Shown: one piece after another, positions 1 through 64,000 of the stretch | How the letters are laid out: every line of letters starts with the position of its first letter | How positions within the stretch are numbered: the stretch's first letter is position 1 | From: Escherichia phage NRG-P0074 | Sequence record: PQ480333.1 | DNA: 64,000 nt | Direction: 5' to 3' (one strand) | Made by a program: the position numbers and the translations under genes | The notes under the pieces: model-generated | What the model was told of the DNA's origin: nothing | Databases searched by the model: none | Seen by the model: only the letters and a program-made list of their open reading frames with translations

Positions 1-2
1 TC

Positions 3-491
3 AATGCCCAAACGGCGCCGTTGCCAGGTGTGAGAATTCCTGTTGTTGAAACTGTGACAGGCACAATGGGGTTAGGACGTGCAATGCGTGCAGGCACCAC
101 ATTTGAATATGACCCTTTTGTTGTACGATTTATAGTTGATGAAGACATGACGTCCTGGATGAACATGTATAAATGGATGCTCAGCACTAATAACTATATA
201 ACCGGACATAATACGGCCCACTCCGATGGTCCTGAGTTTGTTACTTTGCACATTTTAAACAACAATAAGACTGAAGTAGTTTTGACGGCAAATTTCTATA
301 AACCATGGATTTCCGATCTGAGCGAAATTGAATTTAGTTACACTGAAGATTCTGACCCTGCCGTTACGTGCGTAGCAACTATTCACTATGCGTATATGAC
401 GATAGAAAAGGATGGTGAAGTCATTGTATCTCAACAACCGCGTCAAGCGGTCGAATCTAAATCCATTTCTAGACACCCTTCCTTGCGTTAA
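3..491 (+). CDS. 3: tail completion / tail-tube terminator gp3-like protein (5' partial, start lies upstream of window)
   Basis: Frame is open from window edge to stop at 491; ends 54 bp before gene 1; identity by synteny with T4 (gene 3 upstream of gene 1) only. Confidence 0.5.
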   Translation, partial: NAQTAPLPGVRIPVVETVTGTMGLGRAMRAGTTFEYDPFVVRFIVDEDMTSWMNMYKWMLSTNNYITGHNTAHSDGPEFVTLHILNNNKTEVVLTANFYKPWISDLSEIEFSYTEDSDPAVTCVATIHYAYMTIEKDGEVIVSQQPRQAVESKSISRHPSLR

Positions 492-544
492 TCGCTTCTA
501 GCTCCGTATGTTATAATCACTCATAAATTATATGAGGAAAACCT

Positions 545-1279
545 ATGGAGCTAATCTTTTTAAGTGGCATCAAACGTAGTGGTAAAGACACTACTGCTGA
601 TTACATCAATTCAAACTTTAAATCCGTAAAATACCAATTGGCATATCCGATTAAAGACGCTCTAGCAATAGCCTGGGGACGTAAACATGCTGAAAACCCT
701 GATGTATTCACAGAGTTGAAATACGAATACTTTGAAGGTGTCGGATATGACCGTGAAACACCATTAAATCTCAATAAGTTGGATGTTATTGAATTAATGG
801 AAGAAGCGCTAATTTATTTACAAAGTCAATATTTACCAATTAATAATGTTAAAGTATTATCATCATTAGAAGGTGGATATTCATATCTAGATATTAAACC
901 ATATGAAGCCCTGCGTGAAGCTATAAATAATATCAACGACACATGGTCAATCCGCCGTCTTATGCAAGCCCTCGGTACGGATGTTGTCGTTAATTTATTT
1001 GACCGTATGTATTGGGTTAAACTTTTTGCATTAAACTATATGGATTATATTGGAAGTGATTTCGATTACTATGTTGTAACCGATACACGCCAAGTCCATG
1101 AAATGGAAACCGCCAGAGCGATGGGTGCTACAGTTATTCATGTGGTTCGCTCTGGTACGGAATCCACTGATAAACATATTACAGAAGCTGGGTTGCCTAT
1201 TGAAGAAGGCGATTTAGTTATTACAAACAACGGCTCTTTAGAAGAGCTTTATTCTAAAATTGAAACAATCTTAAGGTAA
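545..1279 (+). CDS. 1: deoxynucleoside monophosphate kinase gp1
   Basis: 244 aa; N-terminus MELIFLSGIKRSGKDTTADYI and DRMYWVKLFAL/ARAMGATVIHVVR match my memory of T4 gp1; RBS GAGGAAAA upstream. Confidence 0.95.
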   Translation: MELIFLSGIKRSGKDTTADYINSNFKSVKYQLAYPIKDALAIAWGRKHAENPDVFTELKYEYFEGVGYDRETPLNLNKLDVIELMEEALIYLQSQYLPINNVKVLSSLEGGYSYLDIKPYEALREAINNINDTWSIRRLMQALGTDVVVNLFDRMYWVKLFALNYMDYIGSDFDYYVVTDTRQVHEMETARAMGATVIHVVRSGTESTDKHITEAGLPIEEGDLVITNNGSLEELYSKIETILR

Positions 1280-1283
1280 TAAA

Positions 1284-1969
<686 letters not shown>

Positions 1970-1983
1970 TTTTCACAAAACAG

Positions 1984-2022
1984 TTTACATAAGGATGATG
2001 GTGTGATACTATCATCCTATCA
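1984..2022 (+). promoter_or_regulatory. early sigma70-type promoter (GTTTAC -35, GATACT -10) embedded in inverted repeat AGGATGAT/ATCATCCT
   Basis: GTTTAC at 1984-1989, -10-like at 2005-2010, palindrome 1993-2000/2012-2019; recurring architecture in this window. Confidence 0.5.
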
Positions 2023-2046
2023 AATAAACAACCTCAAGGAAATAAA

Positions 2047-2334
2047 ATGAAATCCTATAAAGAATTTATATCACCTGTTGCTAACGTTTCTACTCTGACC
2101 GAAGCAACCCTTACTTCTGAAGTTATTAAAGCAAATAAAGGACGTGAGGGTAAACCAATGATTAGTCTGGTTGACGGCGAAGAAGTAAAAGGTACTGTTT
2201 ACTTAGGGGATGGATGGTCTGCTAAGAAAGATGGCGCTACTATTGTTATCTCTCCGGCTGAAGAGACTGCACTGTTTAAAGCTAAGCATATTTCTGTAGC
2301 TCAGCTTAAAATTATTGCAAAAACTCTTCTGTAA
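2047..2334 (+). CDS. internal head protein (IpI-like) with capsid targeting sequence
   Basis: 95 aa; N-terminus MKSYKEFISPVANVSTLTE resembles T4 internal-protein capsid targeting sequence; position next to 57B as T4 ipI. Confidence 0.6.
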   Translation: MKSYKEFISPVANVSTLTEATLTSEVIKANKGREGKPMISLVDGEEVKGTVYLGDGWSAKKDGATIVISPAEETALFKAKHISVAQLKIIAKTLL

Positions 2335-2337
2335 GTA

Positions 2338-2375
2338 GTTTACATGCTGATAGGACTATGTTATAGTAGTCCTAT
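2338..2375 (+). promoter_or_regulatory. early promoter with palindromic -10 module ATAGGACTA-TGTTATAG-TAGTCCTAT
   Basis: GTTTAC 2338-2343; 9-bp perfect inverted repeat flanking TATAGT; same module recurs at 3633, 13903, 54980. Confidence 0.55.
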
Positions 2376-2395
2376 CAAATTAAATGGAGTCCACA

Positions 2396-2635
2396 ATGAT
2401 TTATTACGAAAGTATCGGAACTAAAGTGGTTGCTAAAACCATTACTCGTGAAAAGTTTGCAAAGATATTCGATATGCGTTATAAAAAATCTGAACACAAA
2501 GGCATCCGATTCGAAGATGCGCACTGTACAATTTGCCCTTATAATGAAGACATAAACGGTACAATCGTTCCATTGGTAGAAGCTTCACATGATGACCTCT
2601 GGGATGAATATAATATCGCATGTCGTGAAATTTAA
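2396..2635 (+). CDS. hypothetical protein
   Basis: ORF with GGAG 6 nt upstream of ATG 2396 (alternative ATG at 2384); Cys/His-containing small protein. Confidence 0.5.
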   Translation: MIYYESIGTKVVAKTITREKFAKIFDMRYKKSEHKGIRFEDAHCTICPYNEDINGTIVPLVEASHDDLWDEYNIACREI

Positions 2636-2663
2636 GTTAATGAATTAATCCGAGGAAAATATT

Positions 2664-3620
2664 ATGATGTTAGTTATTGGTTCTCGTGCACTTCACTATC
2701 ATGGTCTTATTGATTCTAGCGCTATCAAAAATAGCGATTGGGACTTTATTGCGGACCAAGGTTCTTGGAATGCATTCAAAAATCAAATGATGGGTGTATA
2801 TGTTCACCAAGATAACCCTGATGTTCAAGTTTTCAAATGCTTACATAATGGATGCGAAACTCATTTTGAAGCATATATTGTTCCGGCAATCACTAATGTC
2901 CGTGAATTAGTCGGTGAACTCACTCCTGAAGATTTCACGTCTTCTTATGACCTTTTAAAATACGCCAAGAAAAATTTGACTAAAGACTGTTTGAACGGGT
3001 TTTACTGGGCAACTCCTGAGATATGTCTTGCAATTAAGATGTCTCATCGTTTCAAGAAAAATAATCCATTCTTTTTAAAGACTATGAACCATATTCAGTA
3101 TCTTCGTGGTAAAGGTGTTACACTGAACGATGAACTTACTGAAATTATGCTGAAACGCCAGAAAGAAACCTTGAACTATGCTCACCCGGTTCTTGACACT
3201 TCTAAAAGTGCGTTCTTTAAAGATGACATCTATACATATGACCACGATACTATTCATGAAGCCATTGCACTAACAGACCGTCCAGCTTATACATTTTACA
3301 TGAAAGATGGTTCTGAAGTCATGACCTCACGTGAGAAGTTCGAATCATTACCAGAAATGGTCAAATTGGCTGGTGTATACGAAGAATCATGTGTACTAGC
3401 ATTAGAACGTTCTCAAATTCCTAATGACTTTAAAATTAACCCTGAAGCCAGTTTCATGATGGCATTAGAAAAAGTCTGCACAAGCATCACCTCCGGTTGG
3501 TTCCGTGAATACGCCTGGGAAAACTACAGCAAAGTAGTAAGTATGTACCAAAGCTTAGGACATGACGATTACGTCAAACGTTTCAAACAAAATTTCCATA
3601 TGGTAAAACCTTTCAAATAA
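2664..3620 (+). CDS. hypothetical protein (weak nucleotidyltransferase-like GS...DWD motif)
   Basis: 318 aa ORF with RBS GAGGAAAA; N-terminal IGSRALHYHG...SDWDF only loosely fits pol-beta NTase motif. Confidence 0.55.
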   Translation: MMLVIGSRALHYHGLIDSSAIKNSDWDFIADQGSWNAFKNQMMGVYVHQDNPDVQVFKCLHNGCETHFEAYIVPAITNVRELVGELTPEDFTSSYDLLKYAKKNLTKDCLNGFYWATPEICLAIKMSHRFKKNNPFFLKTMNHIQYLRGKGVTLNDELTEIMLKRQKETLNYAHPVLDTSKSAFFKDDIYTYDHDTIHEAIALTDRPAYTFYMKDGSEVMTSREKFESLPEMVKLAGVYEESCVLALERSQIPNDFKINPEASFMMALEKVCTSITSGWFREYAWENYSKVVSMYQSLGHDDYVKRFKQNFHMVKPFK

Positions 3621-3632
3621 TTTCGCAAAACT

Positions 3633-3670
3633 GTTTACACAATTATAGGACTATGTTACAGTAGTCCTAT
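3633..3670 (+). promoter_or_regulatory. early promoter with ATAGGACTA/TAGTCCTAT palindrome
   Basis: GTTTAC 3633-3638; ATAGGACTATGTTACAGTAGTCCTAT 3645-3670; RBS GAGGAG follows. Confidence 0.55.
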
Positions 3671-3690
3671 TAAAACATGAGGAGAATATT

Positions 3691-3996
3691 ATGAAATTAG
3701 GCGAAACCAACCGAATTGGTCTTTTAACAATATTTGCATCACTTTTTTACGCAGCTCTTTCTGTTGCAGTATTACAAAAGGCTTACAGTATGGATGGTGT
3801 TCCTGGTTTTGTATTCTTATCACCATTTTTGCTATTCGTTGGAGCTTTGTTATTATATGCCACGACTAGTTTCGACCATAATGTCTGGGTCAATTATAAA
3901 CGTAAATTGTCCGAAGAAGAACACGCAGAAGCTCGTAAAAAAGCTATTGAATCTACCAATCTAGAAAATTTCATTAAAGAATGTCGAGGAAAATAA
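3691..3996 (+). CDS. hypothetical membrane protein
   Basis: 101 aa; two hydrophobic helices (LLTIFASLFYAALSVAVL, FLSPFLLFVGALLLYA); RBS GAGGAG. Confidence 0.55.
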   Translation: MKLGETNRIGLLTIFASLFYAALSVAVLQKAYSMDGVPGFVFLSPFLLFVGALLLYATTSFDHNVWVNYKRKLSEEEHAEARKKAIESTNLENFIKECRGK

Positions 3997-3997
3997 T

Positions 3998-4684
3998 ATG
4001 AATAGTTCTAAAGTGTTTAATAGTCAAGCTCGTGCAGTAGGTGGTTTTGCTCATGCGATTAAAAACGACCAGATTAAAAACGAGCCTATGTTCTTTAACT
4101 GCGATTTGAATTTTGCTTTTGATAATGGCGGCCCAATTACTCGTAGCTTTATCCAAAATCTTCCTGACGATTGGAAAGACTCGGATGTAGTATTTGATTC
4201 ACGAGTTCACATGCTGATGCCTGGTTGGTACCCTGCTATTCCTGGATATCACCATGACGATGTTCCACGCCCTGATATTCCAACAGGACAACATTTTATT
4301 ACTGCAGGACAACCTGACTATGACAACCCTCGTTACCATTCTGAACATATTCTTGGTCTTGTTAACGCTGATGTGTGTCCTACTCATTTTGCAACAGGAA
4401 CTGCAGAGTTCAGTCAGATTCCTGATGGCGAACTTATCTATCGCCAGTGGCACAAAGAAGTCCTAGAAAAAATCGAAAAAGGCGAACTAGAGAAATGGGA
4501 AGCTCCAGATCGTACTCTTCTTCAGTTTGATTGGCAAACATGGCACACTGGTTCTCGTGCAATTAGTAACGGATGGCGTTGGTTCGGACGTGTATCTCGT
4601 AATACAGACCGAGTTAAAAAGATTACCAATGAAATTCGTGTCAATGCCCAAGTTTATCTGGAATTCCCTATGGAAGGTTGGTAA
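3998..4684 (+). CDS. hypothetical protein
   Basis: 228 aa ORF, coupled to upstream gene; His/Asp-rich segment (GYHHDDV...HSEH). Confidence 0.55.
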   Translation: MNSSKVFNSQARAVGGFAHAIKNDQIKNEPMFFNCDLNFAFDNGGPITRSFIQNLPDDWKDSDVVFDSRVHMLMPGWYPAIPGYHHDDVPRPDIPTGQHFITAGQPDYDNPRYHSEHILGLVNADVCPTHFATGTAEFSQIPDGELIYRQWHKEVLEKIEKGELEKWEAPDRTLLQFDWQTWHTGSRAISNGWRWFGRVSRNTDRVKKITNEIRVNAQVYLEFPMEGW

Positions 4685-5175
4685 TGATTAACAAAACATA
4701 TTGGTCTAATATAGACGATGGCGACGAAGGTATTTCGTATTATTCGGTAGATTGGACAGGATGTCCATCCTACTTAGTGAAACATATTTGCCAAGAATTT
4801 AAAATCGACCAGCCAGCAGGTATTATCGTGAACAGATACATTAATGGATATCAACCTATCGATGAAGTAATACGAACAACTCAAGCTGAGCTTGAAAAGT
4901 TTTTCAATAAGTGCCAATGGATAACAGGATGGATTATATTTGTACCGTCAGTATGGTTTTTTAGTACTAAAGTAAGTGCCTTTGCTATACTAGATATTAT
5001 CGCTATCTTATTAGCATCTACTATCGTAAGTATTATTGGTGGTATTATTGGTGGAGGTACTGTAGGCATCATTATTAATCTTGTTAAAAGTAGTTTACAA
5101 GAACATAAAGACAAGATAAAAGCCAAGAATAATGAAGTTGAACGTTTTATTACCGAATGCAGGAATTTGAGATGA
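4684..5175 (+). CDS. hypothetical membrane protein with glycine-zipper segment
   Basis: TAATG overlap start; hydrophobic stretch IIGGIIGGGTVGIIINL. Confidence 0.55.
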   Translation: MINKTYWSNIDDGDEGISYYSVDWTGCPSYLVKHICQEFKIDQPAGIIVNRYINGYQPIDEVIRTTQAELEKFFNKCQWITGWIIFVPSVWFFSTKVSAFAILDIIAILLASTIVSIIGGIIGGGTVGIIINLVKSSLQEHKDKIKAKNNEVERFITECRNLR

Positions 5176-5408
5176 GTATAGCAATTTACATTAAATCAGA
5201 ATCATGTGATAGTTATCTGTACACATACGATAAAGATGTGTCAGAAGAAAAAATCAAAGACGATCTTAATATGGACCTTGATATGTTCTGTCCTATTGCA
5301 GATTACAAACTTGCGGTCTCTAATAGTGAAAGTCCATCTAAAGAAACGCGCATCGAAGAATTTATGTCCGAATTAATGGCCAAATCATGGGGCCGAGATG
5401 ATGAGTAA
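5172..5408 (+). CDS. hypothetical acidic protein
   Basis: ATGA overlap with upstream stop; 78 aa. Confidence 0.45.
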   Translation: MSIAIYIKSESCDSYLYTYDKDVSEEKIKDDLNMDLDMFCPIADYKLAVSNSESPSKETRIEEFMSELMAKSWGRDDE

Positions 5409-5856
5409 GAAAAATAAAGTGAAAGAACTATCAGCCGGTATTATTTTCCTTACCGAAGATAAAGAATTATTCATGGGGCGTGTAACTGGTTCTCGTCCTA
5501 AAGGTTCTTTAGCTCATCGGTGGGATATTCCTAAAGGCCGTGTCGAACCTGGCGAATCTCCTATTGAAGCCGCTATTCGTGAATGCGAAGAAGAAACTGG
5601 GTTTACACAATATGACCCTGCCTTCCTGAAAGACCTAGGTGAACATCATTACTCAGACAATAAGAATATTCATCTGTTCTTATATACCATCCCTGTAGAG
5701 CACGAGCAATTCAGAAATAGTGTTTGTAATTCCTATCATACATTCCCAGACGGACGTCAGATTCCTGAATTTGATGCATTCGCTTTAATTAAACCTTCTC
5801 AATGGGAATATGTAATGGGCAAATCATTATATAAGGTGCTCACTACCCTCCTATAA
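5398..5856 (+). CDS. nudE: Nudix hydrolase NudE
   Basis: Nudix box GRVEPGESPIEAAIRECEEETGF; located immediately upstream of e as T4 e.1/nudE. Confidence 0.85.
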   Translation: MMSKKNKVKELSAGIIFLTEDKELFMGRVTGSRPKGSLAHRWDIPKGRVEPGESPIEAAIRECEEETGFTQYDPAFLKDLGEHHYSDNKNIHLFLYTIPVEHEQFRNSVCNSYHTFPDGRQIPEFDAFALIKPSQWEYVMGKSLYKVLTTLL

Positions 5857-5857
5857 G

Positions 5858-5887
5858 TAATAAATACCTCCTATAAACGTGGGAGGT
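5858..5887 (+). promoter_or_regulatory. late-promoter-like boxes plus hairpin sequestering the e RBS
   Basis: AATAAATAC (5860-5868) and TATAAACG (5872-5879) resemble T4 late TATAAATA; ACCTCC 5866-5871 pairs with GGAGGT 5882-5887 (the SD of e). Confidence 0.45.
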
Positions 5888-5890
5888 ATT

Positions 5891-6379
5891 ATGAATATAT
5901 TTGAAATGCTTCGTAATGACGAAGGTCTTAGACTGACTTTATACAAAGACACTGAAGGCTTTTGGACGATTGGCATAGGCCATTTAGTAACAAAGAACCC
6001 GTCTTTAGCCGTAGCTAAAGCTGAACTTGACAGAATGATCGGACGTAAATGCAACGGTACAATTACCCTTGATGAGGCTGAAAAGCTATTTAATGAAGAC
6101 GTTGATAAAGCCGTTCGCGGAATCTTGGGTAATGCTAAACTTAAACCGGTATATGATTCTTTAGATGCAGTTCGTCGGTGTGCATTGGTCAATATGGTCT
6201 TCCAAATGGGTGTAGCAGGAGTCGCCGGTTTTACTAATTCTCTTCGTATGCTTCAACAGAAACGTTGGGATGAAGCGGCAGTAAATCTAGCCCAATCTAA
6301 ATGGTATCGTCAGACACCTAATCGCGCGAAACGCGTAATCTCAACATTTAAAACAGGAACTTGGAAAGCGTATATATGA
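5891..6379 (+). CDS. e: endolysin (T4 lysozyme e)
   Basis: [32 protein letters not shown]... near-identical in pattern to T4 lysozyme; SD GGAGG 5 nt upstream. Confidence 0.97.
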
Positions 6380-6657
6380 AAACATATAGTGAATTTTTAT
6401 CAGAATCTATTCTTAACGAAGCTACTGACACATTTGCAACTAAGCTAGGTGCAGCTTTGGTTGAAGCTGAAAGTCTATTAGCACGTATTTCTGAACTTGC
6501 TAGTAAGATAGATACTCGCAAATTTGAACGTACCAGCGATATCGCTAAGCTTGAAGCTTTGTTACGTATGTGCGATAAACCGGAAGAAATCGCTAAGAAC
6601 GGCTCGTTAATGAAACAACGTCTTGAAAAATATATTTCAGGCGCTTCAGAAAAATAG
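6376..6657 (+). CDS. internal head protein with capsid targeting sequence
   Basis: ATGA overlap with e stop; N-terminus [15 protein letters not shown] resembles T4 capsid targeting sequence. Confidence 0.6.
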
Positions 6658-6658
6658 T

Positions 6659-6713
6659 GTTTACTTCCTCCAAGGACTTTGATACTATACATTCATCAAC
6701 TACTTGGAGGAAA
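6659..6713 (+). promoter_or_regulatory. early promoter flanked by 10-bp inverted repeat TTCCTCCAAG/CTTGGAGGAA that includes the denV RBS
   Basis: GTTTAC 6659-6664; -10-like GATACTATA; right arm 6704-6713 contains GGAGG for ATG 6716. Confidence 0.5.
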
Positions 6714-6715
6714 TT

Positions 6716-7129
6716 ATGACTCGTATCAATTTAACACTTGTTTCTGAACTGTCCGACCAACATCTTATGGCTGAGTATCGTGAATTACCACGCGTATTTG
6801 GTGCAGTCCGTAAACATGTTCAAAACGGTAAACGTGTAAAGGATTTTAAAATCTCTCCAACATTTATCTTAGGCACAGGTCACGTAACATTCTTTTACGA
6901 CAAACTCGAATTTTTACGTTTACGTCAAATCGAGCTAATCGCTGAATGTTTGAAACGTGGTTTCAAAATCAAGGACACGACAGTCCAGGATATTTCCGAC
7001 ATCCCTGCCGAATTTCGTAATAATTATGTCCCGTCCGAAGCGTCCATTGCGATAAGTCAAGCACGCTTAGATGAAAAAATTGCTCAACGTCCGACTTGGT
7101 ACAAATACTATGGTAAATCAATTTACTAA
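6716..7129 (+). CDS. denV: endonuclease V (pyrimidine dimer DNA glycosylase/AP lyase)
   Basis: [35 protein letters not shown]... matches T4 DenV as I recall it. Confidence 0.95.
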
Positions 7130-7135
7130 GGAAAA

Positions 7136-7396
7136 ATGAAAATGTATCAAGAATTTATCATTGAAGCAGATGCCAAAGGTCCTAAATTTAAAGTTAAAGC
7201 TTTCATTGGTGATGCGGAAGACTTTGGCTCATTAAAACGTAATGGGTATTCTTTCTTAGGTGGCGATGGTAAAGAAATCAACACCTATGCAAAACGTAGT
7301 GAAATTGCTTATGTTGTAGCAAGTCCTAAAGTAGATGTTGACGATATTGGATATGATTTTAACAACTTCGGAATTATTTCTGGCGGTAAAGCTTAA
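7136..7396 (+). CDS. internal head protein with capsid targeting sequence
   Basis: N-terminus MKMYQEFIIEA; 86 aa. Confidence 0.6.
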   Translation: MKMYQEFIIEADAKGPKFKVKAFIGDAEDFGSLKRNGYSFLGGDGKEINTYAKRSEIAYVVASPKVDVDDIGYDFNNFGIISGGKA

Positions 7397-7399
7397 ATT

Positions 7400-7429
7400 G
7401 TTTACGCTTAAGTATTAATATGGTATAAT
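7400..7429 (+). promoter_or_regulatory. early sigma70-type promoter
   Basis: GTTTAC 7400-7405, 18-bp spacer, TATAAT 7424-7429. Confidence 0.55.
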
Positions 7430-7459
7430 TACTCTATCAAAACAAACAAGGAAACAAAA

Positions 7460-7774
7460 ATGAAAACGTATAAAGAATTTATTGCAGAATCCGCCAACCA
7501 ACGCGTTGAAGGTGGTTATATTTGGATTGAACAAGTTGAGCCACCGAGCCGCACTTCTACAGGTAAATGGAAAATTACTGTTGACGGTCCTGGTGGTAAA
7601 CGTAGGACTCTTAAAGAAATTAATGGGTACTATGAAGAAGCTCTTTCGGATGCAGGAACTTACATGATGCAAATCATGATTAAAAACCCTGAAAACCGTT
7701 TTGCAGCTAAAGTCTTCCGTCGTATTGGTAATAAACTTTATGATGCATACTCTAAAAACTTCCCTAAAGAATAA
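7460..7774 (+). CDS. internal head protein with capsid targeting sequence
   Basis: N-terminus MKTYKEFIAESA; 104 aa. Confidence 0.65.
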   Translation: MKTYKEFIAESANQRVEGGYIWIEQVEPPSRTSTGKWKITVDGPGGKRRTLKEINGYYEEALSDAGTYMMQIMIKNPENRFAAKVFRRIGNKLYDAYSKNFPKE

Positions 7775-7799
7775 CATAAATTAAAACAATAGGAACAAA

Positions 7800-8129
7800 A
7801 TGAAAACATATCAGGAGTTTATCACTGAAGTTACATTATCTGCGGAACAGAAAGCTGCTATCGAAGAAGGTAAAAATCCCAAAGTAACATACAAAGTAAA
7901 TAGTAAAGGCGTTTTTGATGGCTTGGTTCAAGACCCTGAATTGAAAAAAGCTCTTTCTAAAACTAATGCGTACTTTGCTCCTAAATTTAACACAGCCGGT
8001 GTACTTATTGGATTGGATGTATTCAACTCTAAAGGTGTTCTATCTAATGCCTTTGGTTATGCCGCTAACAAAATTACCAAAGCCGCATGGGAATCCAATA
8101 CCAAACAAGCTCAAAAGCCTAGAGTATAA
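7800..8129 (+). CDS. internal head protein with capsid targeting sequence
   Basis: N-terminus MKTYQEFITEV; 109 aa. Confidence 0.65.
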   Translation: MKTYQEFITEVTLSAEQKAAIEEGKNPKVTYKVNSKGVFDGLVQDPELKKALSKTNAYFAPKFNTAGVLIGLDVFNSKGVLSNAFGYAANKITKAAWESNTKQAQKPRV

Positions 8130-8302
8130 TTCTTGCCTAATAAAGGGAAACGCAACCTCTCCTCATGAACGTCGAGTCCTCTGAGTGATGTACCTTTTCC
8201 AACCTGTAATAAGGTCGAGCGCAATGCGGTAATGGGTTTACATAGCGAGTCGAAGGACCTAACATGTGCCACGGAATGGCCCCAACCTAAAAGAGAAACT
8301 AA

Positions 8303-8842
8303 ATGAGAACATTTTTAACTGGACCTTATCTATCCCTGATGAATGCTTTTACACACCATTCTGATGCTAGAGTAGAAGAAATTTGTAAGAACGGTTATAT
8401 CCCACCGTTTGAAGACGTACTCAAGCAGTACTGTACACTTCGTTTAGACGGCGGCAGACAATCAGGTAAATCGACCGCAGTAACTAATTTTGCTGCTAAT
8501 TGGCTGTATGATGGTGGAACAGTTATTGTTCTTTCTAATACTTCAGCTTATGCTAAAATTTCTGCTGGCAACATTGAAAAAGAATTTTCTCGTTATTCTA
8601 GCGATGATATTCGATTCCGTTTATTTACTGATTCTGTTCGTAGTTTTATTGGCAATGAAGGTTCTAAATTCCGTGGATTAACGCTTTCTCGTATTCTGTA
8701 TATAATTGACGAGCCTATTAAAGCTCCTGATATGGATAAGATTTACAATGTCCACATTAAAACAGTACAGCACTGCTGCAAAAGCAAATATTGCATCGGC
8801 GGTAATGCTCGTCCTCAATTTTTTGTGATTGGAATGCAATGA
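8303..8842 (+). CDS. hypothetical P-loop NTPase
   Basis: Walker A GGRQSGKST and Walker B-like LYIIDEP; 179 aa. Confidence 0.55.
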   Translation: MRTFLTGPYLSLMNAFTHHSDARVEEICKNGYIPPFEDVLKQYCTLRLDGGRQSGKSTAVTNFAANWLYDGGTVIVLSNTSAYAKISAGNIEKEFSRYSSDDIRFRLFTDSVRSFIGNEGSKFRGLTLSRILYIIDEPIKAPDMDKIYNVHIKTVQHCCKSKYCIGGNARPQFFVIGMQ

Positions 8843-9147
8843 TGACCACTATTGAAGTTTTTGAGTATTGTTATAACAGCCCAGTATGCAATAAAAGGGC
8901 TCTTGTAGAAAATTACGAGATTTACCATTTTAAACCTAAACGATATCGTTTGACTAAAGGTCCGTTCGCAGGGCAGCAGGTTCTTTGTACTGCTCCTAAT
9001 GCACGGTTGATGACTAGTATTCCGCATTTCAAAATGGAATTTATTGATGGGCCATTTAAGGGATTAATCACTCAAAGTTTAATGGCGTTTAATTCCGACC
9101 CATTTTTGATTAAAGAAAAATCTTGGATAAATTTATTTTCTAATTGA
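8839..9147 (+). CDS. hypothetical protein
   Basis: ATGA-coupled ORF, 102 aa. Confidence 0.5.
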   Translation: MMTTIEVFEYCYNSPVCNKRALVENYEIYHFKPKRYRLTKGPFAGQQVLCTAPNARLMTSIPHFKMEFIDGPFKGLITQSLMAFNSDPFLIKEKSWINLFSN

Positions 9148-9153
9148 GGTTAT

Positions 9154-9516
9154 ATGAAAGCATATCAAATTCTTGAAGGTGCACATAAAGGCACTATTTA
9201 TTTTGAAGACGGTACTCAAGCCCGGATTATTGTCTCTAAGACTTTTAAAGAAGACACTATTGTAGACCCGGAAATTTTCTACGGTTTGCATGCCCGTGAA
9301 ATTGAAATTGAACATCAACCTAAAGTTAAAATTGAAGGTGGTCAACATCTGAACGTTAACGTTCTGCGTCGCGAAACTCTGGAAGATGCAGTTAAACATC
9401 CGGAAAAATATCCGCAGCTGACCATCCGTGTATCTGGTTATGCAGTTCGCTTTAACTCTCTGACTCCGGAACAGCAGCGCGACGTTATCGCTCGTACCTT
9501 TACTGAGAGTCTATAA
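9154..9516 (+). CDS. autonomous glycyl radical cofactor (GrcA/YfiD-like; T4 Y06I-like)
   Basis: C-terminal glycyl-radical domain with [25 protein letters not shown] motif. Confidence 0.85.
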
Positions 9517-9740
9517 TGGCTAAATTGATTATAGAAGGGTCTGAAGATGTTTTAAAATGTTTTGCCGCCTGGTTTAGTTGCTCAGGCGAGCAATCATTCA
9601 TTGAAGCATTTAGAATGGGTGATATTACTGGAAACTATCCGACAACTGATATCACTGTACATGGATATGGTATTAATGAGCCTATCCAATTGGTCGAATA
9701 TGACCTTGCCACTGATGAGGAAATTCCTTATGTCGATTGA
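9516..9740 (+). CDS. hypothetical protein
   Basis: 74 aa ORF coupled to upstream gene. Confidence 0.45.
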   Translation: MAKLIIEGSEDVLKCFAAWFSCSGEQSFIEAFRMGDITGNYPTTDITVHGYGINEPIQLVEYDLATDEEIPYVD

Positions 9741-9996
9741 AGACATCAAAGGCTACAAGCCACATACCGACGATAAAATCAGTAAAGTGAACGCTATTAA
9801 AGATGCAGAAGTCCGTCTTGGATTGATGTTTGATGCTCTGATTGAAGAAGCATATATCTTGAAAGAAAATGAAACAGAGCAACAAACCAAAGAAGATATG
9901 GATGCAGTGCAGGCTCTTAAGTATGCTAAGCAACATCTAAAAGAAGCCAGCATGTGGGCGTGTCGTGCAGTATTTCGACCTGAGGAAAAATACTAA
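9730..9996 (+). CDS. hypothetical protein
   Basis: ATG 9730 overlapping upstream stop; the listed 9562 ORF is probably an N-terminal over-extension. Confidence 0.45.
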   Translation: MSIEDIKGYKPHTDDKISKVNAIKDAEVRLGLMFDALIEEAYILKENETEQQTKEDMDAVQALKYAKQHLKEASMWACRAVFRPEEKY

Positions 9997-10211
9997 TGGC
10001 TTCTACTATTACTGGGTTATTGGACTTCCAAGAAAAGGTCAACAAAATTTGTAGTGAATACTTAAAGTATCTTGAAGAAGACCTTGAAGATTGTAAGGAA
10101 GAAGGCGAAGAAGACTATGCTGACCAGCGTCGCCGCCAAATCGAAGAGATGAGGCATTTCGCCAATATGGTATCTAAAGAATCTTGGGCTTTAACTCCGT
10201 TTTATCAATAA
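9996..10211 (+). CDS. hypothetical acidic protein
   Basis: 71 aa coupled ORF. Confidence 0.45.
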   Translation: MASTITGLLDFQEKVNKICSEYLKYLEEDLEDCKEEGEEDYADQRRRQIEEMRHFANMVSKESWALTPFYQ

Positions 10212-10215
10212 AGTA

Positions 10216-10265
10216 GTTTACTTCTCCTCTAGTTGTGTTACTATAGACCTGTCAACTAGAGGAGA
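10216..10265 (+). promoter_or_regulatory. early promoter inside perfect 14-bp inverted repeat TTCTCCTCTAGTTG/CAACTAGAGGAGAA; right arm holds the regB RBS
   Basis: GTTTAC 10216-10221; -10-like TACTATAG in the 16-nt loop; arms 10222-10235 and 10252-10265. Confidence 0.55.
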
Positions 10266-10272
10266 AATCAAA

Positions 10273-10731
10273 ATGACTATCAATTCGGAAGTTTTTATCC
10301 GCCGTAATAAACTCCGTCGAATCTTTGAAACGGAGTTCCGCAAAATAAATGCCAGTATAAAAGACGCTGCAAAGTCTCTTGGACTACCAGGCTTTCATAT
10401 CAAGTATTCTCAACATCTCTTAGATCGTGCTATCCAGAGAGAAATAGATGAGAATTACGTTTTTGAATTATTTCGTAAAGTAAAAAATCATGTTAAAGAA
10501 GTTGCAGAATTTTTATCAATGCCGGCACGTCCAGATGTTGATGAAGATTTTGTCGAAGGTGTCGAATATCGCCCAGGACGTTTAGAAATAACTGATGGAA
10601 ATCTTTGGTTAGGACTTACAGTTTGTCGCGAAAATCCAGCATTCAAAATGAAGACTCTTCAATGCAGAATGGCTATTATTAACAGTAAACGACTACCAGG
10701 AAAAGCTTCTAAAGCAGTGATTAAAATCTAG
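10273..10731 (+). CDS. regB: site-specific endoribonuclease RegB
   Basis: MTINSEVFIRRNKLRR...LKYSQHLLDRAIQREIDE...RLPGKASKAVIK matches T4 RegB as I recall it. Confidence 0.93.
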   Translation: MTINSEVFIRRNKLRRIFETEFRKINASIKDAAKSLGLPGFHIKYSQHLLDRAIQREIDENYVFELFRKVKNHVKEVAEFLSMPARPDVDEDFVEGVEYRPGRLEITDGNLWLGLTVCRENPAFKMKTLQCRMAIINSKRLPGKASKAVIKI

Positions 10732-10739
10732 AGGTAAAC

Positions 10740-11282
10740 ATGAGAAAAGCACTACTCGCTGGTCTATTTGCTCTTTCATTATCAGCACATAGCTCCGAGC
10801 ATACTTTTAGTAATGTCCAACTCGATAACTTGAATTATGCTTATCAGTTTGGGGAACAGTTTTCTAAGGACGGAAAATTTAAAACGCATGAAAATATGCA
10901 TAAGAAAGGACTTGGATACATAATGGCCGCAATACTATGGCAGGAATCATCTGCCGGTATTAATCTTAAAGATAAGAAAGGTCACCATGCGTATGGAATG
11001 TTCCAAAATTATCTACCAACAATGAGGGCAAGAATTAACCAGCTTGGTTATAATATGACTGATGCCCAAATTAAGAAAATGCTATCTAAGCGGTCTAATT
11101 CAACCAGATGGGCTTATATCGAATTTTCTTATTGGTTAAATATACATAACGGGGATATAAGAAAAGCTATATCCTCATATAATGCGGGATGGAAGACAAG
11201 TGCTGGAAGTAAATATGCTTCTGAAGTCCTAGAAAAGGCTAATTACCTTAAATCAAATAAACTACTGGAAATAAAAGAATGA
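10740..11282 (+). CDS. secreted soluble lytic transglycosylase (SLT-domain) protein
   Basis: Signal peptide MRKALLAGLFALSLSA; SLT motifs WQESS, GMFQ, SYNAGW. Confidence 0.6.
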   Translation: MRKALLAGLFALSLSAHSSEHTFSNVQLDNLNYAYQFGEQFSKDGKFKTHENMHKKGLGYIMAAILWQESSAGINLKDKKGHHAYGMFQNYLPTMRARINQLGYNMTDAQIKKMLSKRSNSTRWAYIEFSYWLNIHNGDIRKAISSYNAGWKTSAGSKYASEVLEKANYLKSNKLLEIKE

Positions 11283-11626
11283 CCAAAATGTTGGCTTTAA
11301 TAGTTGGCTTGGTTTCATTTAACGCTCTTGCTAATACAACATATACTGATGTAACGGAGTATACAAACAGAACGGCGTCTGATTATTGTGGTAAAAGTCA
11401 AGAGTGTAAAGTAGATTTTTCACAAAAATTGTTATATGCGTATAAAGACGGAGAAAAAGATGGGGCGTCTAGTAGGTTCAAGGCGTCTACCTTAATTAAA
11501 AGATACTATAAAAAATGGCAAATATTAGAATGCTCTGTGGCGGAACCTAAAGATAAGGCAGCATGCAATTCTATGGTGGACCGTCTAGTTGACTCTTATA
11601 CTAGAGGACTTGCAGCAAGTGATTAA
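11279..11626 (+). CDS. hypothetical secreted protein
   Basis: 115 aa with N-terminal signal peptide MTKMLALIVGLVSFNALA. Confidence 0.5.
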   Translation: MTKMLALIVGLVSFNALANTTYTDVTEYTNRTASDYCGKSQECKVDFSQKLLYAYKDGEKDGASSRFKASTLIKRYYKKWQILECSVAEPKDKAACNSMVDRLVDSYTRGLAASD

Positions 11627-12083
11627 AAACTATATCAAGGGCGATATTGTCGCCCTGTTTTCTAAAGGTAATAATATTGCTCATGGGTGTAATTGTTTTC
11701 ATACAATGGGCGCTGGTGTGGCAGGACAATTAGCAAAGGCTTATCCAAAAATTCTGGAAGCCGATAAACTTCAAACCGAATTCGGAGACAAGTCTAAACT
11801 CGGGACTTATTCGGTTTATGAAAAATATTTTAAGACCCATAAAGCTTATTGCTTTAATCTTTATACACAGTTTGAGCCGGGACCTAATTTTGAGTACTCT
11901 GCTTTAATGAATTGTATAATAGAATTAAATGAATTCGGAAAGAATAAGATAATAAAGCCTGTAATTTATATGCCTAGAATTGGTGCAGGTATTGGTGGTG
12001 GAAACTGGGATATCATCGAAGAGATTTTAGATACGTATTCCACTAAACTAGAAATTGTGATTGTTGATTGGGAACCTAAATGA
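11619..12083 (+). CDS. macro-domain-like protein
   Basis: GNNIAHGCNCFHTMGAGVAGQLA and PRIGAGIGGGNW resemble macrodomain Gly-rich loops; GTG start with GAGGA 10 nt upstream (alternative TTG at 11589). Confidence 0.5.
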   Translation: MIKNYIKGDIVALFSKGNNIAHGCNCFHTMGAGVAGQLAKAYPKILEADKLQTEFGDKSKLGTYSVYEKYFKTHKAYCFNLYTQFEPGPNFEYSALMNCIIELNEFGKNKIIKPVIYMPRIGAGIGGGNWDIIEEILDTYSTKLEIVIVDWEPK

Positions 12084-12262
12084 AATTAACTAAAGAAGAG
12101 AAAGCTAAATTGTTCGAACTTATCCATGACCTATTGGATGAGCAAGCAGCCACCAATGCGTATGATGAATATGCTCCTTTGACGGATGAAGAATATCACG
12201 CATTGATGGAATCATTTGACAGGAAAGAACAAGAACTCATTGACTACGTGAATTCACTATAA
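12080..12262 (+). CDS. hypothetical protein
   Basis: 60 aa coupled ORF. Confidence 0.45.
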   Translation: MKLTKEEKAKLFELIHDLLDEQAATNAYDEYAPLTDEEYHALMESFDRKEQELIDYVNSL

Positions 12263-12271
12263 GGGACTCTT

Positions 12272-12853
12272 ATGGCTAGTTTAATTTTTACCTATGCCGC
12301 TATGAACGCTGGTAAGTCTGCTTCATTACTTACTGCCGCACATAACTATAAAGAACGTGGCATGGGTGTATTAGTTCTTAAACCGGCTATTGATACTCGC
12401 GATTCAAAAGGTGAAATAGTCTCTCGTATTGGTATTCGTCAGGACGCCAATATAATTACAAAAGACATGGATATCTTTGAATTCTATAAATGGGCTGCAG
12501 CACAAAAGGATATTCACTGCGTATTTGTTGACGAAGCTCAGTTCTTAACTACTGAAAAGGTGTATCAACTTAGTCGTATTGTTGACGTATACAATGTGCC
12601 GGTAATGGCATATGGACTACGAACAGATTTTAAAGGTAATCTATTTGAAGGTTCTCAAGCATTAATGGCTATTGCCGATAAGCTTGTTGAACTTAAAGGT
12701 GTCTGTCATTGTGGTAAAAAGGCCACAATGGTAGCTAGAGTCACGGAAGACGGACTTCCAATTACAGATGGCAGTCAAATTGAAATTGGTGATACCGATA
12801 GATATGTGTCATTATGCCGGAAGCATTGGAACGATTTGACAGGGTTGTTATAA
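12272..12853 (+). CDS. tk: thymidine kinase
   Basis: P-loop MNAGKSASLL, VDEAQF, Zn-ribbon CHCGKKA...CRKH; typical TK1-type thymidine kinase. Confidence 0.95.
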   Translation: MASLIFTYAAMNAGKSASLLTAAHNYKERGMGVLVLKPAIDTRDSKGEIVSRIGIRQDANIITKDMDIFEFYKWAAAQKDIHCVFVDEAQFLTTEKVYQLSRIVDVYNVPVMAYGLRTDFKGNLFEGSQALMAIADKLVELKGVCHCGKKATMVARVTEDGLPITDGSQIEIGDTDRYVSLCRKHWNDLTGLL

Positions 12854-12880
12854 ATACTAATATCTAACCAAGAGGTATAT

Positions 12881-13093
12881 ATGCAGCAATTAAACGAAAG
12901 ACAACTTCGTAATCTTACTGTAACCCAATTGGATGAAATCCGAAGAGAATTAGGACATTCTATTTCTCATTTAAACGAGGATATCCGTCAAACTGGTTCT
13001 AAAGCTGATTATACACGCAAGCGCAAGCTGGAAAAATACCTCACAGATGTTAAGGCCGTCCAAAGGCGAAAAATAAATACTGGCCAAAATTAA
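12881..13093 (+). CDS. hypothetical protein
   Basis: 70 aa ORF with RBS AGAGG. Confidence 0.5.
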
Positions 13094-13105
13094 CAGGAGG
13101 CCTAT

Positions 13106-13408
13106 ATGGCCTTAAGAGCGATAGCTGTCATGGCGATGCTGGGGTTTTTTGCAGCAACAACTCCTATCGTTGGTACTGCATATATCGACCCATATTTTGA
13201 TAACTTTATGGAATCAGGGATTAAAAACGTATATACTTTGTTTGAAATTCAAAATGTCGAGAATTCTGAAAAATTCTATAAGTATATGGCAAAGCATTAC
13301 AAAAATAGCCCCTGTGATGATGCATTTGAATGTCACGAACAAGGCATAAAAACTGCCAGACAATTTGCCGAGTTCATGAAAATAAAATTAGAGCCTACAT
13401 CTATCTAA
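13106..13408 (+). CDS. rI: lysis inhibition regulator RI (antiholin)
   Basis: Signal-anchor MALRAIAVMAMLGFFA then DPYFDNFMESGIKNVYTLFE and Cys-containing periplasmic domain; matches T4 RI as I recall it. Confidence 0.8.
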   Translation: MALRAIAVMAMLGFFAATTPIVGTAYIDPYFDNFMESGIKNVYTLFEIQNVENSEKFYKYMAKHYKNSPCDDAFECHEQGIKTARQFAEFMKIKLEPTSI

Positions 13409-13414
13409 TTTACT

Positions 13415-13442
13415 AGCCCCTTCCGAAAGGTTGGGGCTTTTT
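13415..13442 (+). terminator. intrinsic terminator
   Basis: AGCCCC / GGGGCT stem followed by TTTT. Confidence 0.55.
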
Positions 13443-13509
13443 GGCATCTATCAGTTTACTTCTCCTCAGGTTGTGTTATAGTAAACCTTACTTACTAGAG
13501 GAGAACGTT

Positions 13510-13689
13510 ATGACACGTAAAGAAAAAATTTCTAAGTTAATGTTTTTGATTGAAGAGTACGCTAATGCGGTATCTGATTGGGAAAATGCTCATGGTTGCG
13601 AAGATGGAGACATCGACATTAACAGAGCTATGAAAAAGATGGCTGATGCCCACACCGAATTGCAAATGTATGTTAACGAGATTATGTGA
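13510..13689 (+). CDS. hypothetical protein
   Basis: ATG 13510 with RBS GAGGAG; early promoter GTTTAC at 13454. Confidence 0.5.
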   Translation: MTRKEKISKLMFLIEEYANAVSDWENAHGCEDGDIDINRAMKKMADAHTELQMYVNEIM

Positions 13690-13696
13690 GGATATT

Positions 13697-13903
13697 ATGC
13701 TTTACGATTATACTGGAAAATCTGAAGACGGTGTACTTGAACTTTTACCTGAAAGCGCTGAAGATGATGATATGGTGGCGATGTTTTGTAAAAATGGCCC
13801 TGGGGATAAGGGATGGATTTATCTTCGTCAAGAAAATGACTTAATTGTTTTGGACCCTAAACAAGTTGAAGAACTTTATCAACATTTAAAACACAATCGG
13901 TAG
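13697..13903 (+). CDS. hypothetical acidic protein
   Basis: 68 aa ORF with RBS GAGGA. Confidence 0.45.
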   Translation: MLYDYTGKSEDGVLELLPESAEDDDMVAMFCKNGPGDKGWIYLRQENDLIVLDPKQVEELYQHLKHNR

Positions 13904-13943
13904 TTTACAACTTGGTAGGACTATGTTATAGTAGTCCTACCAA
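13903..13943 (+). promoter_or_regulatory. early promoter with 12-bp perfect palindrome TTGGTAGGACTA/TAGTCCTACCAA
   Basis: GTTTAC 13903-13908; loop TGTTATAG holds the -10. Confidence 0.55.
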
Positions 13944-14168
13944 AACAAATGGAGAACAAAATGAAACTTTTGCTTATCGCTTATGTTGTAGTACAATACA
14001 ATTATCCGATGTTTACGTATAACATGGTAAATGGTGTAATGAATCTTATTGAAGCGAGTATGGTAAAATGACCTGTGAAATGGATCTTATTTAATTTTTA
14101 TAGAAATCAGGTTGATGCTCGTCAGAATGATTTGGTGAATTTTGTTGAAACTTTAATTGGTGAATAAT

Positions 14169-14699
14169 ATGAAAACTGTAATTGAAACGACTGAGTTGTT
14201 TGGTGATTTATGTATCGAAAAACGTGGTTATGCGTACGTTCTGACGCAAGAAGATGATGTTGTTACTATTCTTCCTATGGAACTAGACAAGATTTTGAAA
14301 CTCAATCCACCAGGTCATGCATCTGTAATTAACATTGATGAAGACCTCCAAGTTCGTTTTTATCACGGACTTTATAGTGGGGTTAATATCGAAACCGAAG
14401 ACGAATGTTTTTCTATTAATAATTGGAAAACATTTGTCACTAAGGTGAAAGAATTCATGGAATCTGAAACAGCCAAAAAGGCCAAACTTCAATGGGCTAA
14501 ATGCCGTAATGCTTTTATTACAAATCAGGACCGCCCTGACTATACAACAGTCCTAGGCGTTAATCCTTCTTATGAAGATGGTGATGTCGTAGTTATTCGC
14601 CAAATTGATGACCTTCGTCAACATATCATTACATTAGACAAAGATGAAGCAGTTGCTCTTAAAGCTTATCTCGATTCTATTATCCCAACTTTGAAATAA
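14169..14699 (+). CDS. hypothetical protein
   Basis: 176 aa ORF from ATG 14169. Confidence 0.5.
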   Translation: MKTVIETTELFGDLCIEKRGYAYVLTQEDDVVTILPMELDKILKLNPPGHASVINIDEDLQVRFYHGLYSGVNIETEDECFSINNWKTFVTKVKEFMESETAKKAKLQWAKCRNAFITNQDRPDYTTVLGVNPSYEDGDVVVIRQIDDLRQHIITLDKDEAVALKAYLDSIIPTLK

Positions 14700-14708
14700 G
14701 GAATTATT

Positions 14709-15185
14709 ATGATTATCAATGAAAACTCTTGGCACTTTAAAATTTATGCCGCGTTCAATAGTACATGGAATCGTCCGAAAACGTTATGTGCTTATTTTTG
14801 GAAAACGTTTCTCCCGGTATTGGCTGCTTCAATTATTGGATTTGCGATTTTAGCAGCAGTCACAATCATTGGCCAGGAAATTTTAACTAAATTCTTTGTT
14901 TTTAGCAGTCTATGGACATTAGTTCTGGCTTCAATTGGTGTAGGCATTTTAATGGTAGCAGTCATGGCTTTTATTGCTACCGGGTTGGTAATTGGTCCGT
15001 CTTGGTTGTTAGACAAATATAACGACAGAAAATATTATAAAGAAATTGAGCTCATTGCACAAAACCAAGAACGAATTAAAAATGGACTTGAGCCTATTGA
15101 ACGTAAGAAATCGATTATCGTTGAATTTTTAAAAGCTCGTAAAGCTAAAGTGTGTCCTACTCTTGAATACAAGCCAGGCAAATGA
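14709..15185 (+). CDS. hypothetical membrane protein
   Basis: Several hydrophobic helices; 158 aa. Confidence 0.5.
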   Translation: MIINENSWHFKIYAAFNSTWNRPKTLCAYFWKTFLPVLAASIIGFAILAAVTIIGQEILTKFFVFSSLWTLVLASIGVGILMVAVMAFIATGLVIGPSWLLDKYNDRKYYKEIELIAQNQERIKNGLEPIERKKSIIVEFLKARKAKVCPTLEYKPGK

Positions 15186-15964
15186 ATTATATCAAATGTT
15201 ATGATGCAATAATTCAACGAGGAAAACTTAGAGGCAGTGATAAGTCTGAGTTGAATTATTATACTGAATCCCATCACATAATCCCTTCATGTATTGGAGG
15301 GAGTGATGACCCGAGTAATAAAGTTTTATTGACTGCCAGGGAACATTTTATCGCTCATTGGTTATTATCAAAAATTCACCCAAACTCTGAAGGATTGATT
15401 TACGCTTACTGGGCGTTCTATAATTTAGGCGAAGATGCTTTAGGACGAAATCTTAAATTAACCTCAAGAGGCTATAAAGACGTAAGGGAAAAGTTTTCAG
15501 AAATTCACTCTAATAGAATGAAAGATATATGGGAATCACAAGAATATCGTGATAAGCGTTCAGCGACCATGAGCCTCCCTGAGATAAAGGCTAAAATGTC
15601 AGATTCTCAAATAGAGGCACAGAATAGACCTGAAGTTAAAGCAAAAATATCTACTGCTATCAAAGAGGCCTTTAAGAGAGATGATGTTAAAGAACGGCAT
15701 TCAAGAGCTGTTAAAAAGGCCCTAGATAATCCAGAAACTAAAAAGAGACAGTCTGAAGCGTCTAAAGCTAGACAACGAACTGGTAAACACTGGGAAGATT
15801 ATGATATGCTTTACGAACTTTGGATTAAATTGAATCGACCTAAGCGTGGGGCTTTCGGAACCTATATTAGTAAAATGGGTTATCCTAAATCAAATTACCA
15901 ACGCTTAATATTACAGTTCATTGAAGATTATGAAAGGAAAGTGAATAATGAAAACGATTGTTAA
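15182..15964 (+). CDS. HNH homing endonuclease (Mob family), free-standing mobile gene
   Basis: HNH motif ESHHIIPSCIGGSDDPSNKVLLTAREHFIAH; position equals T4 mobD between rI and nrdC.x. Confidence 0.8.
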   Translation: MNYIKCYDAIIQRGKLRGSDKSELNYYTESHHIIPSCIGGSDDPSNKVLLTAREHFIAHWLLSKIHPNSEGLIYAYWAFYNLGEDALGRNLKLTSRGYKDVREKFSEIHSNRMKDIWESQEYRDKRSATMSLPEIKAKMSDSQIEAQNRPEVKAKISTAIKEAFKRDDVKERHSRAVKKALDNPETKKRQSEASKARQRTGKHWEDYDMLYELWIKLNRPKRGAFGTYISKMGYPKSNYQRLILQFIEDYERKVNNENDC

Positions 15965-16934
15965 GGCTTACTTTGGTAGCCACCTTTATGGAACGTCTAC
16001 TCCTGAATCTGACGTCGATTTTAAAGAAATTTATGTCCCTCATGCTCGTGATATTTTGACCGGTAACGTTAAAGAACATATGAGCAAGAACACGAATAAC
16101 ACATCTTCTAAGAACACAAAAGACGACGTGGACCATGAGTTATATAGTCTCAAATATTTCTTTAAACTAGCTGCAGATGGTGAAACTGTCGCATTAGATA
16201 TGCTTCACACTCCACCAAGTCTAGTAGTTAAATCTGATTTGCCTGATGTATGGAAGTATATTCAAGATAACAGGTCTCGTTTCTATACCACTAACATGAA
16301 ATCTTATTTAGGGTATGTCCGTAAGCAAGCTTCTAAATACGGTGTCAAGGGTTCTCGACTGGCTGTTCTTCGTCAAGCCCTTAAACGTTCTAATGAATGG
16401 GGACAATACTTTGATAATGGTGCAGTAATTCGTTTATCACATATGAAGAATGTTCTGCCTGTAGGTGAATTTGCTTCATGGGTTGAAACCGAAAACGAGA
16501 AAACAGGTAAGCAAACATTCTATAATCTGTTAGACCGTAAATTCCAAGACACGTTAACCAATAAAGAGTTCAATGCCGTCCTGGTTAAACTTGAAGAGAA
16601 CTATGGTGAACGTGCTCGTAAGGCAGAAGCCAACGAAGGTATTGACTGGAAAGCATTGAGTCATGCATGTCGTGGTGGACTTCAACTATTGGAAATTTAC
16701 AAAACCGGCGACCTGGTTTACCCGCTTCAGGATGCTCCATTTATTCTCGATGTTAAGCTTGGTAAACATACGTTTAAAACCGTACAGGAATTCCTAGAAG
16801 ATATCGTTGACCAAGTTGAACATGCAGCAGAACAAGCTGCTAAGAACGGTATGCAACAAAAAGTAGATATGAGTTTCTGGGATGACTTCCTTGAACAAGT
16901 CTACTTAGAAAACCACAATTCGTACTATAAATGA
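15948..16934 (+). CDS. predicted nucleotidyltransferase (pol-beta superfamily)
   Basis: Classic GS-x10-DVD motif (AYFGSHLYGTSTPESDVDF); 328 aa. Confidence 0.6.
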   Translation: MKTIVKAYFGSHLYGTSTPESDVDFKEIYVPHARDILTGNVKEHMSKNTNNTSSKNTKDDVDHELYSLKYFFKLAADGETVALDMLHTPPSLVVKSDLPDVWKYIQDNRSRFYTTNMKSYLGYVRKQASKYGVKGSRLAVLRQALKRSNEWGQYFDNGAVIRLSHMKNVLPVGEFASWVETENEKTGKQTFYNLLDRKFQDTLTNKEFNAVLVKLEENYGERARKAEANEGIDWKALSHACRGGLQLLEIYKTGDLVYPLQDAPFILDVKLGKHTFKTVQEFLEDIVDQVEHAAEQAAKNGMQQKVDMSFWDDFLEQVYLENHNSYYK

Positions 16935-16935
16935 T

Positions 16936-16955
16936 AAGGGCCTTCGGGCCCTTTA
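16936..16955 (+). terminator. intrinsic terminator / stem-loop
   Basis: GGGCC-TTCG-GGCCC followed by TTT. Confidence 0.5.
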
Positions 16956-16982
16956 GGGGGTCAAAATATTTTTAAAAAGTAG

Positions 16983-17018
16983 TGTACATGCTTTTAGGAT
17001 ATGTTATTATAGACCTAT
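16983..17018 (+). promoter_or_regulatory. early promoter (GTGTAC -35 variant, TATTATAGACCTATC -10 module)
   Basis: Conserved TGTTATTATAGACCTATC element shared with 17262, 18739, 53667. Confidence 0.5.
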
Positions 17019-17040
17019 CAAAACAAGAGGAGAAAACAAA

Positions 17041-17259
17041 ATGAAAACCAAAATGTTAGAAATGATTCGTGAAGCTGGTGATAAAGGTCTTATGGTTAAC
17101 ACTCGTGATGCAGACCAACGTCAAGCATTCGGTGAACTGAAAGCTAAAGGTCTAGTTAAAGCATCCTTAGGAATCGGTAATGCATTACGAGTCACCTTAA
17201 CCCCAGCCGGTAAAGCAGTGTTCTTTCAACCTCTTACCAAAAAATCTCGTCGCAAATAA
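17041..17259 (+). CDS. hypothetical protein
   Basis: 72 aa; RBS AGAGGAG. Confidence 0.5.
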   Translation: MKTKMLEMIREAGDKGLMVNTRDADQRQAFGELKAKGLVKASLGIGNALRVTLTPAGKAVFFQPLTKKSRRK

Positions 17260-17261
17260 TT

Positions 17262-17300
17262 GTTTACTTTTGCTTTAAACATGTTATTATAGACCTATCG
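17262..17300 (+). promoter_or_regulatory. early promoter
   Basis: GTTTAC 17262-17267; TGTTATTATAGACCTATC 17282-17299. Confidence 0.5.
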
Positions 17301-17329
17301 AAACGAAATGAGTAAATTTGGAGAATAAA

Positions 17330-18310
17330 ATGTTCAACGTTCAAATCAAAAAAGGTATCTATCGTAATAACGAAATCTCTGGTTCTTATGTTGCCACAAA
17401 GACATGGTTCCCGGCAAAGCTTAATCCTGAATGTTCCCACTTAGGTGACGGTAAAATTTTCGTTATGATTGATGGTTCTGAACGTGGAGTATGGGTCTTC
17501 AAACCAGACATCGTAATGGAAGGAGTTGAGACATCACCAGTTGCAGTTGTTGAAAGCACTGAAGATATGAAAACTCGTATCAACAAACGCTTTAAAGTAA
17601 TGAACATGATGACGAATGGTATTATCGATGGCAAAATTCGTTCACTCATTATTTCAGGTGCAGCCGGTATTGGTAAGACGTATTCTCTGGATAAAGCACT
17701 TAATAATGCTAATGATAATGGTTTCATCAAATACAAAAGCATTAATGGTAAAATCTCTGGTATTGGCCTTTACGAACAACTTTGGCTCAACCGTGATGCA
17801 TACAGCGTTCTCTTAATCGACGACGTTGATGTATTCTCAGATATGGACATCTTGAACCTTCTTAAAGCAGCATTAGATACCGGAGATAAACGCAAAGTTT
17901 GTTGGAGCACTGCGTCATCTTATCTCGATGATAAGGGTATTGATAAAGAATTTGAGTTTGAAGGTACTATCGTTTTCATTACAAACGTTGATATCGATAA
18001 AGAGTTAGAACGCGGTTCGAAACTTGCTCCGCACCTTCAAGCTTTAGTATCTCGTTCAGTGTATTTGGACCTTGGAGTACACTCTAATGAAGAGATTATG
18101 GTTCGAGTTGAAGATGTAATATTATCTACTGACATGATGCAGAAACGTGGCCTGACGGATGCAGAAACGTATAAAGCATTGTCCTGGATGAAGGCTAACG
18201 TATCTCGTCTTCGCAATGTATCATTACGTACGGCTCTTTATGTAGCAGATTTTATTTCAACTGATAAAGATGGTTGGGAGGAAATCTCTGAAGTAACTTT
18301 ACTGAAATAA
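17330..18310 (+). CDS. AAA+ ATPase
   Basis: Walker A GAAGIGKT, Walker B LLIDDVD; ATG 17330 after RBS GGAGAA. Confidence 0.65.
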   Translation: MFNVQIKKGIYRNNEISGSYVATKTWFPAKLNPECSHLGDGKIFVMIDGSERGVWVFKPDIVMEGVETSPVAVVESTEDMKTRINKRFKVMNMMTNGIIDGKIRSLIISGAAGIGKTYSLDKALNNANDNGFIKYKSINGKISGIGLYEQLWLNRDAYSVLLIDDVDVFSDMDILNLLKAALDTGDKRKVCWSTASSYLDDKGIDKEFEFEGTIVFITNVDIDKELERGSKLAPHLQALVSRSVYLDLGVHSNEEIMVRVEDVILSTDMMQKRGLTDAETYKALSWMKANVSRLRNVSLRTALYVADFISTDKDGWEEISEVTLLK

Positions 18311-18448
18311 GCTTATAGGAAGTTCTGAGGTAACAAAAGCCATAAAGATGAATAATCATATGGCTTACCTCAAAGAAGGACACCAGGAACCTACTGAGGG
18401 CATAGAAATATTTAAAAATAATGGTGTACAAATCAAAGAGGATATGTT

Positions 18449-18736
18449 ATGGATTTTATGCAAAAAATTAAAGCCGCAGTCGAACTGTATGCTCATCGTA
18501 TGGTTAGTTCTACGATGCAATATAGCGAGGAGGTTCGCCAGGACTCTTCCTTGAAAGGAAAAACTAAAGCCTTAATTACCTTAGACCGTCTACAAAAGAA
18601 TGCCCTAGAGTTGTTCCAGTACGACAAGGATGCATATAAGAAAGAACAGGAAGAGAAACTTAAATCTGAAAAATTACAAAAAATACCGAAGTCTGTTTGG
18701 TTCAGTGGAAAAAATACCGAAAAAAGTTTCTTTTAG
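18449..18736 (+). CDS. hypothetical protein
   Basis: 95 aa; RBS AAGAGGA. Confidence 0.5.
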   Translation: MDFMQKIKAAVELYAHRMVSSTMQYSEEVRQDSSLKGKTKALITLDRLQKNALELFQYDKDAYKKEQEEKLKSEKLQKIPKSVWFSGKNTEKSFF

Positions 18737-18738
18737 TT

Positions 18739-18777
18739 GTTTACACAGGTCTATGGACATGTTACTATAGACCTATC
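18739..18777 (+). promoter_or_regulatory. early promoter with AGGTCTAT/ATAGACCT inverted repeat
   Basis: GTTTAC 18739-18744; -10-like TACTATAG. Confidence 0.5.
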
Positions 18778-18795
18778 AACTACTAGAGGTAAAAC

Positions 18796-19320
18796 ATGAA
18801 CGCTAAAGATATTTTCAACCTGGTAAATTACAATGACGGTAAATTCAAATCTGAAGCACAAAGCAAGTTCTTTAATGAAGTAGCATGCGGTAACGAGATT
18901 ACCGTTTCTGGAGGAGAGATTTACAAAAGCCGTTGGAACTGGATTGTTATCATCGATTCAGTCGGGATTTTGGAAGTCTATAAAAACACTAACAAAAAAC
19001 GTACTCTTCACTGGAGTCGTGCTACAAACGCAGAGTATCAGGCAAAACGTAAAGCACGTAACATGCCTACTGAGTCTGATATCCAAAACATTAAATCAGA
19101 TATCGAATACTACAACAATCTGATTGCAGAACAACAAGCAGTTATTGACAAGTTCGACGAAATCAAAGCTTGTCGTGAGATTCCTGATTTTATGAAGGAA
19201 TCGGTAAACGAACAATATGCCCTCACTTCAGGTCGTATTAAAACTTATACGGAACAACGAGCAGAACGCCAAGCACTTCTTCGGAAATTTGAAGAACGTT
19301 TAAAGACGGTTCACGCATAA
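18796..19320 (+). CDS. hypothetical protein
   Basis: 174 aa ORF. Confidence 0.5.
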   Translation: MNAKDIFNLVNYNDGKFKSEAQSKFFNEVACGNEITVSGGEIYKSRWNWIVIIDSVGILEVYKNTNKKRTLHWSRATNAEYQAKRKARNMPTESDIQNIKSDIEYYNNLIAEQQAVIDKFDEIKACREIPDFMKESVNEQYALTSGRIKTYTEQRAERQALLRKFEERLKTVHA

Positions 19321-19382
19321 ACGCTTTACCCAAGGACGGGTTATAATGGTTTTGAGTTCCAATTCAATCTGAGGAAATAGTT

Positions 19383-20378
19383 ATGAGCATTACATCTGAT
19401 GCGGTAAAACATGAAATTAACGGTTTATGTGCTTCACAGATTAAAGTGTGGTTTAAAGACCATAATGATCGCAGAGCACTTAATTATGAACAAATTGCTA
19501 TCCAAGTTCATCAATTACTGGTTAGTAAATTTGATTTTCATATGCCGTCTGAAATCTATACTAATCTACCGCGAGCGCTTATTAAAGCATGTAAAGGTTA
19601 CGGAAAATCAATGGCCGATGGAATCTTCAGCGCGCTGAATAAACTTAACGTTCTGTCGATGATTAACTCTAACAATATCCTGCGTAATTTAGGACGTACT
19701 GATTTGTTCGGTCGTGAACAGGGTAAAATGCCTTTGAAATGGATTGTTGCTCATCTTAACGAGAACCAAACACGTTTTCTGGCCGTATCAGCACGTTTAC
19801 AAATGGGCTTAGATCGTCAGATGAACTTTAAAACTCATCCACGTTATTCAGGTTCAACAGACTTTTATAAATGTGAGCTTCAAAAGGTCAGTGGCAAAAC
19901 CGTCTTAGTAGTTCGTGTAACGTTTGAAGGACGACGTCAAGGATATTTTAACCTAATCGGCTCTGGTCTTAAACATTGTGGATTTATCGACGAAGTTGAT
20001 ATCAAGCGAGACGGCACTGGATATCGTATTGGATATGTTTGTACTCTTAAAGAAGAGATTTTAGGACCAGCTCCAGGACTAAAAGACGTTAGATATAAAG
20101 ACGAGCTCGTTGAAGAAATAAAAGAAGTTGAATATGATATCAACCAAGAAGATGCTCTTAAAGACCTTATTGATGAACTGAATCAAGACGTTATTCCGGT
20201 TCAGAAATTTGAATCAAAACATGCTGAGCAAATCAAATACTTTGAAGCTTTGATTAACGAACTTAATGTAACTATTCAACAGACTGACGATGAAATCTCA
20301 CGATTAGCAGGCTTAAACGGTAAAAATAAAACAGAACGAGCTAATCTTATTCAAGTAGTAAAACTTCTTAAGGAATGA
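19383..20378 (+). CDS. hypothetical protein with C-terminal coiled coil
   Basis: 331 aa; own promoter-like TTATAAT upstream. Confidence 0.55.
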   Translation: MSITSDAVKHEINGLCASQIKVWFKDHNDRRALNYEQIAIQVHQLLVSKFDFHMPSEIYTNLPRALIKACKGYGKSMADGIFSALNKLNVLSMINSNNILRNLGRTDLFGREQGKMPLKWIVAHLNENQTRFLAVSARLQMGLDRQMNFKTHPRYSGSTDFYKCELQKVSGKTVLVVRVTFEGRRQGYFNLIGSGLKHCGFIDEVDIKRDGTGYRIGYVCTLKEEILGPAPGLKDVRYKDELVEEIKEVEYDINQEDALKDLIDELNQDVIPVQKFESKHAEQIKYFEALINELNVTIQQTDDEISRLAGLNGKNKTERANLIQVVKLLKE

Positions 20379-20408
20379 TGTACAACCAAGGATGGTTGGA
20401 GTATAATA
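20377..20408 (+). promoter_or_regulatory. early promoter module ACAACCAAGGATGGTTGGAGTATAAT (copy 1)
   Basis: CAACCA/TGGTTG inverted repeat plus TATAAT 20403-20408; near-identical copy at 21394-21428. Confidence 0.5.
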
Positions 20409-20433
20409 AATTTTTCAACATGAGGAATATAAA

Positions 20434-21393
20434 ATGGCTTTTATTACACGTAGAGAACTTATCAAAGAATTTACCTCGAACGCATATACTCCAGGACCTA
20501 ATCCTATCCGTATGCCTGTAAAGACTCCTGAAGAGATTGAGGAAATCTGTTCATATTATGGGATTACTTCTCGTAAGTTTACTCAATTTGAATGCGTTAC
20601 TAACACACCCGTTAAAGAGTTCATTAAAAATGGTGAGTTCAGCCGTTTATTAGCCAAACAGAAACTTCGTAATTTTTGTATTGGTGGTGAAGGACAATAT
20701 TTCGCTAAGCAGTTCCGGAATAACCTTAACAATCTGATGGCCATTGCTTCTCGTATTCGTCCTCAAGCAATTAACATGAAACATTTGAAATATACTTACG
20801 ATAAGTTAGAAATCATGGTTATCAGTGAGAACGAGTTCACTCTTACGTATAAACCTAAGAATGATAACGTTGCTCGTGTATTCCACCAAGCGTTGGAAGT
20901 TTTAGGTGATAATATCCACCAGATTAAAGCAATTTATTCTCGTGAGCTTAATATTATCGACCCTATCAAGAATAAGGGCCATATCGCTATCCAGGCTCGT
21001 GTATCTATTGGTAAAAAGGTTCCTGCGCCATGGTGGCACAAAGACTCTGAATACTATCAAAATCTTAAAAAGGAAAATGCATTGTTTGAAGCATCGCTTA
21101 CTGGGACCCCAATTGAACAGGCCGAAGTCCTAAGTGCTTATTCTACTTCGGGTAAATCAATGTTTAAAGGTTTGCCAAATGTGTGCAAACTGTCTGCAGT
21201 AAAACTAAATGTTTCTAATGACCTTCTTCCGGCCGAAGATTACCGTTACAATCAAATCAAGGCCACTATGGACCAACTGTCTGTTGAACTTGACAAAGCA
21301 CAAGCTAAGCTTCGTGATGCTCAAAGTGTTGTAACGAATCTCCAGTTGCAGTATTCTAAACTTTTTAACGCAATGAATGCGTTAAAATCATAA
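20434..21393 (+). CDS. hypothetical protein with C-terminal coiled coil
   Basis: 319 aa. Confidence 0.55.
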   Translation: MAFITRRELIKEFTSNAYTPGPNPIRMPVKTPEEIEEICSYYGITSRKFTQFECVTNTPVKEFIKNGEFSRLLAKQKLRNFCIGGEGQYFAKQFRNNLNNLMAIASRIRPQAINMKHLKYTYDKLEIMVISENEFTLTYKPKNDNVARVFHQALEVLGDNIHQIKAIYSRELNIIDPIKNKGHIAIQARVSIGKKVPAPWWHKDSEYYQNLKKENALFEASLTGTPIEQAEVLSAYSTSGKSMFKGLPNVCKLSAVKLNVSNDLLPAEDYRYNQIKATMDQLSVELDKAQAKLRDAQSVVTNLQLQYSKLFNAMNALKS

Positions 21394-21428
21394 AATAGTT
21401 TACAACCAAGGATGGTTGGAGTATAATG
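21388..21428 (+). promoter_or_regulatory. early promoter module (copy 2)
   Basis: GTTTAC 21388-21393, CAACCAAGGATGGTTGG, TATAAT 21423-21428. Confidence 0.55.
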
Positions 21429-21455
21429 AATCTATCTTAACGAGAGGAAAATATT

Positions 21456-22406
21456 ATGACACGTTCACATTACATTGAATACTTTGCAGGTCTTATCGCT
21501 AACGTTCATGCCCAACGTGCTTCTGGTGCACTAGGATTTGATGTTCCACACCGAGATGTAGTAAGTGGTATTCTTCGCGATTTTGGTACATACATAGGCC
21601 AAGAAAATCATATCTGTAAAGATACTCAAAATGCGTATTCTCATTCGTTAGGGACGTTGCTTCAATGGTTCAAACGTTCTCGTTTATTATCTTCTACTGT
21701 AGCTCGCGATAACATTAAAAACTTTATGAAGCCGAGCTTTATTAAATCTGTGACATCTAAAACCGATTTGGTTGAATTCACTATTGTTAATGATGTTAAA
21801 AAGACTCATTTGGCTGATTGGTTAACTACCATTCCTGAAACTAAATTTGCTGATAAATTTGCTTGTGAATTCAATAACCAAGTGAATATGCTTTTTAAAC
21901 ATTCTCGTAAATTATTCACAGGCGGCGATGATCGTACAAATACAGTTCATGCTAAAGATTGGGTTACTGCAGTGTTCAAACCAACCGGTAATGGTACCGC
22001 ATCATTATCAATTGATATTCAGGTTCCTTATTATTACTCACGTAATCTCGGCACCATGAAAGCTGAAGAAATTAAGAAGCACAATAAAACCATTCGTTCG
22101 CTGTCTTATAAACTTCGCATGATGTTAAGAATCATGGACGTGGTAGAAATGTATGATGAAACCGAAGATAATGGTTCAATGTTATACAGTTCTCGCATTC
22201 AAATTAAGTTGAAGAACCCTAACGAGTATAAGCCTAAGCCTATTAAAGAGCCTAAAGCAGAAAAAGTTGATAACTTAAGAGAAGAACGCGAATATCTCAA
22301 ATCTCGTCTGAAAGAAGTCGAAGCCCAGATTGCAGAACAAACTAAATCGTTAAAAGCTCTGAATGCGAAAGCGGATGGTTTACGAAATGCCATTGAGGTG
22401 TTATAA
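21456..22406 (+). CDS. hypothetical protein with C-terminal coiled coil
   Basis: 316 aa. Confidence 0.55.
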   Translation: MTRSHYIEYFAGLIANVHAQRASGALGFDVPHRDVVSGILRDFGTYIGQENHICKDTQNAYSHSLGTLLQWFKRSRLLSSTVARDNIKNFMKPSFIKSVTSKTDLVEFTIVNDVKKTHLADWLTTIPETKFADKFACEFNNQVNMLFKHSRKLFTGGDDRTNTVHAKDWVTAVFKPTGNGTASLSIDIQVPYYYSRNLGTMKAEEIKKHNKTIRSLSYKLRMMLRIMDVVEMYDETEDNGSMLYSSRIQIKLKNPNEYKPKPIKEPKAEKVDNLREEREYLKSRLKEVEAQIAEQTKSLKALNAKADGLRNAIEVL

Positions 22407-22711
22407 TGAAACTACGCCTTTTAGAGGATATTGATATGAGCACTAATCACCGCTTGGTTAAGTTTATTGACAATAGTTCAAAGATTGAATTTGTTCAGCG
22501 AGATAAAATCCACGGTGAAGAAGAGTTCGTTCCTCCGGCATGGAACGAAATAATGAAAATGGTTGAACGACGTGAAAATGCTGCCAAATCGGCAGCAAAA
22601 CATCCATGCCCGGAATGTGGAACTATCCAAGTCCAACTGGTTAACTGGACCACTGATAACTTGAAATTGAAATGCCGTAAATGCTTCCACAAATTTGAGA
22701 GAACATTATAA
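22406..22711 (+). CDS. hypothetical zinc-ribbon protein
   Basis: CPECG...CRKC four-Cys motif; ATGA-coupled. Confidence 0.5.
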   Translation: MKLRLLEDIDMSTNHRLVKFIDNSSKIEFVQRDKIHGEEEFVPPAWNEIMKMVERRENAAKSAAKHPCPECGTIQVQLVNWTTDNLKLKCRKCFHKFERTL

Positions 22712-23124
22712 TGAGATATAGCCTTCGTTGTTTTATTGCAGCTTTAGTTTTTGCCATCATTCCATTCATTTGGAACAGCCAGAATACTTACATGGAAACT
22801 AAAGTAATTCCTGTGGAGGTAGTGGAATTAATTTCAGGTCAATCTACAGGAAAATATTCTAAATTAGAATTTATTGCAGTCTATAAAGATGAGCAAGGAC
22901 GAGTTTTTGACAGGCATGTATCACCTTCGTTTTATACGCTTCTGAATAAAGGTGATACGATAGCTATAGAAATTCGTGAGATGGATATCAAACAAACTAC
23001 TAAAGATAACCTGATTTGGTTCTTTGGTACAGTGTTGTTGGTTTCTATCTGTATCACAGGTTTTATTACATGTATTGTATTTGGCATTGCATATTTAATC
23101 GATGAAAGGAAAAATAATGTTTAA
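22711..23124 (+). CDS. hypothetical membrane protein
   Basis: N- and C-terminal hydrophobic helices. Confidence 0.5.
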   Translation: MRYSLRCFIAALVFAIIPFIWNSQNTYMETKVIPVEVVELISGQSTGKYSKLEFIAVYKDEQGRVFDRHVSPSFYTLLNKGDTIAIEIREMDIKQTTKDNLIWFFGTVLLVSICITGFITCIVFGIAYLIDERKNNV

Positions 23125-23380
23125 AGTGTACGGGTATGACTCTACTATTCATAAATGCATTTATTGTGATAATGCGAAACGATTGCTGACTGTTAAGAAA
23201 CAGCCGTTCGAATTCATTAATGTTATGCCAGAAAAAGGTGTTTTTGATGATGAGAAAATTGCTGAGCTTCTGGCTAAGCTTGGACGTGAATCACATGTTG
23301 GATTGACGATGCCTCAGGTGTTTGCTCCTGATGGAACTTCGATCGGTGGCTTTGACCAACTGCGAGAATATTTTAAATGA
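23117..23380 (+). CDS. nrdC: thioredoxin/glutaredoxin NrdC
   Basis: MFKVYGYDSTIHKCIYCDNAKRLL...GGFDQLREYFK matches T4 NrdC as I recall it. Confidence 0.9.
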   Translation: MFKVYGYDSTIHKCIYCDNAKRLLTVKKQPFEFINVMPEKGVFDDEKIAELLAKLGRESHVGLTMPQVFAPDGTSIGGFDQLREYFK

Positions 23381-23733
23381 CATATTCATTAAATCTTAAA
23401 GATTTCCAAGATGTATACGAAGTTTGTGCCAATGAACTTGGTCCTGATGCTCCAACTATTATTGAAGTTTTAAATGTGCTCCCTTCATCATTAGCTTACG
23501 AAGCCAAATCATGGGGTTGGAACGACACTGTCGTTCGTGATGACCTTTACGTCCTGATGAACGATATGATGGTTAAAAAGGCAGAACCGGTTGCACCAAT
23601 GGTTACCATTACCGTTGAAGAATATAATCGCCTGCAAGCCATTGAAGAGCTTCTGTGGAACATTGAATGTGACCTGCCGTCAGGGCTAGAATCCTGGATT
23701 GATTATGAAGAGCTCAATAAACTCCGCGGTTAA
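23377..23733 (+). CDS. hypothetical protein
   Basis: 118 aa coupled ORF. Confidence 0.5.
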   Translation: MTYSLNLKDFQDVYEVCANELGPDAPTIIEVLNVLPSSLAYEAKSWGWNDTVVRDDLYVLMNDMMVKKAEPVAPMVTITVEEYNRLQAIEELLWNIECDLPSGLESWIDYEELNKLRG

Positions 23734-23861
23734 ACCGTGGTATTCGGCTCGATGGGAGACGGTCGAGCCAGACGTCGAAACAGTTTACAACGACGAAGAA
23801 ACGTGTTATGATGGACCTACAGTAAACGATATGATTGATTTGGAAATGGGAAGAGATTATT

Positions 23862-24032
23862 ATGCAAGTTAAATTGTTATACCGTTTATTAAAAAGTGGC
23901 GAACACGATTGGTATGTGTTGATTAAAACTGAACCAAATTTTTTCTCCGGACGACCATTTACGGTTCGACCAACTAAACGTCAGCTTCGCAAAGCGAAAC
24001 GCACGCATCGCAACTTTTATAGAGGATATTGA
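23862..24032 (+). CDS. hypothetical basic protein
   Basis: 56 aa from ATG 23862. Confidence 0.4.
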   Translation: MQVKLLYRLLKSGEHDWYVLIKTEPNFFSGRPFTVRPTKRQLRKAKRTHRNFYRGY

Positions 24033-24033
24033 T

Positions 24034-24459
24034 ATGAATATTTCTGACACACGTGGTAAGTGGTTCAAGATTGTTAAAGATGACGAAGAACTCCAAGATA
24101 AGTTTCCTGAATTAAAGAAAGATACAATCATCAAGGTAATTGGTACTACGACCGAAGATGGTTATGGCGACCATGGCATTATTGAAGTGATGTTGAACAC
24201 TGGTGAGAAACTTTGCATCTATGACCGTGATACTTCTCTTTGGTGCTTCTGGGAATCACATTCAATAGATGAACTTGAAGAAATTGATTCGGCTGATATT
24301 TCGGATGTGCTAGGTAGTAAACTTGGTGAATTCGAAGGTGAACGAATTTCTTATGCATTAGCTAAATTAGCCGGACAAGAAAATAACGACGGCTATGAAG
24401 GTAACCTGATGCAAGCAGCCGCAGAATACATTGAATATTTAGAAAGACGTTTAAGTTAA
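24034..24459 (+). CDS. hypothetical acidic protein
   Basis: 141 aa. Confidence 0.5.
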   Translation: MNISDTRGKWFKIVKDDEELQDKFPELKKDTIIKVIGTTTEDGYGDHGIIEVMLNTGEKLCIYDRDTSLWCFWESHSIDELEEIDSADISDVLGSKLGEFEGERISYALAKLAGQENNDGYEGNLMQAAAEYIEYLERRLS

Positions 24460-24489
24460 TAAATACCCTTATCTATTTAAGGTAAGGGT
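24458..24489 (+). promoter_or_regulatory. late-promoter-like box plus hairpin upstream of gene 49
   Basis: AATAAATA 24458-24465; ACCCTTA 24465-24471 pairs with TAAGGGT 24483-24489 just upstream of ATG 24495. Confidence 0.45.
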
Positions 24490-24494
24490 TTATC

Positions 24495-24968
24495 ATGTTA
24501 TTATCAGGCGCAAAATATAAAGAAGAAAAACAAAAATTTTATGATGCACAGAATGGTAAGTGTCCTATTTGCCACCGTGAATTAGACCCTGATGTTCAAG
24601 GTAACCATCTTGACCACGACCACGAATTAAACGGGCCAAAAGCCGGTAGAGTTCGTGGATTACTCTGTAATCTGTGCAACGCAGCAGAAGGTCAAATGAA
24701 GCATAAGTTCAACCGTTCCGGTCTTAAAGGACGTGATGTTGACTACCTCGAATGGCTTGAAGCTCTTCTTGCTTATTTGAAACAAGATTATTCTGATAAT
24801 AATATCCATCCTAATTTTGTTCCAGACAAAACTAAAGAGTTCTCAAGACTAGGTAAAGAGGAAATGATGGCTGAGATGCTTCAAAGAGGATTTGAATATA
24901 ATGAATCTGACACCAAAACACAGTTAATAGCTTCATTTAAGAAGCAACTTAGAAAGAGTTTAAAATGA
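24495..24968 (+). CDS. 49: endonuclease VII (Holliday junction resolvase) gp49
   Basis: MLLSGAKYKEEKQKFYDAQNGKCPICHRELDPDVQGNHLDHDHELNG... matches T4 endo VII as I recall it. Confidence 0.95.
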   Translation: MLLSGAKYKEEKQKFYDAQNGKCPICHRELDPDVQGNHLDHDHELNGPKAGRVRGLLCNLCNAAEGQMKHKFNRSGLKGRDVDYLEWLEALLAYLKQDYSDNNIHPNFVPDKTKEFSRLGKEEMMAEMLQRGFEYNESDTKTQLIASFKKQLRKSLK

Positions 24969-26782
24969 AAATTGAAAAAGAAATTGAAGGATTAATTTAT
25001 AAAACTAATAAAGATCTTTTGAACGAGAATGCTAATAAAGATTCTCGTGTTTTTCCAACTCAACGGGACCTTATGGCTGGTATTGTGTCTAAGCACATTG
25101 CCAAAAATATGGTCCCGTCTTTTATTATGAATGCGCATGAAAGCGGAATCATTCACATGCATGATATTGATTATTCTCCTGCTCTTCCGTTTACCAATTG
25201 CTGTTTAGTCGATTTAAAGGGGATGCTTGAGAATGGATTTAAGCTAGGTAATGCACAGATTGAAACTCCTAAATCAATTGGCGTTGCTACTGCAATTATG
25301 GCACAAATTACCGCACAGGTTGCTTCACACCAGTATGGCGGAACTACATTTGCGAATGTAGATAAAGTACTTTCTCCTTATGTTAAACGCACCTATGCAA
25401 AACATATTGAGGATGCAGAAAAATGGCAAATCGCTGATGCGTTGAATTATGCTCAATCCAAAACAGAAAAAGATGTCTATGACGCATTTCAAGCTTATGA
25501 GTATGAAGTAAATACTCTCTTTAGTTCAAACGGACAAACTCCTTTTGTAACAATTACATTTGGTACGGGAACTGACTGGACTGAACGAATGATTCAGAAA
25601 GCAATTCTGAAAAATCGTATTAAAGGTCTTGGTCGTGATGGGATAACTCCTATTTTCCCTAAGCTTGTTATGTTCATTGAAGAAGGTGTTAATCTTTATA
25701 AAGACGATCCAAACTATGATATTAAACAACTTGCGTTAGAATGTGCAAGCAAAAGAATGTATCCTGACGTTATTTCGGTTAAGAATAATAAAGCTATTAC
25801 CGGTTCTTCAGTTCCAGTTTCTCCAATGGGCTGCCGTAGTTTCTTGAGTGTATGGAAAGATTCAACCGGTAATGAAATTCTTGATGGACGTAATAATCTC
25901 GGTGTTGTAACACTGAATCTTCCTCGCATCGCGTTAGATTCTTATATTGGAACACAGTTCAATGAACAGAAATTTGTTGAATTATTCAATGAACGAATGG
26001 ATCTGTGTTTTGAAGCCTTGATGTGTAGAATTAGTTCCTTAAAAGGAGTTAAAGCAACTGTTGCTCCTATTCTTTACCAAGAAGGTGCATTCGGGGTTCG
26101 TCTTAAACCTGATGACGATATAATTGAGTTATTTAAAAACGGTAGAAGTTCAGTGTCCCTAGGATACATTGGTATTCACGAATTGAATATTCTTGTCGGT
26201 CGTGATATTGGACAGGAAATTTTAACTAAAATGAATGCTCGTCTTAAGCAGTGGACCGAAAGAACCGGTTTTGCTTTTAGTTTATATTCTACTCCTGCCG
26301 AAAACTTGTGTTATCGTTTCTGTAAACTCGACACAGAAAAATATGGAAGTATAAAGGATGTCACTGATAAAGGCTGGTACACTAATAGTTTCCATGTTTC
26401 AGTAGAAGAAAATATTACTCCGTTTGAAAAGATTTCTCGTGAAGCGCCATATCATTTCATAGCGACCGGCGGTCATATTTCTTATGTTGAACTTCCTGAT
26501 ATGAAAAATAACTTAAAAGGACTTGAGGCTGTATGGGATTATGCTGCACAACATTTAGATTATTTTGGTGTTAATATGCCAGTAGATAAATGTTTTACAT
26601 GCGGAAGTACCCATGAAATGACTCCTACTGAAAACGGATTTGTTTGTTCAGTTTGTGGAGAAACTGATCCTAAAAAGATGAACACAATAAGAAGAACGTG
26701 TGGTTATTTGGGAAATCCGAACGAGCGCGGATTTAATCTAGGCAAAAATAAAGAAATCATGCATAGGGTTAAACACCAATGA
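24965..26782 (+). CDS. nrdD: anaerobic ribonucleoside-triphosphate reductase NrdD
   Basis: 605 aa; C-terminal Zn ribbon and glycyl radical motif RRTCGYLG. Confidence 0.95.
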   Translation: MKIEKEIEGLIYKTNKDLLNENANKDSRVFPTQRDLMAGIVSKHIAKNMVPSFIMNAHESGIIHMHDIDYSPALPFTNCCLVDLKGMLENGFKLGNAQIETPKSIGVATAIMAQITAQVASHQYGGTTFANVDKVLSPYVKRTYAKHIEDAEKWQIADALNYAQSKTEKDVYDAFQAYEYEVNTLFSSNGQTPFVTITFGTGTDWTERMIQKAILKNRIKGLGRDGITPIFPKLVMFIEEGVNLYKDDPNYDIKQLALECASKRMYPDVISVKNNKAITGSSVPVSPMGCRSFLSVWKDSTGNEILDGRNNLGVVTLNLPRIALDSYIGTQFNEQKFVELFNERMDLCFEALMCRISSLKGVKATVAPILYQEGAFGVRLKPDDDIIELFKNGRSSVSLGYIGIHELNILVGRDIGQEILTKMNARLKQWTERTGFAFSLYSTPAENLCYRFCKLDTEKYGSIKDVTDKGWYTNSFHVSVEENITPFEKISREAPYHFIATGGHISYVELPDMKNNLKGLEAVWDYAAQHLDYFGVNMPVDKCFTCGSTHEMTPTENGFVCSVCGETDPKKMNTIRRTCGYLGNPNERGFNLGKNKEIMHRVKHQ

Positions 26783-27249
26783 ATTATGATAGATTTTATC
26801 CTTGCGGTTTTGTGAATGGCCCTGGTTGCAGGGTCGTTCTTTTCGTTACAGGGTGTTTGCATAAATGCGAAGGGTGTTATAATAAATCAACATGGAATGC
26901 TAGAAATGGTATTCCATTCACTGGTGAAACACTAGAACAATTAATTGAATGTTTGAATAATGATTATATAGAAGGATTAACTATAACTGGAGGAGACCCT
27001 CTCTATCCTGATAACAGAGATGTGATTCACTCTGTGGTTCAAACTATTAAAAATCTTTATCCCAATAAAAGCATTTGGTTGTGGACAGGATATAAGTTTG
27101 AAGATATTAAACAGCTAGAAATGCTTAAATATGTTGATGTTATTATTGATGGGAAGTATGAGAAAAATCTTCCGACTAAAAAGCTGTGGCGAGGATCAGA
27201 TAATCAGCGACTTTGGTCAAATACCGATGGGGTGTGGAAACATGATTAA
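26779..27249 (+). CDS. nrdG: anaerobic RNR activating enzyme NrdG (radical SAM)
   Basis: CxxxCxxC cluster motif GCLHKCEGCYN; ATGA-coupled to nrdD. Confidence 0.9.
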   Translation: MNYDRFYPCGFVNGPGCRVVLFVTGCLHKCEGCYNKSTWNARNGIPFTGETLEQLIECLNNDYIEGLTITGGDPLYPDNRDVIHSVVQTIKNLYPNKSIWLWTGYKFEDIKQLEMLKYVDVIIDGKYEKNLPTKKLWRGSDNQRLWSNTDGVWKHD

Positions 27250-27359
27250 ATTGAATTACATTATGGATACTATAAATGATATGATTTTTCGTTTTGGTCC
27301 AGAATTTTATTCGCAATATAGTTTAGTGCTTATCAATGCTTAGTTAATTAAGGGTAAAT

Positions 27360-27572
27360 ATGTATAAATTTCGTAAAGGTTTAGCTGATTTTCTTACAAC
27401 TGTAACATTCTTTTTGTTTATGGCAGTTGGAGCTATTTTTCTTATTCCTTTTACTGCTGTATTTTTCGTGATTAGTTTAATTTCTCCGGAAAAGGGTTTA
27501 TCCTCCAGCGAATTCAATGAACGTTTGGACAAAATTACTAATAAACTGAATTCTGTTCTTGGCAAGGAATAA
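27360..27572 (+). CDS. hypothetical small membrane protein
   Basis: Two hydrophobic helices; RBS AAGGG; preferred over overlapping minus-strand ORF 27344-27583. Confidence 0.45.
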   Translation: MYKFRKGLADFLTTVTFFLFMAVGAIFLIPFTAVFFVISLISPEKGLSSSEFNERLDKITNKLNSVLGKE

Positions 27573-27574
27573 TT

Positions 27575-27883
27575 GTGGAACACAACAAGATTGAAATTTA
27601 TGGCATCCCTGAAGAAGTAGGACGTTGTCCAGGATGTTATACTGTTACAAAACTTTTAAAGGAGCTCAATGCTCCTTATACATTTTATAAAGTCCTCACT
27701 AATAATGGTAAGATTGAATATGACCGTCCTTTAATCGTATCTCTTGCTAAACGTGCAGGATTCACTTCACTTAATATTCGTTATCCTGTCATATTTTTAA
27801 ATGATAAGAAACAAAAGAATATTGCAGAGTTTAAAAAGTCCTTGATTTCATTAGGATACGACTCTGATATCATAGAAGATTGA
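27575..27883 (+). CDS. nrdH: glutaredoxin-like protein NrdH
   Basis: CPGC redox motif near N-terminus; 102 aa; GTG start. Confidence 0.75.
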   Translation: MEHNKIEIYGIPEEVGRCPGCYTVTKLLKELNAPYTFYKVLTNNGKIEYDRPLIVSLAKRAGFTSLNIRYPVIFLNDKKQKNIAEFKKSLISLGYDSDIIED

Positions 27884-27906
27884 CCAGGTGCCGCCTGGTC
27901 TTCTTT
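27883..27906 (+). terminator. intrinsic terminator
   Basis: ACCAGG-TGCCG-CCTGGT followed by CTTCTTT. Confidence 0.6.
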
Positions 27907-28048
27907 ATCCCATTTCTAATATAATCCATTGGAATCTTCACTTCACTATCTCCTTGTGCCCCTCTCAAATCGAAAATATTTTCATAAAACAGTTTACATC
28001 CTCAATAGACGTGTTAAGATTAAACCATCTACTATAGAGGAAAATAAA

Positions 28049-28231
28049 ATGACAATTGAAGATAAAGAAATTAAGGTTGACCAGTACTATTCCGTCAACG
28101 GTAATGTAGTACAGATAACCAGAGTTTCAAGCCTGGATGTTTGGTACCGTTCAATCAAATATCCAGAAATTGGCGAAATGCTTTGTGACCGTGGTATCTT
28201 CTGTTCAATTGCGAAGGAAATTAAGCCATGA
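28049..28231 (+). CDS. hypothetical protein
   Basis: ATG after early promoter GTTTAC 27994 and RBS AGAGGAAAA. Confidence 0.4.
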   Translation: MTIEDKEIKVDQYYSVNGNVVQITRVSSLDVWYRSIKYPEIGEMLCDRGIFCSIAKEIKP

Positions 28232-28476
28232 TTAGTTTAGATTCAAAGAAAGTTGTTCTAACCCTTAAAGTTAATGACGAGCGACCGGTATTCGTTACCA
28301 TTTCCGATTTGCATGTTGAAATTGCTAATGGCGTCCGTACTTATCAAACGTCTAAAACACATTGGGACTATATCCCGATGTTGACGCTTACTCAGTGTTT
28401 AGAATCAATCGGTCTTAAAGACCTTTCAGTAAGTGAAGTGAATTTTATCAAACGCATTGTATCAATCAACCTCTGA
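28228..28476 (+). CDS. hypothetical protein
   Basis: 82 aa ATGA-coupled ORF. Confidence 0.45.
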   Translation: MISLDSKKVVLTLKVNDERPVFVTISDLHVEIANGVRTYQTSKTHWDYIPMLTLTQCLESIGLKDLSVSEVNFIKRIVSINL

Positions 28477-28483
28477 GGTACTT

Positions 28484-28777
28484 ATGGGTAAAACATATCG
28501 TCGTAAAGATTTGAAAGTTCGCGATTACGACTATTTTGGTAAGCGTAAAGCTCCTGACGGTGTTAGCCACAAAGACATGGTTGAAAACATTTTCCGCTCA
28601 GATAAATGGAAACGTATGAAAGGCGTTGATTCTGAAGTCAAGAATGAAATGAATCGACAACTCCGCAAAGAAGTTCGTAAGTTGAAAAAAGATGTTTACA
28701 GTAAAGAAGATTATGATTATAATACTTCTCATACTGAAGCCAAACGTAAAGCTAACGAATGTTATCGTTACAGTTGA
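28484..28777 (+). CDS. hypothetical basic protein
   Basis: Lys/Arg-rich 97 aa; RBS GAGG. Confidence 0.45.
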   Translation: MGKTYRRKDLKVRDYDYFGKRKAPDGVSHKDMVENIFRSDKWKRMKGVDSEVKNEMNRQLRKEVRKLKKDVYSKEDYDYNTSHTEAKRKANECYRYS

Positions 28778-28784
28778 GGAAATT

Positions 28785-28919
28785 ATGAATATCAAACGAA
28801 TGCTTTTTAAGCAGGGATTATATACTTTAAATGTTAATCCAAAGGGTGACACAACTAAATGGTCTGTAAATGACTGGATTAAGTTCATCGATGAAAATGG
28901 GGCGTGGAACACAAAATGA
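28785..28919 (+). CDS. hypothetical small protein
   Basis: 44 aa; RBS GAGGAAA. Confidence 0.3.
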   Translation: MNIKRMLFKQGLYTLNVNPKGDTTKWSVNDWIKFIDENGAWNTK

Positions 28920-29116
28920 ATCCTGAATCTATGTTATCGCAAAAGCTTCGTGAAGAACGTGCCGAATTCTTTGCCAACATGAAACTCAATGGTGTTGAGG
29001 ACGAAGACTTCTTACGCTGGTTCTGGATTTACAAATACAAAGAATGCCAGCACGCTGTACTACTGACTTGTGCAGTTATGTACGAAGGCTGGAAAGGCGC
29101 TAAAAAGTTCGGTTAA
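28916..29116 (+). CDS. hypothetical protein
   Basis: ATGA-coupled, 66 aa. Confidence 0.4.
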   Translation: MNPESMLSQKLREERAEFFANMKLNGVEDEDFLRWFWIYKYKECQHAVLLTCAVMYEGWKGAKKFG

Positions 29117-29125
29117 TAATGTACA

Positions 29126-29159
29126 ACGATAGGAAGACATGTTATTATCTTCCTATCGT
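29126..29159 (+). promoter_or_regulatory. early promoter with 12-bp perfect palindrome ACGATAGGAAGA/TCTTCCTATCGT
   Basis: -35-like ATGTAC 29119-29124; loop holds TGTTATTA -10. Confidence 0.5.
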
Positions 29160-29179
29160 CTTAAAATGAGGAAAATATC

Positions 29180-29419
29180 GTGGCCCAAGAATTAGATTTT
29201 ATCAAATTCAAAAAACACCTCGACGTTAAAATTGGGGATTCAATTGTTAGGATTGAGTATGACATTTTAACAGATGCTATTACTGTTAGTTGTGATGGAA
29301 ATAGTTTCAGCTTCGATACAACCGAAAACAAATACCCAATCTATAAAGGCATCTTTGATATGGGTGTTGATATTACTCCACGTGATACAAATTACTTACT
29401 TTTCATGCTTAAAAAATAG
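29180..29419 (+). CDS. hypothetical protein
   Basis: GTG start with RBS TGAGGAAAA. Confidence 0.4.
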   Translation: MAQELDFIKFKKHLDVKIGDSIVRIEYDILTDAITVSCDGNSFSFDTTENKYPIYKGIFDMGVDITPRDTNYLLFMLKK

Positions 29420-29485
29420 TATACAAACTCTTGAGAGATGAGTATAATTCTCTCGTTGGATAATAAAATAACCGAGGAAAATAAT

Positions 29486-29818
29486 ATGTCTACTAAAATC
29501 AAAAACGTAGTTAATTCTTTCGCTTTCGATAAAGTTGTTGCTCTTCTGGAATCTGGCAATATTGTTACTCCTCAAGTTCTTGACGCGTGGGAATTCCGTC
29601 TTTATGAAATCATGCAAAAACACGGCCAGAAAATTGGACGTAATTCTATTCGTGAAATTCTAGTACAATATATTCTTTCTGAATTTGACGTTGCTGCATT
29701 TGGTGTTGAATCTAAAGCTTATCAGAAACATGAAATCTCTGAAAAGACTATCCGTCGTATGAAAAATCAACGTAAGAAAAAATTCGTTGACCTGAAAATT
29801 GTTAAGGCGGTAAAATGA
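29486..29818 (+). CDS. hypothetical protein
   Basis: ATG 29486 after RBS GAGGAAAA. Confidence 0.5.
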   Translation: MSTKIKNVVNSFAFDKVVALLESGNIVTPQVLDAWEFRLYEIMQKHGQKIGRNSIREILVQYILSEFDVAAFGVESKAYQKHEISEKTIRRMKNQRKKKFVDLKIVKAVK

Positions 29819-30042
29819 GCGTATTAACAGAAACTTTGATTAATGACCTGCGTCTAGCTGGTTACGAAGTTGGTACAAATAGCCTAGGTCTTCCTCAGAT
29901 TGAAGGGCCTGGATTTATCCTAGAATATGAATTCAAACAATGGTGGTTATATGCTACGGTTGACGATGCGTTGAATATTGATTTCGTTGACCAATTTGAT
30001 TCGCTGGATGCTGCTCTTGAAGCAGCAAAGGAACTAGAATGA
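29815..30042 (+). CDS. hypothetical protein
   Basis: ATGA-coupled, 75 aa. Confidence 0.45.
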   Translation: MSVLTETLINDLRLAGYEVGTNSLGLPQIEGPGFILEYEFKQWWLYATVDDALNIDFVDQFDSLDAALEAAKELE

Positions 30043-30308
30043 AATTAACTCGAATCAGTATAACTGAAGAAAAGCTGGGCGAATTTTATGTTGACGAATA
30101 CATGAAAGTCACGTATTTTCCATTCGTTAAAGGTGTTGGTTTTTGGGAAACTCATGTATCTCAATTAAACGAAGGCGACTATAACGAAACACATGAGAAC
30201 TTTTTAGATTTTCTTTATAATGCCGGTCTTACTGAGCTTTATATCGATATCCATGAGTTCAAACGTTTAATGGAAAAAGTGTTTCAGGCTTATTGTTTGC
30301 TCCGATAG
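30039..30308 (+). CDS. hypothetical protein
   Basis: ATGA-coupled, 89 aa. Confidence 0.45.
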   Translation: MKLTRISITEEKLGEFYVDEYMKVTYFPFVKGVGFWETHVSQLNEGDYNETHENFLDFLYNAGLTELYIDIHEFKRLMEKVFQAYCLLR

Positions 30309-30380
30309 TATCTCGTGCTTTAAGATAGGTCTCTAAATATTATGATATAATAGACCTATGAATTGAGCTAAGAGGTACTT

Positions 30381-30938
30381 ATGACTGAACAAAAACCTAA
30401 AAATAACTATGTGAATAATAAAGAGCTTCTCGCCGCTATAATCGAGTGGAAAAAGGAGCTCTTAAATAATAAAGACCCAAACAAAATTATTCGTCAGAAT
30501 GATACCATCGGTTTAGCAATTATGCTTATCGCCGAAGGCCTGTCCAAACGTTTCAACTTTTCAGGATATACCCAGTCTTGGAAGCAGGAGATGATTGCAG
30601 ATGGGATTGAAGCCTCTATTAAGGGACTTCATAATTTCGACGAAACTAAGTACAATAACCCACATGCATACATAACTCGAGCTTGTTTTAATGCTTTTGT
30701 CCAACGTATCAAAAAAGAACGTAAGGAAGTTGCAAAGAAATATAGTTACTTCGTTCATAATGTCTACGACAGTCATGACGATGATATGGTAGCGTTGGTA
30801 GATGAAACGTTTATTCAAGACATCTACGATAAAATGACGCATTATGAAGAATCCGCTTATAAAGCTCCTGGGGCTGAAAAGAAGGAAGTTGTTAGCGATT
30901 CGCCTAGTTTGGATTTTTTATATGAGGATGACAATTGA
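30381..30938 (+). CDS. 55: late transcription sigma factor gp55
   Basis: [35 protein letters not shown]...[32 protein letters not shown] matches T4 gp55 as I recall it. Confidence 0.95.
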
Positions 30939-31137
30939 CATCTCTAACTACTTAGAAGAACCTTTTGACGAAGCAATCCCTTATTTGGTAAAACTGTTGG
31001 GTCGTGAATTTAAAATTAATTTTGACATCGACCCTTTGAACCCACATGACGTGTCATTTTCGATAAATGGGACTCCGGTTGAGTATGAGTTCTGTATTGA
31101 AGAGGATGGACGTTTTTATTTTAATTTAATGAGATAA
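30928..31137 (+). CDS. hypothetical protein
   Basis: Overlaps the end of gene 55; 69 aa. Confidence 0.4.
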
Positions 31138-31138
31138 T

Positions 31139-31462
31139 ATGACTACCGAGATTATTGAAAATAAAGAAGCAGAAGATGCAGTAGCTAAAATGCTACAAGA
31201 AATCCAAAAGAAAAATGAAGCTGAAGCACGTAAAAAATCCGAAAAGATTCTTAAAAAGAATCGTTTTGAACTAAACCGTCTTTATGCACATGCTCAAGAA
31301 GCAGCAATTCAAAACAACTTCGAAGCTTACGAATATGCTATTAAGAAATCTCGGGATATTCTACGACAACCATATAATGACAAGTTAATTAAAATCCAGT
31401 GGGTTACTACTCGTCAGGCTATTGAGGACATCATTAATGGCGCTAGTTCAAACAAAGTTTAA
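31139..31462 (+). CDS. hypothetical coiled-coil protein
   Basis: 107 aa. Confidence 0.5.
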   Translation: MTTEIIENKEAEDAVAKMLQEIQKKNEAEARKKSEKILKKNRFELNRLYAHAQEAAIQNNFEAYEYAIKKSRDILRQPYNDKLIKIQWVTTRQAIEDIINGASSNKV

Positions 31463-31643
31463 ACGTCTGAAGCTGAACGCAGGGTTCACCCTTAAATTGG
31501 GAGGTCCTCTTTGTGTTAAAATTTCTGAAAAGGAATATCACGACGGTTCTATTACAGAAATTTGTCCGCCTATTGTAAAGGCAGACCCAAAACAACTCGT
31601 GTGGGCCGATTCATTTCAAGTTAAGAAATGGTGGAAACGATGA
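31437..31643 (+). CDS. hypothetical protein
   Basis: 68 aa, overlaps upstream gene; start uncertain. Confidence 0.35.
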   Translation: MALVQTKFKRLKLNAGFTLKLGGPLCVKISEKEYHDGSITEICPPIVKADPKQLVWADSFQVKKWWKR

Positions 31644-31682
31644 GAGAAATTGATTTAGGCATTTTCTGAGAGGTGCTTATGC

Positions 31683-31856
31683 ATGACGAACGACCTGACC
31701 TCTGAAAATTTCGATAAAATCCGTAAAGGCAAAGCAGAAAGAATGAGACGTTTTAAAGAGTCTTATGATAAAGCTAAAGCCGAAGGAACTATTACATACA
31801 AGCCCATTAGATTTAAAAGTTCAAATGAGCCTCTGTACGGTGTACTATGTGGATAG
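31683..31856 (+). CDS. hypothetical small protein (57 aa, below ORF-track cutoff)
   Basis: ATG 31683 with GAGAGG upstream; ends at terminator. Confidence 0.3.
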   Translation: MTNDLTSENFDKIRKGKAERMRRFKESYDKAKAEGTITYKPIRFKSSNEPLYGVLCG

Positions 31857-31881
31857 GAACTCTTCGGAGTTCCTTTTTTTG
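31855..31881 (+). terminator. intrinsic terminator
   Basis: AGGAACTC-TTCG-GAGTTCCT followed by TTTTTTT. Confidence 0.7.
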
Positions 31882-31903
31882 CTTTATAAACGGATGATAG
31901 AAT
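31878..31903 (+). promoter_or_regulatory. middle (MotA-dependent) promoter upstream of gene 47
   Basis: MotA-box-like TTTGCTTTA (31878-31886), 11-nt spacer, -10 TAGAAT (31898-31903). Confidence 0.5.
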
Positions 31904-31926
31904 GAATTAACTAATGAGGAAATAAT

Positions 31927-32946
31927 ATGAAAATTTTGCACTTAGGCGACTTCCATATCGGAGTCAAACAAGACGACCCATGGGTCCAAGATATTCAACG
32001 TGATGGTATTCGTCAAGCAATTGAATACTCTAAGAAACACGGGATTAAAACTTGGATTCAGTACGGTGATTGGTTTGACGTCCGTAAAGCAATAACACAT
32101 CGTACAATGGAATTCAATCGTGAAATCGTTGATATGATTTCTAAAGCAGGCATTCACGTTCATGTCACGATAGGAAACCATGACATGGCGTTTAAGAATA
32201 CAATAACACCTAACACTGTTTCTGAATTGTTGACTCAATTTGAAAACTTTACTATTTACGAGCATCCAACTACTGTAGATTTTGACGGATGTCTTATTGA
32301 TATCATTCCATGGATGTGTGAAGAAAATACAGGTGAAATCTTAGAGCACATCAAGACTTCTTCTGCAGCGTATTGTGTTGGGCACTGGGAACTGAATGGT
32401 TTTTATTTCTATAAAGGAATGAAGTCTCATGGGCTTGAACCTGATTTCTTAAAGACCTATAAACAAGTCTGGTCCGGCCACTTCCACACAATCTCTGAAG
32501 CTGCTAACGTCAAATATATTGGGACACCATGGACCCTTACTGCAGGCGATGAGAACGACCCACGCGGATTCTGGGTATTTGACACTGATGTTGAACGTAT
32601 GGAATTTATTCCTAATGAAACAACATGGCATCGACGAATCACTTATCCGTTTAAAGGCAAAATCAATTATTCTGATTATACTAATCTAGCCGTACGTGTT
32701 ATAGTATCAGAAATTGATTCAGAGTTGACTAAGTTTGAATCTGAACTTGAAAAAGTAGTTCACTCTCTTCGTATGGTTTCTAAAGTTGATAATAGTGTTG
32801 AATCTGATGACGACCAGGAAATCGAGATTAAATCACTTCAAGATATCATTAAAGAATATATTGACGCGATTCCAGATATCTCAGACGAAGACAGAGAAGC
32901 GCTGGTCAAATATTCCAACGAACTTTATATTGAGGCAACACAATGA
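31927..32946 (+). CDS. 47: recombination endonuclease subunit gp47 (Mre11/SbcD-like)
   Basis: Phosphoesterase motifs LHLGDFH, GDWFD, GNHD, GHFH; 339 aa. Confidence 0.93.
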   Translation: MKILHLGDFHIGVKQDDPWVQDIQRDGIRQAIEYSKKHGIKTWIQYGDWFDVRKAITHRTMEFNREIVDMISKAGIHVHVTIGNHDMAFKNTITPNTVSELLTQFENFTIYEHPTTVDFDGCLIDIIPWMCEENTGEILEHIKTSSAAYCVGHWELNGFYFYKGMKSHGLEPDFLKTYKQVWSGHFHTISEAANVKYIGTPWTLTAGDENDPRGFWVFDTDVERMEFIPNETTWHRRITYPFKGKINYSDYTNLAVRVIVSEIDSELTKFESELEKVVHSLRMVSKVDNSVESDDDQEIEIKSLQDIIKEYIDAIPDISDEDREALVKYSNELYIEATQ

Positions 32947-33206
32947 CTTTAGATGAATTTAACAATGCTGGACTCAGGCTTGAAGTTGAAATGGACGTTA
33001 AAGATGATGATGGATTCGAGAACACTATCAAGTATTGGATTGAGCCATTACGCGTTGAAGGCAATGAAGTTAAAGCAGTTCATGTCTGCACCGACTGGGC
33101 TGTATCCTTTAACTTCAACATTTTAGATAATGACACACCTAAATCATTGCGAGATATGGCTGTATCTTGTATTAAGGATGCATACTGTGAAGTTTTCGAC
33201 ATTTGA
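32943..33206 (+). CDS. hypothetical acidic protein
   Basis: ATGA-coupled to 47. Confidence 0.5.
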   Translation: MTLDEFNNAGLRLEVEMDVKDDDGFENTIKYWIEPLRVEGNEVKAVHVCTDWAVSFNFNILDNDTPKSLRDMAVSCIKDAYCEVFDI

Positions 33207-33393
33207 CATTAATGATGAATTCATAGCAAACATTGATTATACCGAAGAAGATTCTAGATATGTTGGAATAATTTATATTACATCAAAAACAGCACAAGGC
33301 GTTGTTTGCATGGCTGAATTTGATGAATACTTTTTAGATTATGATGATATGATAGAATGGTCTAAAAGATACATTAAAAGGAATCTTTTGTGA
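33178..33393 (+). CDS. hypothetical protein
   Basis: Overlapping ORF; start uncertain (ATG 33178 or GTG 33187). Confidence 0.3.
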   Translation: MHTVKFSTFDINDEFIANIDYTEEDSRYVGIIYITSKTAQGVVCMAEFDEYFLDYDDMIEWSKRYIKRNLL

Positions 33394-34244
33394 AGAATTT
33401 TAAACTTGATATTAATGACGAATTTTTAATAAAGGAATTAGTTGAAAAATTAGTGTTGAGCGAAGAAGACGCCAAGTCTTACATTAATTTTATTTCTATG
33501 AATTCAACTGTTAAAACTCCGGGTAAAACGGAAGCACATCACGTGCTTCCTAAATCAATATTTCCTGAATATTTAAAATCTACATGGAATTTAGTTAATT
33601 TAAGTCATTTTAATCATTTCAAAGCACATTTCTTATTAGCAAAAGGTAAAAATGGAAAAATGCTAAATGCTTTAAATAGAATGATGTCAGGAAAAACATA
33701 TAAAAATTTATCTTTAGCCGAAGTTGATTTAATAGCTGCTGAATATAGTTTTATAAGACAAGATGTAAGTGACACAATATCAAAAAGGCTTCAACAATAT
33801 TATTCAAATCCGCAAAATAGAAATGCTGCTAGAGAAAGGGCATTAAAATATTTTTCAGTAGCAAAAAATAGGAAAGATAACAAAGAAAGATTAAATAATT
33901 TTAAAACAAAACAAAAAATTTCAATGGCTTCAAGGGAATGGTTTAATAACGAAGAAAATAAAATTAAACACCAAAAGGCTGTTCGTGCTGCTTTATCAAA
34001 ACCTGAATATAAAATAGCTATATCAAATTCAGTAGCTGCTAGTTGGAAAAATCCGGAGATTAGAAAAGCTCATATAGCATCTCGACGAAAAGGCTATCAT
34101 TGGGATAATAAAGATAAATTGTATGAATTGTGGATATCATATAATCGTCCTAAACATGTGATGTTTAGGAAAATGTTAGTTAAGAATGGATATCCAATAG
34201 AGGCTTCATTACAGGCTTTAGTTAAAGAATTTTCTTCATTGTGA
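33390..34244 (+). CDS. HNH homing endonuclease (Mob-like), free-standing mobile gene
   Basis: HNH motif TEAHHVLPKS...NLVNLSHFNHFKAH; AT-rich (Lys/Asn-rich) relative to neighbours; inserted between 47 and 46. Confidence 0.75.
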   Translation: MKNFKLDINDEFLIKELVEKLVLSEEDAKSYINFISMNSTVKTPGKTEAHHVLPKSIFPEYLKSTWNLVNLSHFNHFKAHFLLAKGKNGKMLNALNRMMSGKTYKNLSLAEVDLIAAEYSFIRQDVSDTISKRLQQYYSNPQNRNAARERALKYFSVAKNRKDNKERLNNFKTKQKISMASREWFNNEENKIKHQKAVRAALSKPEYKIAISNSVAASWKNPEIRKAHIASRRKGYHWDNKDKLYELWISYNRPKHVMFRKMLVKNGYPIEASLQALVKEFSSL

Positions 34245-34259
34245 ACAATTGGATACAAA

Positions 34260-35948
34260 ATGAAATCATTTAAACTTAATAGAGTAAAATATAAAAATAT
34301 AATGTCAGTTGGTCAAAATGGAGTTGACATTCAATTAGATAAGGTTCAAAAAACTCTTATTACTGGACGAAATGGCGGTGGTAAATCTACGATGTTAGAA
34401 GCCATTACTTTCGGACTTTTCGGTAAACCATTTCGTGATGTTAAGAAAGGACAAATCATTAATAGCACGAACAAGAAAGAGCTCTTAGTTGAGCTTTGGA
34501 TGGAATTCGATGATAAAAAATACTTCATTAGACGTGGTCAAAAGCCCAATATTTTCGAAATCTCCGTTGACGGTGTTCGTCTCGATGAATCTGCCAGCAG
34601 TCGTGACTTCCAAGAAGAATTTGAACGTAGCATCGGAATGTCATACGCGTCTTTTAAACAAATCGTTGTGCTTGGGACGGCAGGGTATACCCCTTTCATG
34701 GCTCTTAGCACCCCTGCTCGTAGAAAACTTGTCGAAGACCTTTTAGAAGTCGGCACACTCGCTGAAATGGATAAAATCAATAAGTCTCAAGTTCGAGAAC
34801 TTAATTCCCAGGGACAAGTTCTCGATGCCAAGAAAGATGGTGTTATCCAACAAATTAAGATTTATAACGAGAATATCGAACGTCAAAAGAAATTATCTGG
34901 TGATAATGTAGCGCGTCTACAGAATATGTATGACGACCTAGCCAAAGAAGCTCGTTCATTAAAAGCAGAAATCGAAGAAGCTAATGAGCGACTACTTAAT
35001 ATCGTTCTTGACGAAGACCCTACTGAGGCATTCAACAAGATCGGACAAGAAGCATTCTTGATTAAATCTAAAATTGACTCATATAACAAAGTTATTAAGA
35101 TGTATCATGATGGCGGTACATGTCCTACTTGTGCATCACAGTTGCACCAGGGTGATCCTATTGTCTCTAAGATTACCGATAAGCTTCACGAATGTAATCA
35201 CTCATTCGAGCAACTTACATGTCACAGAGATAATCTGAGTGTCCTAGTGGACGAATATAGAGCTAATGTTAAGACTAAACAGGACCTTGCATCTGATATT
35301 CGTACCAAGAAACAAGCAATGATTGCCACTATTGATAAAGCTAAGAAAGTTAAAGCTGCAATAGAACAAGCCTCGGCGGAATTTATCGACCATGCCGATG
35401 AGATAGCTTTGCTTCAAAAAGAACTTGATAAAATCATTAAAACAAAATCGGATATCGTTCTTGAAAAATACCATCGCGGTATTATCACAGATATGTTAAA
35501 AGATTCTGGTATTAAAGGTGCTATCATTAAAAAATATGTGCCTCTGTTCAACAAGCAGATTAACCATTATCTTAAAATCATGGAAGCTGATTATGTGTTT
35601 TCTATTGACGAAGAATTCAATGAATCTATAAAATCACGTGGACGTGAAGAATTCAGTTATGCTTCGTTTAGTCAAGGTGAAAAGGCACGTATCGATATCG
35701 CATTGTTGTTTACATGGCGAGATATCGCTGAAAAGGTCTCTGGCGTTAGAATCAATACATTAATTATGGACGAAGTCATGGATTCCGCGACTGATTCTGA
35801 AGGTATTAAAGCTATTTCAACAATTCTTAACTCTCTAACCGATGCAAACGTGTTTATAATTAGTCACAGAGACCATGACCCACAAGCTTATGGACAACAT
35901 CTTCAAATGAGCAAAGTTGGACGATTTACTGTAATGAAAGCCTCTTAA
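34260..35948 (+). CDS. 46: recombination endonuclease subunit gp46 (Rad50/SbcC-like ATPase)
   Basis: Walker A GRNGGGKST, long coiled coil, signature SFSQGEKARIDIALLF, Walker B IMDEVMD. Confidence 0.93.
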   Translation: MKSFKLNRVKYKNIMSVGQNGVDIQLDKVQKTLITGRNGGGKSTMLEAITFGLFGKPFRDVKKGQIINSTNKKELLVELWMEFDDKKYFIRRGQKPNIFEISVDGVRLDESASSRDFQEEFERSIGMSYASFKQIVVLGTAGYTPFMALSTPARRKLVEDLLEVGTLAEMDKINKSQVRELNSQGQVLDAKKDGVIQQIKIYNENIERQKKLSGDNVARLQNMYDDLAKEARSLKAEIEEANERLLNIVLDEDPTEAFNKIGQEAFLIKSKIDSYNKVIKMYHDGGTCPTCASQLHQGDPIVSKITDKLHECNHSFEQLTCHRDNLSVLVDEYRANVKTKQDLASDIRTKKQAMIATIDKAKKVKAAIEQASAEFIDHADEIALLQKELDKIIKTKSDIVLEKYHRGIITDMLKDSGIKGAIIKKYVPLFNKQINHYLKIMEADYVFSIDEEFNESIKSRGREEFSYASFSQGEKARIDIALLFTWRDIAEKVSGVRINTLIMDEVMDSATDSEGIKAISTILNSLTDANVFIISHRDHDPQAYGQHLQMSKVGRFTVMKAS

Positions 35949-36661
35949 TGAGGCTTATATTTACAATTATCGAAATGCCAACGATGCATATTAGCAGGGA
36001 TCCCTATTTTATCGCAATGAGGACATTTAATTTTCTTGTCCTCTTTTTTCTTTCTGTTAGGATTTGATTTACAGAATTTTATATGTGGCTTTAACGCCGA
36101 TAACTTAGTAGTTAAGCCACAAAACGGGCAAGAATCTTCTTTCCAAATTTTCGTGGCCATGGTTTTAATTATTTTATCTTTTGTTTCTTGATCAAGTTTT
36201 ACTATTTTAGGCGTTGGACCTTGTTTACAATTATCAAAATGCCAACGTCGCATGTTTCCTTCAGTTCCAGTTAAACCACAATGTGGACAGGTAATCTTTG
36301 GTTTATTTTTTGCAGACTCGGACATTTTCTTACGGGTTTCAGCAGTGAATTCTTTATTCTTTTGAACTTCTTGATTCTTACGTCGAAGCCATCCAAATAA
36401 TTTGTTTTTGCTTCTATCTGCTTTAGGAGATGATATGGTCATCATACGAGCGGCATATATTAAAGAGGCATTATCTGGATGGATTTTTACCAACAGTTGA
36501 TGTGCCAAATAATGTTCTTCCGGTGTTAAGTCTACTAAGTTTAAAGCATCATCACTTCCACCTAAACATTGTGGTATAATGTGATGACGTTCTGTATAAC
36601 CATCTAAACTTCTTGATTTAGCATTGGTGATAAGCTTTTCGTATATTGAGTTATAATTCAT
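35945..36661 (-). CDS. HNH homing endonuclease with three C-terminal zinc-finger repeats, free-standing mobile gene
   Basis: Minus strand; HNH motif ERHHIIPQCLGGSDD...EEHYLAH; repeats CPHCG...WHFDNCK; convergent with gene 46 (4-bp overlap). Confidence 0.8.
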   Translation of the reverse strand: MNYNSIYEKLITNAKSRSLDGYTERHHIIPQCLGGSDDALNLVDLTPEEHYLAHQLLVKIHPDNASLIYAARMMTISSPKADRSKNKLFGWLRRKNQEVQKNKEFTAETRKKMSESAKNKPKITCPHCGLTGTEGNMRRWHFDNCKQGPTPKIVKLDQETKDKIIKTMATKIWKEDSCPFCGLTTKLSALKPHIKFCKSNPNRKKKEDKKIKCPHCDKIGIPANMHRWHFDNCKYKPH

Positions 36662-36738
36662 TTACTAAATCCTTATTTGATACAGCAACAGATAAATTGA
36701 TAAACCTATTTATATTGCTTTAATCACGGAGATTTATA

Positions 36739-36930
36739 ATGGCGGAGTATTCAACCGGACAACATCTTCTCGTTGTCCCTGAAATTAAAAGATATGTTTT
36801 GACCAATACGTTTTCAGGTGAAGAACATATTGTTACTGAACAAATGCTCAAATCTGCTTTTAAAGATGAGTATAATAAAATAATGTCTAATCGCAATTCC
36901 GCATGGACAGTTACCGACTTCTACGAATAA
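36739..36930 (+). CDS. hypothetical protein
   Basis: 63 aa. Confidence 0.5.
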   Translation: MAEYSTGQHLLVVPEIKRYVLTNTFSGEEHIVTEQMLKSAFKDEYNKIMSNRNSAWTVTDFYE

Positions 36931-36942
36931 GAGAGAAATAAT

Positions 36943-37359
36943 ATGTTTACTACTGCTAAAGGTTTCACTGCTGCTGATCTGAAAGTTACTTCTATCCGTA
37001 CTGACGCTAACCCACATAACCATAATCGTGTTCGTAAAGCATGGGTCCTGCATTGTGATGACGCAAGTGCTAAAAAACTCCAATCTTTGCCACAAGAAAC
37101 TCGTTTTATGATTTATGGTTTTATTGATAACGATGTATCTGATATGTGGATTCATCTGATGCGTAAGCACTATAAAGATTCTATTGAAGCTGGCGGAAAA
37201 ATCGTTCTTGATAAAGACGGTTCTGAGCGTCTGGAAGATTTCTATTGTGTTGATGCCGACGAACAACTAATTGCAGCTGGCGAAATTGTTGCTTCTAAAA
37301 TTCCAGAATATATTGAATCACTGCCTGAAGCTATTAAAAAGCAGATGGTTGCTGCATAA
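36943..37359 (+). CDS. rpbA: RNA polymerase binding protein RpbA
   Basis: Position between 46 and 45 as in T4; sequence MFTTAKGFTAADLKVTSIRTDANPHNHNRVRKAWVLHCDD fits my recollection of RpbA. Confidence 0.7.
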   Translation: MFTTAKGFTAADLKVTSIRTDANPHNHNRVRKAWVLHCDDASAKKLQSLPQETRFMIYGFIDNDVSDMWIHLMRKHYKDSIEAGGKIVLDKDGSERLEDFYCVDADEQLIAAGEIVASKIPEYIESLPEAIKKQMVAA

Positions 37360-37401
37360 TAAATTTGTTATAAACTTTGAATTGTCTTGAAAGGAAATAA
37401 A

Positions 37402-38088
37402 ATGAAACTGTCTAAAGATACTATCGCTATTCTGAAAAACTTTGCCTCTATTAACTCTGGCATTCTGCTTAGTCAAGGTAAATTTATTATGACTCGTGCA
37501 GTTAATGGCACCACTTATGCGGAAGCAAATATCTCTGATGAAATTGATTTTGACGTAGCACTTTATGATTTGAATAGCTTCTTAAGCATTTTGAGTCTAG
37601 TGTCTGACGATGCTGAAATTTCAATGCACACTGATGGCAATATTAAAATTGCAGACACACGTTCCACAGTTTATTGGCCTGCCGCTGACAAGAGCACCAT
37701 TGTTTTTCCTAATAAGCCAATTCAATTCCCAGTGGCTTCTGTGATTACCGAAATTAAAGCTGAAGACCTTCAACAATTGCTTCGAGTTTCACGTGGTCTT
37801 CAGATTGATACAATTGCTATTACAAATAAAGATGGTAAAATTGTTATCAATGGCTATAATAAAGTTGAAGATTCTGGACTAACTCGTCCTAAGTATTCTT
37901 TGACTCTTACCGATTATGATGGTTCTAACAACTTTAACTTCGTAATCAATATGGCTAATATGAAAATTCAGCCAGGTAACTATAAAGTAATGTTGTGGGG
38001 AGCTGGTGATAAAGTTGCAGCTAAGTTTGAAAGCTCTCAAGTAAGTTATGTTATTGCGATGGAAGCCGATTCTACTCACGACTTCTAA
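37402..38088 (+). CDS. 45: sliding clamp gp45
   Basis: MKLSKDTIAILKNFASINSGILLSQGKFIMTRAVNGTTYAEANISD...ADSTHDF matches T4 gp45 as I recall it (228 aa). Confidence 0.95.
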   Translation: MKLSKDTIAILKNFASINSGILLSQGKFIMTRAVNGTTYAEANISDEIDFDVALYDLNSFLSILSLVSDDAEISMHTDGNIKIADTRSTVYWPAADKSTIVFPNKPIQFPVASVITEIKAEDLQQLLRVSRGLQIDTIAITNKDGKIVINGYNKVEDSGLTRPKYSLTLTDYDGSNNFNFVINMANMKIQPGNYKVMLWGAGDKVAAKFESSQVSYVIAMEADSTHDF

Positions 38089-38163
38089 GTCAAAGCTTTA
38101 CGTTTATTGTGATACGATTATGGAGGAGAAATCCTCCAGTTTAATGATAATGAGGAAAATTAC

Positions 38164-39126
38164 ATGATTACTATCAATTCCAAAGAACACATTCTAGAAC
38201 AGAAATATCGTCCTTCTTCCATTGACGAATGTATTCTGCCTGCGTATGACCATGAAACATTCAAGTCTTTAGTATCTAAAGGAAAACTTCCTCATATTAT
38301 TTTACACTCTCCATCTCCTGGTACCGGTAAAACAACCGTGGCAAAAGCATTATGTAACGATATCAACGCTGAAATGATGTTCGTCAACGGTTCTGATTGT
38401 AAAATTGATTTTGTACGTGGTCCGTTAACTGCATTCGCTCGTTCAGTCTCAATGGAAGGCAAGCCTAAAGTTATTGTTATTGATGAATTTGACCGTAGTG
38501 GCCTCGCCGAATCACAACGTCACCTTCGTACGTTTATGGAAGAATTCTCTAGTAACTGTTCTATTATTATTACTGCTAACAACATCGATGGAATTATTGA
38601 ACCATTACGTAGTCGTTGTCGAGTTATCGAATTCGGACGTCCAACCGAAGAAGATAAAATCTCGATGATGAAGAAAATGATTCATCGTATGGTTGAAATC
38701 TGTAAGAACGAAAATATCGAAATCGCTGATATGAAAGTTGTTGCAGCTCTGGTTAAAAAGAACTTCCCGGACTTTCGTCGCACAATTGGTCAATTAGACC
38801 AGTACTCGTCTAAAGGTGTTCTTGATGCGGGTATTCTGTCTATCGTAACTAATGACCGTGGCACAGTCTCTGATGTTATCGAAGCAATGAAAAATAAAGA
38901 TATCAAACAACTTCGTGCATTAGCTCCAAAATATGCTGCAGATTATTCATGGTTCATCGATAAATTAGTTTCAGAATGTTATGACCAAGTTGCACCTGGT
39001 AAAAGTATTATTTCGCTTTACGAAATTGCAGGTGAAAATAATAAGTTTCATGGATTAGCTAGTAATATTGAATTACATGTTATGTATATGCTTCTTCAAT
39101 TGACTTGTGAATTGACTTGGAAATAA
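38164..39126 (+). CDS. 44: clamp loader large subunit gp44
   Basis: [22 protein letters not shown], Walker [18 protein letters not shown]; matches T4 gp44 as I recall it. Confidence 0.95.
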
Positions 39127-39127
39127 T

Positions 39128-39691
39128 ATGAACTTATTTGATGATGACGTCCAACTTAACGAGCACCAAATTGCATGGAAGTCTAATGACGCTGATGCGA
39201 TTCAAAAATGTGCTGATATGTTTAAAGAAAAACCTGAGAATGAATTCTTTAAAATCATTAATGCTATTAATGAAAAGAAATCTATGTCAATTGCTCAGGT
39301 CGACTACTCAAAATTTATGGTTGAGAACTCATTATCCCAGTTTCCAGAATGTATGCCCGCAGTTTACATGATGAACTTGGTCGGTTCTGAATTAAGTGAT
39401 GAAGCACACTTCAACTACATGATGGCCGCCATTCCGCGTGGTCGTCGATTCTCTAAATGGGCTAAACTAGTCGAAGACACTTCAGAGTTACTAGTTATCA
39501 AACTGTTGATGAAACATTACACAATCAACATGAATGATGCTACCGAGTATAAGCGGCTCCTTGAAAAAAATAACAAGTTGCCAATAGTCCTTAAAGAACT
39601 GAAGGCCATGGTCACTGATGAGTTTCTCAAAGAAGTTACAAAAAATGTGAAAGAACAAAAACAATTTAAAAAATTAGCATTGGAATGGTAA
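39128..39691 (+). CDS. 62: clamp loader small subunit gp62
   Basis: 187 aa immediately after 44; synteny and size. Confidence 0.9.
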
Positions 39692-39693
39692 AA

Positions 39694-40062
39694 ATGATCG
39701 AAATTAAATTGAAGAACCCCGAAGATTTTCTGAAAGTCAAAGAGACTTTGACCCGTATGGGCATCGCTAATAACAAGGATAAAGTTCTTTATCAGTCCTG
39801 TCATATCCTCCAAAAGCAAGGTAAATACTACATCGTCCACTTTAAAGAAATGCTGCGTATGGATGGACGTCAGGTTGATATTGACGGTGAAGACTATCAG
39901 CGACGTGATTCGATTGCCCAGTTGCTTGAAGACTGGGGATTGATTGTTATTGAAGACTCTGCTCGTGAAGATCTGTTTGGCCTGACTAATAACTTCCGTG
40001 TTATCTCTTTTAAACAGAAAGATGACTGGACTTTGAAAGCAAAATATACAATTGGTAATTAA
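39694..40062 (+). CDS. regA: translational repressor RegA
   Basis: MIEIKLKNPEDFLKVKETLTRMGIANNKDKVLYQSCHILQK matches T4 RegA as I recall it. Confidence 0.93.
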   Translation: MIEIKLKNPEDFLKVKETLTRMGIANNKDKVLYQSCHILQKQGKYYIVHFKEMLRMDGRQVDIDGEDYQRRDSIAQLLEDWGLIVIEDSAREDLFGLTNNFRVISFKQKDDWTLKAKYTIGN

Positions 40063-40067
40063 AGCAA

Positions 40068-40097
40068 TGGGACTTCGGTCCCATTTGGAGTATAATA
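40068..40097 (+). promoter_or_regulatory. stem-loop (TGGGAC-TTCG-GTCCCA) followed by TATAAT; terminator/promoter module before gene 43
   Basis: Hairpin 40068-40083, TTT, then TATAAT 40091-40096. Confidence 0.45.
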
Positions 40098-40143
40098 AGT
40101 TCATCAACAAACAAAAGACAATAACTCGTCTAAAGGAAATTAA

Positions 40144-42855
40144 ATGAAAGAATTTTACTTAACGGTTGAACAGATTGGTGATTCAATTTTTGAACGTTAC
40201 ATCGATTCTAATGGCCGTGAACGTACTCGTGAAGTAGAATATAAACCATCACTGTTTGCTCATTGTCCAGAAAGTCAGGCTACGAAATATTTCGATATCT
40301 ACGGTAAACCGTGTACTCGTAAGTTGTTCGCTAATATGCGTGATGCCTCCCAATGGATTAAACGCATGGAAGATATCGGACTTGAAGCACTTGGCATGGA
40401 CGATTTCAAATTGGCGTATTTGTCTGACACTTATAACTATGAAATCAAATACGACCATACAAAAATTCGTGTGGCTAACTTCGACATCGAAGTAACATCT
40501 CCGGATGGGTTCCCTGAGCCGTCACAAGCAAAACATCCGATTGATGCTATCACCCACTATGACTCAATTGACGACAGGTTCTACGTATTTGATCTATTGA
40601 ATTCTCCATACGGTAATGTGGAAGAATGGTCTATTGAAATCGCTGCTAAGCTTCAAGAACAAGGTGGTGATGAAGTTCCATCCGAAATTATCGATAAAAT
40701 CATTTATATGCCGTTCGATAACGAAAAAGAATTGTTGATGGAATATCTCAACTTCTGGCAACAGAAAACTCCTGTCATTTTGACTGGATGGAACGTTGAG
40801 TCATTTGATATTCCATATGTGTATAACCGAATCAAGAATATTTTTGGCGAATCTACTGCGAAACGTTTATCACCACATCGTAAAACTCGTGTTAAAGTTA
40901 TCGAAAACATGTATGGTTCTCGTGAAATCATTACATTGTTCGGTATCTCTGTTCTTGATTACATTGACCTTTACAAAAAATTCTCTTTTACCAATCAACC
41001 GTCGTATTCTCTGGATTACATTTCAGAATTTGAATTGAACGTTGGTAAACTGAAATATGACGGTCCTATTTCTAAACTTCGCGAAAGTAATCATCAACGA
41101 TATATAAGCTATAACATCATCGACGTATATCGTGTATTGCAAATTGATGCTAAGCGTCAGTTCATTAACTTGAGCTTGGACATGGGTTATTATGCTAAGA
41201 TACAGATTCAATCTGTGTTTAGCCCAATTAAAACATGGGATGCTATTATTTTTAATAGCCTTAAAGAGCAGAACAAGGTGATTCCACAAGGTCGTTCTCA
41301 CCCGGTTCAACCTTATCCTGGCGCTTTTGTTAAGGAACCTATTCCAAATCGATACAAATATGTAATGAGTTTCGACCTTACATCTCTGTATCCAAGTATT
41401 ATTCGCCAAGTGAATATTAGCCCAGAAACAATAGCAGGAACGTTTAAAGTAGCTCCATTGCATGATTATATTAACGCTGTTGCTGAACGTCCTTCTGATG
41501 TGTACAGTTGTTCTCCTAACGGCATGATGTATTATAAAGACCGTGACGGTGTTGTTCCAACTGAAATCACTAAAGTCTTTAATCAACGTAAAGAACATAA
41601 AGGTTACATGCTTGCGGCTCAACGTAATGGTGAAATAATTAAAGAGGCATTGCATAATCCTAATCTTTCTGTTGACGAACCGTTAGATGTTGATTATCGT
41701 TTCGACTTCAGTGATGAGATTAAAGAAAAGATTAAAAAGTTGTCTGCTAAATCTCTTAATGAAATGTTGTTTAGAGCTCAACGTACTGAAGTTGCAGGTA
41801 TGACTGCCCAAATTAACCGTAAATTGCTTATCAACTCACTTTATGGTGCACTTGGAAACGTTTGGTTCCGTTATTATGATTTGCGTAATGCTACTGCAAT
41901 CACAACATTTGGTCAAATGGCTTTACAGTGGATTGAACGTAAAGTTAATGAATATCTGAATGAAGTTTGTGGTACAGAAGGCGAAGCTTTCGTTCTTTAT
42001 GGTGATACAGACTCCATTTACGTATCTGCAGATAAAATTATTGATAAGGTTGGTGAATCTAAATTCCGTGATACCAACCATTGGGTAGACTTCTTAGATA
42101 AGTTCGCTCGTGAACGTATGGAACCTGCTATTGATAGAGGTTTCCGTGAAATGTGCGAATACATGAACAATAAACAACACTTAATGTTCATGGACCGAGA
42201 AGCTATCGCTGGTCCTCCGCTCGGTTCTAAAGGTATTGGTGGATTTTGGACTGGTAAGAAACGTTATGCATTAAACGTGTGGGATATGGAAGGTACTCGT
42301 TACGCTGAGCCTAAACTCAAAATCATGGGACTAGAGACTCAGAAATCTTCGACCCCTAAAGCAGTACAGAAAGCTCTTAAAGAATGTATTCGTCGTATGC
42401 TTCAAGAAGGTGAAGAATCATTACAAGAATATTTTAAAGAGTTTGAAAAAGAATTCCGTCAATTGAATTATATTAGCATCGCGGCGGTATCTTCTGCGAA
42501 TAACATTGCTAAATATGATGTAGGTGGATTCCCTGGTCCTAAATGCCCGTTCCATATTCGCGGAATTCTGACGTATAACCGGGCTATCAAAGGTAATATC
42601 GATGCACCGCAAGTTGTAGAAGGTGAAAAAGTATATGTTCTGCCTTTACGTGAAGGAAACCCATTCGGTGATAAATGTATCGCATGGCCTTCTGGTACTG
42701 AAATCACAGATTTAATTAAAGACGACGTACTTCATTGGATGGACTACACTGTTCTCCTTGAGAAGACATTTATTAAACCACTTGAAGGATTCACATCAGC
42801 AGCGAAACTCGATTACGAGAAGAAAGCATCTCTGTTCGATATGTTCGATTTTTGA
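40144..42855 (+). CDS. 43: DNA polymerase gp43 (family B)
   Basis: 903 aa; exonuclease motifs FDIEV, YNIIDV; polymerase motifs DLTSLYPSI, YGDTDS; N-terminus MKEFYLTVEQIGDSIFERYIDSNGRERTREVEYKPSLFAHCPESQATKYFDIYGKPC corresponds to the RB69-type polymerase as I remember it. Confidence 0.98.
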   Translation: MKEFYLTVEQIGDSIFERYIDSNGRERTREVEYKPSLFAHCPESQATKYFDIYGKPCTRKLFANMRDASQWIKRMEDIGLEALGMDDFKLAYLSDTYNYEIKYDHTKIRVANFDIEVTSPDGFPEPSQAKHPIDAITHYDSIDDRFYVFDLLNSPYGNVEEWSIEIAAKLQEQGGDEVPSEIIDKIIYMPFDNEKELLMEYLNFWQQKTPVILTGWNVESFDIPYVYNRIKNIFGESTAKRLSPHRKTRVKVIENMYGSREIITLFGISVLDYIDLYKKFSFTNQPSYSLDYISEFELNVGKLKYDGPISKLRESNHQRYISYNIIDVYRVLQIDAKRQFINLSLDMGYYAKIQIQSVFSPIKTWDAIIFNSLKEQNKVIPQGRSHPVQPYPGAFVKEPIPNRYKYVMSFDLTSLYPSIIRQVNISPETIAGTFKVAPLHDYINAVAERPSDVYSCSPNGMMYYKDRDGVVPTEITKVFNQRKEHKGYMLAAQRNGEIIKEALHNPNLSVDEPLDVDYRFDFSDEIKEKIKKLSAKSLNEMLFRAQRTEVAGMTAQINRKLLINSLYGALGNVWFRYYDLRNATAITTFGQMALQWIERKVNEYLNEVCGTEGEAFVLYGDTDSIYVSADKIIDKVGESKFRDTNHWVDFLDKFARERMEPAIDRGFREMCEYMNNKQHLMFMDREAIAGPPLGSKGIGGFWTGKKRYALNVWDMEGTRYAEPKLKIMGLETQKSSTPKAVQKALKECIRRMLQEGEESLQEYFKEFEKEFRQLNYISIAAVSSANNIAKYDVGGFPGPKCPFHIRGILTYNRAIKGNIDAPQVVEGEKVYVLPLREGNPFGDKCIAWPSGTEITDLIKDDVLHWMDYTVLLEKTFIKPLEGFTSAAKLDYEKKASLFDMFDF

Positions 42856-42895
42856 TATAATGACATGGACGGTAAACTAATTAAATGAGAGAAAT

Positions 42896-43531
42896 ATGAA
42901 AACTACTCCTATTACTATCGCTATTGACGCAATCATAAAACAAGCTTCTTCTTTGGCCGCTATGGCCAAAGTAATTAGTCAAAACCCTGCTCGTTATAAT
43001 GCTATTCTAGAAACTCTTCGACGCCCGGGACTTAGTAATTATGAAAGCCGAGTAATTATTACAGGTGTTGGTAAGAATGCTAATATTGCAACTAAAGCTT
43101 CTGAGACATTTGCTTCACTCGGTATCCCGAGTATGTACTTGAACACTGGGCATTATTCTCACGGTGATGCAGGATTCATTGCGCCTAATGACGTGTTGAT
43201 TCATATTAGTCGTTCTGGTAAAACTGAAGAAATGATAGGCGTGGCTAAGCATCTTAAAATGATTCGACCGAACGTCAAACAGATTCTGTTGCATTGTAAC
43301 CCAGACATTCCACAAGAAAATGAAGCCCTTTTTGATTACTCTTTCTGTACAGGCATCGCAGTAGAGGTTGATGAGAATTCTCTGGCTCCGACTATGTCCA
43401 CTACATTGTTGTTAGCGCTTATCGATACGTTCGCTATCAACCTTTCGTCTGAACGTGGATTTACCTCTAATGACTTCCTTAAGTTCCACCCTGGTGGTGC
43501 ACTAGGTGCCATGTTACGAGGCGAACAATGA
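42896..43531 (+). CDS. SIS-domain sugar-phosphate isomerase, KdsD/GutQ-like (putative D-arabinose-5-phosphate isomerase), no CBS domains
   Basis: VIITGVGKNANIATKASETFASLGIP, HGDAGFIAPNDVLIHISRSGKTEE, LAPTMSTT and FLKFHPGGALG align by eye with E. coli KdsD SIS-domain motifs. Confidence 0.8.
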   Translation: MKTTPITIAIDAIIKQASSLAAMAKVISQNPARYNAILETLRRPGLSNYESRVIITGVGKNANIATKASETFASLGIPSMYLNTGHYSHGDAGFIAPNDVLIHISRSGKTEEMIGVAKHLKMIRPNVKQILLHCNPDIPQENEALFDYSFCTGIAVEVDENSLAPTMSTTLLLALIDTFAINLSSERGFTSNDFLKFHPGGALGAMLRGEQ

Positions 43532-43671
43532 AAGCAATAACAATAGGACTTTTACTATTGATGCTTGTCATGACTATCTACTGGAGCTTAACGGCTCCAG
43601 TAATGATTCCAACACTTGTAATTGGATGGATTATGATTGGACTACAAGCAAAGTATGAATGCTTTAACTAG
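43528..43671 (+). CDS. hypothetical small hydrophobic peptide (47 aa, below ORF-track cutoff)
   Basis: ATGA overlap with SIS gene stop; two predicted TM helices (ITIGLLLLMLVMTIYW, MIPTLVIGWIMIGL). Confidence 0.3.
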   Translation: MKAITIGLLLLMLVMTIYWSLTAPVMIPTLVIGWIMIGLQAKYECFN

Positions 43672-43712
43672 AATAGTGTACAATACTCCTACTTACCAAT
43701 GAGGACTTCAAC

Positions 43713-45398
43713 ATGAAAAAAGCTGTTATTCTTGGTGCTGGACTGGCAACTCGTTTATATCCAATAACGCATCATATTCCTAAGGTGCTTGTTAACTATA
43801 AACAAGACACTATTCTGAGCAATTTGTATACAATTTATTCTGACCTTGGCGCAGATGAAATTATTGTAGTAGTTCATTCAAAATTTGCTGAAACTGTTCG
43901 AGCTTATTGTGAGCAAGAAGGGTTCAATGTGACTATTCGTACAGTTGATGAAGCGTATGGTTCTGCTTATGCTCTTGCTAAATTACACAAAGATTTAGAC
44001 GGCCATAATGTAATTGTTAACTGGTGTGATATTATTCCGGATTTTGGTTCATGGTCTTGGAATGTTAACGCAATCTATGTTAAGGGTGACGAATGTCGAT
44101 ATAATTTCGACGGTGAAAATATCACTAACGTAGGTTCAACAGGTGGTAATGTTGTAGGAATTTATCAGTTCAAAGACTGGGAATTCTATATGGGTTCTAC
44201 TGATGAGGAAATTCATGAATACTGCAAAGGACGTGATTTCGTAGAATTCCTTTACGGCAGCGCATTCAATAAATCAGAGCTTATGAATCTAATTGATTTA
44301 GGTGATATGCCTAAACTTGAAAAAGCTCATGAAGTTCGTGAACTTAATCGTAGTTTTAATGCAGTTGAAATTGGTGAAGAAACTGTAACTAAATTCGCAT
44401 TAACCGAACAGGGACGAGCTCTTCAGAAAGATGAGATTTCATGGTATCTTAAAGTGAAATCAGATTCAGTTCCTCAGTTAGTTTCTGTTAATGAAAATAA
44501 CTTTGAAATGGAACGCATTAAAGGTAAGCCGGCATTTGAATATATTAAATCCAAATCAAGTCTTGCTCGTCCACAAATTGTTGATGCAATTTTAGATGCA
44601 CTGAAATTCAGCACAGACACTTATTTTGTAAGTCCTGAAACTGTTCGTCGTGATTTCACTAAAGAATTCTATACGAAAGTTATTGATCGTTGTGAAAGCA
44701 TTCAACCATTGATTGATTCATTTGGTAAAATCACACATGTGAACTACACTAAGATTGGACGTCTGAAGCCAATGCTGAAACAAGCTTTAGAACATCTTAT
44801 TCGTTATCATAACCGTTCTCAGGGACAGTACTCTGTTATTCATGGTGACCCGAACTTCAGTAATACTATGATTACTGATAACGGCGAAGTTAAGTTTATC
44901 GACCCTCGTGGATATTTTGGCGAAACCAAGATTTACGGGCCAAAATTGTACGATGAAGCTAAAGTGCTTTATGCTGTTTCAGGTTATGATGAATTCAACG
45001 CTAATCCGACCTGGGGACAGTTTACTATTGATGAAACAACTTGTAATGTGACTATTAACATCAATCCATTAGTTTACAAATATGGAAAGATGAGTTCGTT
45101 TAACGAGTATCATCATTTGGCAGTGGCAATTATCTGGATTGCATTAGGTGGTTATTTCAAGAATAATCCACTTAAAGCGGTAGCCGCATATTATAAAGGT
45201 ATGGAACTTCTGACTAAGCAATTACGTAACATGGGCCGTGTACTTCAGGACGGCTCTATTAGTTATGACGTAGCAGAACCTGTAACGGCTACTCTGATTA
45301 CAAAAAATCCTGGTAAATGGGTACTAACTGATAAAGAAACTGGTGTTTCCTATCGTCCAATCGGTGGCGATATCACTCATCAATGGGAACGAATTTGA
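43713..45398 (+). CDS. bifunctional sugar-1-phosphate nucleotidyltransferase / sugar kinase (APH-MtnK-like)
   Basis: N-term RmlA/GalU-like ILGAGLATRLYPIT...PK; C-term protein-kinase-like catalytic loop VIHGDPNFSN and metal-binding IDPRGYFG. Confidence 0.7.
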   Translation: MKKAVILGAGLATRLYPITHHIPKVLVNYKQDTILSNLYTIYSDLGADEIIVVVHSKFAETVRAYCEQEGFNVTIRTVDEAYGSAYALAKLHKDLDGHNVIVNWCDIIPDFGSWSWNVNAIYVKGDECRYNFDGENITNVGSTGGNVVGIYQFKDWEFYMGSTDEEIHEYCKGRDFVEFLYGSAFNKSELMNLIDLGDMPKLEKAHEVRELNRSFNAVEIGEETVTKFALTEQGRALQKDEISWYLKVKSDSVPQLVSVNENNFEMERIKGKPAFEYIKSKSSLARPQIVDAILDALKFSTDTYFVSPETVRRDFTKEFYTKVIDRCESIQPLIDSFGKITHVNYTKIGRLKPMLKQALEHLIRYHNRSQGQYSVIHGDPNFSNTMITDNGEVKFIDPRGYFGETKIYGPKLYDEAKVLYAVSGYDEFNANPTWGQFTIDETTCNVTININPLVYKYGKMSSFNEYHHLAVAIIWIALGGYFKNNPLKAVAAYYKGMELLTKQLRNMGRVLQDGSISYDVAEPVTATLITKNPGKWVLTDKETGVSYRPIGGDITHQWERI

Positions 45399-46144
45399 TA
45401 CATTATCTCTACAAAACTACTAATCTTATAAACGGTAAAGTTTATTTAGGAATGCACTCGGCTGAAGAAGCCGAGCCTTTAGATTTATATAAAGGTTCTG
45501 GTAAATTATATAAAAAGGCTGAAAGGAAATACGGGAAGGAAAATTTTCTTAAAGAAATCATTTCCTACCATAGCTCGAGAGAAGAATTAAAAATAGCTGA
45601 AAAGGCTCTAATAACATTAGACATAGTTAAAGACCCAAATTATTACAATCTTAAAACTGGTGGCGAAGGCGGTTCTGACGGGTTATCCCAAAGGTCCAAG
45701 GATAAAATTTCTAAGGCAAATAAAGGACGTTTAGTTGGTGATAAAAACCCAAGATGGGGTAAAACTTTGTCAGCTGAATCTATAGCTAGGGGTAAAGAAA
45801 AGCACAGGAGGTATGGTAAACCTGCATTACATGGTCTAAAGATTAATGTAGATGGCAAATATTATGAATCCTGTCGGGAAGCGGCTAAAGATTTGGGTAT
45901 ATCTTCTGCCACGATTCAAAAGAGAGTAAAATCGCCTAAATATCTTAATTATCGATATCAGGACGAAAGCAAAAATGCTCACAAGTCTCAAAAATTTGTT
46001 AAAATAAACGAAAATTACTATGAATCTCTTAGGATAGCTGAAAAGAAAACGGGTATTCCTAGAAAGCGTATAGCTGATAATATTAAAAATTCTATTGAAG
46101 GATATTGCTATGAAACCATTACATCTTTGCGTGGACGTCGATGA
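45383..46144 (+). CDS. GIY-YIG homing endonuclease (Seg-like), free-standing mobile gene
   Basis: N-terminal GIY-YIG module HYLYKTTNLINGKVYLGMH; Lys-rich C-terminal DNA-binding region; overlaps both neighbours. Confidence 0.7.
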   Translation: MGTNLIHYLYKTTNLINGKVYLGMHSAEEAEPLDLYKGSGKLYKKAERKYGKENFLKEIISYHSSREELKIAEKALITLDIVKDPNYYNLKTGGEGGSDGLSQRSKDKISKANKGRLVGDKNPRWGKTLSAESIARGKEKHRRYGKPALHGLKINVDGKYYESCREAAKDLGISSATIQKRVKSPKYLNYRYQDESKNAHKSQKFVKINENYYESLRIAEKKTGIPRKRIADNIKNSIEGYCYETITSLRGRR

Positions 46145-46484
46145 TTGTATAACAGAGTGGAATAACAATCGTGATTACGTGAACTTCAAACCAGACGTCG
46201 AAATGGTGACTGCCATTAATGCCCTGTATGATGCAGGGCATACCATAACGCTTTACACTGCTCGCGGTATGAAGTCAGTAGGTCCTGGTCGTATAGCAAT
46301 TGACATTCTCCCGAGTCTGATTCAGAACTTGGCAAACATTGGCTTGAAGTACCATAATTTGCTAACACATAAACCAGTATATGATTGGATTATCGACGAC
46401 AAAGCTATGCGTCCTGACGAATTCAAAGCTCTTATGAATAAAGGCGAATTCGAAACATTTAAATCATATAAACCGAATCTATAA
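46110..46484 (+). CDS. putative HAD-superfamily phosphatase (small, KdsC-size)
   Basis: Motif I-like LCVDVDDCIT, motif II LYTAR, motif III K in THKP, motif IV IIDDK; alternative start 46095. Confidence 0.45.
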   Translation: MKPLHLCVDVDDCITEWNNNRDYVNFKPDVEMVTAINALYDAGHTITLYTARGMKSVGPGRIAIDILPSLIQNLANIGLKYHNLLTHKPVYDWIIDDKAMRPDEFKALMNKGEFETFKSYKPNL

Positions 46485-46541
46485 TAATTTAAGTAAGACC
46501 TGCAAAAACCATCGCATCAATTAACGTGAGATGCAAAAAAA

Positions 46542-47702
46542 ATGAATACTTTTAAAATCGGAACGAATTTTGATTTAGCTCTTCTTGATAAAATCGTAGA
46601 GCTCAATAAAACTTATCCTAATAGCTTGATAAACGAAGTATACGGCTCTACAAGAGAAATGGCTTTTGTAGCAGCCAGACCTGATTTTAGGCTTCCTGAC
46701 GTTGACAAAAAGATGTTAGAAGATTACGTTAAACGTTGTAACGAATTAGGTATTTGCTTTAACTATACACTCAACACGATAAATCCTGGTTCAAAAAGAG
46801 AACTAGTTGAGTGGAAGAAGAAAGCTATTCAGGATTATGTTCAGTATCTTTGGTCAATAGGCGTATGGCGTATTACTATCGCTAACCCTGTTGTTATGGA
46901 AATTGTTCGTGAAGTCAATAAAGACATTGAGATTGAAGTTTCAACAATTCTACATGTCGATGCTGTAACTCAAATCAAATACTTGCATGACCAATATAAT
47001 ATCAAAAAGGTCTGCTGTGGAATTCATAAGAACCGTTCAGTTTCTTTCCTGAAGCGTGCAGCAGAGTTTTGCAATAAGAACAATATAATATTTGAAGTTC
47101 TTGTAAATGAGTTCTGTTCTAATGCTGGTAAAGGGTATACAACACATTGTAGCTATCGTGACTCTTGCTATATTTTCCATAGTACTGATGTTACAGCTGA
47201 TGATGCTAAATCCTTAAACGGATATCCTATGCAGCACTGTATTAAAGCTCGTGATACAGACCCATTTAACTGGTTGAGAACTCGTTTTGTTCGTCCTCAA
47301 GATTTGAAACTTTATAATGATATTGGTATCACTCAATTCAAAGTTTCAGGACGTACAGGTAGCACAGACTACATTTTGAAAGTTCTTGAAGCATACGCTT
47401 CTGAAAAGTTTGAAGGTAATTTGTTAGAACTGTGGAAGCCTTTAGAGACTATTTTCACTCTTGAAAACGAAACTGAGTTTTCACATACAGTAAATATTGA
47501 AACCTCTTTGTTAGATGGCTTTTTAGAAAAAAGGTGGTTCAGACATCCAGATTTCGATTGTGCTAATGAAATCTGCGGGACGACGTGTACATATTGTGAA
47601 AGATATTATAAACGTCAATTATCTAAAAACGGGTTAGCAGAAAACTCTATATCTATTATTGATATAACTAACTCTGATGACGCTTTGAGGTACCCGGAAT
47701 GA
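46542..47702 (+). CDS. hypothetical Cys-rich protein (possible Fe-S/metal-binding enzyme, U32-like fold not excluded)
   Basis: 386 aa; Cys cluster EFCSNAGKGYTTHCSYRDSC and C-terminal CANEICGTTCTYC; no Rossmann or radical-SAM CxxxCxxC. Confidence 0.55.
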   Translation: MNTFKIGTNFDLALLDKIVELNKTYPNSLINEVYGSTREMAFVAARPDFRLPDVDKKMLEDYVKRCNELGICFNYTLNTINPGSKRELVEWKKKAIQDYVQYLWSIGVWRITIANPVVMEIVREVNKDIEIEVSTILHVDAVTQIKYLHDQYNIKKVCCGIHKNRSVSFLKRAAEFCNKNNIIFEVLVNEFCSNAGKGYTTHCSYRDSCYIFHSTDVTADDAKSLNGYPMQHCIKARDTDPFNWLRTRFVRPQDLKLYNDIGITQFKVSGRTGSTDYILKVLEAYASEKFEGNLLELWKPLETIFTLENETEFSHTVNIETSLLDGFLEKRWFRHPDFDCANEICGTTCTYCERYYKRQLSKNGLAENSISIIDITNSDDALRYPE

Positions 47703-47938
47703 TTTCTAGAAAAACTTTTAACCACCAACTTAATGAAGAGATTTTGACTATGAAACTGAACACTAATGAACAAATTCTTAAAAAGGCCCTGATGGGCCTG
47801 TTTGAAACTAAAGCGGCTAAAGTGATTAAAGAACCTGTTCAATTGGAATACTACGCTGATGCATTTCTTCATAGTGTTCTTGGAAGTATCGATGCTGAAG
47901 CTTTACGTTATATCAACATTGTCAAGAAATTCAAATAA
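47699..47938 (+). CDS. hypothetical protein
   Basis: 79 aa ATGA-coupled ORF upstream of gene 42. Confidence 0.45.
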   Translation: MISRKTFNHQLNEEILTMKLNTNEQILKKALMGLFETKAAKVIKEPVQLEYYADAFLHSVLGSIDAEALRYINIVKKFK

Positions 47939-47980
47939 GCTTTACGAATTGAGTATATAATAAATTGTATTGAGGTAAAC

Positions 47981-64000: not shown

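Follow-up and report, generated by a model that had tools for sequence, protein, structure and literature searches.

Much of the mosaicism and partial genetic isolation seen among the T-even phages is attributed to free-standing homing endonuclease genes (HEGs). T4 SegF and SegG act in intronless homing and marker exclusion, cutting a conserved neighbour gene of a related phage with co-conversion of short flanks. To our knowledge, only a few free-standing T-even HEGs (MobE and SegA–G) have been studied. T4 MobE is a free-standing HNH homing endonuclease encoded between nrdA and nrdB (PMC2790892); it nicks nrdB, its neighbour, at nt 122-126 and drives co-conversion (PMC2790892, Wilson and Edgell 2009). 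T4 MobD is a predicted HNH HEG between nrdC.11 and mobD.1 (PMC2988022). In arrangements termed HEG islands, the DNA that phages exchange is bounded by HEGs (PMC10448857, Barth, Dunham and Seed 2023).

Here we analyse 64,000 nt of Escherichia phage NRG-P0074 (PQ480333.1; hereafter the window), an RB69-like Mosigvirus whose relative BEU50 is 99.5% identical. Gene 46 lies between two HNH genes, HNH-1 and HNH-2, the position that cargo would occupy in an HEG island. We consider it very probable that these are T4 Mob-type free-standing HEGs of independent history, which arrived separately and without gene 46 as cargo.

Gene map around gene 46

The features are as follows (window coordinates).

31927-32946, plus strand: gene 47, Mre11/SbcD-like nuclease subunit (PHROG 100, E 2e-135; Pfam Metallophos)
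32943-33206, plus strand: gene 46.2, T4_Y03C family (PF25721, E 3e-42)
33093-34384: Tequatrovirus-derived gene-conversion tract, ~1.29 kb (informative-site analysis)
33178-33393, plus strand: gene 46.1, DUF5487 (PF17589, E 4e-49)
33390-34244, plus strand: HNH-1, MobD-like free-standing HNH HEG, GTG start, 284 aa (PHROG 655, E 3e-45)
33537-33629, plus strand: HNH-1 catalytic motif, residues 50-80, HH…P…N…H…H (invariant residues; ββα in the model)
34260-35948, plus strand: gene 46, Rad50/SbcC-like ATPase (PHROG 77, E 1e-191)
35938-36743: HNH-2 cassette, 806 bp (alignment against RB69)
35938-35956: hairpin AAGCCTC-TTAAT-GAGGCTT (dG -13.9/-12.7 kcal/mol)
35945-36661, minus strand: HNH-2, MobE-like free-standing HNH HEG, 238 aa (PHROG 655, E 6e-67)
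35963-36289, minus strand: three tandem CCHC ββα zinc fingers of HNH-2, residues 125-233 (β-β-α each in the model)
36500-36592, minus strand: HNH-2 catalytic motif, residues 24-54, E-x-HH…P…N…H…H (invariant residues; ββα in the model)
36707-36714, minus strand: T4-type late-promoter motif TATAAATA (motif search of 64 kb)
36739-36930, plus strand: gene 45.2 (PF17470, E 1e-28)
15182-15964, plus strand: third Mob-type HNH HEG, MobD-like (PHROG 655, E 1e-55)
45383-46144, plus strand: Seg-like GIY-YIG free-standing HEG (PHROG 314, E 3e-43; TIGR01453, E 4e-17)

The original prediction set genes 46 and 47 together between two HNH genes of opposite orientation; this holds for gene 46, whereas gene 47 is upstream of both. 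The plus-strand HNH gene does precede gene 46 as claimed, but its upstream neighbour is 46.1 (with 46.2 before it) and not a '47.x' gene. Gene 47 is RB69-type (95-100% identity to RB69 in 100-nt windows) and the last ~110 nt of gene 46.2 are Tequatrovirus-type. Gene 46.1, its start set by homology with the T4 annotation, is a Tequatrovirus allele, with 97-100% identity to T4/T2-type 46.1 in 517 records and no nucleotide similarity to RB69 46.1 (only 56-63% identity).

Whole-window BLAST against RB69 identifies exactly four window-specific blocks of 0.7-1.15 kb (15174-15943, 33102-34252, 35938-36743 and 45395-46118), each absent from RB69 and holding one HEG ORF, which bears out the predicted count of four free-standing HEGs. 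PHROG 655 ('homing endonuclease') matches all three Mob-like ORFs. The third of these, a 770-bp insertion relative to RB69, is below threshold for Pfam HNH (PF01844, E 0.007) and adjoins nrdC.11, adjacent to the T4 mobD position (PMC2988022). The remaining HEG, at 45383, is a 724-bp insertion relative to RB69 and pairs a GIY-YIG catalytic domain with an I-TevI-like DNA-binding tail, as Seg-type enzymes do: its translation has an N-terminal YLY…YLG motif, TIGR01453 scores 63 bits (cut-off 56) and the tail matches the I-TevI DNA-binding domain (E 4e-8) plus NUMOD1 and NUMOD3, with a below-threshold match to the Pfam SegE GIY-YIG model (E 0.002).

Catalytic domains and relation to T4 Mob enzymes

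Alignments of 41 relatives of HNH-1 and 49 of HNH-2 reveal invariant H50, H51, P54, N67, H76 and H80 in the former and E24, H26, H27, P30, N41, H50 and H54 in the latter; HH…N…H…H is intact in both ORFs, and their predicted HNH identity survived this catalytic-residue test. The two families are homologous across the HNH domain (hhalign probability 99.8%, E 9e-30), and the HNH-2 profile aligns HH…N…H with the McrA HNH motif (6ghc, E 0.005) and also with Cas8-HNH. AF2 models of HNH-1 (pLDDT 94.6) and HNH-2 (pLDDT 91.6) place the ββα elements at E47-51, E68-72, H73-84 and at E24-27, E42-45, H47-60, respectively. Foldseek matches HNH-2 locally to Cas8-HNH (rmsd 1.4 Å over 42 residues) at a non-significant E-value, and whole-chain Foldseek searches of the PDB gave nothing significant for either protein; BFVD matches are MobD-like, HNHc and T4 MobC proteins for HNH-1, and MobE is also among the BFVD matches of the Mob-like ORFs. 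No Pfam HNH model reached its gathering score (HNH-2 best HNH_5, E 0.07; HNH-1 nothing), because the Mob subfamily is divergent and not because residues are missing.

An N-terminal HNH domain is followed by C-terminal modular DNA-binding domains, the Mob-type architecture. Relatives carry PF07460 NUMOD3, and the HNH-1 tail consists of helical NUMOD3-like repeats and a MobD-type C-terminal domain. The three CPHCG…WHFDNCK repeats originally described in HNH-2 are indeed three CxxC…H…C units (C125/C128/H141/C145, C178/C181/H193/C197 and C213/C216/H229/C233), with CPHC…WHFDNCK in fingers 1 and 3, but finger 2 reads CPFCG…HIKFCK. The last finger alone is invariant in the family (C213, C216, H229, C233), fingers 1 and 2 giving way to NUMOD3-type repeats in many relatives. 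The fingers, which Foldseek links weakly to finger arrays of CTCF (E 0.035), are presumed to form a DNA-binding module. The evidence supports the earlier interpretation, which the naming slips (46.1 versus '47.x', and the divergent middle finger) leave intact.

The closest T4 paralogue of HNH-2 is MobE (34% identity over 99% of the protein; T4 139.7-140.4 kb), and MobE-equivalent matches in other Tequatroviruses adjoin nrdA. Both pair an N-terminal HNH domain with a C-terminal CCHC finger and are intergenic beside a conserved gene. MobE shares the strand of its neighbours, lacks a promoter and contains an internal terminator; HNH-2, in contrast, runs opposite to its neighbours, brings a late promoter of its own, overlaps the gene 46 stop, has three fingers and occupies another insertion site. 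The closest T4 paralogue of HNH-1 is MobD (30.5% identity over 83%; the mobD annotation is used in RB7, RB55 and RB59), which shares its HNH domain, helical repeats and C-terminal W…LW…P…F…GYP domain. Unlike MobD, HNH-1 sits at the 46.1/46 junction and took over the translation start that gene 46 uses in T4. The HNH-1 tract, which ends at nt 73-125 of gene 46, suggests a similar action to that of MobE, which acts ~120 nt into its neighbour with co-converted flanks. For SegF and SegG, which are of the GIY-YIG type, the exchange is between T4 and T2 of a single genus, whereas HNH-1 is HNH-type and appears to cross a genus boundary (~76% background identity). Judged from sequence, HNH-1 and HNH-2 are new members of a known family, for which we infer cleavage activity and target sites.

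Separate histories of HNH-1 and HNH-2

The tract around HNH-1 (~33093-34384) is 98.7-100% identical to T2-like Tequatroviruses, while its flanks are 97-100% RB69-type. It runs from the end of 46.2 through 46.1 and HNH-1 into the first ~110-125 nt of gene 46 (~37 codons), has HNH-1 at its centre with just ~300 and ~125-140 nt on either side, and is the sole stretch in the 64 kb closer to ECML-134 (Tequatrovirus) than to RB69; Tequatrovirus background identity over the window is 76%. The left crossover (33093-33101) falls in a 9-nt identity block, GACTGGGCT, and the right in a 15-nt identity block, AAATGGCGGTGGTAA, which forms the Walker-A codons of gene 46. Only BEU50, one of 50,697 records, has the same chimeric left junction. 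Its right end-point is ~40 nt earlier with a patchy tail, which fits the expectation for heteroduplex repair. A T2-type stretch of 1.29 kb inside RB69-type DNA, with end-points variable in BEU50, is what flank co-conversion would leave, and since the end-points differ between these two siblings, the putative HNH-1 cut-site region narrows to nt ~70-125 of gene 46.

The HNH-1 protein is 98-99% identical to T2-like Tequatrovirus genes, and its DNA is 98.8% identical across the genus boundary, which argues for recent transfer; the source from which HNH-1 reached this Mosigvirus was a T2-like Tequatrovirus. Records that carry it number ~70 in Tequatrovirus and one of ~154 in Mosigvirus. The T2 copy is frameshifted, so members of the HNH-1 lineage do decay. 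HNH-1 has no promoter of its own; its start overlaps the 46.1 TGA stop as GTGA, through which it is predicted to be translationally coupled to 46.1. It ends 15 nt before the gene 46 ATG (34260).

The 806-bp HNH-2 cassette takes the place of 67 bp of RB69, rewrites the last 3 codons of gene 46 (TVS* to KAS*) and supplies the gene 45.2 start (MAEYST instead of MEYST). The cassette is 96.8-100% identical in 12 other phage records, one with only 75% coverage. HNH-2 has 2481 homologues. It is present in 13 records that match at 97-100%, those checked being Mosigvirus or RB69-like, and orthologues 45-68% identical and convergent to gene 46 occur in Tequatrovirus, Dhakavirus, Pseudotevenvirus, Slopekvirus and the unclassified phage Roth77. 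HNH-2 belongs to an older, site-specific lineage of its own. Its flanks within Mosigvirus have no divergent tract and no conversion signature, and recent HNH-2 mobility consequently has no sequence sign.

The late-promoter motif TATAAATA lies 46 nt upstream of the HNH-2 ATG, inside the cassette; it has four copies in the 64 kb, one on the minus strand, and in teqhad, IME281 and Roth77 it is conserved at 41-44 nt upstream of each orthologue. At the other end, the stop codons of gene 46 and HNH-2 share TTAA (35945-35948) within GCCTCTTAATGAGGC (35940-35954), in agreement with the predicted 4-bp overlap; the inverted repeat that had been called a palindrome is real, but is properly a hairpin, its 7-bp stem closing a 5-nt loop (z-scores -4.6/-4.2 for its dG of -13.9/-12.7 kcal/mol). 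Hairpins of equal quality number 75 in the window and 35.5±6.8 in shuffles, so the presence of one here would be unremarkable on its own. The stem is, however, identical in Dhakavirus IME281, Roth77 has two compensatory pair changes and teqhad a different hairpin at the same place, a recurrence across diverged orthologous loci that goes beyond chance. Although not called by a simple terminator scan, the hairpin is likely a bidirectional terminator or 3'-end stabiliser.

The comparison of relatives proposed in the original prediction yielded the expected polymorphism across RB69, a20, F2 and BEU50. RB69 has neither HEG and a20 has HNH-2 only; F2 has HNH-2 and a different Mob-like gene at the HNH-1 site, where SQ17 also has a different HEG, and this second Mob-like HEG of F2 and SQ17 has its own short T4-like flank. 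BEU50 is the sole other record with both HNH-1 and HNH-2. As in Mob-type systems, these stand-alone genes lie between conserved ones and are found in some close relatives but not in others.

A proposed mode of HEG spread, and the rewriting of gene 46

We propose the following mechanism. In a mixed infection, the enzyme would act on a co-infecting relative that lacks the HEG, nicking or cutting its allele near the border of gene 46. Resection would follow, largely by gp46/47 itself, which does most break resection in T4-type phages, and repair from the HEG-carrying genome would copy the HEG with a short flanking stretch.

A Tequatrovirus patch could instead have entered by ordinary homologous recombination, with HNH-1 as a passive passenger and no initiating endonuclease cut. 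The crossovers lie in 9- and 15-nt identity blocks usable by any recombination, and the RB69 gene 46 start is like that of the HEG-carrying allele, leaving cleavage of RB69-type DNA uncertain. Yet the 64 kb have no other such patch, this one is HEG-centred with short flanks, each of the four large insertions relative to RB69 is an HEG, and F2 and SQ17 have at this site a different Mob-like HEG with its short T4-like flank; we regard passive entry as improbable. More improbable still is a composite HEG island in which HNH-1 and HNH-2 move gene 46 as cargo. An essential gene with an HEG on each side is the arrangement defined in PMC10448857, and the ends of gene 46 are rewritten on both sides, but the gene 46 body is RB69-type and did not travel with HNH-1, and HNH-1, gene 46 and HNH-2 are therefore not one mobile unit. 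The two HEGs also differ in distribution, with one record only holding both, and none of 50,697 records has the HNH-1–46–HNH-2 block at >90% in an unrelated phage. We rejected the island assignment, as cargo of >90% nucleotide identity between divergent phages was not found and HNH-1 brought along no more of gene 46 than its first ~125 nt.

It is also unlikely that one or both HEGs are defunct or domesticated, intact ORFs that do not spread themselves and have another role (competitor exclusion or zinc-finger regulation). Both ORFs are full length with every invariant residue present, the 98.8% DNA identity of HNH-1 across genera points to recent transfer, and the conserved HNH-2 promoter and hairpin argue for maintained expression, against which stand the frameshifted T2 copy of HNH-1, the HNH-2 flanks that lack a conversion signature in Mosigvirus, and the fact that in vitro cutting could not be demonstrated for MobE, the sole Mob enzyme studied experimentally (PMC2790892). 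Competitor exclusion would, moreover, use the same cleavage mechanism. Our preferred reading remains that of two separately arrived Mob-type HEGs.

Gene 46 itself is a chimera, with T2-type codons 1-37, an RB69-type body (34385-35937; 94-100% to RB69 and 64-86% to Tequatrovirus in 100-nt windows) and the last 3 codons from the HNH-2 cassette; the whole gene is 96.8% identical to RB69 (BLAST). The RBS, GTG start and first six codons of HNH-1 are those of gene 46 in HEG-less T4, whose gene 46 start, GTGAAGAATTTTAAACTT, equals the first 18 nt of HNH-1, and the HNH-1 cassette gives gene 46 a replacement start. RB69 and HEG-carrying Tequatroviruses have the gene 46 start ATGAAATCATTTAAA, and deletion between 9-bp repeats, TTTAAACTT, would yield the exact T4 sequence. 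The RB69 start (ATGAAATCA…) resembles the HEG-carrying and not the T4 HEG-less allele. The HEG-carrying-type start is presumably an HNH-1-immune allele, which may make RB69-type DNA a poor substrate for HNH-1, an idea that fits the lone Mosigvirus HNH-1 record. We offer only tentatively, and with low confidence, the further reading that the locus captures a natural Tequatrovirus-to-Mosigvirus HEG crossing, with a break near the gene 46 Walker-A codons, and that the T4 HEG-less allele is a scar of HEG loss.

This locus is a clear but ordinary example of HEG spread and not a new kind of system. It offers two Mob-type enzymes whose insertion sites at an essential gene are defined, and the HNH-2 cassette, which brings a conserved promoter and terminator of its own, lends itself to testing as a whole. 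If both the genus crossing and the T4 scar are true, cycles of HEG gain and loss would have repeatedly rewritten both ends of gene 46 across the Tevenvirinae.

The gene 46 locus and its neighbours

Escherichia phage BEU50 (Mosigvirus) aligns with the whole of the 5.5-kb interval 31900-37400 at 99.5% identity. Gapped matches at 90-99% come from about 150 RB69-like phages, and about 490 Tequatroviruses match at 60-80%. The 28 differences from BEU50 in this interval, 13 of them clustered at a right-hand crossover (34343-34424), rule out that the window is BEU50 itself; its source phage is a sibling isolate. The original prediction placed two HNH genes around the recombination genes 46 and 47, and its coordinates and strands agree with the sequence. 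Also confirmed are the GTG start, GCCTCTTAATGAGGC, and the two stop codons that share 4 bp, TTAA. The upstream neighbour of the first HNH gene (HNH-1), which had been named 47.x, is actually 46.1. Three zinc fingers were found in the second (HNH-2), as proposed, but the proposed CPHCG...WHFDNCK motif does not extend to the middle one (CPFCG…HIKFCK).

Gene order of the locus
31927-32946, plus strand, gene 47
32943-33206, plus strand, gene 46.2
33178-33393, plus strand, gene 46.1 (DUF5487)
33390-34244, plus strand, HNH-1, GTG start
34260-35948, plus strand, gene 46
35945-36661, minus strand, HNH-2, on the opposite strand to its neighbours
36739-36930, plus strand, gene 45.2, then rpbA, then 45

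Whole-window BLAST against RB69 leaves four blocks of 0.7-1.15 kb, and no more, that are specific to the window. Each holds one of the ORFs put forward as free-standing homing endonuclease genes (HEGs), which bears out the count of four.

Blocks absent from RB69 (BLAST against RB69)
15174-15943, block 1
33102-34252, block 2
35938-36743, block 3
45395-46118, block 4

A third Mob-like HNH gene (PHROG 655, E 1e-55) starts at 15182 and adjoins nrdC.11, adjacent to the T4 mobD position; the gene starting at 45383 is of the GIY-YIG/I-TevI-like type (TIGR01453, E 4e-17, over its cut-off). A single 561-aa ORF (43713-45398) spans a sugar-nucleotidyltransferase-like region that RB69 annotates as two ORFs, RB69ORF053c and 052c, and its end is overlapped by 16 nt by the start of the GIY-YIG gene.

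The same comparison shows other differences. A stretch of 176 bp (18312-18487) is without an RB69 counterpart at megablast sensitivity, and 7.2 kb of RB69 (69230-76403), carrying e.3-e.8, frd.3, tRNA-Arg, tRNA-Met, tRNA.2-4 and several ORFs, is missing from the window at 2349-2379; we found no tRNA genes in the window. This junction lies within a hairpin, GATAGGACTA-TGTTATAG-TAGTCCTATC, whose sequence the RB69 segment has at each end (the BLAST pieces overlap by 31 nt), and suggests a deletion or insertion via recombination between repeated intergenic stem-loops. The gp49-nrdD-nrdG region (24457-27879), which in T4 is home to I-TevII and mobC (PMC2988022), reaches ~91% identity to the Tequatrovirus ECML-134, where the background is 76%. 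Being no nearer to ECML-134 than to RB69, it represents either unusual conservation or an exchange of older date.

Assignment to the Mob family

Pfam and NCBIfam scans of HNH-1 and HNH-2 gave no nuclease family above threshold (sub-threshold zinc-ribbon and HNH_5/IscB matches only); we therefore tested the catalytic residues directly. Loss of these residues, the outcome named in advance as speaking against the assignment, is not observed in either family alignment. Among 49 relatives of HNH-2 (36-81% identity), E24, H26, H27, P30, N41, H50 and H54 are conserved throughout, along with C213, C216, H229 and C233 of the last finger; among 41 relatives of HNH-1 (21-41% identity), the same is true of H50, H51, P54, N67, H76 and H80. 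The two family profiles align with each other over the HNH domain (probability 99.8%, E 9e-30), and the HNH-2 profile aligns its motif with the HNH motifs of McrA (E 0.005), Cas8-HNH and IscB. Confident AlphaFold models (pLDDT 91.6 for HNH-2, 94.6 for HNH-1) place both motifs on a β-hairpin and helix. In BFVD, the HNH-1 model matches numerous phage proteins that bear the names MobD-like, HNHc, NUMOD3 and T4 MobC. Among T4 paralogues, MobD is nearest to HNH-1 (30.5% identity) and MobE to HNH-2 (34%).

Single-sequence searches of the PDB returned nothing for HNH-1 and weak LapB zinc-finger and McrA matches only for HNH-2; a family-profile search of the PDB found no solved relative of HNH-1. Whole-chain Foldseek against the PDB gave nothing at E ≤ 0.001 for either model, whose extended multi-domain shape probably defeats global matching. 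Search depth matters for HNH-1, with 6 homologues by word-indexed search versus 1005 matches by exhaustive representative search. GenBank records already annotate identical copies of the two genes as 'homing endonuclease', and a literature search for an HEG described at gene 46 found nothing relevant. HNH-1 and HNH-2 belong to a known family, the Mob-type HNH homing endonucleases, but are themselves uncharacterised, putative enzymes whose cleavage activity and target sites we infer; the original observation is confirmed and its homing-endonuclease interpretation supported.

HNH-1 and its conversion tract

Aligning the window with RB69, a20, F2 and SQ17 (Mosigvirus) and with T4, T2 and ECML-134 (Tequatrovirus) reveals a sequence that is RB69-type at 95-100% until about 33026 and T2-type at 98.7-100% from about 33127 to 34387, beyond which RB69-type resumes. 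At informative sites, the last RB69-type base on the left is 33092 and the first T2-type base 33102, placing this crossover within a 9-nt identity block in 46.2, GACTGGGCT; on the right, T2-type bases end at 34369 and RB69-type ones resume at 34385, placing the crossover within a 15-nt identity block, AAATGGCGGTGGTAA, that codes for the gp46 Walker-A loop. The tract thus delimited contains the end of 46.2, a complete 46.1 of Tequatrovirus type, HNH-1 and the first 37 codons of gene 46, and is the sole stretch of the 64 kb nearer to ECML-134 (mean identity 76%) than to RB69. Its 46.1 allele is without nucleotide similarity to RB69 46.1 and is 97-100% identical to that of 517 T4-type records; HNH-1 is present as well in 71 of these.

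The chimeric left junction occurs in one database record only, that of BEU50 (next best match 85.7%). BEU50 has this junction in common with the window but becomes RB69-type again ~40 nt sooner, after 34331, and then has three lone bases of T2 type, at 34406, 34412 and 34424. Break repair and heteroduplex correction produce tract ends of this kind, variable and patchy on the gene 46 side, which point to nt ~70-125 of that gene as the zone prone to recombination. T4 MobE nicks nt 122-126 of the adjoining nrdB, with its conversion tracts resolving within the first 189 nt (PMC2790892); the putative HNH-1 cut site would be a close parallel in its position within the neighbouring gene.

In HEG-less T4, gene 46 begins GTGAAGAATTTTAAACTT (MKNFKL), overlapping the 46.1 stop codon. 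In HEG-carrying genomes, the identical 18 nt and the 30 nt upstream begin HNH-1 instead (MKNFKLDIND…), and gene 46 has a new start 870 nt downstream, ATGAAATCATTTAAACTT (MKSFKL); the start regions lie at 33390-33407 (HNH-1) and 34260-34277 (gene 46) in the window, and the T4 locus counterpart at 3806-3823. RB69 and the HEG-carrying Tequatroviruses have ATGAAATCATTTAAA at the gene 46 start. The insert is thus bounded by a 9-bp repeat, TTTAAACTT. The HEG-less T4 allele could be the scar of a precise HEG loss between these repeats; alternatively, the HEG could have been inserted after codon 6. Because it uses the T4-type gene 46 start, HNH-1 is without its own promoter or ribosome-binding site and rides the 46.1/46 translational coupling, fitting the 'promoterless cassette' class of several T4 seg and mob genes (PMC2988022).

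F2 and SQ17 carry a different Mob-like gene (45% identical) at the HNH-1 site, where it replaces 46.1 and is accompanied by a short T4-like flank of its own in gene 46. Mosigviruses have therefore seen at least two invasions of this site. HNH-1 (855 bp) is intact in ECML-134 and the window, and the T2 copy (T2 locus 3406-4258) is split by a frameshift into two ORFs, 3406-4020 and 4001-4258.

The HNH-2 cassette and two invasions of gene 46

HNH-2 lies in an 806-bp block (35938-36743) that stands in place of 67 bp of RB69, changing the gp46 end from TVS* to KAS* and the gp45.2 start from MEYST to MAEYST. The block removes a TATAAT-loop hairpin found in the 46/45.2 spacer of HEG-less RB69 and T4 (GATGTGGT-TATAAT-GACCACATC at RB69 locus 3724-3746; TAGAG-TATAAT-CTCTA at T4 locus ~5513-5532), which we take to resemble the 'promoter-early stem-loop' cassettes of T4-type phages. 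It recurs at 96.8-100% identity in 12 other records (one at 75% coverage) of ~154 RB69-like records, those checked being Mosigvirus or RB69-like. Orthologues (45-68% protein identity) keep position and orientation in four other named genera and an unclassified phage (Tequatrovirus teqhad, Dhakavirus IME281, Pseudotevenvirus Cronuts, Slopekvirus phiKp_10 and Roth77, respectively), overlapping or abutting the gene 46 end (-5 to +23 nt). HNH-2 is an old lineage bound to a single site. The alignment contains no divergent flanking tract around HNH-2 within Mosigvirus, so its flanks do not demonstrate recent movement.

Two regulatory features accompany the cassette, the first being a candidate promoter:
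36707-36714, minus strand, T4 late-promoter motif TATAAATA, sole minus-strand copy in the window

The genomes of teqhad, IME281 and Roth77 conserve this motif, 41-44 nt upstream of their orthologues. At the other end, the HNH-2 and gene 46 stops lie in a hairpin, AAGCCTC-TTAAT-GAGGCTT (35938-35956; dG about -13 kcal/mol, z about -4.4), whose stem is identical in IME281 and differs in Roth77 by two compensatory pair changes (AGACCTC/GAGGTCT). In teqhad, another hairpin takes the equivalent place at the end of its orthologue. A simple terminator scan made no call for the 35938 hairpin. We rejected the idea that it is improbable per se, such hairpins being common in the genome: perfect hairpins (7-bp stem, 3-8 nt loop) number 75 in the whole window versus 35.5±6.8 in shuffled sequence, about twice as many. 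HNH-2 expression would be late and gp55-dependent, a timing we infer from sequence, and terminated or stabilised at the hairpin, which would also restrict antisense transcription into gene 46.

Barth, Dunham and Seed described HEG-bracketed essential genes as 'HEG islands' whose cargo is proposed to co-move (PMC10448857). The gene 46 locus has such a bracket but fails as an island with gene 46 as cargo, which is ruled out by the RB69-type body of that gene. Donors and distributions differ between HNH-1 and HNH-2, and both occur together in one database record only. As read from these sequences, they are two independent invasions of opposite ends of gene 46. Our analysis adds a base-level conversion tract documenting transfer from Tequatrovirus to Mosigvirus, a differing tract end in the sibling isolate BEU50, the finding that HNH-1 has taken over the start of gene 46, and the conservation of both promoter and hairpin in the HNH-2 cassette.

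What the first reader, a model, noticed from the sequence alone, without database searches (positions are those of the whole stretch)
42896..43531. Phage-encoded KdsD-like arabinose-5-phosphate isomerase lacking the CBS tandem
The 211-aa protein aligns by eye with the E. coli KdsD SIS domain: HGDAGFIAPNDVLIHISRSGKTEE versus HGDLGMVTPQDVVIAISNSGESSE, LAPTMSTT versus LAPTSSTT, FLKFHPGGALG versus FALSHPGGALG. It ends where the CBS domains of KdsD would begin. A5P isomerase activity is unusual for a lytic phage and points specifically at D-arabinose chemistry.
Basis: partly seen in the sequence, partly recalled or inferred. Interest (0 to 1): 0.7.

Follow-up and report, generated by a model that had tools for sequence, protein, structure and literature searches.

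The report
Phage arabinose-5-phosphate isomerase, already known
This gene of an RB69-like T4-type phage really is a short KdsD-type arabinose-5-phosphate isomerase, but it is already annotated and published as the first step of the pathway that makes the arabinose these phages attach to their DNA cytosines.

Summary
ORF 42896..43531 (+) encodes a 211-aa single-SIS-domain protein, 36% identical to E. coli KdsD residues 23-202 (E 1e-33), and it ends before the KdsD CBS pair. The residues aligned with KdsD K59, H88, E111, E152 and H193 are invariant across 42 phage homologs. A confident AlphaFold model (pLDDT 95.6) matches KdsD-SIS (2XHZ), the Bacteroides fragilis isomerase (3ETN) and E. coli CFT073 c3406 with A5P bound (5UQI). 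Other SIS classes score at least 10,000-fold worse.

The window is a Mosigvirus, and the protein is 100% identical to RB69 gp55. RefSeq, PHROG 5670 and more than 100 phage records already call it arabinose 5-phosphate isomerase. Thomas et al. 2018 and Lee et al. 2026 assign it to UDP-arabinose synthesis for arabinosylated 5-hydroxycytosine DNA. It heads the cluster between DNA polymerase and uvsX, with the AfhE-like kinase/uridylyltransferase, the AfhF-like phosphatase, the 5hodCMP synthase and a glycosyltransferase.

CBS-less isomerases have bacterial precedents. No enzyme assay of the phage protein appears in any text I could read.

More interesting in passing is the neighbouring U32-family gene. 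It is absent from phages of aerobic Acinetobacter, and in 47 other phage records a chorismate mutase gene follows it. This hints at oxygen-independent cytosine hydroxylation.

The parts
42896..43531 (+). Arabinose-5-phosphate isomerase: a single SIS domain with no CBS pair, the ortholog of RB69 gp55 / RB69ORF055c. This is the finding.
   Evidence: Pfam SIS 1e-10. NCBIfam KpsF/GutQ 2e-32 and KdsD 7e-31. PHROG 5670 'arabinose 5-phosphate isomerase' 4e-116. 36% identity to E. coli KdsD, E 1e-33. 100% aa identity to RB69 gp55 and 99% to HY126. Foldseek top hits 2XHZ, 3ETN and 5UQI.
43528..43671 (+). 47-aa hydrophobic small ORF whose ATG overlaps the isomerase stop codon (ATGA). Function unknown; conserved in the cluster.
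   Evidence: Sequence read directly. PHROG 3610, 6.8e-27, full length. 100% identical in RB69 and 98% in HY126. One record annotates it as a putative transmembrane protein (H51).
43713..45398 (+). AfhE-like bifunctional enzyme with an N-terminal sugar-1-phosphate nucleotidyltransferase and a C-terminal APH-type kinase. It corresponds to RB69 gp52:53. In HY126 it is reported as an A5P kinase plus UDP-arabinose pyrophosphorylase.
   Evidence: Pfam NTP_transferase 8.5e-10 plus weak kinase-family hits. 97% identical to the HY126 protein and 99.5-99.7% to the two RB69 pieces. Function as summarised in PMC13326640.
45383..46144 (+). Seg-like GIY-YIG homing endonuclease inserted between the AfhE-like and phosphatase genes. 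It is a mobile insertion, not part of the pathway.
   Evidence: Pfam I-TevI DNA-binding domain, NUMOD1/3 and SegE GIY-YIG. 45% identical to the N-terminal domain of T4 SegA. Absent from RB69 and HY126. Present in BEU50, a20 and JM17.
46095..46484 (+). AfhF-like HAD-type phosphatase (RB69 gp51). The start is either TTG 46095 or ATG 46110. It is reported to remove the 5-phosphate from arabinose-1,5-bisphosphate.
   Evidence: NCBIfam TIGR01689 capsule biosynthesis phosphatase 2.5e-13. 97.5% identical to RB69 and HY126 from residue 4 onward. Function as summarised in PMC13326640.
46542..47702 (+). Peptidase-U32-family protein (RB69 gp50). Its role in the cluster is unresolved.
   Evidence: Pfam Peptidase_U32 7.3e-11. 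PHROG 5757. 99.5% identical to RB69. Distribution and chorismate-mutase neighbour in other phages.
47699..47938 (+). 79-aa ORF (RB69ORF049c) restricted to Mosigvirus. Function unknown.
   Evidence: PHROG 8601. Homologs are found only at 80% identity or more, and many are truncated. It is not a chorismate mutase: hhalign probability 0.2%.
47981..48697 (+). Thymidylate-synthase homolog, the 5-hydroxy-dCMP synthase (RB69 gp48).
   Evidence: Pfam Thymidylat_synt 2.3e-15. 98.7% identical to RB69 gp48, whose 5hodCMP synthase activity was shown experimentally (PMC13326640).
48697..49596 (+). Putative DNA arabinosyltransferase 1 (RB69 gp46:47, intact here as one ORF).
   Evidence: 99-100% identical to the two RB69 pieces and 99.3% to the single HY126 ORF. 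Assignment from PMC13326640 Table 1.
49598..50146 (+). Thymidylate-kinase-like nucleotide kinase (RB69 gp45), the last gene of the cassette before uvsX.
   Evidence: 98.9% identical to RB69 gp45. Annotation and Table 1.

Best explanation
The gene encodes a single-domain (SIS only) D-arabinose-5-phosphate isomerase of the KdsD/GutQ/KpsF type. During infection it converts host D-ribulose 5-phosphate from the pentose phosphate pathway into D-arabinose 5-phosphate. According to the published account of the 97-99% identical HY126 enzymes, the neighbouring gene products then act in turn. The kinase domain of the AfhE-like protein phosphorylates C1. The AfhF-like HAD phosphatase removes the 5-phosphate. 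The nucleotidyltransferase domain of AfhE makes UDP-arabinofuranose. Phage glycosyltransferases transfer the arabinose to 5-hydroxycytosine in phage DNA, which protects it from host nucleases. The homology, the catalytic residues, the fold and the gene context are shown. The catalytic activity of this protein and its quantitative contribution are inferred. The host already has KdsD and GutQ, so the phage copy most likely raises A5P supply. Lacking CBS domains, it may do so free of whatever regulation those domains confer. A rough estimate from my own assumptions: about 62,000 C per genome, times about 1.8 arabinose per C, times a burst of 100-200, gives about 1-2 x 10^7 arabinose units per infected cell. 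That is several-fold the cell's normal Kdo demand.
For: Family: NCBIfam KpsF/GutQ 2e-32, KdsD 7e-31 and GutQ 9e-23. The next SIS families score 1e-6 or worse, and there is no GmhA or GlmS hit. PHROG 5670 scores 4e-116. BLASTP against E. coli KdsD gives 36% identity, E 1e-33. The only PDB sequence hits are A5P-isomerase-type SIS proteins: 3ETN, 5UQI, 2XHZ and 3FXA.

Active site: K60, H89, E112, E157 and H198 align with KdsD K59, H88, E111, E152 and H193. They are invariant in 17- and 42-sequence alignments that reach down to 41% identity.

Fold: the AF2 model has pLDDT 95.6. Foldseek top hits are 2XHZ, 3ETN and 5UQI ('c3406 in complex with A5P') at about 1e-13, against 2e-8 or worse for other SIS classes.

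Context: the gene heads a co-directional cluster with AfhE-like, HAD, ThyA-like and GT genes between gene 43 and uvsX. This is the slot where T4 carries gene 42 and beta-gt.

Identity: 100% aa identity to RB69 gp55.

Literature: RB69 DNA carries mono- and di-arabinosyl-5-hydroxycytosine, and gp55 is proposed to convert Ru5P to Araf5P (PMC13326640). ORF055c was singled out in 2018 (PMC6024577).

Selection: across 153 Mosigvirus records nucleotide identity is mostly 90-99%, but protein identity is almost always 95% or higher.
Against: I found no enzyme assay or knockout of the phage isomerase in any accessible text. Lee et al. treat it computationally, and He et al. 2026 and Mahler et al. 2025 were not readable.

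The protein scores below the curated full-length cutoffs of the KpsF/GutQ and KdsD models (112.9 against 203.7, and 107.7 against 505). This is expected, because it lacks about a third of those models.

The gene is not universal in the pathway. AfhE-like genes occur in 368 phage records and the isomerase in only 269. The Bp7 cluster has AfhE-like (42% identity) and ThyA-like (79% identity) genes but no SIS sequence. The phage isomerase is therefore dispensable in some lineages, which presumably use host KdsD or another sugar.
Confidence: 0.9

Rival explanations
1. It is an isomerase of another SIS family acting on a different sugar phosphate. Candidates are a GmhA-like sedoheptulose-7-phosphate isomerase, a 6-phospho-3-hexuloisomerase or a GlmS-type isomerase. 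In that case the arabinose would come from elsewhere.
For: All SIS proteins share a fold, and Foldseek does list PHI, MurQ, GlmS and GmhA structures with probability 1.0. The neighbouring HAD gene is widely annotated as 'phosphoheptose isomerase'.
Against: Those structures score 2e-8 to 1e-6, against about 1e-13 for the A5P isomerases, and share only 13-18% identity against 28-32%. No GmhA or GlmS model reaches E 0.01 in NCBIfam, and HxlB reaches only 6e-3. The five residues aligned with the KdsD active site are invariant. The downstream enzyme in HY126 is reported to use A5P.
Confidence: 0.03
2. It is a genuine A5P isomerase, but it serves host envelope chemistry (Kdo/LPS or a KpsF-like capsule function) as an auxiliary metabolic gene rather than DNA arabinosylation.
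For: KdsD, GutQ and KpsF all feed Kdo synthesis. The original RB69 note reads 'similar to bacterial polysialic acid capsular expression protein GutQ'.
Against: The gene sits at the head of the DNA-modification cassette, in the slot where T4 carries its hydroxymethylase and glucosyltransferase genes. In the records listed, the same T4-like lineages that carry it also carry AfhE-like genes: Mosigvirus, Serratia, Erwinia, Kosakonia, Enterobacter, Pectobacterium, Pseudomonas and 57 Acinetobacter phage records. No Kdo-8-P synthase or phosphatase or CMP-Kdo synthetase gene is annotated in the cluster. A lytic phage with a cycle of about 25 minutes gains little from new LPS.
Confidence: 0.04
3. It is a catalytically inactive SIS domain used as a sugar-phosphate sensor or regulator, as in RpiR/MurR-type proteins.
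For: RpiR-family SIS domains appear among the weaker hits.
Against: There is no DNA-binding domain. The protein is SIS only, with an N-terminal helical segment that aligns with KdsD residues 23-48. All residues aligned with the catalytic ones are invariant. RpiR-type matches score about 25 orders of magnitude worse than KpsF/GutQ.
Confidence: 0.02

Closest known systems
RB69 gp55 (RB69ORF055c, NP_861745.1) and its orthologs in Mosigvirus and other T4-like phages (PHROG 5670)
   Same: 100% amino-acid identity to RB69 gp55 and 99% to the HY126 ortholog. Same position directly downstream of DNA polymerase gene 43. Same length.
   Different: Nothing in the protein itself differs. The surrounding window differs from RB69 by a Seg-like homing endonuclease inserted two genes downstream, and by intact versions of the genes that appear split in the RB69 record.
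E. coli KdsD (YrbH) and GutQ, the two-domain arabinose-5-phosphate isomerases
   Same: 36% identity across the whole SIS domain. The residues aligned with K59, H88, E111, E152 and H193 are conserved. The fold is the same: TM 0.90 normalised to 2XHZ, rmsd 2.0 A.
   Different: The C-terminal tandem CBS domains are absent. The product is used for a nucleotide-sugar and DNA glycosylation route rather than for Kdo.
CBS-less single-domain A5P isomerases: E. coli CFT073 c3406 (PDB 5UQI) and Bacteroides fragilis API (PDB 3ETN)
   Same: SIS-only architecture of about 200 aa. These are the best PDB sequence hits, 3ETN at 2.6e-25 and 5UQI at 4.1e-23, and top structural hits. The nearest non-phage relatives in the 1.8-billion-protein search are also about 193-243 aa.
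   Different: Only 30-32% identical in the structural alignments. Those enzymes are chromosomal and are linked to capsule or Kdo chemistry (from my own knowledge of the literature, which was not held in the library).
ADP-heptose pathway logic (GmhA isomerase, HldE kinase, GmhB phosphatase, HldE/HldC nucleotidyltransferase)
   Same: The four steps occur in the same order: a SIS-domain ketose-to-aldose phosphate isomerase, an anomeric kinase giving a bisphosphate, a HAD phosphatase removing the distal phosphate, and a nucleotidyltransferase. The kinase and transferase are fused in one protein. The pathway is described; the analogy is my inference from established knowledge. The phosphatase gives GmhB-like structural hits in Table 1.
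   Different: The sugar is a C5 pentose rather than a C7 heptose, and the nucleotide is UDP rather than ADP. The kinase fold is APH-type rather than ribokinase-type. The acceptor is DNA rather than LPS. The isomerase is KdsD-type, not GmhA-type.

Membership tests
KpsF/GutQ/KdsD arabinose-5-phosphate isomerases (EC 5.3.1.13) | SIS (sugar isomerase) domain present | tested here: met
   Pfam PF01380, 41.9 bits against a cutoff of 25, residues 51-181.
KpsF/GutQ/KdsD arabinose-5-phosphate isomerases (EC 5.3.1.13) | Among SIS subfamilies, the best match is to the A5P-isomerase subfamily | tested here: met
   TIGR00393 2e-32, KdsD 7e-31 and GutQ 9e-23, with the next family at 1e-6. Foldseek gives APIs about 1e-13 and other SIS classes 2e-8 or worse.
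KpsF/GutQ/KdsD arabinose-5-phosphate isomerases (EC 5.3.1.13) | Reaches the curated full-length score cutoff of the NCBIfam models | tested here: not met
   112.9 against 203.7 (TIGR00393) and 107.7 against 505 (KdsD). The models include the CBS pair, which this protein lacks. It is therefore not an equivalog of full-length KdsD.
KpsF/GutQ/KdsD arabinose-5-phosphate isomerases (EC 5.3.1.13) | Conservation of active-site residues (KdsD K59, H88, E111, E152, H193). The residue list comes from my own knowledge of the KdsD mutagenesis and structure literature, which was not held in the library. | tested here: met
   K60, H89, E112, E157 and H198 align with them. They are invariant in 17- and 42-sequence alignments.
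KpsF/GutQ/KdsD arabinose-5-phosphate isomerases (EC 5.3.1.13) | C-terminal tandem CBS domains (typical of KdsD, GutQ and KpsF, but not required for activity) | tested here: not met
   The phage protein has no CBS hit, whereas KdsD has a CBS pair. The alignment ends at KdsD residue 202.
KpsF/GutQ/KdsD arabinose-5-phosphate isomerases (EC 5.3.1.13) | Catalyses Ru5P <-> A5P interconversion | not testable with these tools
   This needs an enzyme assay or complementation of a kdsD gutQ mutant. Accessible literature only proposes the activity.
CBS-less single-domain A5P isomerases (c3406 / B. fragilis type) | About 190-220 aa, SIS domain only, with sequence and structural similarity to 5UQI and 3ETN | tested here: met
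   211 aa. 3ETN 2.6e-25 and 5UQI 4.1e-23. Foldseek TM 0.80-0.89 normalised to the target.
Phage arabinosyl-5-hydroxycytosine (Afh-type) DNA modification cluster | Co-located with the AfhE-like kinase/nucleotidyltransferase, the AfhF-like HAD phosphatase, the ThyA-like 5hodCMP synthase and a glycosyltransferase | tested here: met
   All are present and co-directional at 43713..50146. They are 97-100% identical to the RB69 and HY126 proteins.
Phage arabinosyl-5-hydroxycytosine (Afh-type) DNA modification cluster | Virion DNA of this phage carries arabinosylated 5-hydroxycytosine | not testable with these tools
   This was shown for RB69 and other Mosigvirus phages by LC-MS and NMR (PMC13326640, PMC13390438). 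It is inferred here from near-identity of the cluster.
GmhA-type sedoheptulose-7-phosphate isomerase (rival) | Best match to GmhA models or structures | tested here: not met
   No GmhA model reaches E 0.01. The GmhA structure 5LU5 ranks 44th at 1.2e-6 with 16% identity.

The most novel reading that the evidence does not exclude
The phage isomerase is not just a spare copy of host KdsD. It is a deregulated flux valve. It would descend from an already CBS-less bacterial lineage, since the nearest non-phage relatives are about 200 aa. It would escape whatever control the CBS domains or Kdo-pathway feedback exert on the host enzymes. It might also hand A5P directly to the AfhE kinase, perhaps organised at the membrane by the translationally coupled 47-aa hydrophobic protein. 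On this reading, lineages that lack it (Dhakavirus, Marfavirus) would be limited by host KdsD or would use another sugar.
Probability: 0.2. Interest if true: 0.35.

Novelty: already known. Interest (0 to 1): 0.15.

Why it matters
[quoted passage not shown] 2026. That sugar lets these phages coat every cytosine with arabinose and so evade restriction enzymes and other DNA-targeting defences. This matters for phage therapy candidates, many of which are Mosigvirus, and for making glycosylated DNA enzymatically. The assignment itself has been in databases since the RB69 genome annotation and in the literature since 2018. Confirming it here adds an independent check rather than new biology.

Tried and rejected
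1. A different SIS family (GmhA, GlmS, PHI, RpiR sensor) was rejected by the HMM ranking and the Foldseek gap.

2. I tried an independent 'Rosetta stone' test of the AfhE-SIS fusion that Thomas et al. reported in Butyrivibrio. The long proteins from my exhaustive search (P0262, P0157, P0236, P0243, P0206) are SIS+CBS or other fusions, not AfhE fusions, and P0262 shows no similarity to AfhE. The fusion evidence therefore rests on the paper only.

3. The taxonomic origin of the phage clade could not be resolved. The nearest non-phage clusters are unnamed metagenomic proteins.

4. Promoter and terminator scans around the gene gave no more than chance. A perfect TATAAT lies just after the gene 43 stop (42856-42861), but no convincing -35 or MotA box accompanies it, so expression timing was not determined.

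5. Primary papers on KdsD catalytic residues, c3406 and the B. fragilis isomerase, and the He et al. 2026 and Mahler et al. 2025 papers, are not held in the library. Statements that rest on them are marked as my own knowledge or as second-hand through Lee et al.

6. I tested whether the 79-aa ORF at 47699..47938 is a diverged chorismate mutase. It is not: no Pfam hit, a different PHROG, and hhalign probability 0.2%.

7. The Fe-S cysteine motif of the U32 protein was inconclusive. E185, C192 and C209 align with motif positions, but Gly replaces the essential C176 position in a 16-21% identity alignment. There is no PDB sequence hit.

Full report
**What is there**

The ORF at 42896..43531 on the + strand runs from an ATG to a TGA at 43529-43531 and encodes 211 aa. 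It lies 40 bp downstream of a 903-aa T4-type DNA polymerase gene (40144..42855). Megablast places the window in the genus Mosigvirus, the RB69-like T4-type coliphages. The gene is 98.9% identical in nucleotides to RB69ORF055c and 99.7% to phage BEU50. At protein level it is 100% identical to RB69 gp55 and 99% identical to the ortholog in phage HY126.

**Checking the observation**

I fetched authentic E. coli K-12 kdsD from NC_000913.3. BLASTP gives 36% identity and 52% positives over phage residues 16-207 against KdsD residues 23-202, with E = 1e-33. In KdsD, Pfam finds the SIS domain at 45-177 followed by a CBS pair. The phage protein has only a SIS domain and ends about four residues beyond the position aligned with KdsD 202.

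**Which SIS family**

- NCBIfam ranks KpsF/GutQ (2e-32), KdsD (7e-31) and GutQ (9e-23) far ahead of anything else. The next hits are RpiR-type regulators at 1e-6, and no GmhA or GlmS model appears.
- The scores fall below the curated full-length cutoffs. This is expected for a protein missing the CBS third of those models.
- PHROG 5670, already named 'arabinose 5-phosphate isomerase', matches end to end at 4e-116.
- The only PDB sequence hits are the four A5P-isomerase-type SIS structures: 3ETN, 5UQI, 2XHZ and 3FXA.

**Active site**

From my own knowledge of the KdsD structure and mutagenesis literature (PDB 2XHZ is the K59A mutant), the functionally important residues are K59, H88, E111, E152 and H193. 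Those papers were not held in the library, so the residue list is recalled rather than verified. The aligned phage residues are K60, H89, E112, E157 and H198. All five are invariant in a 17-sequence alignment that includes KdsD, and in a 42-sequence alignment of phage homologs reaching down to 41% identity.

**Fold**

AlphaFold2 with the 42-sequence alignment gives a confident model, with mean pLDDT 95.6 and pTM 0.91. Foldseek against the PDB returns these top hits, at E about 1e-13 to 7e-13 and 28-32% identity:
- E. coli KdsD SIS domain (2XHZ; TM 0.90 normalised to the target, rmsd 2.0 A)
- B. fragilis 3ETN
- 5UQI, whose title is 'E. coli CFT073 c3406 in complex with A5P'

The Listeria protein 3FXA follows at about 1e-11. 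Every other SIS class scores 2e-8 or worse at 13-18% identity, including PHI, RpiR/MurR/NanR, MurQ, GlmS, NagB-II and GmhA. This reproduces Table 1 of Lee et al. 2026 for RB69p055.

**Lack of the CBS pair**

The missing CBS tandem is real but not unprecedented. The best PDB sequence hits, 3ETN (220 aa) and 5UQI (198 aa), are themselves about 200-aa SIS-only proteins. In an exhaustive HMMER search of 1.84 billion representatives, the phage clade is compact, with 14 clusters at E <= 1e-30. The six best-scoring proteins outside it are 193-243 aa long. Further down, forms of about 320 aa with CBS domains dominate, mixed with roughly a fifth short forms. This suggests descent from an already CBS-less lineage rather than truncation of host kdsD. 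The relatives are unnamed metagenomic proteins, so I could not establish their origin.

**Context and mechanism**

The gene heads a co-directional cassette between gene 43 and uvsX:
- the isomerase
- a 47-aa hydrophobic ORF whose ATG overlaps the isomerase stop codon
- a 561-aa nucleotidyltransferase plus kinase fusion
- an inserted homing endonuclease
- a HAD phosphatase
- a U32-family protein
- a 79-aa ORF
- a thymidylate-synthase homolog
- a glycosyltransferase
- a thymidylate-kinase-like protein

T4 carries imm.1, imm, gene 42 (dCMP hydroxymethylase), beta-glucosyltransferase and segA in the same slot. This is therefore the T-even DNA-modification locus with a different cassette in it.

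The literature explains the cassette.
- Thomas et al. 2018 found arabinose in RB69 DNA and picked out the 211-residue ORF055c and ORF53_52c as candidates for UDP-arabinose synthesis.
- Lee et al. 2026 showed that RB69 DNA carries mono- and di-arabinosylated 5-hydroxycytosine, and that the ThyA homolog gp48 makes 5-hydroxy-dCMP. They proposed that gp55 converts ribulose 5-phosphate to arabinose 5-phosphate.
- Lee et al. also summarise He et al. 2026 on HY126. There, AfhE phosphorylates A5P to the 1,5-bisphosphate, AfhF removes the 5-phosphate, and AfhE then forms UDP-arabinose.

The window's AfhE-like and AfhF-like proteins are 97% and 97.5% identical to the HY126 proteins. The step order (SIS isomerase, anomeric kinase, HAD phosphatase, nucleotidyltransferase) parallels the bacterial ADP-heptose pathway. 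That parallel is my inference from established knowledge.

**Shown and inferred**

Shown here are the homology, the conserved catalytic residues, the fold, the absence of CBS domains, the gene context, the identity to RB69 gp55, and purifying selection. On the last point, nucleotide identity across Mosigvirus is mostly 90-99% while protein identity is almost always 95% or more. Inferred are catalysis by this protein and its contribution to flux.

**Is the gene essential to the pathway?**

Probably not everywhere. tblastn finds the isomerase in 269 phage records and AfhE-like genes in 368. The excess includes about 40 Escherichia and about 25 Klebsiella phage records. In Dhakavirus Bp7, the cluster region has an AfhE-like gene (42% identity), a HAD gene, a ThyA-like gene (79% identity) and a glycosyltransferase-sized ORF. 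It has no SIS sequence in any frame and no U32 gene. The host has KdsD and GutQ, so the phage copy is best seen as a supply booster.

A rough estimate supports this. About 62,000 cytosines per genome, times about 1.8 arabinose per cytosine (the 1:4 mono:di ratio reported for phage NP), times a burst of 100-200, gives about 1-2 x 10^7 arabinose units per infected cell. By my own rough recollection of LPS numbers, that is several times the cell's Kdo demand per generation.

**Novelty**

None for the finding as stated. The RefSeq record of RB69 calls the protein arabinose 5-phosphate isomerase. More than a hundred phage records do the same. PHROGs has a named family. At least three papers discuss the gene.

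**Noticed in passing**

The most interesting item concerns the 386-aa protein at 46542..47702. It is a Peptidase_U32 family member, and Lee et al. label it only 'sugar or heterocycle reductase' in a table. The U32 family includes RlhA, which is required for 5-hydroxycytidine in 23S rRNA, as well as TrhP and UbiU/V. All three are linked to O2-independent, prephenate-dependent hydroxylation by Fe-S proteins (PMC5727448, PMC10990095).

The phage U32 gene is unusually conserved, at 82% identity or more across host genera. It occurs in 221 records from phages of Enterobacterales and Shewanella. It is essentially absent from Acinetobacter phages: none appears among the ten most frequent names, against 57 Acinetobacter records for the isomerase. 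In 47 phage records, a genuine type II chorismate mutase gene lies between the U32 gene and the ThyA-like gene, sometimes after a further small ORF (Pfam CM_2, 44.6 bits against a cutoff of 27). Chorismate mutase makes prephenate.

Together this suggests an oxygen-independent route to 5-hydroxycytosine that would complement the flavin- and O2-dependent ThyA homolog, useful for phages of gut facultative anaerobes. The evidence has limits:
- The phage protein is only 16-21% identical to the E. coli paralogs.
- It keeps the motif Glu and two aligned Cys but has Gly at the essential C176 position.
- The window's own 79-aa ORF in the chorismate-mutase slot is unrelated to chorismate mutase.
- A library search for U32, chorismate mutase and phage together found no paper on this. 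The two inaccessible papers may cover it.

Noticed in passing
window 46542..47702 (+): This is a U32-'peptidase'-family protein (RB69 gp50) inside a 5-hydroxycytosine DNA-modification cluster. U32 members RlhA, TrhP and UbiU/V are linked to O2-independent, prephenate-dependent hydroxylation, and RlhA is required for 5-hydroxycytidine in rRNA. The phage gene is at least 82% identical across host genera. It is found in 221 phage records of Enterobacterales and Shewanella hosts and is essentially absent from phages of the strict aerobe Acinetobacter. In 47 records a genuine chorismate mutase (prephenate-forming) gene lies between it and the ThyA-like gene. This may be an anaerobic route to 5-hydroxycytosine. 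The Cys-motif check was inconclusive (Gly at the RlhA/UbiU C176 position). Lee et al. 2026 do not discuss the gene in their text.
   Followed up: partly
window 45383..46144 (+): A 253-aa Seg-like GIY-YIG homing endonuclease, 45% identical to the N-terminal domain of T4 SegA, is inserted between the AfhE-like and HAD phosphatase genes. It overlaps both neighbours and replaces the first few codons of the phosphatase gene. It is absent from RB69, HY126 and most Mosigvirus records, and present in BEU50, a20 and JM17. Erwinia phage Virsaitis27 has a Seg-like endonuclease at a different point of the same cluster. One metagenomic relative (P0126) reads as an isomerase-GIY-YIG fusion.
   Followed up: partly
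window 43528..43671 (+): A 47-aa ORF (MKAITIGLLLLMLVMTIYWSLTAPVMIPTLVIGWIMIGLQAKYECFN) with two hydrophobic stretches has an ATG that overlaps the isomerase TGA (ATGA), which suggests translational coupling. It matches PHROG 3610 full length and is conserved in RB69 (annotated shorter there, 36 aa), HY126 and Erwinia phage Virsaitis27. Its function is unknown.
   Followed up: partly
L004 (Escherichia phage Bp7, NC_019500.1 34238-49908): About 100 more phage records carry an AfhE-like gene than carry the isomerase. Examples are Dhakavirus/Gaprivervirus coliphages and Klebsiella Marfavirus. The Bp7 cluster has AfhE-like (42% identity), HAD, ThyA-like (79% identity) and glycosyltransferase-sized genes, but no SIS and no U32 gene. 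Either these phages rely on host KdsD/GutQ for A5P or they activate a different sugar.
   Followed up: partly
window 47699..47938 (+): A 79-aa ORF (RB69ORF049c, PHROG 8601) overlaps the U32 stop codon. It is restricted to Mosigvirus and is often truncated or frameshifted in relatives (47-58 aa versions; split in HY126). It occupies the slot where other genera have a chorismate mutase but is unrelated to it (hhalign probability 0.2%).
   Followed up: yes
window 43713..45398 and 48697..49596 (+): The AfhE-like gene (561 aa) and the glycosyltransferase gene (299 aa) are each single intact ORFs here. The RB69 reference record splits each into two (ORF053c/052c and ORF047c/046c). This agrees with the published conclusion that the RB69 splits are sequencing errors.
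   Followed up: yes
window 42856..42861 (+): A perfect TATAAT hexamer lies immediately after the gene 43 stop codon, 35 bp upstream of the isomerase ATG. There is no convincing -35 or MotA box, and the consensus promoter scan of the region found no more than chance.
   Followed up: partly

What the first reader, a model, noticed from the sequence alone, without database searches (positions are those of the whole stretch)
43713..45398. Fused nucleotidyltransferase-kinase: one-polypeptide sugar activation module
The N-terminus has the sugar-1-phosphate nucleotidyltransferase signature (MKKAVILGAGLATRLYPIT...PKVLV, RmlA/GalU-like). The C-terminal third has the catalytic HxDxxxxN loop (VIHGDPNFSN) and a DFG-like IDPRGYFG typical of APH, choline-kinase and MtnK (5-methylthioribose kinase) type small-molecule kinases. 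MtnK-type enzymes phosphorylate the anomeric OH of a furanose pentose, which fits an arabinose-1-kinase. The fusion would channel sugar to sugar-1-P to NDP-sugar.
Basis: partly seen in the sequence, partly recalled or inferred. Interest (0 to 1): 0.75.

Follow-up and report, generated by a model that had tools for sequence, protein, structure and literature searches.

The report
Phage UDP-arabinose kinase–nucleotidyltransferase (AfhE ortholog)
This gene of an RB69-like coliphage really does encode a sugar kinase fused to a nucleotidyltransferase that helps make the activated arabinose used to decorate the phage's DNA. It is already described in the literature, and the ortholog in a closely related phage (AfhE of HY126) has been characterised biochemically.

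Summary

The window is a Mosigvirus (RB69-like T-even phage). The protein is 99.6% identical to RB69 ORF53_52c (gp52:53), which Thomas et al. 2018 proposed for UDP-arabinose synthesis and Lee et al. 2026 equated with HY126 AfhE. Lee et al. cite He et al. 2026 for AfhE as a D-arabinose-5-phosphate kinase plus UDP-D-arabinose pyrophosphorylase.

Two points need correcting. The reported kinase substrate is arabinose-5-phosphate, not free sugar. The two domains catalyse non-consecutive steps, separated by a HAD phosphatase encoded nearby (46110-46484). The kinase is also no closer to MtnK than to other APH-like kinases.

Novelty: already known. Interest is low.

Side observations: a homing endonuclease sits between the two coupled genes; giant-virus-like contigs carry four-domain single-polypeptide versions of the pathway; the neighbouring U32 protein might be an oxygen-independent hydroxylase.

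The parts
43713..45398 (+). Whole ORF, 561 aa: ortholog of RB69 ORF53_52c (gp52:53) and HY126 AfhE, a bifunctional arabinose-5-P 1-kinase / UDP-arabinose pyrophosphorylase
   Evidence: ORF confirmed. Full-length hit to phrog_4098, E 3.7e-295. 99.6% identical to RB69 and 99.3% to Bas46, where it is annotated 'putative enzyme involved in UDP-arabinose biosynthesis'. The exact sequence is in NCBI as JS09_0132 and others.
43713..44327 (+). N-terminal sugar-1-phosphate nucleotidyltransferase domain (about residues 1-205)
43734..43784 (+). Nucleotide-binding signature G8-A-G-L-A-T-R-L15 through P23-K24
   Evidence: G10, R14 and K24 are invariant in 40 homologs and in the 10 four-domain fusions.
44340..45233 (+). 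APH/choline-kinase-like small-molecule kinase domain (about residues 210-507)
44841..44864 (+). Catalytic loop H377-G-D379-P-N-F-S-N384
   Evidence: G378, D379, S383 and N384 are invariant; H377 is conserved in at least 90%. All are invariant in the fusion proteins.
44898..44912 (+). Mg-binding 'DFG-equivalent' I396-D397-P-R-G400
   Evidence: I396, D397, P398, R399 and G400 are invariant.
45234..45395 (+). C-terminal beta-rich extension (residues 508-561), function unknown
   Evidence: pLDDT is lower here, 72-85. Distant homologs cover only about 88-90% of the query.
42896..43531 (+). Arabinose-5-phosphate isomerase (SIS domain; RB69 gp55 homolog), pathway step 1
   Evidence: Pfam SIS E 1e-10. 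NCBIfam KpsF/GutQ E 2e-32 and KdsD E 7e-31. phrog_5670. RB69 annotation.
46110..46484 (+). Small HAD-type phosphatase (RB69 gp51 / AfhF homolog), pathway step 3; carries the DVDDC motif
   Evidence: NCBIfam TIGR01689 capsule biosynthesis phosphatase, E 2.5e-13. phrog_1238. Sequence compared with RB69 gp51. Role taken from Lee et al..
45383..46144 (+). GIY-YIG/NUMOD homing endonuclease inserted between the AfhE and AfhF homologs. It overlaps both and is not part of the pathway.
   Evidence: Pfam I-TevI_DNA-bd, NUMOD1/3 and SegE_GIY-YIG. phrog_314. Window 45395-46118 replaces 25 bp of RB69. Present in only 3 phage records.
47981..48697 (+). ThyA-like dCMP 5-hydroxylase (RB69 gp48 / HY126 AfhB homolog), which makes the 5-hydroxycytosine acceptor
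   Evidence: 232 of 238 residues identical to PDB 9iqc. The related entry 9iqu is titled 'phage HY126 dCMP hydroxylase-AfhB'.
48697..49596 (+). Putative DNA arabinosyltransferase (RB69 gp46:47 homolog; a single 299-aa ORF here), consumer of the NDP-arabinose
   Evidence: ORF. phrog_3891 full length. No Pfam hit. Role taken from Lee et al..

Best explanation
The ORF encodes the Mosigvirus ortholog of AfhE (RB69 gp52:53), a bifunctional enzyme of the phage-encoded UDP-D-arabinofuranose pathway. That pathway supplies the sugar for arabinosylation of 5-hydroxycytosine in virion DNA.

Proposed route:
1. Host ribulose-5-phosphate is isomerised to D-arabinose-5-phosphate by the SIS isomerase (42896-43531).
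2. The C-terminal APH-like kinase domain of this protein uses ATP to phosphorylate the anomeric C1-OH, giving arabinofuranose-1,5-bisphosphate.
3. The small HAD phosphatase (46110-46484) removes the 5-phosphate.
4. The N-terminal RmlA/MurU-like domain of this protein condenses arabinose-1-phosphate with UTP to give UDP-arabinofuranose.
5. DNA arabinosyltransferases (48697-49596, and one elsewhere in the genome) transfer the sugar onto 5-hydroxycytosine, which is made as the mononucleotide by the ThyA-like hydroxylase (47981-48697).

Shown here: the two folds, intact catalytic residues, orthology to RB69 gp52:53, synteny, and co-fusion of all four activities in distant homologs. Taken from the literature for the HY126 ortholog: the substrates, the order of steps and the use of UTP. 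Inferred: that this exact protein behaves identically.
For: - Architecture and catalytic residues.
- Orthology: 99.6% identity to RB69 ORF53_52c and 99.3% to Bas46, where it is annotated as a 'putative enzyme involved in UDP-arabinose biosynthesis'. The same sequence occurs in many Mosigvirus genomes.
- Link to HY126: the neighbouring ThyA homolog is 232/238 identical to PDB 9iqc. The related entry 9iqu is titled 'phage HY126 dCMP hydroxylase-AfhB'. HY126 is therefore a close relative carrying the same cluster.
- Literature: Lee et al. 2026 (PMC13326640, section 27) equate RB69 gp52:53 with AfhE. Citing He et al. [quoted passage not shown] Thomas et al. 2018 (PMC6024577) showed that the RB69 gene is a single 561-residue ORF and proposed a role in UDP-arabinose synthesis.
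- Synteny: isomerase, phosphatase, hydroxylase and glycosyltransferase all lie within 6 kb.
- Independent 'Rosetta stone' evidence: homologs of 890-955 aa fuse HAD, SIS, nucleotidyltransferase and kinase in one chain, with every catalytic residue of both domains conserved.
Against: - I could not read He et al. 2026 (not held). I also could not obtain the HY126 AfhE sequence, so the biochemical assignment reaches this protein through a citation and through synteny.
- Table 1 of Lee et al. lists a different order: the phosphatase acts on A5P to give free arabinose, and the kinase then makes Ara-1-P. This contradicts their own text.
- For this sequence the kinase-family Pfam hits are below their gathering scores.
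- Nucleotide specificity cannot be read from the sequence.
- No enzymology exists for the RB69-type protein itself. Thomas 2018 only expressed it.
Confidence: 0.85

Rival explanations
1. The phosphatase first dephosphorylates arabinose-5-phosphate to free D-arabinose. The kinase domain then makes arabinose-1-phosphate, which passes directly to the fused nucleotidyltransferase domain. The two fused activities would be consecutive, with possible channelling.
Against: The text of the same paper, citing biochemical work on HY126, states that AfhE is a D-arabinose-5-phosphate kinase producing Araf-1,5-P2, and that AfhF dephosphorylates the bisphosphate. The phosphatase's structural hits are to heptose-1,7-bisphosphate 7-phosphatase. 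That fits the bisphosphate route, which mirrors the ADP-heptose pathway.
Confidence: 0.1
2. The same architecture activates a different sugar or uses a different nucleotide, for example CDP-, GDP- or dTDP-pentose, or xylose. The arabinose precursor would then come from another route.
For: Nucleotide and sugar specificity cannot be deduced from the motifs. The best PDB sequence hit of the N-terminal domain is a CTP-dependent enzyme, LicC, at E 2e-5. The Shewanella phage Thanatos homolog TH1_060 (about 54% identical) lies in a cluster for an unidentified pentose for which xylose was discussed. Lee et al. write 'NDP-arabinose, potentially UDP-arabinose'.
Against: Mosigvirus DNA (RB69, Bas46/47, NP) carries arabinose on 5-hydroxycytosine. 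The gene lies next to an arabinose-5-phosphate isomerase. AfhE is reported as a UDP-D-arabinose pyrophosphorylase.
Confidence: 0.04
3. The C-terminal domain is a pseudokinase, a protein kinase or a resistance-type kinase (aminoglycoside or choline) unrelated to sugar activation.
For: The best structural matches are aminoglycoside phosphotransferases. Weak Pfam hits include RIO1 and ABC1.
Against: K227, E241, D379, N384 and D397 are invariant, which argues against a pseudokinase. The domain is always fused to a nucleotidyltransferase, and in distant homologs also to a SIS isomerase and a HAD phosphatase. The whole family co-occurs with sugar-pathway genes. Identity to any APH or choline kinase is only 9-17%.
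Confidence: 0.01

Closest known systems
AfhE of Escherichia phage HY126 (He et al., Nat Chem Biol 2026, as cited in PMC13326640), equivalent to RB69 gp52:53 / ORF53_52c (Thomas et al. 2018) and DLP3 gp82
   Same: Same two-domain architecture and the same gene neighbourhood: isomerase, HAD phosphatase, dCMP hydroxylase, arabinosyltransferase. 99.6% identical to RB69 ORF53_52c. The neighbouring hydroxylase is 97% identical to the HY126 AfhB crystal structure.
   Different: Essentially nothing in the protein itself. In this phage a GIY-YIG homing endonuclease is inserted between this gene and the phosphatase gene. That abolishes the TAATG stop/start overlap seen in RB69 and replaces the phosphatase's N-terminus. 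Identity to HY126 AfhE itself was not measured.
LicA (choline kinase) plus LicC (CTP:phosphocholine cytidylyltransferase) of Streptococcus pneumoniae; AmgK plus MurU of Pseudomonas (anomeric MurNAc/GlcNAc kinase plus uridylyltransferase)
   Different: Those are separate polypeptides catalysing consecutive steps on unphosphorylated substrates. Here the two are fused, the reported kinase substrate already carries a 5-phosphate, and a phosphatase step intervenes. Sequence identity is only 12-20%.
ADP-heptose pathway: GmhA (SIS isomerase), HldE (bifunctional kinase/adenylyltransferase), GmhB (HAD 7-phosphatase)
   Same: The pathway logic is identical: a SIS isomerase, then an anomeric kinase making a bisphosphate, then a HAD phosphatase removing the distal phosphate, then a nucleotidyltransferase. 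The kinase and nucleotidyltransferase are fused and catalyse non-consecutive steps (my own knowledge of the E. coli pathway). The phage phosphatase is annotated 'phosphoheptose isomerase' and hits heptose-1,7-bisphosphate phosphatase structurally.
   Different: The catalytic domains are not homologous. HldE has a ribokinase-type (PfkB) kinase and a cytidylyltransferase-type transferase, and neither family is hit here. Domain order is reversed, and the substrate is a pentose rather than a heptose.
   Different: It is not the nearest relative: rank 59, behind many APH, choline-kinase and fructosamine-kinase structures. No MtnK-specific model is hit. MtnK is a stand-alone enzyme acting on a sugar without a phosphate.
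FKP-type bifunctional L-fucokinase/GDP-fucose pyrophosphorylase (Bacteroides, plants) and trypanosomatid arabinokinase/pyrophosphorylases
   Same: One polypeptide combines an anomeric sugar kinase with an NDP-sugar pyrophosphorylase (my own knowledge).
   Different: Those kinases have the GHMP fold and act on free sugars in salvage, with consecutive steps. No GHMP family hit is found here.

Membership tests
Sugar-1-phosphate nucleotidyltransferase (Pfam PF00483; RmlA/GalU/MurU/LicC type) | Profile score above the curated threshold | tested here: met
   39.1 bits against a gathering score of 21.2, E 8.5e-10. Only profile positions 1-101 of 245 are matched. 33 of 40 homologs hit the family.
Sugar-1-phosphate nucleotidyltransferase (Pfam PF00483; RmlA/GalU/MurU/LicC type) | G-x-G-x-R-L nucleotide-binding loop, catalytic Lys and acidic metal ligands | tested here: met
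   G8-A-G10-L-A-T-R14-L15, K24, D106 and D195/D198 are invariant in 40 homologs and in 10 fusion proteins. Assignment of the Asp residues as metal ligands is by analogy, not by superposition.
Sugar-1-phosphate nucleotidyltransferase (Pfam PF00483; RmlA/GalU/MurU/LicC type) | Rossmann-like alpha/beta fold superposable on solved members | tested here: met
Sugar-1-phosphate nucleotidyltransferase (Pfam PF00483; RmlA/GalU/MurU/LicC type) | NDP-sugar formation from sugar-1-P plus NTP | not testable with these tools
   Reported for the HY126 ortholog only.
APH / choline-kinase-like small-molecule kinases (Pfam PF01636 clan) | Profile score above the curated threshold | tested here: not met
   For this sequence APH scores 14.4 bits against 23.2, Fructosamin_kin 17.1 against 22.4 and EcKL 16.2 against 22. 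At family level 18 of 40 homologs hit APH, best E 6e-10. The sequence is a divergent member of a family that does belong.
APH / choline-kinase-like small-molecule kinases (Pfam PF01636 clan) | Catalytic H-x-D-x4-N loop, D-x-x-G Mg site, ATP-binding Lys and helix-C Glu | tested here: met
   G378, D379, N384, D397, K227 (in strand 224-229) and E241 (in helix 232-247) are invariant; H377 is conserved in at least 90%.
APH / choline-kinase-like small-molecule kinases (Pfam PF01636 clan) | Bilobal kinase fold | tested here: met
MtnK (5-methylthioribose kinase) family | Closest structural or sequence relationship among APH-like kinases, or a hit to an MtnK-specific model | tested here: not met
AfhE orthologous group (phage arabinose-5-P kinase / UDP-arabinose pyrophosphorylase) | Nucleotidyltransferase-kinase two-domain protein of about 550-565 aa in a Straboviridae genome | tested here: met
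   Full-length homologs occur in RB69, Bas46, DLP1, Maestro, Serratia phage 92A1 and Thanatos-1.
AfhE orthologous group (phage arabinose-5-P kinase / UDP-arabinose pyrophosphorylase) | Clustered with an arabinose-5-P isomerase, a HAD phosphatase, a ThyA-like dCMP hydroxylase and a glycosyltransferase | tested here: met
   The hydroxylase is 97% identical to HY126 AfhB.
AfhE orthologous group (phage arabinose-5-P kinase / UDP-arabinose pyrophosphorylase) | Direct sequence identity to HY126 AfhE | not testable with these tools
   The He et al. paper is not held. No AfhE chain is in the PDB by sequence. HY126 was not among the cluster members listed. The equivalence with RB69 gp52:53 is stated by Lee et al..
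AfhE orthologous group (phage arabinose-5-P kinase / UDP-arabinose pyrophosphorylase) | Host phage DNA carries arabinosyl-5-hydroxycytosine | not testable with these tools
   Shown for the Mosigvirus phages RB69 and NP, and reported for Bas46/47. This particular isolate is unknown.
HldE-type bifunctional heptose kinase/adenylyltransferase | PfkB/ribokinase-fold kinase plus cytidylyltransferase-fold transferase | tested here: not met
   No PfkB or CTP_transf_like hits, and the folds are different. The two work alike but are not related.

The most novel reading that the evidence does not exclude
The nucleotidyltransferase-kinase unit may be the core of a mobile ribulose-5-P to NDP-D-arabinofuranose module that reaches well beyond T4-like phages. 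Contigs with giant-virus hallmarks encode 890-955-aa proteins that fuse HAD phosphatase, SIS isomerase, nucleotidyltransferase and kinase in one chain. The hallmarks are RNA polymerase Rpb2/Rpb10, MutS-HNH and a large PolB. All catalytic residues are conserved, and the genes sit next to glycosyltransferases, epimerases and a sulfotransferase. If these proteins make NDP-arabinose, D-arabinofuranosylation of capsid glycans, or conceivably of DNA, would be a previously unrecognised trait of Nucleocytoviricota. The four-domain fusion would also support metabolite channelling through the bisphosphate intermediate. I found no paper in the held library describing this, but the primary He et al. paper could not be read.
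Probability: 0.3. Interest if true: 0.5.

Novelty: already known. Interest (0 to 1): 0.12.

Why it matters
The enzyme is a key step in how RB69-type phages build arabinosylated 5-hydroxycytosine. This DNA hypermodification blocks restriction enzymes and shapes sensitivity to other bacterial defences, and it matters for phage therapy and for sequencing or engineering these phages.

That significance is already recognised: Thomas 2018, Mahler 2025, He 2026 and Lee 2026. The value of this check is mainly negative. The finding is real and well read, but it is not new, and its mechanistic sketch needs correcting: a phosphorylated substrate, an intervening phosphatase, and logic like the ADP-heptose pathway.

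Tried and rejected
- The primary papers were not held: He et al. 2026 (doi 10.1038/s41589-026-02150-z) and Mahler et al. 2025 (doi 10.1016/j.chom.2025.06.005). The biochemistry is therefore cited second-hand from Lee et al..
- A PDB sequence search with the full protein found only nucleotidyltransferases, best LicC at E 2e-5. It found no kinase and no AfhE structure.
- NCBIfam gave only sub-threshold nucleotidyltransferase hits and nothing for the kinase half.
- The cluster look-up showed the exact sequence in many Mosigvirus records, but no name mentions AfhE or HY126.
- The promoter and terminator scan of 42800-46600 gave counts at the shuffled expectation: 12 against 13.3 and 3 against 2.2. 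It is uninformative.
- The single-sequence AlphaFold model of the ThyA homolog was poor (pLDDT 41). I used it only to retrieve PDB entry titles through the 97% sequence match. Its structural scores should be ignored.
- I considered and rejected MtnK membership, HldE homology, GlmU ('bifunctional protein GlmU' in several GenBank records; no acetyltransferase domain is present) and glycosyltransferase family A (the old CDD comment discussed by Thomas 2018).
Full report
**1. Observation**

Window 43713-45398 (+) is an intact ATG-initiated ORF of 561 codons. Its translation contains the quoted motifs: MKKAVILGAGLATRLYPIT...PKVLV at residues 1-27, VIHGDPNFSN at 375-384 and IDPRGYFG at 396-403.

Pfam assigns the N-terminus to NTP_transferase (E 8.5e-10, 39.1 bits, gathering score 21.2) and NTP_transf_3. 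Around residues 344-409 there are only sub-threshold hits to kinase-like families: Fructosamin_kin, EcKL, RIO1, APH and ABC1. PHROGs gives a full-length match to phrog_4098 (E 3.7e-295, 'unknown function'). A second family covers only residues 211-517, which marks the domain boundary.

**2. Source and identity**

The window is a T-even-type phage of the genus Mosigvirus.
- The 4.8 kb around the gene is 99.2% identical to phage BEU50 and 99.0% to a20. It is 98.5% identical to RB69 over 85% of its length.
- Flanking genes are the clamp loader gp44/62, DNA polymerase gp43 and UvsX.
- By tblastn the protein is 99-100% identical in 142 phage records. It is 99.6% identical to RB69, where the match falls in two pieces. 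It is 99.3% identical to Bas46 (ChristianSchoenbein), which annotates the gene as a 'putative enzyme involved in UDP-arabinose biosynthesis'.
- The exact sequence is in NCBI, for example as JS09_0132.

In the RB69 GenBank record the gene is split into ORF053c ('similar to mannose-1-P guanyltransferase') and ORF052c. My alignment shows a single extra C in the RB69 record at gene position 655: GCAGTTCGAAATT against GCAGTTGAAATT here. Thomas et al. 2018 re-sequenced this region and found the extra C to be an error. They expressed the single 561-residue, 63.9-kDa protein 'ORF53_52c' and proposed that it, together with ORF055c, makes UDP-arabinose (PMC6024577).

**3. Independent test of the two domains**

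I collected 312 homologs and aligned 40 of them spanning 73% to 28% identity.
- Invariant nucleotidyltransferase residues: G10, R14, T19, K24, D106, D195 and D198.
- Invariant kinase residues: K227, E241, G378, D379, N384, D397, P398, R399 and G400. H377 is conserved in at least 90%.

A pseudokinase is therefore very unlikely on sequence grounds. Of the 40 members, 33 hit NTP_transferase and 18 hit APH, best E 6e-10.

AlphaFold2 with this alignment gave pLDDT 93.0 and pTM 0.89. Foldseek against the PDB returned RmlA, MurU, LicC and GDP-mannose pyrophosphorylases at about E 1e-8, and APH(2'')-IIa (3ham) at E 1e-7 over 335 columns.

MtnK is thus one of many equally distant superfamily members, not the nearest.

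**4. What the literature already says**

Lee et al. (NAR 2026, PMC13326640) show that RB69 DNA carries mono- and poly-arabinosylated 5-hydroxycytosine, not hydroxymethylcytosine. In their section 27 they treat 'gp52:53' as one protein and model it. They find MurU-like and APH-like hits (4y7t, 3ham, 1jyk), the same as mine.

They equate it with AfhE of coliphage HY126. Citing He et al. [quoted passage not shown] AfhF, the homolog of RB69 gp51, is described as an Mg-dependent phosphatase converting Araf-1,5-P2 to Araf-1-P.

I could not read He et al. or Mahler et al. 2025. To tie the window to HY126, I searched the PDB with the neighbouring ThyA-like protein (47981-48697). Entries 9iqc/9ir2 match 232 of 238 residues. 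The related entry 9iqu is titled 'phage HY126 dCMP hydroxylase-AfhB with substrate dCMP'. HY126 is therefore a close Mosigvirus relative carrying the same cluster, and the window's ORF is its AfhE ortholog. This is an inference from synteny and from Lee et al.'s equivalence; I did not measure AfhE identity directly.

**5. Gene neighbourhood in the window**

Listed in map order. Functional roles are; the ORFs are.
- 42896-43531: SIS arabinose-5-phosphate isomerase (KpsF/GutQ E 2e-32).
- 43561-43671: 36-aa hydrophobic ORF (RB69 ORF054c).
- 43713-45398: this gene.
- 45383-46144: a GIY-YIG homing endonuclease.
- 46110-46484: a 124-aa HAD phosphatase with the motif DVDDC (TIGR01689 E 2.5e-13).
- 46542-47702: a U32-family protein.
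- 47981-48697: the dCMP 5-hydroxylase.
- 48697-49596: a putative arabinosyltransferase, a single 299-aa ORF here. This agrees with Lee et al. that RB69 46/47 is also a split artefact.
- 49598-50146: a thymidylate-kinase-like protein.

**6. Mechanism**

The best-supported route is:
1. Ribulose-5-P to arabinose-5-P, by the SIS isomerase.
2. Arabinose-5-P to arabinofuranose-1,5-bisphosphate, by the C-terminal kinase domain with ATP.
3. The bisphosphate to arabinofuranose-1-P, by the HAD phosphatase.
4. Arabinofuranose-1-P to UDP-arabinofuranose, by the N-terminal domain with UTP.
5. Transfer of the sugar to 5-hydroxycytosine in DNA.

The two fused activities are therefore not consecutive. From my own knowledge of the E. 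coli pathway, this is the same logic as ADP-heptose synthesis: GmhA isomerase, HldE kinase, GmhB phosphatase, HldE adenylyltransferase. Here it is built from unrelated folds.

An independent argument comes from domain fusion. Homologs of 890-955 aa (P0084, P0088, P0089, P0091, P0092 and others) have the order HAD, SIS, nucleotidyltransferase, kinase. They conserve every catalytic residue of both domains plus the HAD DxDG motif. This links all four activities functionally.

It is also what Table 1 of Lee et al. states, in contradiction to their text. I give it about 0.1.

**7.

The architecture, the small-molecule kinase class, the anomeric phosphorylation of a furanose pentose and the link to arabinose are all right. 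The substrate, the idea of direct channelling, the MtnK affinity and the implied novelty are not.

**8. Novelty and score**

The feature is already known. The gene, its fusion architecture and its pathway role have been published, and the ortholog has been characterised biochemically. Interest is 0.12.

**9. Things noticed in passing**

(a) Homing endonuclease. The endonuclease replaces 25 bp at the RB69 gene junction with 724 bp, window 45395-46118. This removes RB69's TAATG stop/start overlap between the two genes. It also gives the phosphatase a different N-terminus, MKPLHLCVDVDDC against MHHVENMLNLCFDVDDC. The element is found in only three other phage records: a20, BEU50 and JM17.

(b) Giant-virus-like fusions. 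The four-domain fusions lie on contigs with giant-virus hallmarks:
- Rpb2, Rpb10, MutS with HNH and a eukaryote-type kinase in L002-L004.
- A 1553-aa PolB, a ubiquitin hydrolase and a sulfotransferase in L007.
- A DEAD/DSHCT helicase, dUTPase, GT2, epimerases and a second nucleotidyltransferase-HAD-kinase fusion in L005/L006.
No paper in the held library matched this combination of terms.

(c) U32 protein. The U32 family includes RlhA (5-hydroxycytidine in 23S rRNA), TrhP and UbiU/V. These are Fe-S proteins implicated in O2-independent, prephenate-dependent hydroxylation (PMC5727448, PMC6599085, PMC10990095). The phage protein is Cys-rich, with C177/C192/C203/C209 and C340-x4-C-x3-C-x2-C352, and hits UbiU weakly. 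It could provide an anaerobic route to 5-hydroxycytosine alongside the O2/flavin-dependent AfhB. Lee et al. list it only as a 'sugar or heterocycle reductase'. This idea is untested.

(d) Regulatory signals. A promoter and terminator scan of the region was at chance level.

Noticed in passing
window 45383-46144 (+); insertion 45395-46118 relative to RB69: A GIY-YIG/NUMOD free-standing homing endonuclease (253 aa) sits exactly between the AfhE and AfhF homologs. It overlaps the last 16 nt of the former and the first 35 nt of the latter. It replaces 25 bp of RB69 that include the TAATG stop/start overlap, and the phosphatase gains a different N-terminus (MKPLHLCVDVDDC against MHHVENMLNLCFDVDDC). 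Only three other phage records carry it: a20, BEU50 and JM17.
   Followed up: yes
L002-L008 (contigs carrying P0084, P0118, P0089); proteins P0084, P0088, P0089, P0091, P0092, P0095, P0097, P0107, P0109, P0118: Distant homologs of 890-955 aa fuse HAD phosphatase, SIS isomerase, nucleotidyltransferase and kinase in one chain, with all catalytic residues conserved. The contigs carry giant-virus hallmarks (Rpb2, Rpb10, MutS-HNH, a 1553-aa PolB, a DEAD/DSHCT helicase, dUTPase) and neighbouring GT2, epimerase and sulfotransferase genes. One homolog (P0091) comes from a eukaryotic transcriptome set. This suggests NDP-arabinose synthesis in Nucleocytoviricota.
   Followed up: partly
L005/L006 1-2144 (+): About 6 kb upstream of the HAD-containing fusion P0118, the same contigs encode a second 805-aa protein with NTP_transferase, HAD and EcKL/APH domains. 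This is a paralogous sugar-activation fusion with a different domain set.
   Followed up: no
window 46542-47702 (+): The RB69 gp50 homolog is a U32-family protein (Pfam E 7e-11; weak UbiU hit), usually annotated 'peptidase'. U32 members RlhA, TrhP and UbiU/V are implicated in O2-independent, prephenate-dependent hydroxylation, including 5-hydroxycytidine in rRNA. The phage protein has Cys clusters (C177/C192/C203/C209 and C340-C345-C349-C352). Its place in a 5-hydroxycytosine gene cluster suggests an anaerobic alternative to the O2/flavin hydroxylase. This is a hypothesis only.
   Followed up: partly
L001 (RB69 NC_004928.1) position 5369, against window gene position 655; window 48697-49596: The RB69 reference record carries an extra C that splits the gene into ORF053c and ORF052c. 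By my count this is record coordinate about 29126, whereas Thomas 2018 cites C-29116. The window has the intact frame. The RB69 46/47 pair is likewise a single 299-aa ORF in the window.
   Followed up: yes
window 45234-45395 (residues 508-561 of the protein): This is a beta-rich C-terminal extension with lower model confidence (pLDDT 72-85). The more distant homologs cover only about 88-90% of the query, consistent with their lacking it. Its function is unknown; it could be a docking or oligomerisation element.
   Followed up: no
window 43561-43671 (+): A 36-codon ORF encodes a very hydrophobic peptide (MLVMTIYWSLTAPVMIPTLVIGWIMIGLQAKYECFN) between the isomerase gene and this gene. It corresponds to RB69 ORF054c. 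Its function is unknown.
   Followed up: no
literature: PMC13326640, Table 1 against section 27: The paper is internally inconsistent on the order of steps. The table says the phosphatase makes free arabinose and the kinase makes Ara-1-P. The text says the kinase acts on A5P to give the 1,5-bisphosphate, which the phosphatase then trims.
   Followed up: partly

Follow-up and report, generated by a model that had tools for sequence, protein, structure and literature searches.

A probable free-standing Seg-type GIY-YIG homing endonuclease gene with predicted specificity for the afhE/afhF junction of T4-like phages

The closest described counterparts of the gene reported here are two endonucleases of phage T4, the free-standing SegA, which is reported to be active (PMC2988022), and I-TevI, which belongs to the td intron. 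Among free-standing endonucleases of T4, those that have been characterised mostly cleave at sites hundreds to thousands of base pairs from their own gene (PMC2988022). Here we describe an endonuclease gene in the window, by which we mean the whole 64,000-nt stretch of Escherichia phage NRG-P0074 DNA that was analysed (PQ480333.1). The cassette around it is the RB69-type (Mosigvirus) DNA-arabinosylation cassette, and the genes concerned are:

43713-45398, + strand: afhE-like bifunctional arabinose-5-P kinase/UDP-arabinose pyrophosphorylase, RB69 gp52:53 homologue, 561 aa (function per PMC13326640 and PMC6024577)
45383-46144, + strand: endonuclease ORF, 253 aa, with its ATG in the shared flank (ORF listing, family models and annotation of GenBank relatives)
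46110-46484, + strand: afhF-like HAD phosphatase, RB69 gp51 homologue, 124 aa (function per PMC13326640)

The endonuclease ORF is uninterrupted from its ATG, and its scores against family models are far beyond chance. In Pfam the protein matched I-TevI_DNA-bd (3.6e-8, above cutoff), NUMOD1 (3e-5) and NUMOD3, with a weak match only to SegE_GIY-YIG; matches were also obtained to PHROG 314 'homing endonuclease' (3.4e-43), to NCBIfam TIGR01453 (4e-17; 63 bits, cutoff 56) and, in PADLOC, to 'HEase' models (8.6e-24). The original prediction, a Seg-like GIY-YIG homing endonuclease at 45383-46144 that lies inside a sugar cassette and overlaps both of its neighbours, held up in these respects: ORF, family models and fold agree on its identity, the gene sits between the afhE-like and afhF-like genes, and both overlaps are real. 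GenBank relatives are annotated as 'homing endonuclease' (a20_158) or 'putative GIY-YIG family homing endonuclease' (JM17), and a literature search returned no mention of an endonuclease at the afhE/afhF site. A tblastn search of the window for paralogues gave only a chance match of 44 aa (16530-16661) within an unrelated 328-aa ORF.

Other classes of GIY-YIG protein were considered and rejected. A group I intron-encoded enzyme of the I-TevI type is suggested by the above-cutoff TIGR01453 match, but the gene comes without intron RNA or an interrupted host gene; an Rfam scan of 44500-47000 matched no family, group I introns included, and the gene is flanked by two distinct, complete ORFs, which adjoin or overlap each other where it is absent. 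The resemblance to the TIGR01453 family is one of sequence only. An anti-phage defence nuclease (e.g. PD-T4-3) was set aside because PADLOC returned 'HEase' models only, and the Foldseek match between PD-T4-3 (9u75) and the endonuclease model is weak (E 0.49, TM-score 0.21).

The protein consists of two parts, a GIY-YIG nuclease domain followed by a NUMOD3 linker and helix-turn-helix DNA-binding modules:

45395-45673, + strand: GIY-YIG catalytic domain, aa 1-93 counted from the TTG at 45395 (conserved residues, AlphaFold2/Foldseek, SegA alignment)
45695-45805, + strand: NUMOD3-type linker/minor-groove module, aa 101-137 (Pfam NUMOD3; KISKANKGR invariant among orthologues)
45839-45934, + strand: first NUMOD1/I-TevI-type helix-turn-helix, aa 149-180 (the Pfam I-TevI_DNA-bd and NUMOD1 matches given above; PDB 1i3j)
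45998-46093, + strand: second, diverged helix-turn-helix repeat, aa 202-233 (weak: internal alignment and model)

Residues Y6, Y17, Y32xGSG, E69 and N85 of the catalytic domain are invariant across 60 homologues, and in hhalign against the I-TevI N-terminal sequence Y6, Y17, E69 and N85 pair with Y6, Y17, E75 and N90 of I-TevI. An AlphaFold2 model built with 60 homologues (overall pLDDT 85; block means of 91-98 over aa 1-90) adopts a strand-strand-helix-strand-helix fold over aa 1-90, and its top Foldseek matches are the DNA-binding and catalytic domains of I-TevI, the catalytic domain matching 1mk0/1ln0 with a probability of 1.0 and a target-normalised TM-score of 0.65. The I-TevI segment with the canonical catalytic arginine (R27) falls opposite a 9-residue gap of the profile alignment, and Y32-x-G34-S35-G36 is present instead. 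The subfamily with Y-x-G-S-G is probably functional, because T4 SegA, itself reported active, has the same motif. In the C-terminal part, the first helix-turn-helix module matched PDB 1i3j in both a profile search (2.2e-4) and Foldseek (5.5e-4). The second module shares 10 of 31 residues with the first in an internal local alignment (BLOSUM62 score 52), which is weak evidence, and the model predicts a helix-turn-helix there, with helices at 206-219 and 223-233. A phmmer search against the PDB found only a marginal match, to the I-TevI DNA-binding domain. Kinship of the catalytic domain to I-TevI is visible only by profile and structure model.

Comparison with genomes that lack the gene defines what was inserted and how the neighbouring genes accommodate it:

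45395-46118, + strand: inserted segment of 724 bp in place of 25 bp of the RB69-type empty site (CTAATGCACCATGTAGAAAACATGC) (blastn against RB69 and junction reading)
45395-45397, + strand: TTG, probable native start, at the first base of the insert; it overlaps the afhE-like stop TGA (45396-45398) as TTGA (overlap and orthologue starts)
46098-46112, + strand: afhF-like initiation region inside the endonuclease codons E-G-Y-C-Y-E, with Shine-Dalgarno AAGGA at 46098-46102 and ATG at 46110-46112 (read from the sequence)

Breakpoints are identical when the window is compared with F27, NHEP29 and JS09, and they put the insert after the final sense codon of the afhE-like gene and ahead of the codons for the catalytic DxD motif in the afhF-like gene. 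Since the insert begins at 45395, ATG 45383 sits in flank common to phages without the gene; TTG 45395 is the likely native start, and all seven orthologues (7/7) begin M/V/L-(I/V/L)-H-Y at its position. The overlap with the afhE-like ORF, which ends at 45398, is 16 nt from ATG 45383 and 4 nt (TTGA) from TTG 45395. The same NTGA arrangement is found in the orthologues L006 and L007 (GTGA) and L010 (TTGA), and the TTGA overlap suggests translational coupling with afhE termination. At the other end the endonuclease ORF overlaps the afhF-like gene (ATG 46110) by 35 nt, and the motif (A)AGGAT.TTG.TATGAA is kept in all clade A orthologues. The insert supplies replacements for both neighbours, giving afhE a new stop, and afhF a new ribosome-binding site and start codon together with its first 9-10 codons. 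The afhE-like protein still ends in ...HQWERI, its last codon and stop changing from ATC TAA to ATT TGA, and the afhF-like N-terminus reads MKPLHLCVDVDD here versus MHHVENMLNLCFDVDD in RB69. With regard to annotated starts, the ORF listing offers TTG 46095 as an alternative for the HAD-like gene, and the gene downstream of the dCMP-modifying enzyme is the same in the window and in a20 with a different annotated start.

Scans for sigma-70 promoters and terminators at the endonuclease gene found no more than in shuffled sequence, and no T4 late promoter (TATAAATA) lies near it, the nearest being that of a separate HNH gene at 36.7 kb. A candidate regulatory hairpin (a 7-bp stem at 45457-45475 plus a weak stem over the TTG; z = -2.3) was dropped, as only L006 also has one. 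L006 is the closest orthologue of the endonuclease.

Comparing the locus among relatives, the check proposed alongside the original prediction, revealed a patchy distribution: the site is fixed and the genomes are otherwise collinear, but only some have the gene. This is what a mobile homing-endonuclease gene predicts. The gene is carried by 3 of ~155 Mosigvirus records (~2%), a frequency that counts against strong drive, and by 1 of the 28 IMG/VR afhF loci. Orthologues with 50-71% full-length identity immediately precede afhF in seven further T4-like lineages (Acinetobacter phage Ac42 and six metagenomic contigs; P0002-P0008); their upstream neighbour varies, and the downstream neighbour is always afhF. 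Near-isogenic pairs with and without the gene were found in five groups (Mosigvirus, the phiP4-3 group, Bragavirus, Dhakavirus and Acj61-like phages). Within each lineage the gene is rare, but at least eight lineages have it at this site. In Proteus phage Pm5461 (L038/L050), an apparent afhF frameshift at the putative target was treated as a sequence-quality artefact, because many single-base insertions occur across the region relative to PM2 and SJ_PmiM.

The substitution pattern indicates purifying selection on the endonuclease gene. The four carrier genomes differ from one another in it by seven SNPs, every one (7/7) synonymous and at a third codon position, the proteins being 100% identical, and orthologue pairs with unsaturated dS have a dN/dS of 0.12-0.25.

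We consider it probable that the locus carries a free-standing Seg-type GIY-YIG homing endonuclease gene with predicted specificity for the afhE/afhF junction, and the afhF-like gene is its probable target gene. The endonuclease gene would be co-transcribed with the cassette and translated at a low level, from TTG 45395 or ATG 45383, through coupling to afhE termination. During mixed infection the protein would bind the empty afhE/afhF junction, or the 5' region of afhF, in a relative without the gene and make a double-strand break, and T4-type recombination repair would then copy the insertion from the carrier. Carrier genomes would be protected by loss of 25 bp of the site together with five changes in the next 18 bp, notably the replacement of TTT-GAY by STG-GAC (S = G or C) immediately ahead of the codon for the Asp nucleophile. 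Conversion tracts would apparently be very short, the element moving with almost no flanking cassette sequence.

A clue to the target comes from a short segment adjoining the insert:

46119-46136, + strand: homologous but diverged 18 bp, afhF-like codons 4-9 (SNP table, 4 carrier versus 4 non-carrier genomes)

Five differences between carriers and non-carriers are fixed here, a 1-nt indel at 46122 and substitutions at 46130, 46131, 46133 and 46136, and the substitutions include a change from Phe TTT to Val GTG directly before the catalytic Asp. A Phe to Val/Leu switch is also present in three other near-isogenic pairs, such that all four clade A pairs (4/4) switch, and the Acinetobacter clade B pair (L010/L026) does not differ in Phe/Val there. 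Across lineages, the codon before the Asp nucleophile encodes Phe in 27 of the 29 alleles that lack the gene, against 0 of 8 carrier lineages (hypergeometric P ~1e-6, ignoring phylogeny). In Mosigvirus, the clustered gene-linked differences end 18 bp from the right junction and none is clustered within ~1 kb to the left of the insert (4 carrier versus 4 non-carrier genomes); with four genomes per class, isolated 'fixed' SNPs also occur elsewhere, e.g. at 46527, as does a cluster at 54206-54248. The 0.5-kb flanks in the window are as close or closer to non-carriers (mobillu 99.4%, PhAPEC2 99.6%) than to carriers, and no hitch-hiking of cassette alleles with the endonuclease gene is detectable within them. 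This short gene-linked stretch fits very short conversion tracts or later recombination.

Given that characterised free-standing T4 endonucleases usually cut far away, the junction may not be the cleavage site, and the junction differences may only reflect codons that overlap the endonuclease ORF and move with it. An active homing endonuclease that cuts at a distance, in afhF, afhE or further, like T4 SegF/SegG, with the junction polymorphisms being the overlap moving along, is unlikely in our assessment. The remote cleavage sites of free-standing endonucleases (PMC2988022) speak for such an enzyme, as do the location of the diverged 18 bp within the 35-nt ORF overlap and the clade B pair that lacks a junction difference at the Phe/Val codon. 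However, immune carriers need a carrier-specific difference at the site, and within ~1 kb only 46122-46136 is clustered; moreover, 0.5-kb flanks that are equally like those of non-carriers fit very short tracts, and hence a break near the insertion point.

The insert could also persist without homing. On this account the endonuclease would be immobile, domesticated or 'stuck', its deletion costing afhF its ribosome-binding site, start and first codons, and it would spread passively by ordinary recombination. The afhF translation initiation region does lie within the endonuclease ORF, embedded host signals are a recognised retention route for T4 seg and mob genes (PMC2988022), and both the low frequency (~2%) and the want of any flanking haplotype linked to the endonuclease agree with it. 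We nevertheless regard this account as very unlikely: dependence explains why the DNA persists but not purifying selection over the whole 249-aa protein, catalytic residues included, and if the element did not actively invade, presence and absence at the same site in each of five lineages would be difficult to explain.

That the whole sugar cassette is inherited unidirectionally through the action of the endonuclease, even by phages that have no cassette, has the precedent that homing endonucleases co-convert flanking markers in T4 x T2 crosses (PMC2988022; PMC2330249), but is extremely improbable here, as the cassette is ~70 times commoner than the endonuclease (214 phage records versus 3 with endonuclease DNA), all eight endonuclease lineages lie within existing cassettes next to afhF, gene-linked sequence stops 18 bp from the right junction, the flanks match non-carriers as well as or better than carriers, and a cassette-less genome, having no homologous flanks, could not be repaired from a carrier donor. 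Homing needs homologous flanks, and therefore only cassette-bearing genomes can be invaded. The suggestion in the original prediction that the endonuclease could drive spread of the cassette is not borne out by the record counts, the short linkage or the non-carrier-like flanks, and this reading has largely failed on comparative data. On these data the endonuclease gene is an unremarkable Seg-type element, one that would enter existing cassettes and not one that spreads them.

A homing endonuclease gene probably directed at the afhE/afhF junction adds one free-standing member to the many known in T-even phages, and GenBank relatives are already so labelled. Somewhat more useful are the five natural pairs and a testable candidate target, TTT-GAY in front of the afhF-like phosphatase's catalytic Asp; the two together would allow a new Seg specificity to be mapped, and would provide a test of how such elements enter a gene junction without harming an anti-restriction pathway. 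For RB69-like therapeutic or engineering phages, the locus marks a place at which co-infecting strains may show local stimulation of recombination. The view of how the arabinosylation cassette spreads is unchanged. A further reading, which we hold to be rather unlikely, is that the endonuclease belongs to an old lineage whose divergence has kept pace with that of afhF, a gene of the arabinosyl-5-hydroxycytosine pathway, in at least two T4-like subfamilies (Tevenvirinae and Twarogvirinae), and that its enterobacterial clade, by taking the afhF ribosome-binding site, start and first codons into its own frame, became hard to delete. An anti-restriction pathway would then be translationally 'addicted' to a selfish gene. 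SegB amplifies anti-defence loci (2026 report, PMC13096335), and by analogy it is a possibility that the DNA-modification cassette could be amplified or exchanged as a result of breaks made by the endonuclease when host defences exert pressure.

Among the known systems, T4 SegA is in the same catalytic-domain subfamily, with 45% identity over aa 3-112 (E 2e-23) that includes Y-x-G-S-G. It is likewise free-standing, has a NUMOD3 motif after the catalytic domain and maps to the same variable gp43-to-uvsX region of the T-even map. SegA differs in its insertion site and target, lying between beta-gt and uvsX and cutting uvsX, whereas the presumed target here is afhF; past aa 112 the two proteins do not align significantly, and their C-terminal DNA-binding regions are unrelated. 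I-TevI (td intron, T4; 1mk0, 1ln0, 1i3j) shares the order of N-terminal GIY-YIG nuclease, extended linker and C-terminal helix-turn-helix and is the best structural match of both domains, the C-terminal domain matching by sequence too. In contrast to I-TevI, the gene described here is intron-free, and its product lacks the R27/H31 segment and has a candidate second helix-turn-helix repeat; its linker, as read from the sequence, has no cysteine cluster and therefore no zinc finger.

The true orthologues, Ac42p079 of Acinetobacter phage Ac42 and the metagenomic P0002-P0008, have the same domain order and lie in the same cassette. Within this set the Acinetobacter clade (Ac42, L010 and L012) differs in that the coding sequence, which ends in ...HDED*, stops 1-2 nt short of the afhF ATG and there is no overlap; upstream lies a small T4_Y16D/arn.3-like ORF in Ac42 and L010, and afhE in L012. 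Finally, the gene resembles T4 segG, segA, segE, mobB and mobC in that a signal of the downstream host gene lies inside the endonuclease ORF (PMC2988022), an arrangement that would penalise deletion of the element. In the T4 seg and mob genes the embedded signal is a promoter, whereas here it is translational, comprising the Shine-Dalgarno sequence, the start and the first 11 afhF codons in a second frame.

The window derives from a T-even-type phage, and its locus, which matches phage RB69 and further Mosigvirus genomes at 98-99% identity, presents a sugar-metabolism gene block downstream of the DNA polymerase gp43:

40144-42855, DNA polymerase gp43
43713-45398, upstream neighbour, afhE-like, 561 aa, with an NTP-transferase domain followed by a kinase-like domain
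45383-46144, + strand, endonuclease ORF, 253 aa
46110-46484 (from its ATG), downstream neighbour, afhF-like, matching the capsule-biosynthesis HAD phosphatase family below the family cutoff

The endonuclease matches Pfam I-TevI_DNA-bd (3.6e-8), NUMOD1, NUMOD3 and, weakly, SegE_GIY-YIG, as well as PHROG 314 'homing endonuclease' (3.4e-43); it scores above the cutoff of NCBIfam TIGR01453, and in PADLOC it matches homing-endonuclease models only. In RB69, arabinosylated 5-hydroxycytosine is the joint product of gp55 (arabinose-5-P isomerase), gp52:53 (AfhE-like kinase/UDP-arabinose pyrophosphorylase), gp51 (AfhF-like phosphatase) and gp48 (dCMP 5-hydroxylating enzyme), as described in a 2026 study (PMC13326640). 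Given the family matches, the neighbouring ORFs and the assignment of RB69 cassette homologues, the original prediction was correct in describing a GIY-YIG gene that lies in the sugar cassette and overlaps both neighbours, its ORF coordinates being exact. Two genes that are single intact ORFs in the window (43713-45398, 561 aa; 48697-49596, 299 aa) appear split in the RB69 reference (L019; ORF053c/052c at 10415-12101 and ORF047c/046c at 14698-15598), and both splits have been ascribed to sequencing errors in the old RB69 record (PMC6024577, PMC13326640).

Homology to RB69 ends at 45394 and restarts at 46119 (blastn and junction reading), such that a 724-bp segment stands in place of 25 bp of RB69, in which the overlap between the two cassette genes reads ATC-TAATG. 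The end of the afhE-like protein (...HQWERI) is kept, its final codon and stop now reading ATT-TGA. As an alternative to ATG 45383, which sits in flank common to phages without the endonuclease gene, TTG 45395 is a candidate start matching the orthologues, every one of which has an N-terminus (M/V/L-(I/V/L)-H-Y) corresponding to this codon. The insert opens with this TTG, which shares bases with the afhE stop (TTGA); NTGA overlaps with the upstream stop, also found in three other lineages, suggest low-level, coupled translation of the endonuclease. At the other end, the final 35 nt of the ORF carry, in a second frame, the afhF start and first 11 codons (MKPLHLCVDVD), and the afhF Shine-Dalgarno sequence AAGGA (46098-46102) also lies within the ORF, just before these shared nucleotides. 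The RB69 afhF N-terminus at the corresponding position is MHHVENMLNLCFDVDD.

Of the 214 phage records with cassette DNA, ~155 reach Mosigvirus-level identity; endonuclease DNA turned up in only three (a20, BEU50 and JM17; 99.3-100% identity). The next protein relative is Ac42p079 from Acinetobacter phage Ac42 (Twarogvirinae; 51% identical), beyond which matches fall to ~30-40% identity with partial coverage. In a large protein database, the orthologues P0002-P0008 form a tight group (53-71% identity to the endonuclease), past which bit scores drop from at least 244 to below 100 and coverage is mostly of the N-terminal domain. Both in Ac42 and in all metagenomic contigs with an orthologue, an afhF-like gene directly follows it; its upstream neighbour is either afhE or a small T4_Y16D/arn.3-like ORF. 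Of 28 IMG/VR loci that include an afhF-like gene, Ac42 alone has the orthologue. Three other T4-like lineages (L022, L024 and L025, ~3363-3992 in each) harbour a different GIY-YIG/NUMOD3 endonuclease (~31% identical) directly downstream of the afhF-like gene; homing endonucleases thus seem able to land at either end of afhF.

Natural pairs with and without the endonuclease gene (carrier; non-carrier; flank identity)
Window; RB69, F27, NHEP29, JS09; 98-99%
Metagenomic contig L009; Proteus phage phiP4-3; 98-99.6%
Metagenomic contig L007; Bragavirus PM2 / SJ_PmiM; 94-96%
Metagenomic contig L008; Dhakavirus VR5; 94-96%
Metagenomic contig L010; Acinetobacter phage (L026); 84-89%

In each of the five pairs, the additional DNA falls after the final codon of the upstream gene and before the DxD-motif codons of afhF. 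Presence/absence that recurs at a single site across several genera, each time at low frequency, is the hallmark of a mobile homing-endonuclease gene. The record of Proteus phage Pm5461 (L050/L038, ~1790-1900) contains many single-base insertions relative to PM2 and SJ_PmiM, from the afhE 3' end to the afhF start; these give an apparent afhE truncation and afhF frameshift, and look like a record-quality problem.

The further proposal that the endonuclease drives spread of the cassette found no supporting evidence, flanks being no closer among carriers and linkage extending 18 bp at most. The right flank of the window (464 bp) is nearest to that of the non-carrier mobillu (99.4%; carriers BEU50 99.1%, JM17 98.9%), and its left flank (495 bp) is 99.6% identical to the non-carriers PhAPEC2 and moha and equally to the carrier BEU50. 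In JM17 the gene is found on a distinct upstream haplotype, which at 42.8 kb shows 25 differences to the window per 500 bp (RB69, 2). Judging from these flanks and this haplotype, the gene appears to occupy varied backgrounds, with no sequence past 18 bp moving with it. Since homing requires homologous flanks, only cassette-bearing genomes are open to invasion.

When four carrier and four non-carrier Mosigvirus genomes were compared over 25 kb, fixed differences near the gene were clustered only at 46122-46136, with four substitutions and one indel within 18 bp; there is also a lone fixed SNP at 46527, and no fixed difference in the left flank within ~1 kb of the junction. The altered codons include the one directly preceding the afhF catalytic Asp. 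In 27 of 29 alleles that lack the gene this codon specifies Phe (TTT/TTC), in 8/8 carrier lineages Val, Leu or Ile, and it switches in all four enterobacterial near-isogenic pairs. We postulate that the site which the enzyme recognises or cuts extends over the junction and the motif-I codons of afhF, and that the changes at 46122-46136 could protect carrier genomes. Against this, the junction bases lie within the endonuclease ORF and necessarily move with the gene, the Acinetobacter pair does not differ at the pre-Asp codon, and characterised free-standing T4 enzymes mostly cut distant from their own genes (PMC2988022). L026 (IMG/VR, 164,093 bp; ~2990-3040) has no endonuclease gene yet bears the carrier-type Val codon (GTG GAC) in front of the catalytic Asp, an allele that could be a footprint of earlier gene loss or a naturally resistant target. 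Elsewhere, six differences in 43 bp (54206-54248) part the same carrier and non-carrier genomes, with an alignment break at 54216/54217; this cluster adjoins an indel region near dmd, in which a gp61.4-like small ORF is annotated in non-carriers and not in a20 or JM17. With so few genomes, the cluster is probably a matter of population structure and not of the endonuclease.

The four Mosigvirus copies of the gene differ at seven positions, all third codon positions, and encode identical proteins; among orthologues dN/dS is 0.12-0.25 where dS is unsaturated. The endonuclease tree has two clades, enterobacterial and Acinetobacter, and identities roughly parallel those of the neighbouring afhF protein, a pattern suggesting that the gene has been in each phage group for a long time and has not jumped between groups recently.

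A second mobile-looking gene, a 238-aa ORF (35945-36661, - strand) between genes 46 and 45.2 on an insertion spanning about 35938-36743, has an HNH-like HHIIP...N...H motif and Cys-rich repeats, is annotated 'homing endonuclease' in a20 (a20_170) and matches a PADLOC HEase model (2.6e-7). The T4 late-promoter consensus TATAAATA (36707-36714, - strand) lies 46 nt before its start; a20 and BEU50 have the gene, and JM17, F27, NHEP29, JS09 and RB69 lack it. Two additional ORFs separate rpbA from gene 45 in JM17 (L015, 3132-4023) and are missing from the other Mosigvirus loci examined, a further small presence/absence polymorphism of this region. The DNA polymerase gene is split in several metagenomic and Acinetobacter relatives (e.g. 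Ac42 '43B', L003), with a GIY-YIG ORF between the two halves in L008 (1400-2098) and a NUMOD3-containing ORF directly upstream of the C-terminal half in L012 (928-2052, - strand).

Counting residues from TTG 45395, Y6, N10, Y17, G19, Y32, G34, G36, G47, E69 and N85 are invariant in 60 homologues. In a profile alignment with the I-TevI N-terminal sequence, Y6/Y17/E69/N85 align with I-TevI Y6/Y17/E75/N90, and the I-TevI R27 segment is absent, with Y-x-G-S-G there instead. The AlphaFold2 model (mean pLDDT 85) predicts an N-terminal domain of strand-strand-helix-strand-helix order and a C-terminal half of helix-turn-helix units, the second of which, a diverged repeat, follows the first module. In the PDB the model is closest to two parts of I-TevI, the DNA-binding domain (1i3j) and the catalytic domain (1mk0, 1ln0; TM-score 0.65, normalised to target). 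No RNA family was found around the gene (Rfam, 44500-47000), and thus no intron was detected. GenBank relatives already label the gene 'homing endonuclease', and the literature searched contained no discussion of it at the afhE/afhF junction.

In our view the endonuclease is ordinary biology, and the comparisons tell a tidy story. I-TevI is the nearest known protein in overall architecture. The endonuclease is a new Seg-family member, its nuclease domain being nearest to T4 SegA, with which it has the Y-x-G-S-G motif in common and 45% identity over aa 3-112; endonuclease activity is reported for SegA (PMC2988022). Signals for host genes embedded in such ORFs are already known from segG, segA, segE, mobB and mobC (PMC2988022), although there the embedded signal is a promoter, whereas in the window endonuclease it is translational.

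Follow-up and report, generated by a model that had tools for sequence, protein, structure and literature searches.

The 64,000-nt stretch of Escherichia phage NRG-P0074 that was analysed here (PQ480333.1; hereafter the window) carries, between gp43 and uvsX, a cluster of genes that is syntenic with RB69 and reads in the order of API, AfhE-like, HAD, U32, gp49, gp48, glycosyltransferase (GT) and kinase (Table 1). The subject of this study is the fourth of these, the orthologue of RB69 gp50 (RB69p050), which lies between the UDP-arabinose genes and gp48, the published flavin- and O2-dependent dCMP 5-hydroxylase. The original prediction described this gene as a Cys-rich 386-aa enzyme of unknown family embedded in a sugar cassette. 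The observation holds, as the ORF starts with ATG and has exactly the described extent, and all three cysteine clusters that had been pointed out are present. However, the label of unknown family is wrong, and the surrounding genes are not simply a sugar cassette but the published arabinosyl-5-hydroxycytosine DNA-modification cluster of RB69 (gp45-gp55 / Afh; PMC13326640).

Table 1. Coordinates of the U32 gene, its segments and the neighbouring genes in the window.
Position	Strand	Feature	Basis
46542..47702	+	U32-family protein (RB69 gp50 / RB69p050 orthologue), 386 aa; candidate prephenate-dependent, O2-independent cytosine/dCMP C5-hydroxylase
46821..47399	+	Region matching the Pfam Peptidase_U32 domain (residues 94-286), TIM-barrel core	Pfam; hhalign to E. 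coli RlhA covers residues 53-285
47109..47168	+	U32 signature segment, E190-F191-C192 ... H202-C203-x5-C209-Y	hhalign alignment; invariance; mutational data for RlhA and TrhP (PMC5727448, PMC6599085)
47238..47240	+	C233, candidate further Fe-S ligand; with C158 (47013-47015), C177 and C192 it could complete a 4-Cys site	Invariant in 111 sequences; role as ligand inferred
47559..47597	+	C340-x4-C345-x3-C349-x2-C352 cluster; probably a second metal or Fe-S site (inferred from sequence)	All four Cys invariant; pLDDT 95-97 in the model
47699..47938	+	gp49-like 79-aa ORF; its ATG overlaps the U32 stop codon (ATGA)	No Pfam or NCBIfam hit
47981..48697	+	ThyA homologue (gp48 orthologue), flavin- and O2-dependent 5-hydroxy-dCMP synthase	Pfam Thymidylat_synt; function shown experimentally for RB69 gp48 (PMC13326640); D169N, N177D and L143E signature in alignment
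46095..46484	+	HAD-like phosphatase (gp51 / AfhF-like), directly upstream of U32	Synteny with RB69p051; role described in PMC13326640
43713..45398	+	Bifunctional nucleotidyltransferase and kinase (gp52:53 / AfhE-like), intact 561-aa ORF	Pfam NTP_transferase plus kinase-like hits; PMC13326640
42896..43531	+	SIS-domain arabinose-5-phosphate isomerase (API; gp55 orthologue)	Pfam SIS; RB69 annotation
48697..49596	+	Glycosyltransferase (gp46:47 orthologue, putative first arabinosyltransferase), intact 299-aa ORF	Synteny; PMC13326640 Table 1; full-length homologues next to U32 in type B loci
49598..50146	+	P-loop, thymidylate-kinase-like nucleotide kinase (gp45 orthologue)	Synteny; PMC13326640 Table 1; weak P-loop Pfam hits

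The gene is real and under strong purifying selection, being 99-100% identical in about 150 Mosigvirus genomes and 82-89% identical in other genera, with a dN/dS of about 0.06-0.07. A scan of the cassette for promoters and terminators gave counts that were not above shuffled expectation. The 79-aa ORF that follows U32 occupies the slot where most related genera carry a chorismate mutase, and we asked whether it is a diverged chorismate mutase. This was rejected, as BLASTP showed no similarity, the HMM score was 1.5 bits and the hhalign probability to phage chorismate mutases was 0.1%; the ORF belongs to a separate family that coexists with chorismate mutase in Yersinia phages.

Family assignment and conserved residues

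Pfam PF01136 (Peptidase_U32) matches the protein at E 7e-11 with 42.2 bits against a gathering cut-off of 22.4, a match that was already listed for RB69ORF050c in 2006 (PMC1524935), and no other Pfam domain was found. This is consistent with the original prediction that the sequence has neither a radical-SAM CxxxCxxC nor a Rossmann motif, whereas the suggestion that its N-terminal region loosely resembles U32 Fe-S, O2-independent hydroxylases was right but understated, because the whole catalytic core is U32. A phmmer search of the PDB returned no hit at E ≤ 1, and only fold comparison of the model by Foldseek placed Mk0906 (PDB 5d88), the only solved U32 structure, first. Mk0906 is a 247-aa archaeal protein of unknown function that shares 14% identity with gp50 and lacks the C-terminal Cys domain.

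Among the E. coli paralogues, RlhA (YdcP), the 23S rRNA 5-hydroxycytidine-2501 synthase, is the best by hhalign with a probability of 85%, although the sequence similarity is marginal (E 6e-6), compared to 19% for TrhP and 6% for UbiU. In this alignment E190, C203 and C209 of gp50 correspond to E161, C169 and C176 of RlhA (E162, C170 and C177 of TrhP), which are essential for hydroxylation in RlhA and TrhP (PMC5727448, PMC6599085). The protein does not belong to the characterised subfamilies. In the search of NCBIfam equivalog models the only hit was UbiU at 18.5 bits against a cut-off of 440, with no TrhP or UbiV hit, and the DUF3656 domain and the essential C-terminal Cys580 and Cys611 of the 653-aa RlhA are missing, indicating that gp50 is not an RlhA orthologue.

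The protein contains 13 Cys in 386 residues (3.4%), against a mean of 1.27% for the 74 + strand ORFs of at least 100 aa in the window, the highest value among ORFs longer than 200 aa. The cysteines fall in three clusters, C158-C159 (CCGIH), C192, C203 and C209 following E190-F191 (EFCSNAGKGYTTHCSYRDSC), and C340, C345, C349 and C352 (CANEICGTTCTYC), and their presence is not due to chance: C158, C192, C203, C209, C233, C340, C345, C349 and C352 are invariant, as is E190, and C177 is at least 90% conserved, across 111 homologues down to 46% identity. The canonical CX6CX15CX3/4C motif is nevertheless altered, given that the spacing is C-x5-C instead of C-x6-C and that C192 and C196 of RlhA, the canonical third and fourth Cys, have no counterpart; instead, the alignment shows the conserved C158, C177, C192 and C233 of gp50 and a separate CX4CX3CX2C tail. 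Variant motifs are known for UbiU and UbiV.

The database labels of peptidase or collagenase-like protease (GenBank and PHROG), which follow the historical name of the family, are very unlikely to describe the function. No catalytic mechanism for proteolysis has been established for U32 (PMC5727448), the invariant residues are those of the Fe-S and hydroxylase type, and the context is nucleotide metabolism rather than morphogenesis.

Genomic associations across phages

The clade of gp50 is almost entirely viral, with about 500 representatives at 50% identity. In most related T-even genera a chorismate mutase, i.e. a prephenate synthase, directly follows it. A genuine AroQ chorismate mutase (Pfam CM_2, 40.9 bits against a cut-off of 27, with the catalytic pattern kept) lies between the U32 gene and the ThyA-like gene in 51 phage records from at least 11 host genera and in 14 of 18 T4-like loci. 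In distant viral loci, where U32 is 44-55% identical, the neighbour is a DAHP-synthase–chorismate-mutase fusion, a stand-alone chorismate mutase or DAHP synthase alone in 11 of 40 loci. Prephenate is the demonstrated O donor or requirement for UbiU/V, RlhA and TrhP (PMC10990095). However, this phage and all Mosigviruses lack the chorismate mutase, and the link to prephenate is therefore indirect for this window.

The clade always sits among dNMP-metabolism genes. In type A loci it co-occurs with API and AfhE-like genes, type B loci read MazG – kinase – gp46:47-like GT – U32 with no sugar-synthesis genes, and type C loci also carry U32 without sugar-synthesis genes. None of the 40 distant loci has a gp48-type synthase within their flanks, which cover 10 kb or less on contig fragments rather than whole genomes. 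An HMM search over six-frame translations and five jackhmmer rounds found a single ThyA-family ORF, in L022 (one of these distant loci), which keeps D169, N177 and L143 and is a canonical dUMP-type enzyme. Several distant loci carry dCMP deaminase next to U32, suggesting that the substrate of the clade could be dUMP in some phages.

These associations bear on the proposal in the original prediction that the gene provides an extra tailoring step on the sugar or base, which is only partly supported. Tailoring of the sugar, or reduction of a heterocycle, as in the label “Sugar or heterocycle reductase” in Table 1 of Lee et al., the only label that the papers examined give it, would place the enzyme on an arabinose-phosphate or NDP-arabinose intermediate or on the attached arabinose. 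The position between the HAD phosphatase and the rest of the cassette, the type A loci and the TIM barrel, a common fold for sugar-phosphate enzymes, are compatible with this reading. It is disfavoured and appears unlikely, because Acinetobacter phages DLP3 and Maestro and Pseudomonas phage PspYZU05 have the arabinose genes but no U32, and DLP3 and Maestro are reported to make arabinosylated 5hoC (PMC13326640); furthermore, type B and type C loci have U32 without sugar-synthesis genes, this reading does not explain the chorismate mutase and DAHP synthase neighbours, and no U32 member is known to act on sugars. The evidence points instead to the base, and suggests not an extra step but an oxygen-independent alternative for the first step, C5 hydroxylation of cytosine. 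The support is the recurrent adjacency to chorismate mutase and the absence of a gp48-type enzyme near U32 in the distant loci. Assignment to a family unrelated to sugar or nucleic-acid chemistry, set beforehand as a result that would count against the proposal, was not what we found, since the characterised members RlhA and TrhP hydroxylate C5 of pyrimidines in RNA.

The gp48-type enzymes take their oxygen from O2 (PMC13326640), and gp48 homologues occur in 57 Acinetobacter and 20 Rhizobium phage records, phages of strict aerobes that have gp48 but not U32, whereas the 221 U32-bearing records come from Enterobacterales and Shewanella, with at most 3 from any unlisted genus. The Maestro and PspYZU05 cassettes run from HAD to ThyA-like with nothing between. 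Hits in MAGs come mostly from strict anaerobes, including Oscillospiraceae, Romboutsia, Gastranaerophilaceae, Erysipelotrichales, Tannerella and Phocaeicola. On the other hand, Dhakaviruses, which also infect E. coli, have gp48 but no U32, suggesting that U32 is not indispensable for enterobacterial phages. Together with DLP3, Maestro and PspYZU05, they have the cassette without U32, which is thus an accessory component that is not required for making the modification, at least under oxic conditions.

A proposed oxygen-independent route to 5-hydroxycytosine

Combined with the family assignment, conserved residues and genomic context, it is proposed that gp50 is a [4Fe-4S]-type U32 enzyme that hydroxylates C5 of cytosine without O2, most likely on free dCMP to give 5-hydroxy-dCMP, and would be the anaerobic twin of gp48. 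We place the probability of this reading at roughly 0.55. Family membership, fold, the conserved residues, the genomic associations and the O2 dependence of gp48 rest on our analysis or on published work, whereas Fe-S binding, the use of prephenate, the substrate and oxygen independence are inferred, and no U32 protein has yet been shown to hydroxylate anything in vitro (PMC10990095). By analogy with RlhA, TrhP and UbiU/V, prephenate would supply the oxygen atom, being decarboxylated and aromatised to phenylpyruvate with release of hydroxide onto the oxidised pyrimidine, and the Fe-S cluster(s) would carry away the two electrons. The product would enter the same route as that of gp48, in which a dNMP kinase and host NDP kinase convert it to the triphosphate, the polymerase incorporates it, and gp46:47 and gp3 arabinosylate it in DNA. 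In this view the phage has two hydroxylases for one step, and the gp50 route would allow replacement of cytosine in anoxic hosts such as E. coli in the gut. The chorismate mutase of related genera and the DAHP-synthase–chorismate-mutase fusion of some distant phages would raise the prephenate supply, because one prephenate would be consumed per cytosine (about 6x10^4 per genome), while this RB69-type phage, having lost the chorismate mutase, would depend on host PheA and TyrA.

The same chemistry may act on the polymer, with gp50 hydroxylating cytosines already in phage DNA as a post-replicative patch for any unmodified C. RlhA and TrhP act on polynucleotides, and RlhA is the closest E. coli paralogue. 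This alternative is considered unlikely, although it is the strongest of the rivals, as gp50 has no recognisable nucleic-acid-binding domain, lacking both DUF3656 and the TrhP C-terminal domain, and type B loci pair it with a MazG dNTP pyrophosphohydrolase and a dNMP-type kinase, the classic layout for modification at the nucleotide-pool level. The chorismate mutase and DAHP synthase genes imply a bulk, stoichiometric demand for prephenate, which fits both readings. An RNA hydroxylase like TrhP or RlhA, modifying phage or host tRNA (ho5U34) or rRNA to tune translation with an incidental place in the cassette, is still less likely. The only nucleic-acid substrates known for U32 proteins are RNAs, and T-even phages encode tRNAs. 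However, the NCBIfam models do not match, the RNA-binding extensions are missing, the clade sits beside dNMP and DNA-modification genes in several unrelated viral lineages, and the host already has TrhP, TrhO and RlhA.

A broader and more tentative possibility, which we regard as slightly less likely than not, is that this large and almost purely viral clade acts as an oxygen-independent pyrimidine C5-hydroxylase for DNA hypermodification, working on free dCMP with the oxygen atom of prephenate. In phages of strict anaerobes it would be the only cytosine hydroxylase, fed by phage-encoded chorismate mutase or a DAHP-synthase fusion, whereas T-even phages of facultative anaerobes would run a dual system, with gp48 using O2 and gp50 working in anoxia. 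With a small soluble substrate and a single chain, it would also be the first U32 hydroxylase that could be reconstituted in vitro, and a 386-aa soluble enzyme with a commercial substrate (dCMP) and co-substrate (prephenate) would be a good system for working out the mechanism.

If the reading is right, it would answer an unaddressed problem, namely that the published 5-hydroxycytosine synthase needs O2, yet these coliphages live in the largely anoxic gut, destroy dCTP and need an anaerobic route to the replacement base. It would extend prephenate-dependent hydroxylation, known so far for one rRNA site, tRNA wobble uridines and ubiquinone, to DNA precursors and to viruses, and would reveal chorismate mutase and DAHP synthase as phage auxiliary metabolic genes whose purpose is DNA modification. 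The about 500 divergent clade members would mark uncultured phages, many from anaerobes, that probably carry glycosylated or possibly methoxylated 5-hydroxypyrimidines, which matters for predicting resistance to restriction and CRISPR and for choosing therapeutic phages.

Paired hydroxylases of this kind are known in facultative anaerobes, where TrhP/TrhO and UbiU-UbiV/UbiI-H-F serve one step by a U32/prephenate enzyme and by a flavin- or O2-dependent enzyme. Those systems are cellular and act on tRNA or on a lipid quinone, and UbiU and UbiV form a heterodimer with one cluster each, whereas gp50 is a single chain with enough invariant Cys for two sites. The gp48 and gp50 genes lie within about 300 bp of each other, separated only by the 79-aa gp49 ORF, and their products would share a reaction product and pathway with unrelated folds and cofactors, a thymidylate-synthase fold with flavin and O2 for the gp48 type (RB69 gp48, DLP3 gp80, HY126 AfhA-type), with activity demonstrated experimentally, and a U32 TIM barrel with a proposed Fe-S cluster and prephenate for gp50. 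RlhA, which needs prephenate and Fe-S biogenesis, would share the product chemistry of C5 hydroxylation of cytosine, but it acts on one residue of rRNA while the proposed substrate of gp50 is a deoxynucleotide. Such a pairing in a virus for DNA hypermodification was not described, and no paper linking a phage U32 protein to hydroxylation was found, in the literature examined, which did not extend to two directly relevant studies that may already address or contradict this reading (He et al., Nat Chem Biol 2026; Mahler et al., Cell Host Microbe 2025); searches with the Afh gene names gave the same outcome, and the Thanatos, Durham and 2018 RB69 papers do not mention the gene.

The conservation of the gene is in line with the proposed role. 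U32 is the most conserved gene of the region, with 83-86% amino-acid identity against 65-74% for the DNA polymerase, and it is 50-55% identical to its closest distant homologues, where API, AfhE and GT are only 22-36% identical.

Conservation and genomic setting of the U32 gene

The observation behind the original prediction, a cysteine-rich ORF encoding a 386-aa protein, was confirmed: the ORF lies exactly where it had been placed and starts with ATG, and the three cysteine clusters that had been pointed out are present at residues 158-159, 192/203/209 and 340/345/349/352. Cysteine makes up 3.4% of the protein, compared to an average of 1.27% for the 74 large + strand ORFs of the window. The gene is real and strongly constrained, given that it is 99-100% identical in about 150 RB69-like genomes and 82-89% identical in T-even-like phages of Klebsiella, Serratia, Yersinia, Proteus, Edwardsiella, Pectobacterium, Providencia and Shewanella. 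In those comparisons it is more conserved than the DNA polymerase (83-86% against 65-74% amino-acid identity), with dN/dS of about 0.06-0.07 where synonymous sites are not saturated.

The window belongs to a Mosigvirus (RB69-like Straboviridae), of which the best match is 99.1% identical over 6 kb, and the ORF is the orthologue of RB69p050 (gp50). It lies between DNA polymerase gp43 and uvsX, inside the cluster assigned to arabinosyl-5-hydroxycytosine DNA in a 2026 paper (PMC13326640), the genes of which are listed in order in the table below. The AfhE-like and glycosyltransferase genes, which are split in the RB69 reference (ORF052c/053c and ORF046c/047c, respectively), are single intact ORFs here, in agreement with the statement of Lee et al. 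(PMC13326640) that the RB69 splits are sequencing errors. The homing-endonuclease ORF is inserted between the AfhE-like and HAD phosphatase genes and overlaps both ends. Most close relatives lack this insertion, as they cover only 88% of the 6-kb query, in two pieces, whereas only phages a20, BEU50 and JM17 align over the full query and so appear to share it.

Coordinates of the cassette genes in the window and of the features noted in other loci (L numbers denote the U32-bearing or related loci compared in this work)
Location	Coordinates	Strand	Feature	Length
Window	42896-43531		SIS arabinose-5-P isomerase (API)
Window	43713-45398		AfhE-like nucleotidyltransferase/kinase	561 aa
Window	45383-46144	+	GIY-YIG/NUMOD homing endonuclease	253 aa
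Window	46095-46484		HAD phosphatase
Window	46542-47702	+	U32 gene (gp50)	386 aa
Window	47699-47938	+	gp49 ORF	79 aa
Window	47981-48697		ThyA homologue gp48
Window	48697-49596		Glycosyltransferase (GT)	299 aa
Window	49598-50146		Kinase-like gene
L056 (also L054, L055, L053, L004/L047)	3044-7137		Type C four-gene block
L004 (also L047, L005)	8001-14360		Locus with two U32 paralogues
L034 (also L031, L033, L035, L049)	7302-8354		DAHP synthase
L020	9384-10127		DAHP synthase
L057			DAHP synthase
L003	1993-2571		UDG-family gene
L020	5945-6502		UDG-family gene
L066	1798-2160		UDG-family gene
L067	1857-2318		UDG-family gene
L030	8689-9948		IS605 OrfB/TnpB-type gene
L062 (Escherichia phage dhaeg, Dhakavirus)	6468-7004		P-loop kinase-like ORF	178 aa

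The same paper demonstrated experimentally that gp48 makes 5-hydroxy-dCMP from dCMP, binds a flavin and takes its oxygen from 18O2 (PMC13326640). It says almost nothing about gp50, which appears only in its Table 1 as "Sugar or heterocycle reductase" with the fold hit 5d88, and the words U32, prephenate, chorismate and hydroxylase never occur in it. Its Discussion states that the two other known pyrimidine-hydroxylation pathways are unrelated to gp48, but does not note that a homologue of one of them is encoded two genes upstream of gp48.

Family assignment and conserved residues

The interpretation in the original prediction was supported in part: its hint of a resemblance to the U32 family is right, whereas its description of the protein as being of unknown family is wrong. 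Pfam Peptidase_U32 matches residues 94-286 with 42 bits, above the cut-off of 22.4, and this match was already listed in 2006 (PMC1524935). An AlphaFold2 model built on 111 homologues is confident, with a pLDDT of 93.5 and a pTM of 0.91. A reading as a protease rests only on the historical name of the family and is considered remote.

Among the four E. coli U32 paralogues, a profile of the clade aligns best with RlhA, the 23S rRNA cytidine-5-hydroxylase, with a probability of 85% over 207 columns, compared to 19% for TrhP and 6% for UbiU. In that alignment E190, C203 and C209 of gp50 fall on E161, C169 and C176 of RlhA, residues which, like their TrhP equivalents, are essential for hydroxylation (PMC5727448; PMC6599085). 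However, gp50 is not an orthologue of any characterised subfamily. It has no DUF3656 domain and matches no NCBIfam equivalog model, UbiU scoring 18.5 bits against a cut-off of 440, and the canonical CX6CX15CX3/4C motif (PMC6747719) is modified to C203-x5-C209-x23-C233. Across 111 sequences down to 46% identity, nine cysteines are invariant and a tenth (C177) is at least 90% conserved, including a C-terminal CX4CX3CX2C, a number that would be enough for two putative metal sites.

A mainly viral clade and its neighbouring genes

The clade is distinct and sizeable. A profile search of 1.84 billion cluster representatives returned 493 at E ≤ 1e-30 and only 1,713 at E ≤ 1e-3. It is overwhelmingly viral, with 40 loci in IMG/VR and only 12 in one genome each of 185,579 species, nearly all of the latter being MAG contigs mostly binned with strict anaerobes (Oscillospiraceae, Romboutsia, Erysipelotrichales, Gastranaerophilaceae, Tannerella and Phocaeicola). 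All ORFs of 58 loci were then clustered and the recurrent clusters annotated.

In Enterobacter phage Entb_45, the 79-aa ORF overlapping the U32 stop codon is a genuine AroQ chorismate mutase (CM), for which Pfam CM_2 scores 40.9 bits against a cut-off of 27, many NCBIfam CM models match and the catalytic R/R/K/E/S-x3-Q pattern is kept. Homologues lie between U32 and the ThyA-like gene in 51 phage records of at least 11 host genera, and in 14 of 18 T4-like loci. In distant viral loci, where U32 is only 44-55% identical, the gene beside or near U32 is a DAHP-synthase–CM fusion (PF00793 at 125 bits plus PF01817 at 65 bits), a stand-alone CM (52 bits) or DAHP synthase alone, as seen in 11 of 40 loci. 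DAHP synthase, the first committed step of the shikimate pathway, is usually fused to a C-terminal CM in these phage contigs, and would represent an auxiliary metabolic gene set pushing carbon towards prephenate. Chorismate mutase makes prephenate, which is the demonstrated oxygen donor for UbiU/V and is genetically required for RlhA and TrhP (PMC10990095; PMC5727448; PMC6599085).

In the window itself the CM is missing, and the 79-aa ORF after U32 is not a CM. This ORF, which is translationally coupled to U32 through an ATGA overlap, has no Cys and no family hit, and belongs to a separate small family with homologues in 162 phage records. In Yersinia phages these homologues lie between U32 and the CM, and in Serratia phage CHI14 the N-terminal part appears fused to the CM. 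The gp49 ORF may encode a U32 accessory protein.

The distant loci fall into three architectures. Type A reads GT – API – AfhE-like – (kinase) – (DAHPS-CM) – HAD – U32, type B reads primase – ? – MazG – kinase – gp46:47-like GT – U32 – Pol III alpha, and type C reads GP88 – guanylate-kinase/methyltransferase fusion – unknown – U32. A gp48-type synthase is present in 18 of 18 T4-like loci and in 0 of 40 distant loci within the available flanks. The one ThyA-family ORF found by iterative searching, in the distant locus L022, keeps D169, N177 and L143 and is therefore an ordinary dUMP-type thymidylate synthase. Type B has what a T4-style pool-level modification pathway needs, namely a pyrophosphohydrolase, a kinase and a glycosyltransferase, with U32 standing where T4 has gp42. 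More remote members again sit next to dCMP deaminase, nucleoside deoxyribosyltransferase or UDG-family genes. An RNA hydroxylase is very unlikely, as it would not explain this constant DNA-precursor context. A sugar-tailoring enzyme or "reductase" is likewise considered unlikely, being contradicted by cassettes that make the arabinosylated base without U32, by U32 cassettes with no sugar genes and by the CM link.

The distribution was also compared with oxygen requirement. Homologues of gp48 occur in 373 phage records, including 57 from Acinetobacter and 20 from Rhizobium, plus Agrobacterium and one Pseudomonas phage, whereas the 221 U32-bearing records are from Enterobacterales and Shewanella, and no genus outside the ten counted can have more than three records. 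In Acinetobacter phage Maestro and Pseudomonas phage PspYZU05 the cassette runs from HAD to the ThyA-like gene with nothing in between. The pattern is not perfect, because Dhakaviruses, which infect E. coli, have the gp48-type synthase but no U32 or CM, a P-loop kinase-like ORF sitting between HAD and gp48 instead (L062).

A proposed oxygen-independent cytosine hydroxylase

The hydroxymethylase of T4 uses methylene-tetrahydrofolate and water and so works without O2, whereas the switch to 5-hydroxycytosine through a flavin enzyme made the first step O2-dependent (PMC13326640). In this view, a phage that hydrolyses dCTP but cannot make 5hodCTP would be unable to replicate in an anoxic cell. We therefore propose that gp50 is the oxygen-independent alternative, a U32 Fe-S enzyme converting dCMP to 5-hydroxy-dCMP with prephenate as the oxygen donor, in parallel with the cellular pairs TrhO/TrhP and UbiI-H-F/UbiU-V (PMC10990095; PMC6747719; PMC6599085). 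While our analysis establishes the family, the predicted fold, the conserved residues and the genomic associations, every functional step of this proposal (Fe-S binding, prephenate use, substrate and O2 independence) is inferred. An anaerobic cytosine-5-hydroxylase is the best-supported function, with a probability of roughly 0.55 for the dCMP-level version and about 0.7 for cytosine C5 hydroxylation at either level. One prephenate would be used per cytosine, by our calculation about 62,000 per 168-kb genome at 37% G+C, which would explain why phages carry chorismate mutase or even DAHP synthase. RB69-type phages have lost the CM and, on this reading, would rely on host PheA and TyrA.

The main rival is the same chemistry acting on DNA rather than dCMP, but this appears unlikely, as the MazG and kinase company and the lack of a nucleic-acid-binding domain argue for the mononucleotide. 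It is also possible that dUMP is the substrate in some distant phages, because dCMP deaminase is a neighbour, although RB69 DNA is reported to be modified only at cytosine.

The protein is thus a member of the U32 superfamily that is inferred to work like RlhA, TrhP and UbiU/V but falls outside each of those subfamilies. A U32 hydroxylase for DNA precursors, in a virus, paired with an O2-dependent isoenzyme and fed by phage shikimate-pathway genes, is not described in the literature examined, which did not include two papers that might bear on it (He et al. 2026 and Mahler et al. 2025). The July 2026 NAR paper cites both and still treats the gene as an unexplained "reductase", suggesting that the idea is unpublished. 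The hypothesis is specific and cheap to test, and bears on how gut phages make 5-hydroxycytosine without oxygen and on whether U32 proteins are true hydroxylases.

Other distant loci carry further variations. The type C block, with an unknown 267-aa protein between the guanylate-kinase/SAM-methyltransferase fusion and U32 and with GP88 (PF17338) at its start, recurs in MAG contigs and in a Phocaeicola faecalis isolate scaffold, while another locus, L041, has MazG-like – SAM methyltransferase – dCMP deaminase – U32. By analogy with the conversion of ho5U to mo5U in tRNA, these could be pathways to a 5-methoxy-pyrimidine deoxynucleotide, which is pure speculation. In L004, and also in L047 and L005, two U32 paralogues lie in one locus, separated by NT5C, an NMN transporter, a deoxynucleoside kinase, an AlaRS-like gene and a radical-SAM/SPASM gene and followed by a nucleoside 2-deoxyribosyltransferase, a pair reminiscent of UbiU and UbiV. 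UDG-family genes recur within a few genes of U32 in the distant loci L003, L020, L066 and L067, and may deal with 5-hydroxyuracil arising from deamination of 5-hydroxycytosine. Finally, in the viral contig L030 an IS605 OrfB/TnpB-type gene (Cas12f-like TNB domain) is inserted between the HAD gene and U32, whereas the otherwise collinear L048 lacks it.
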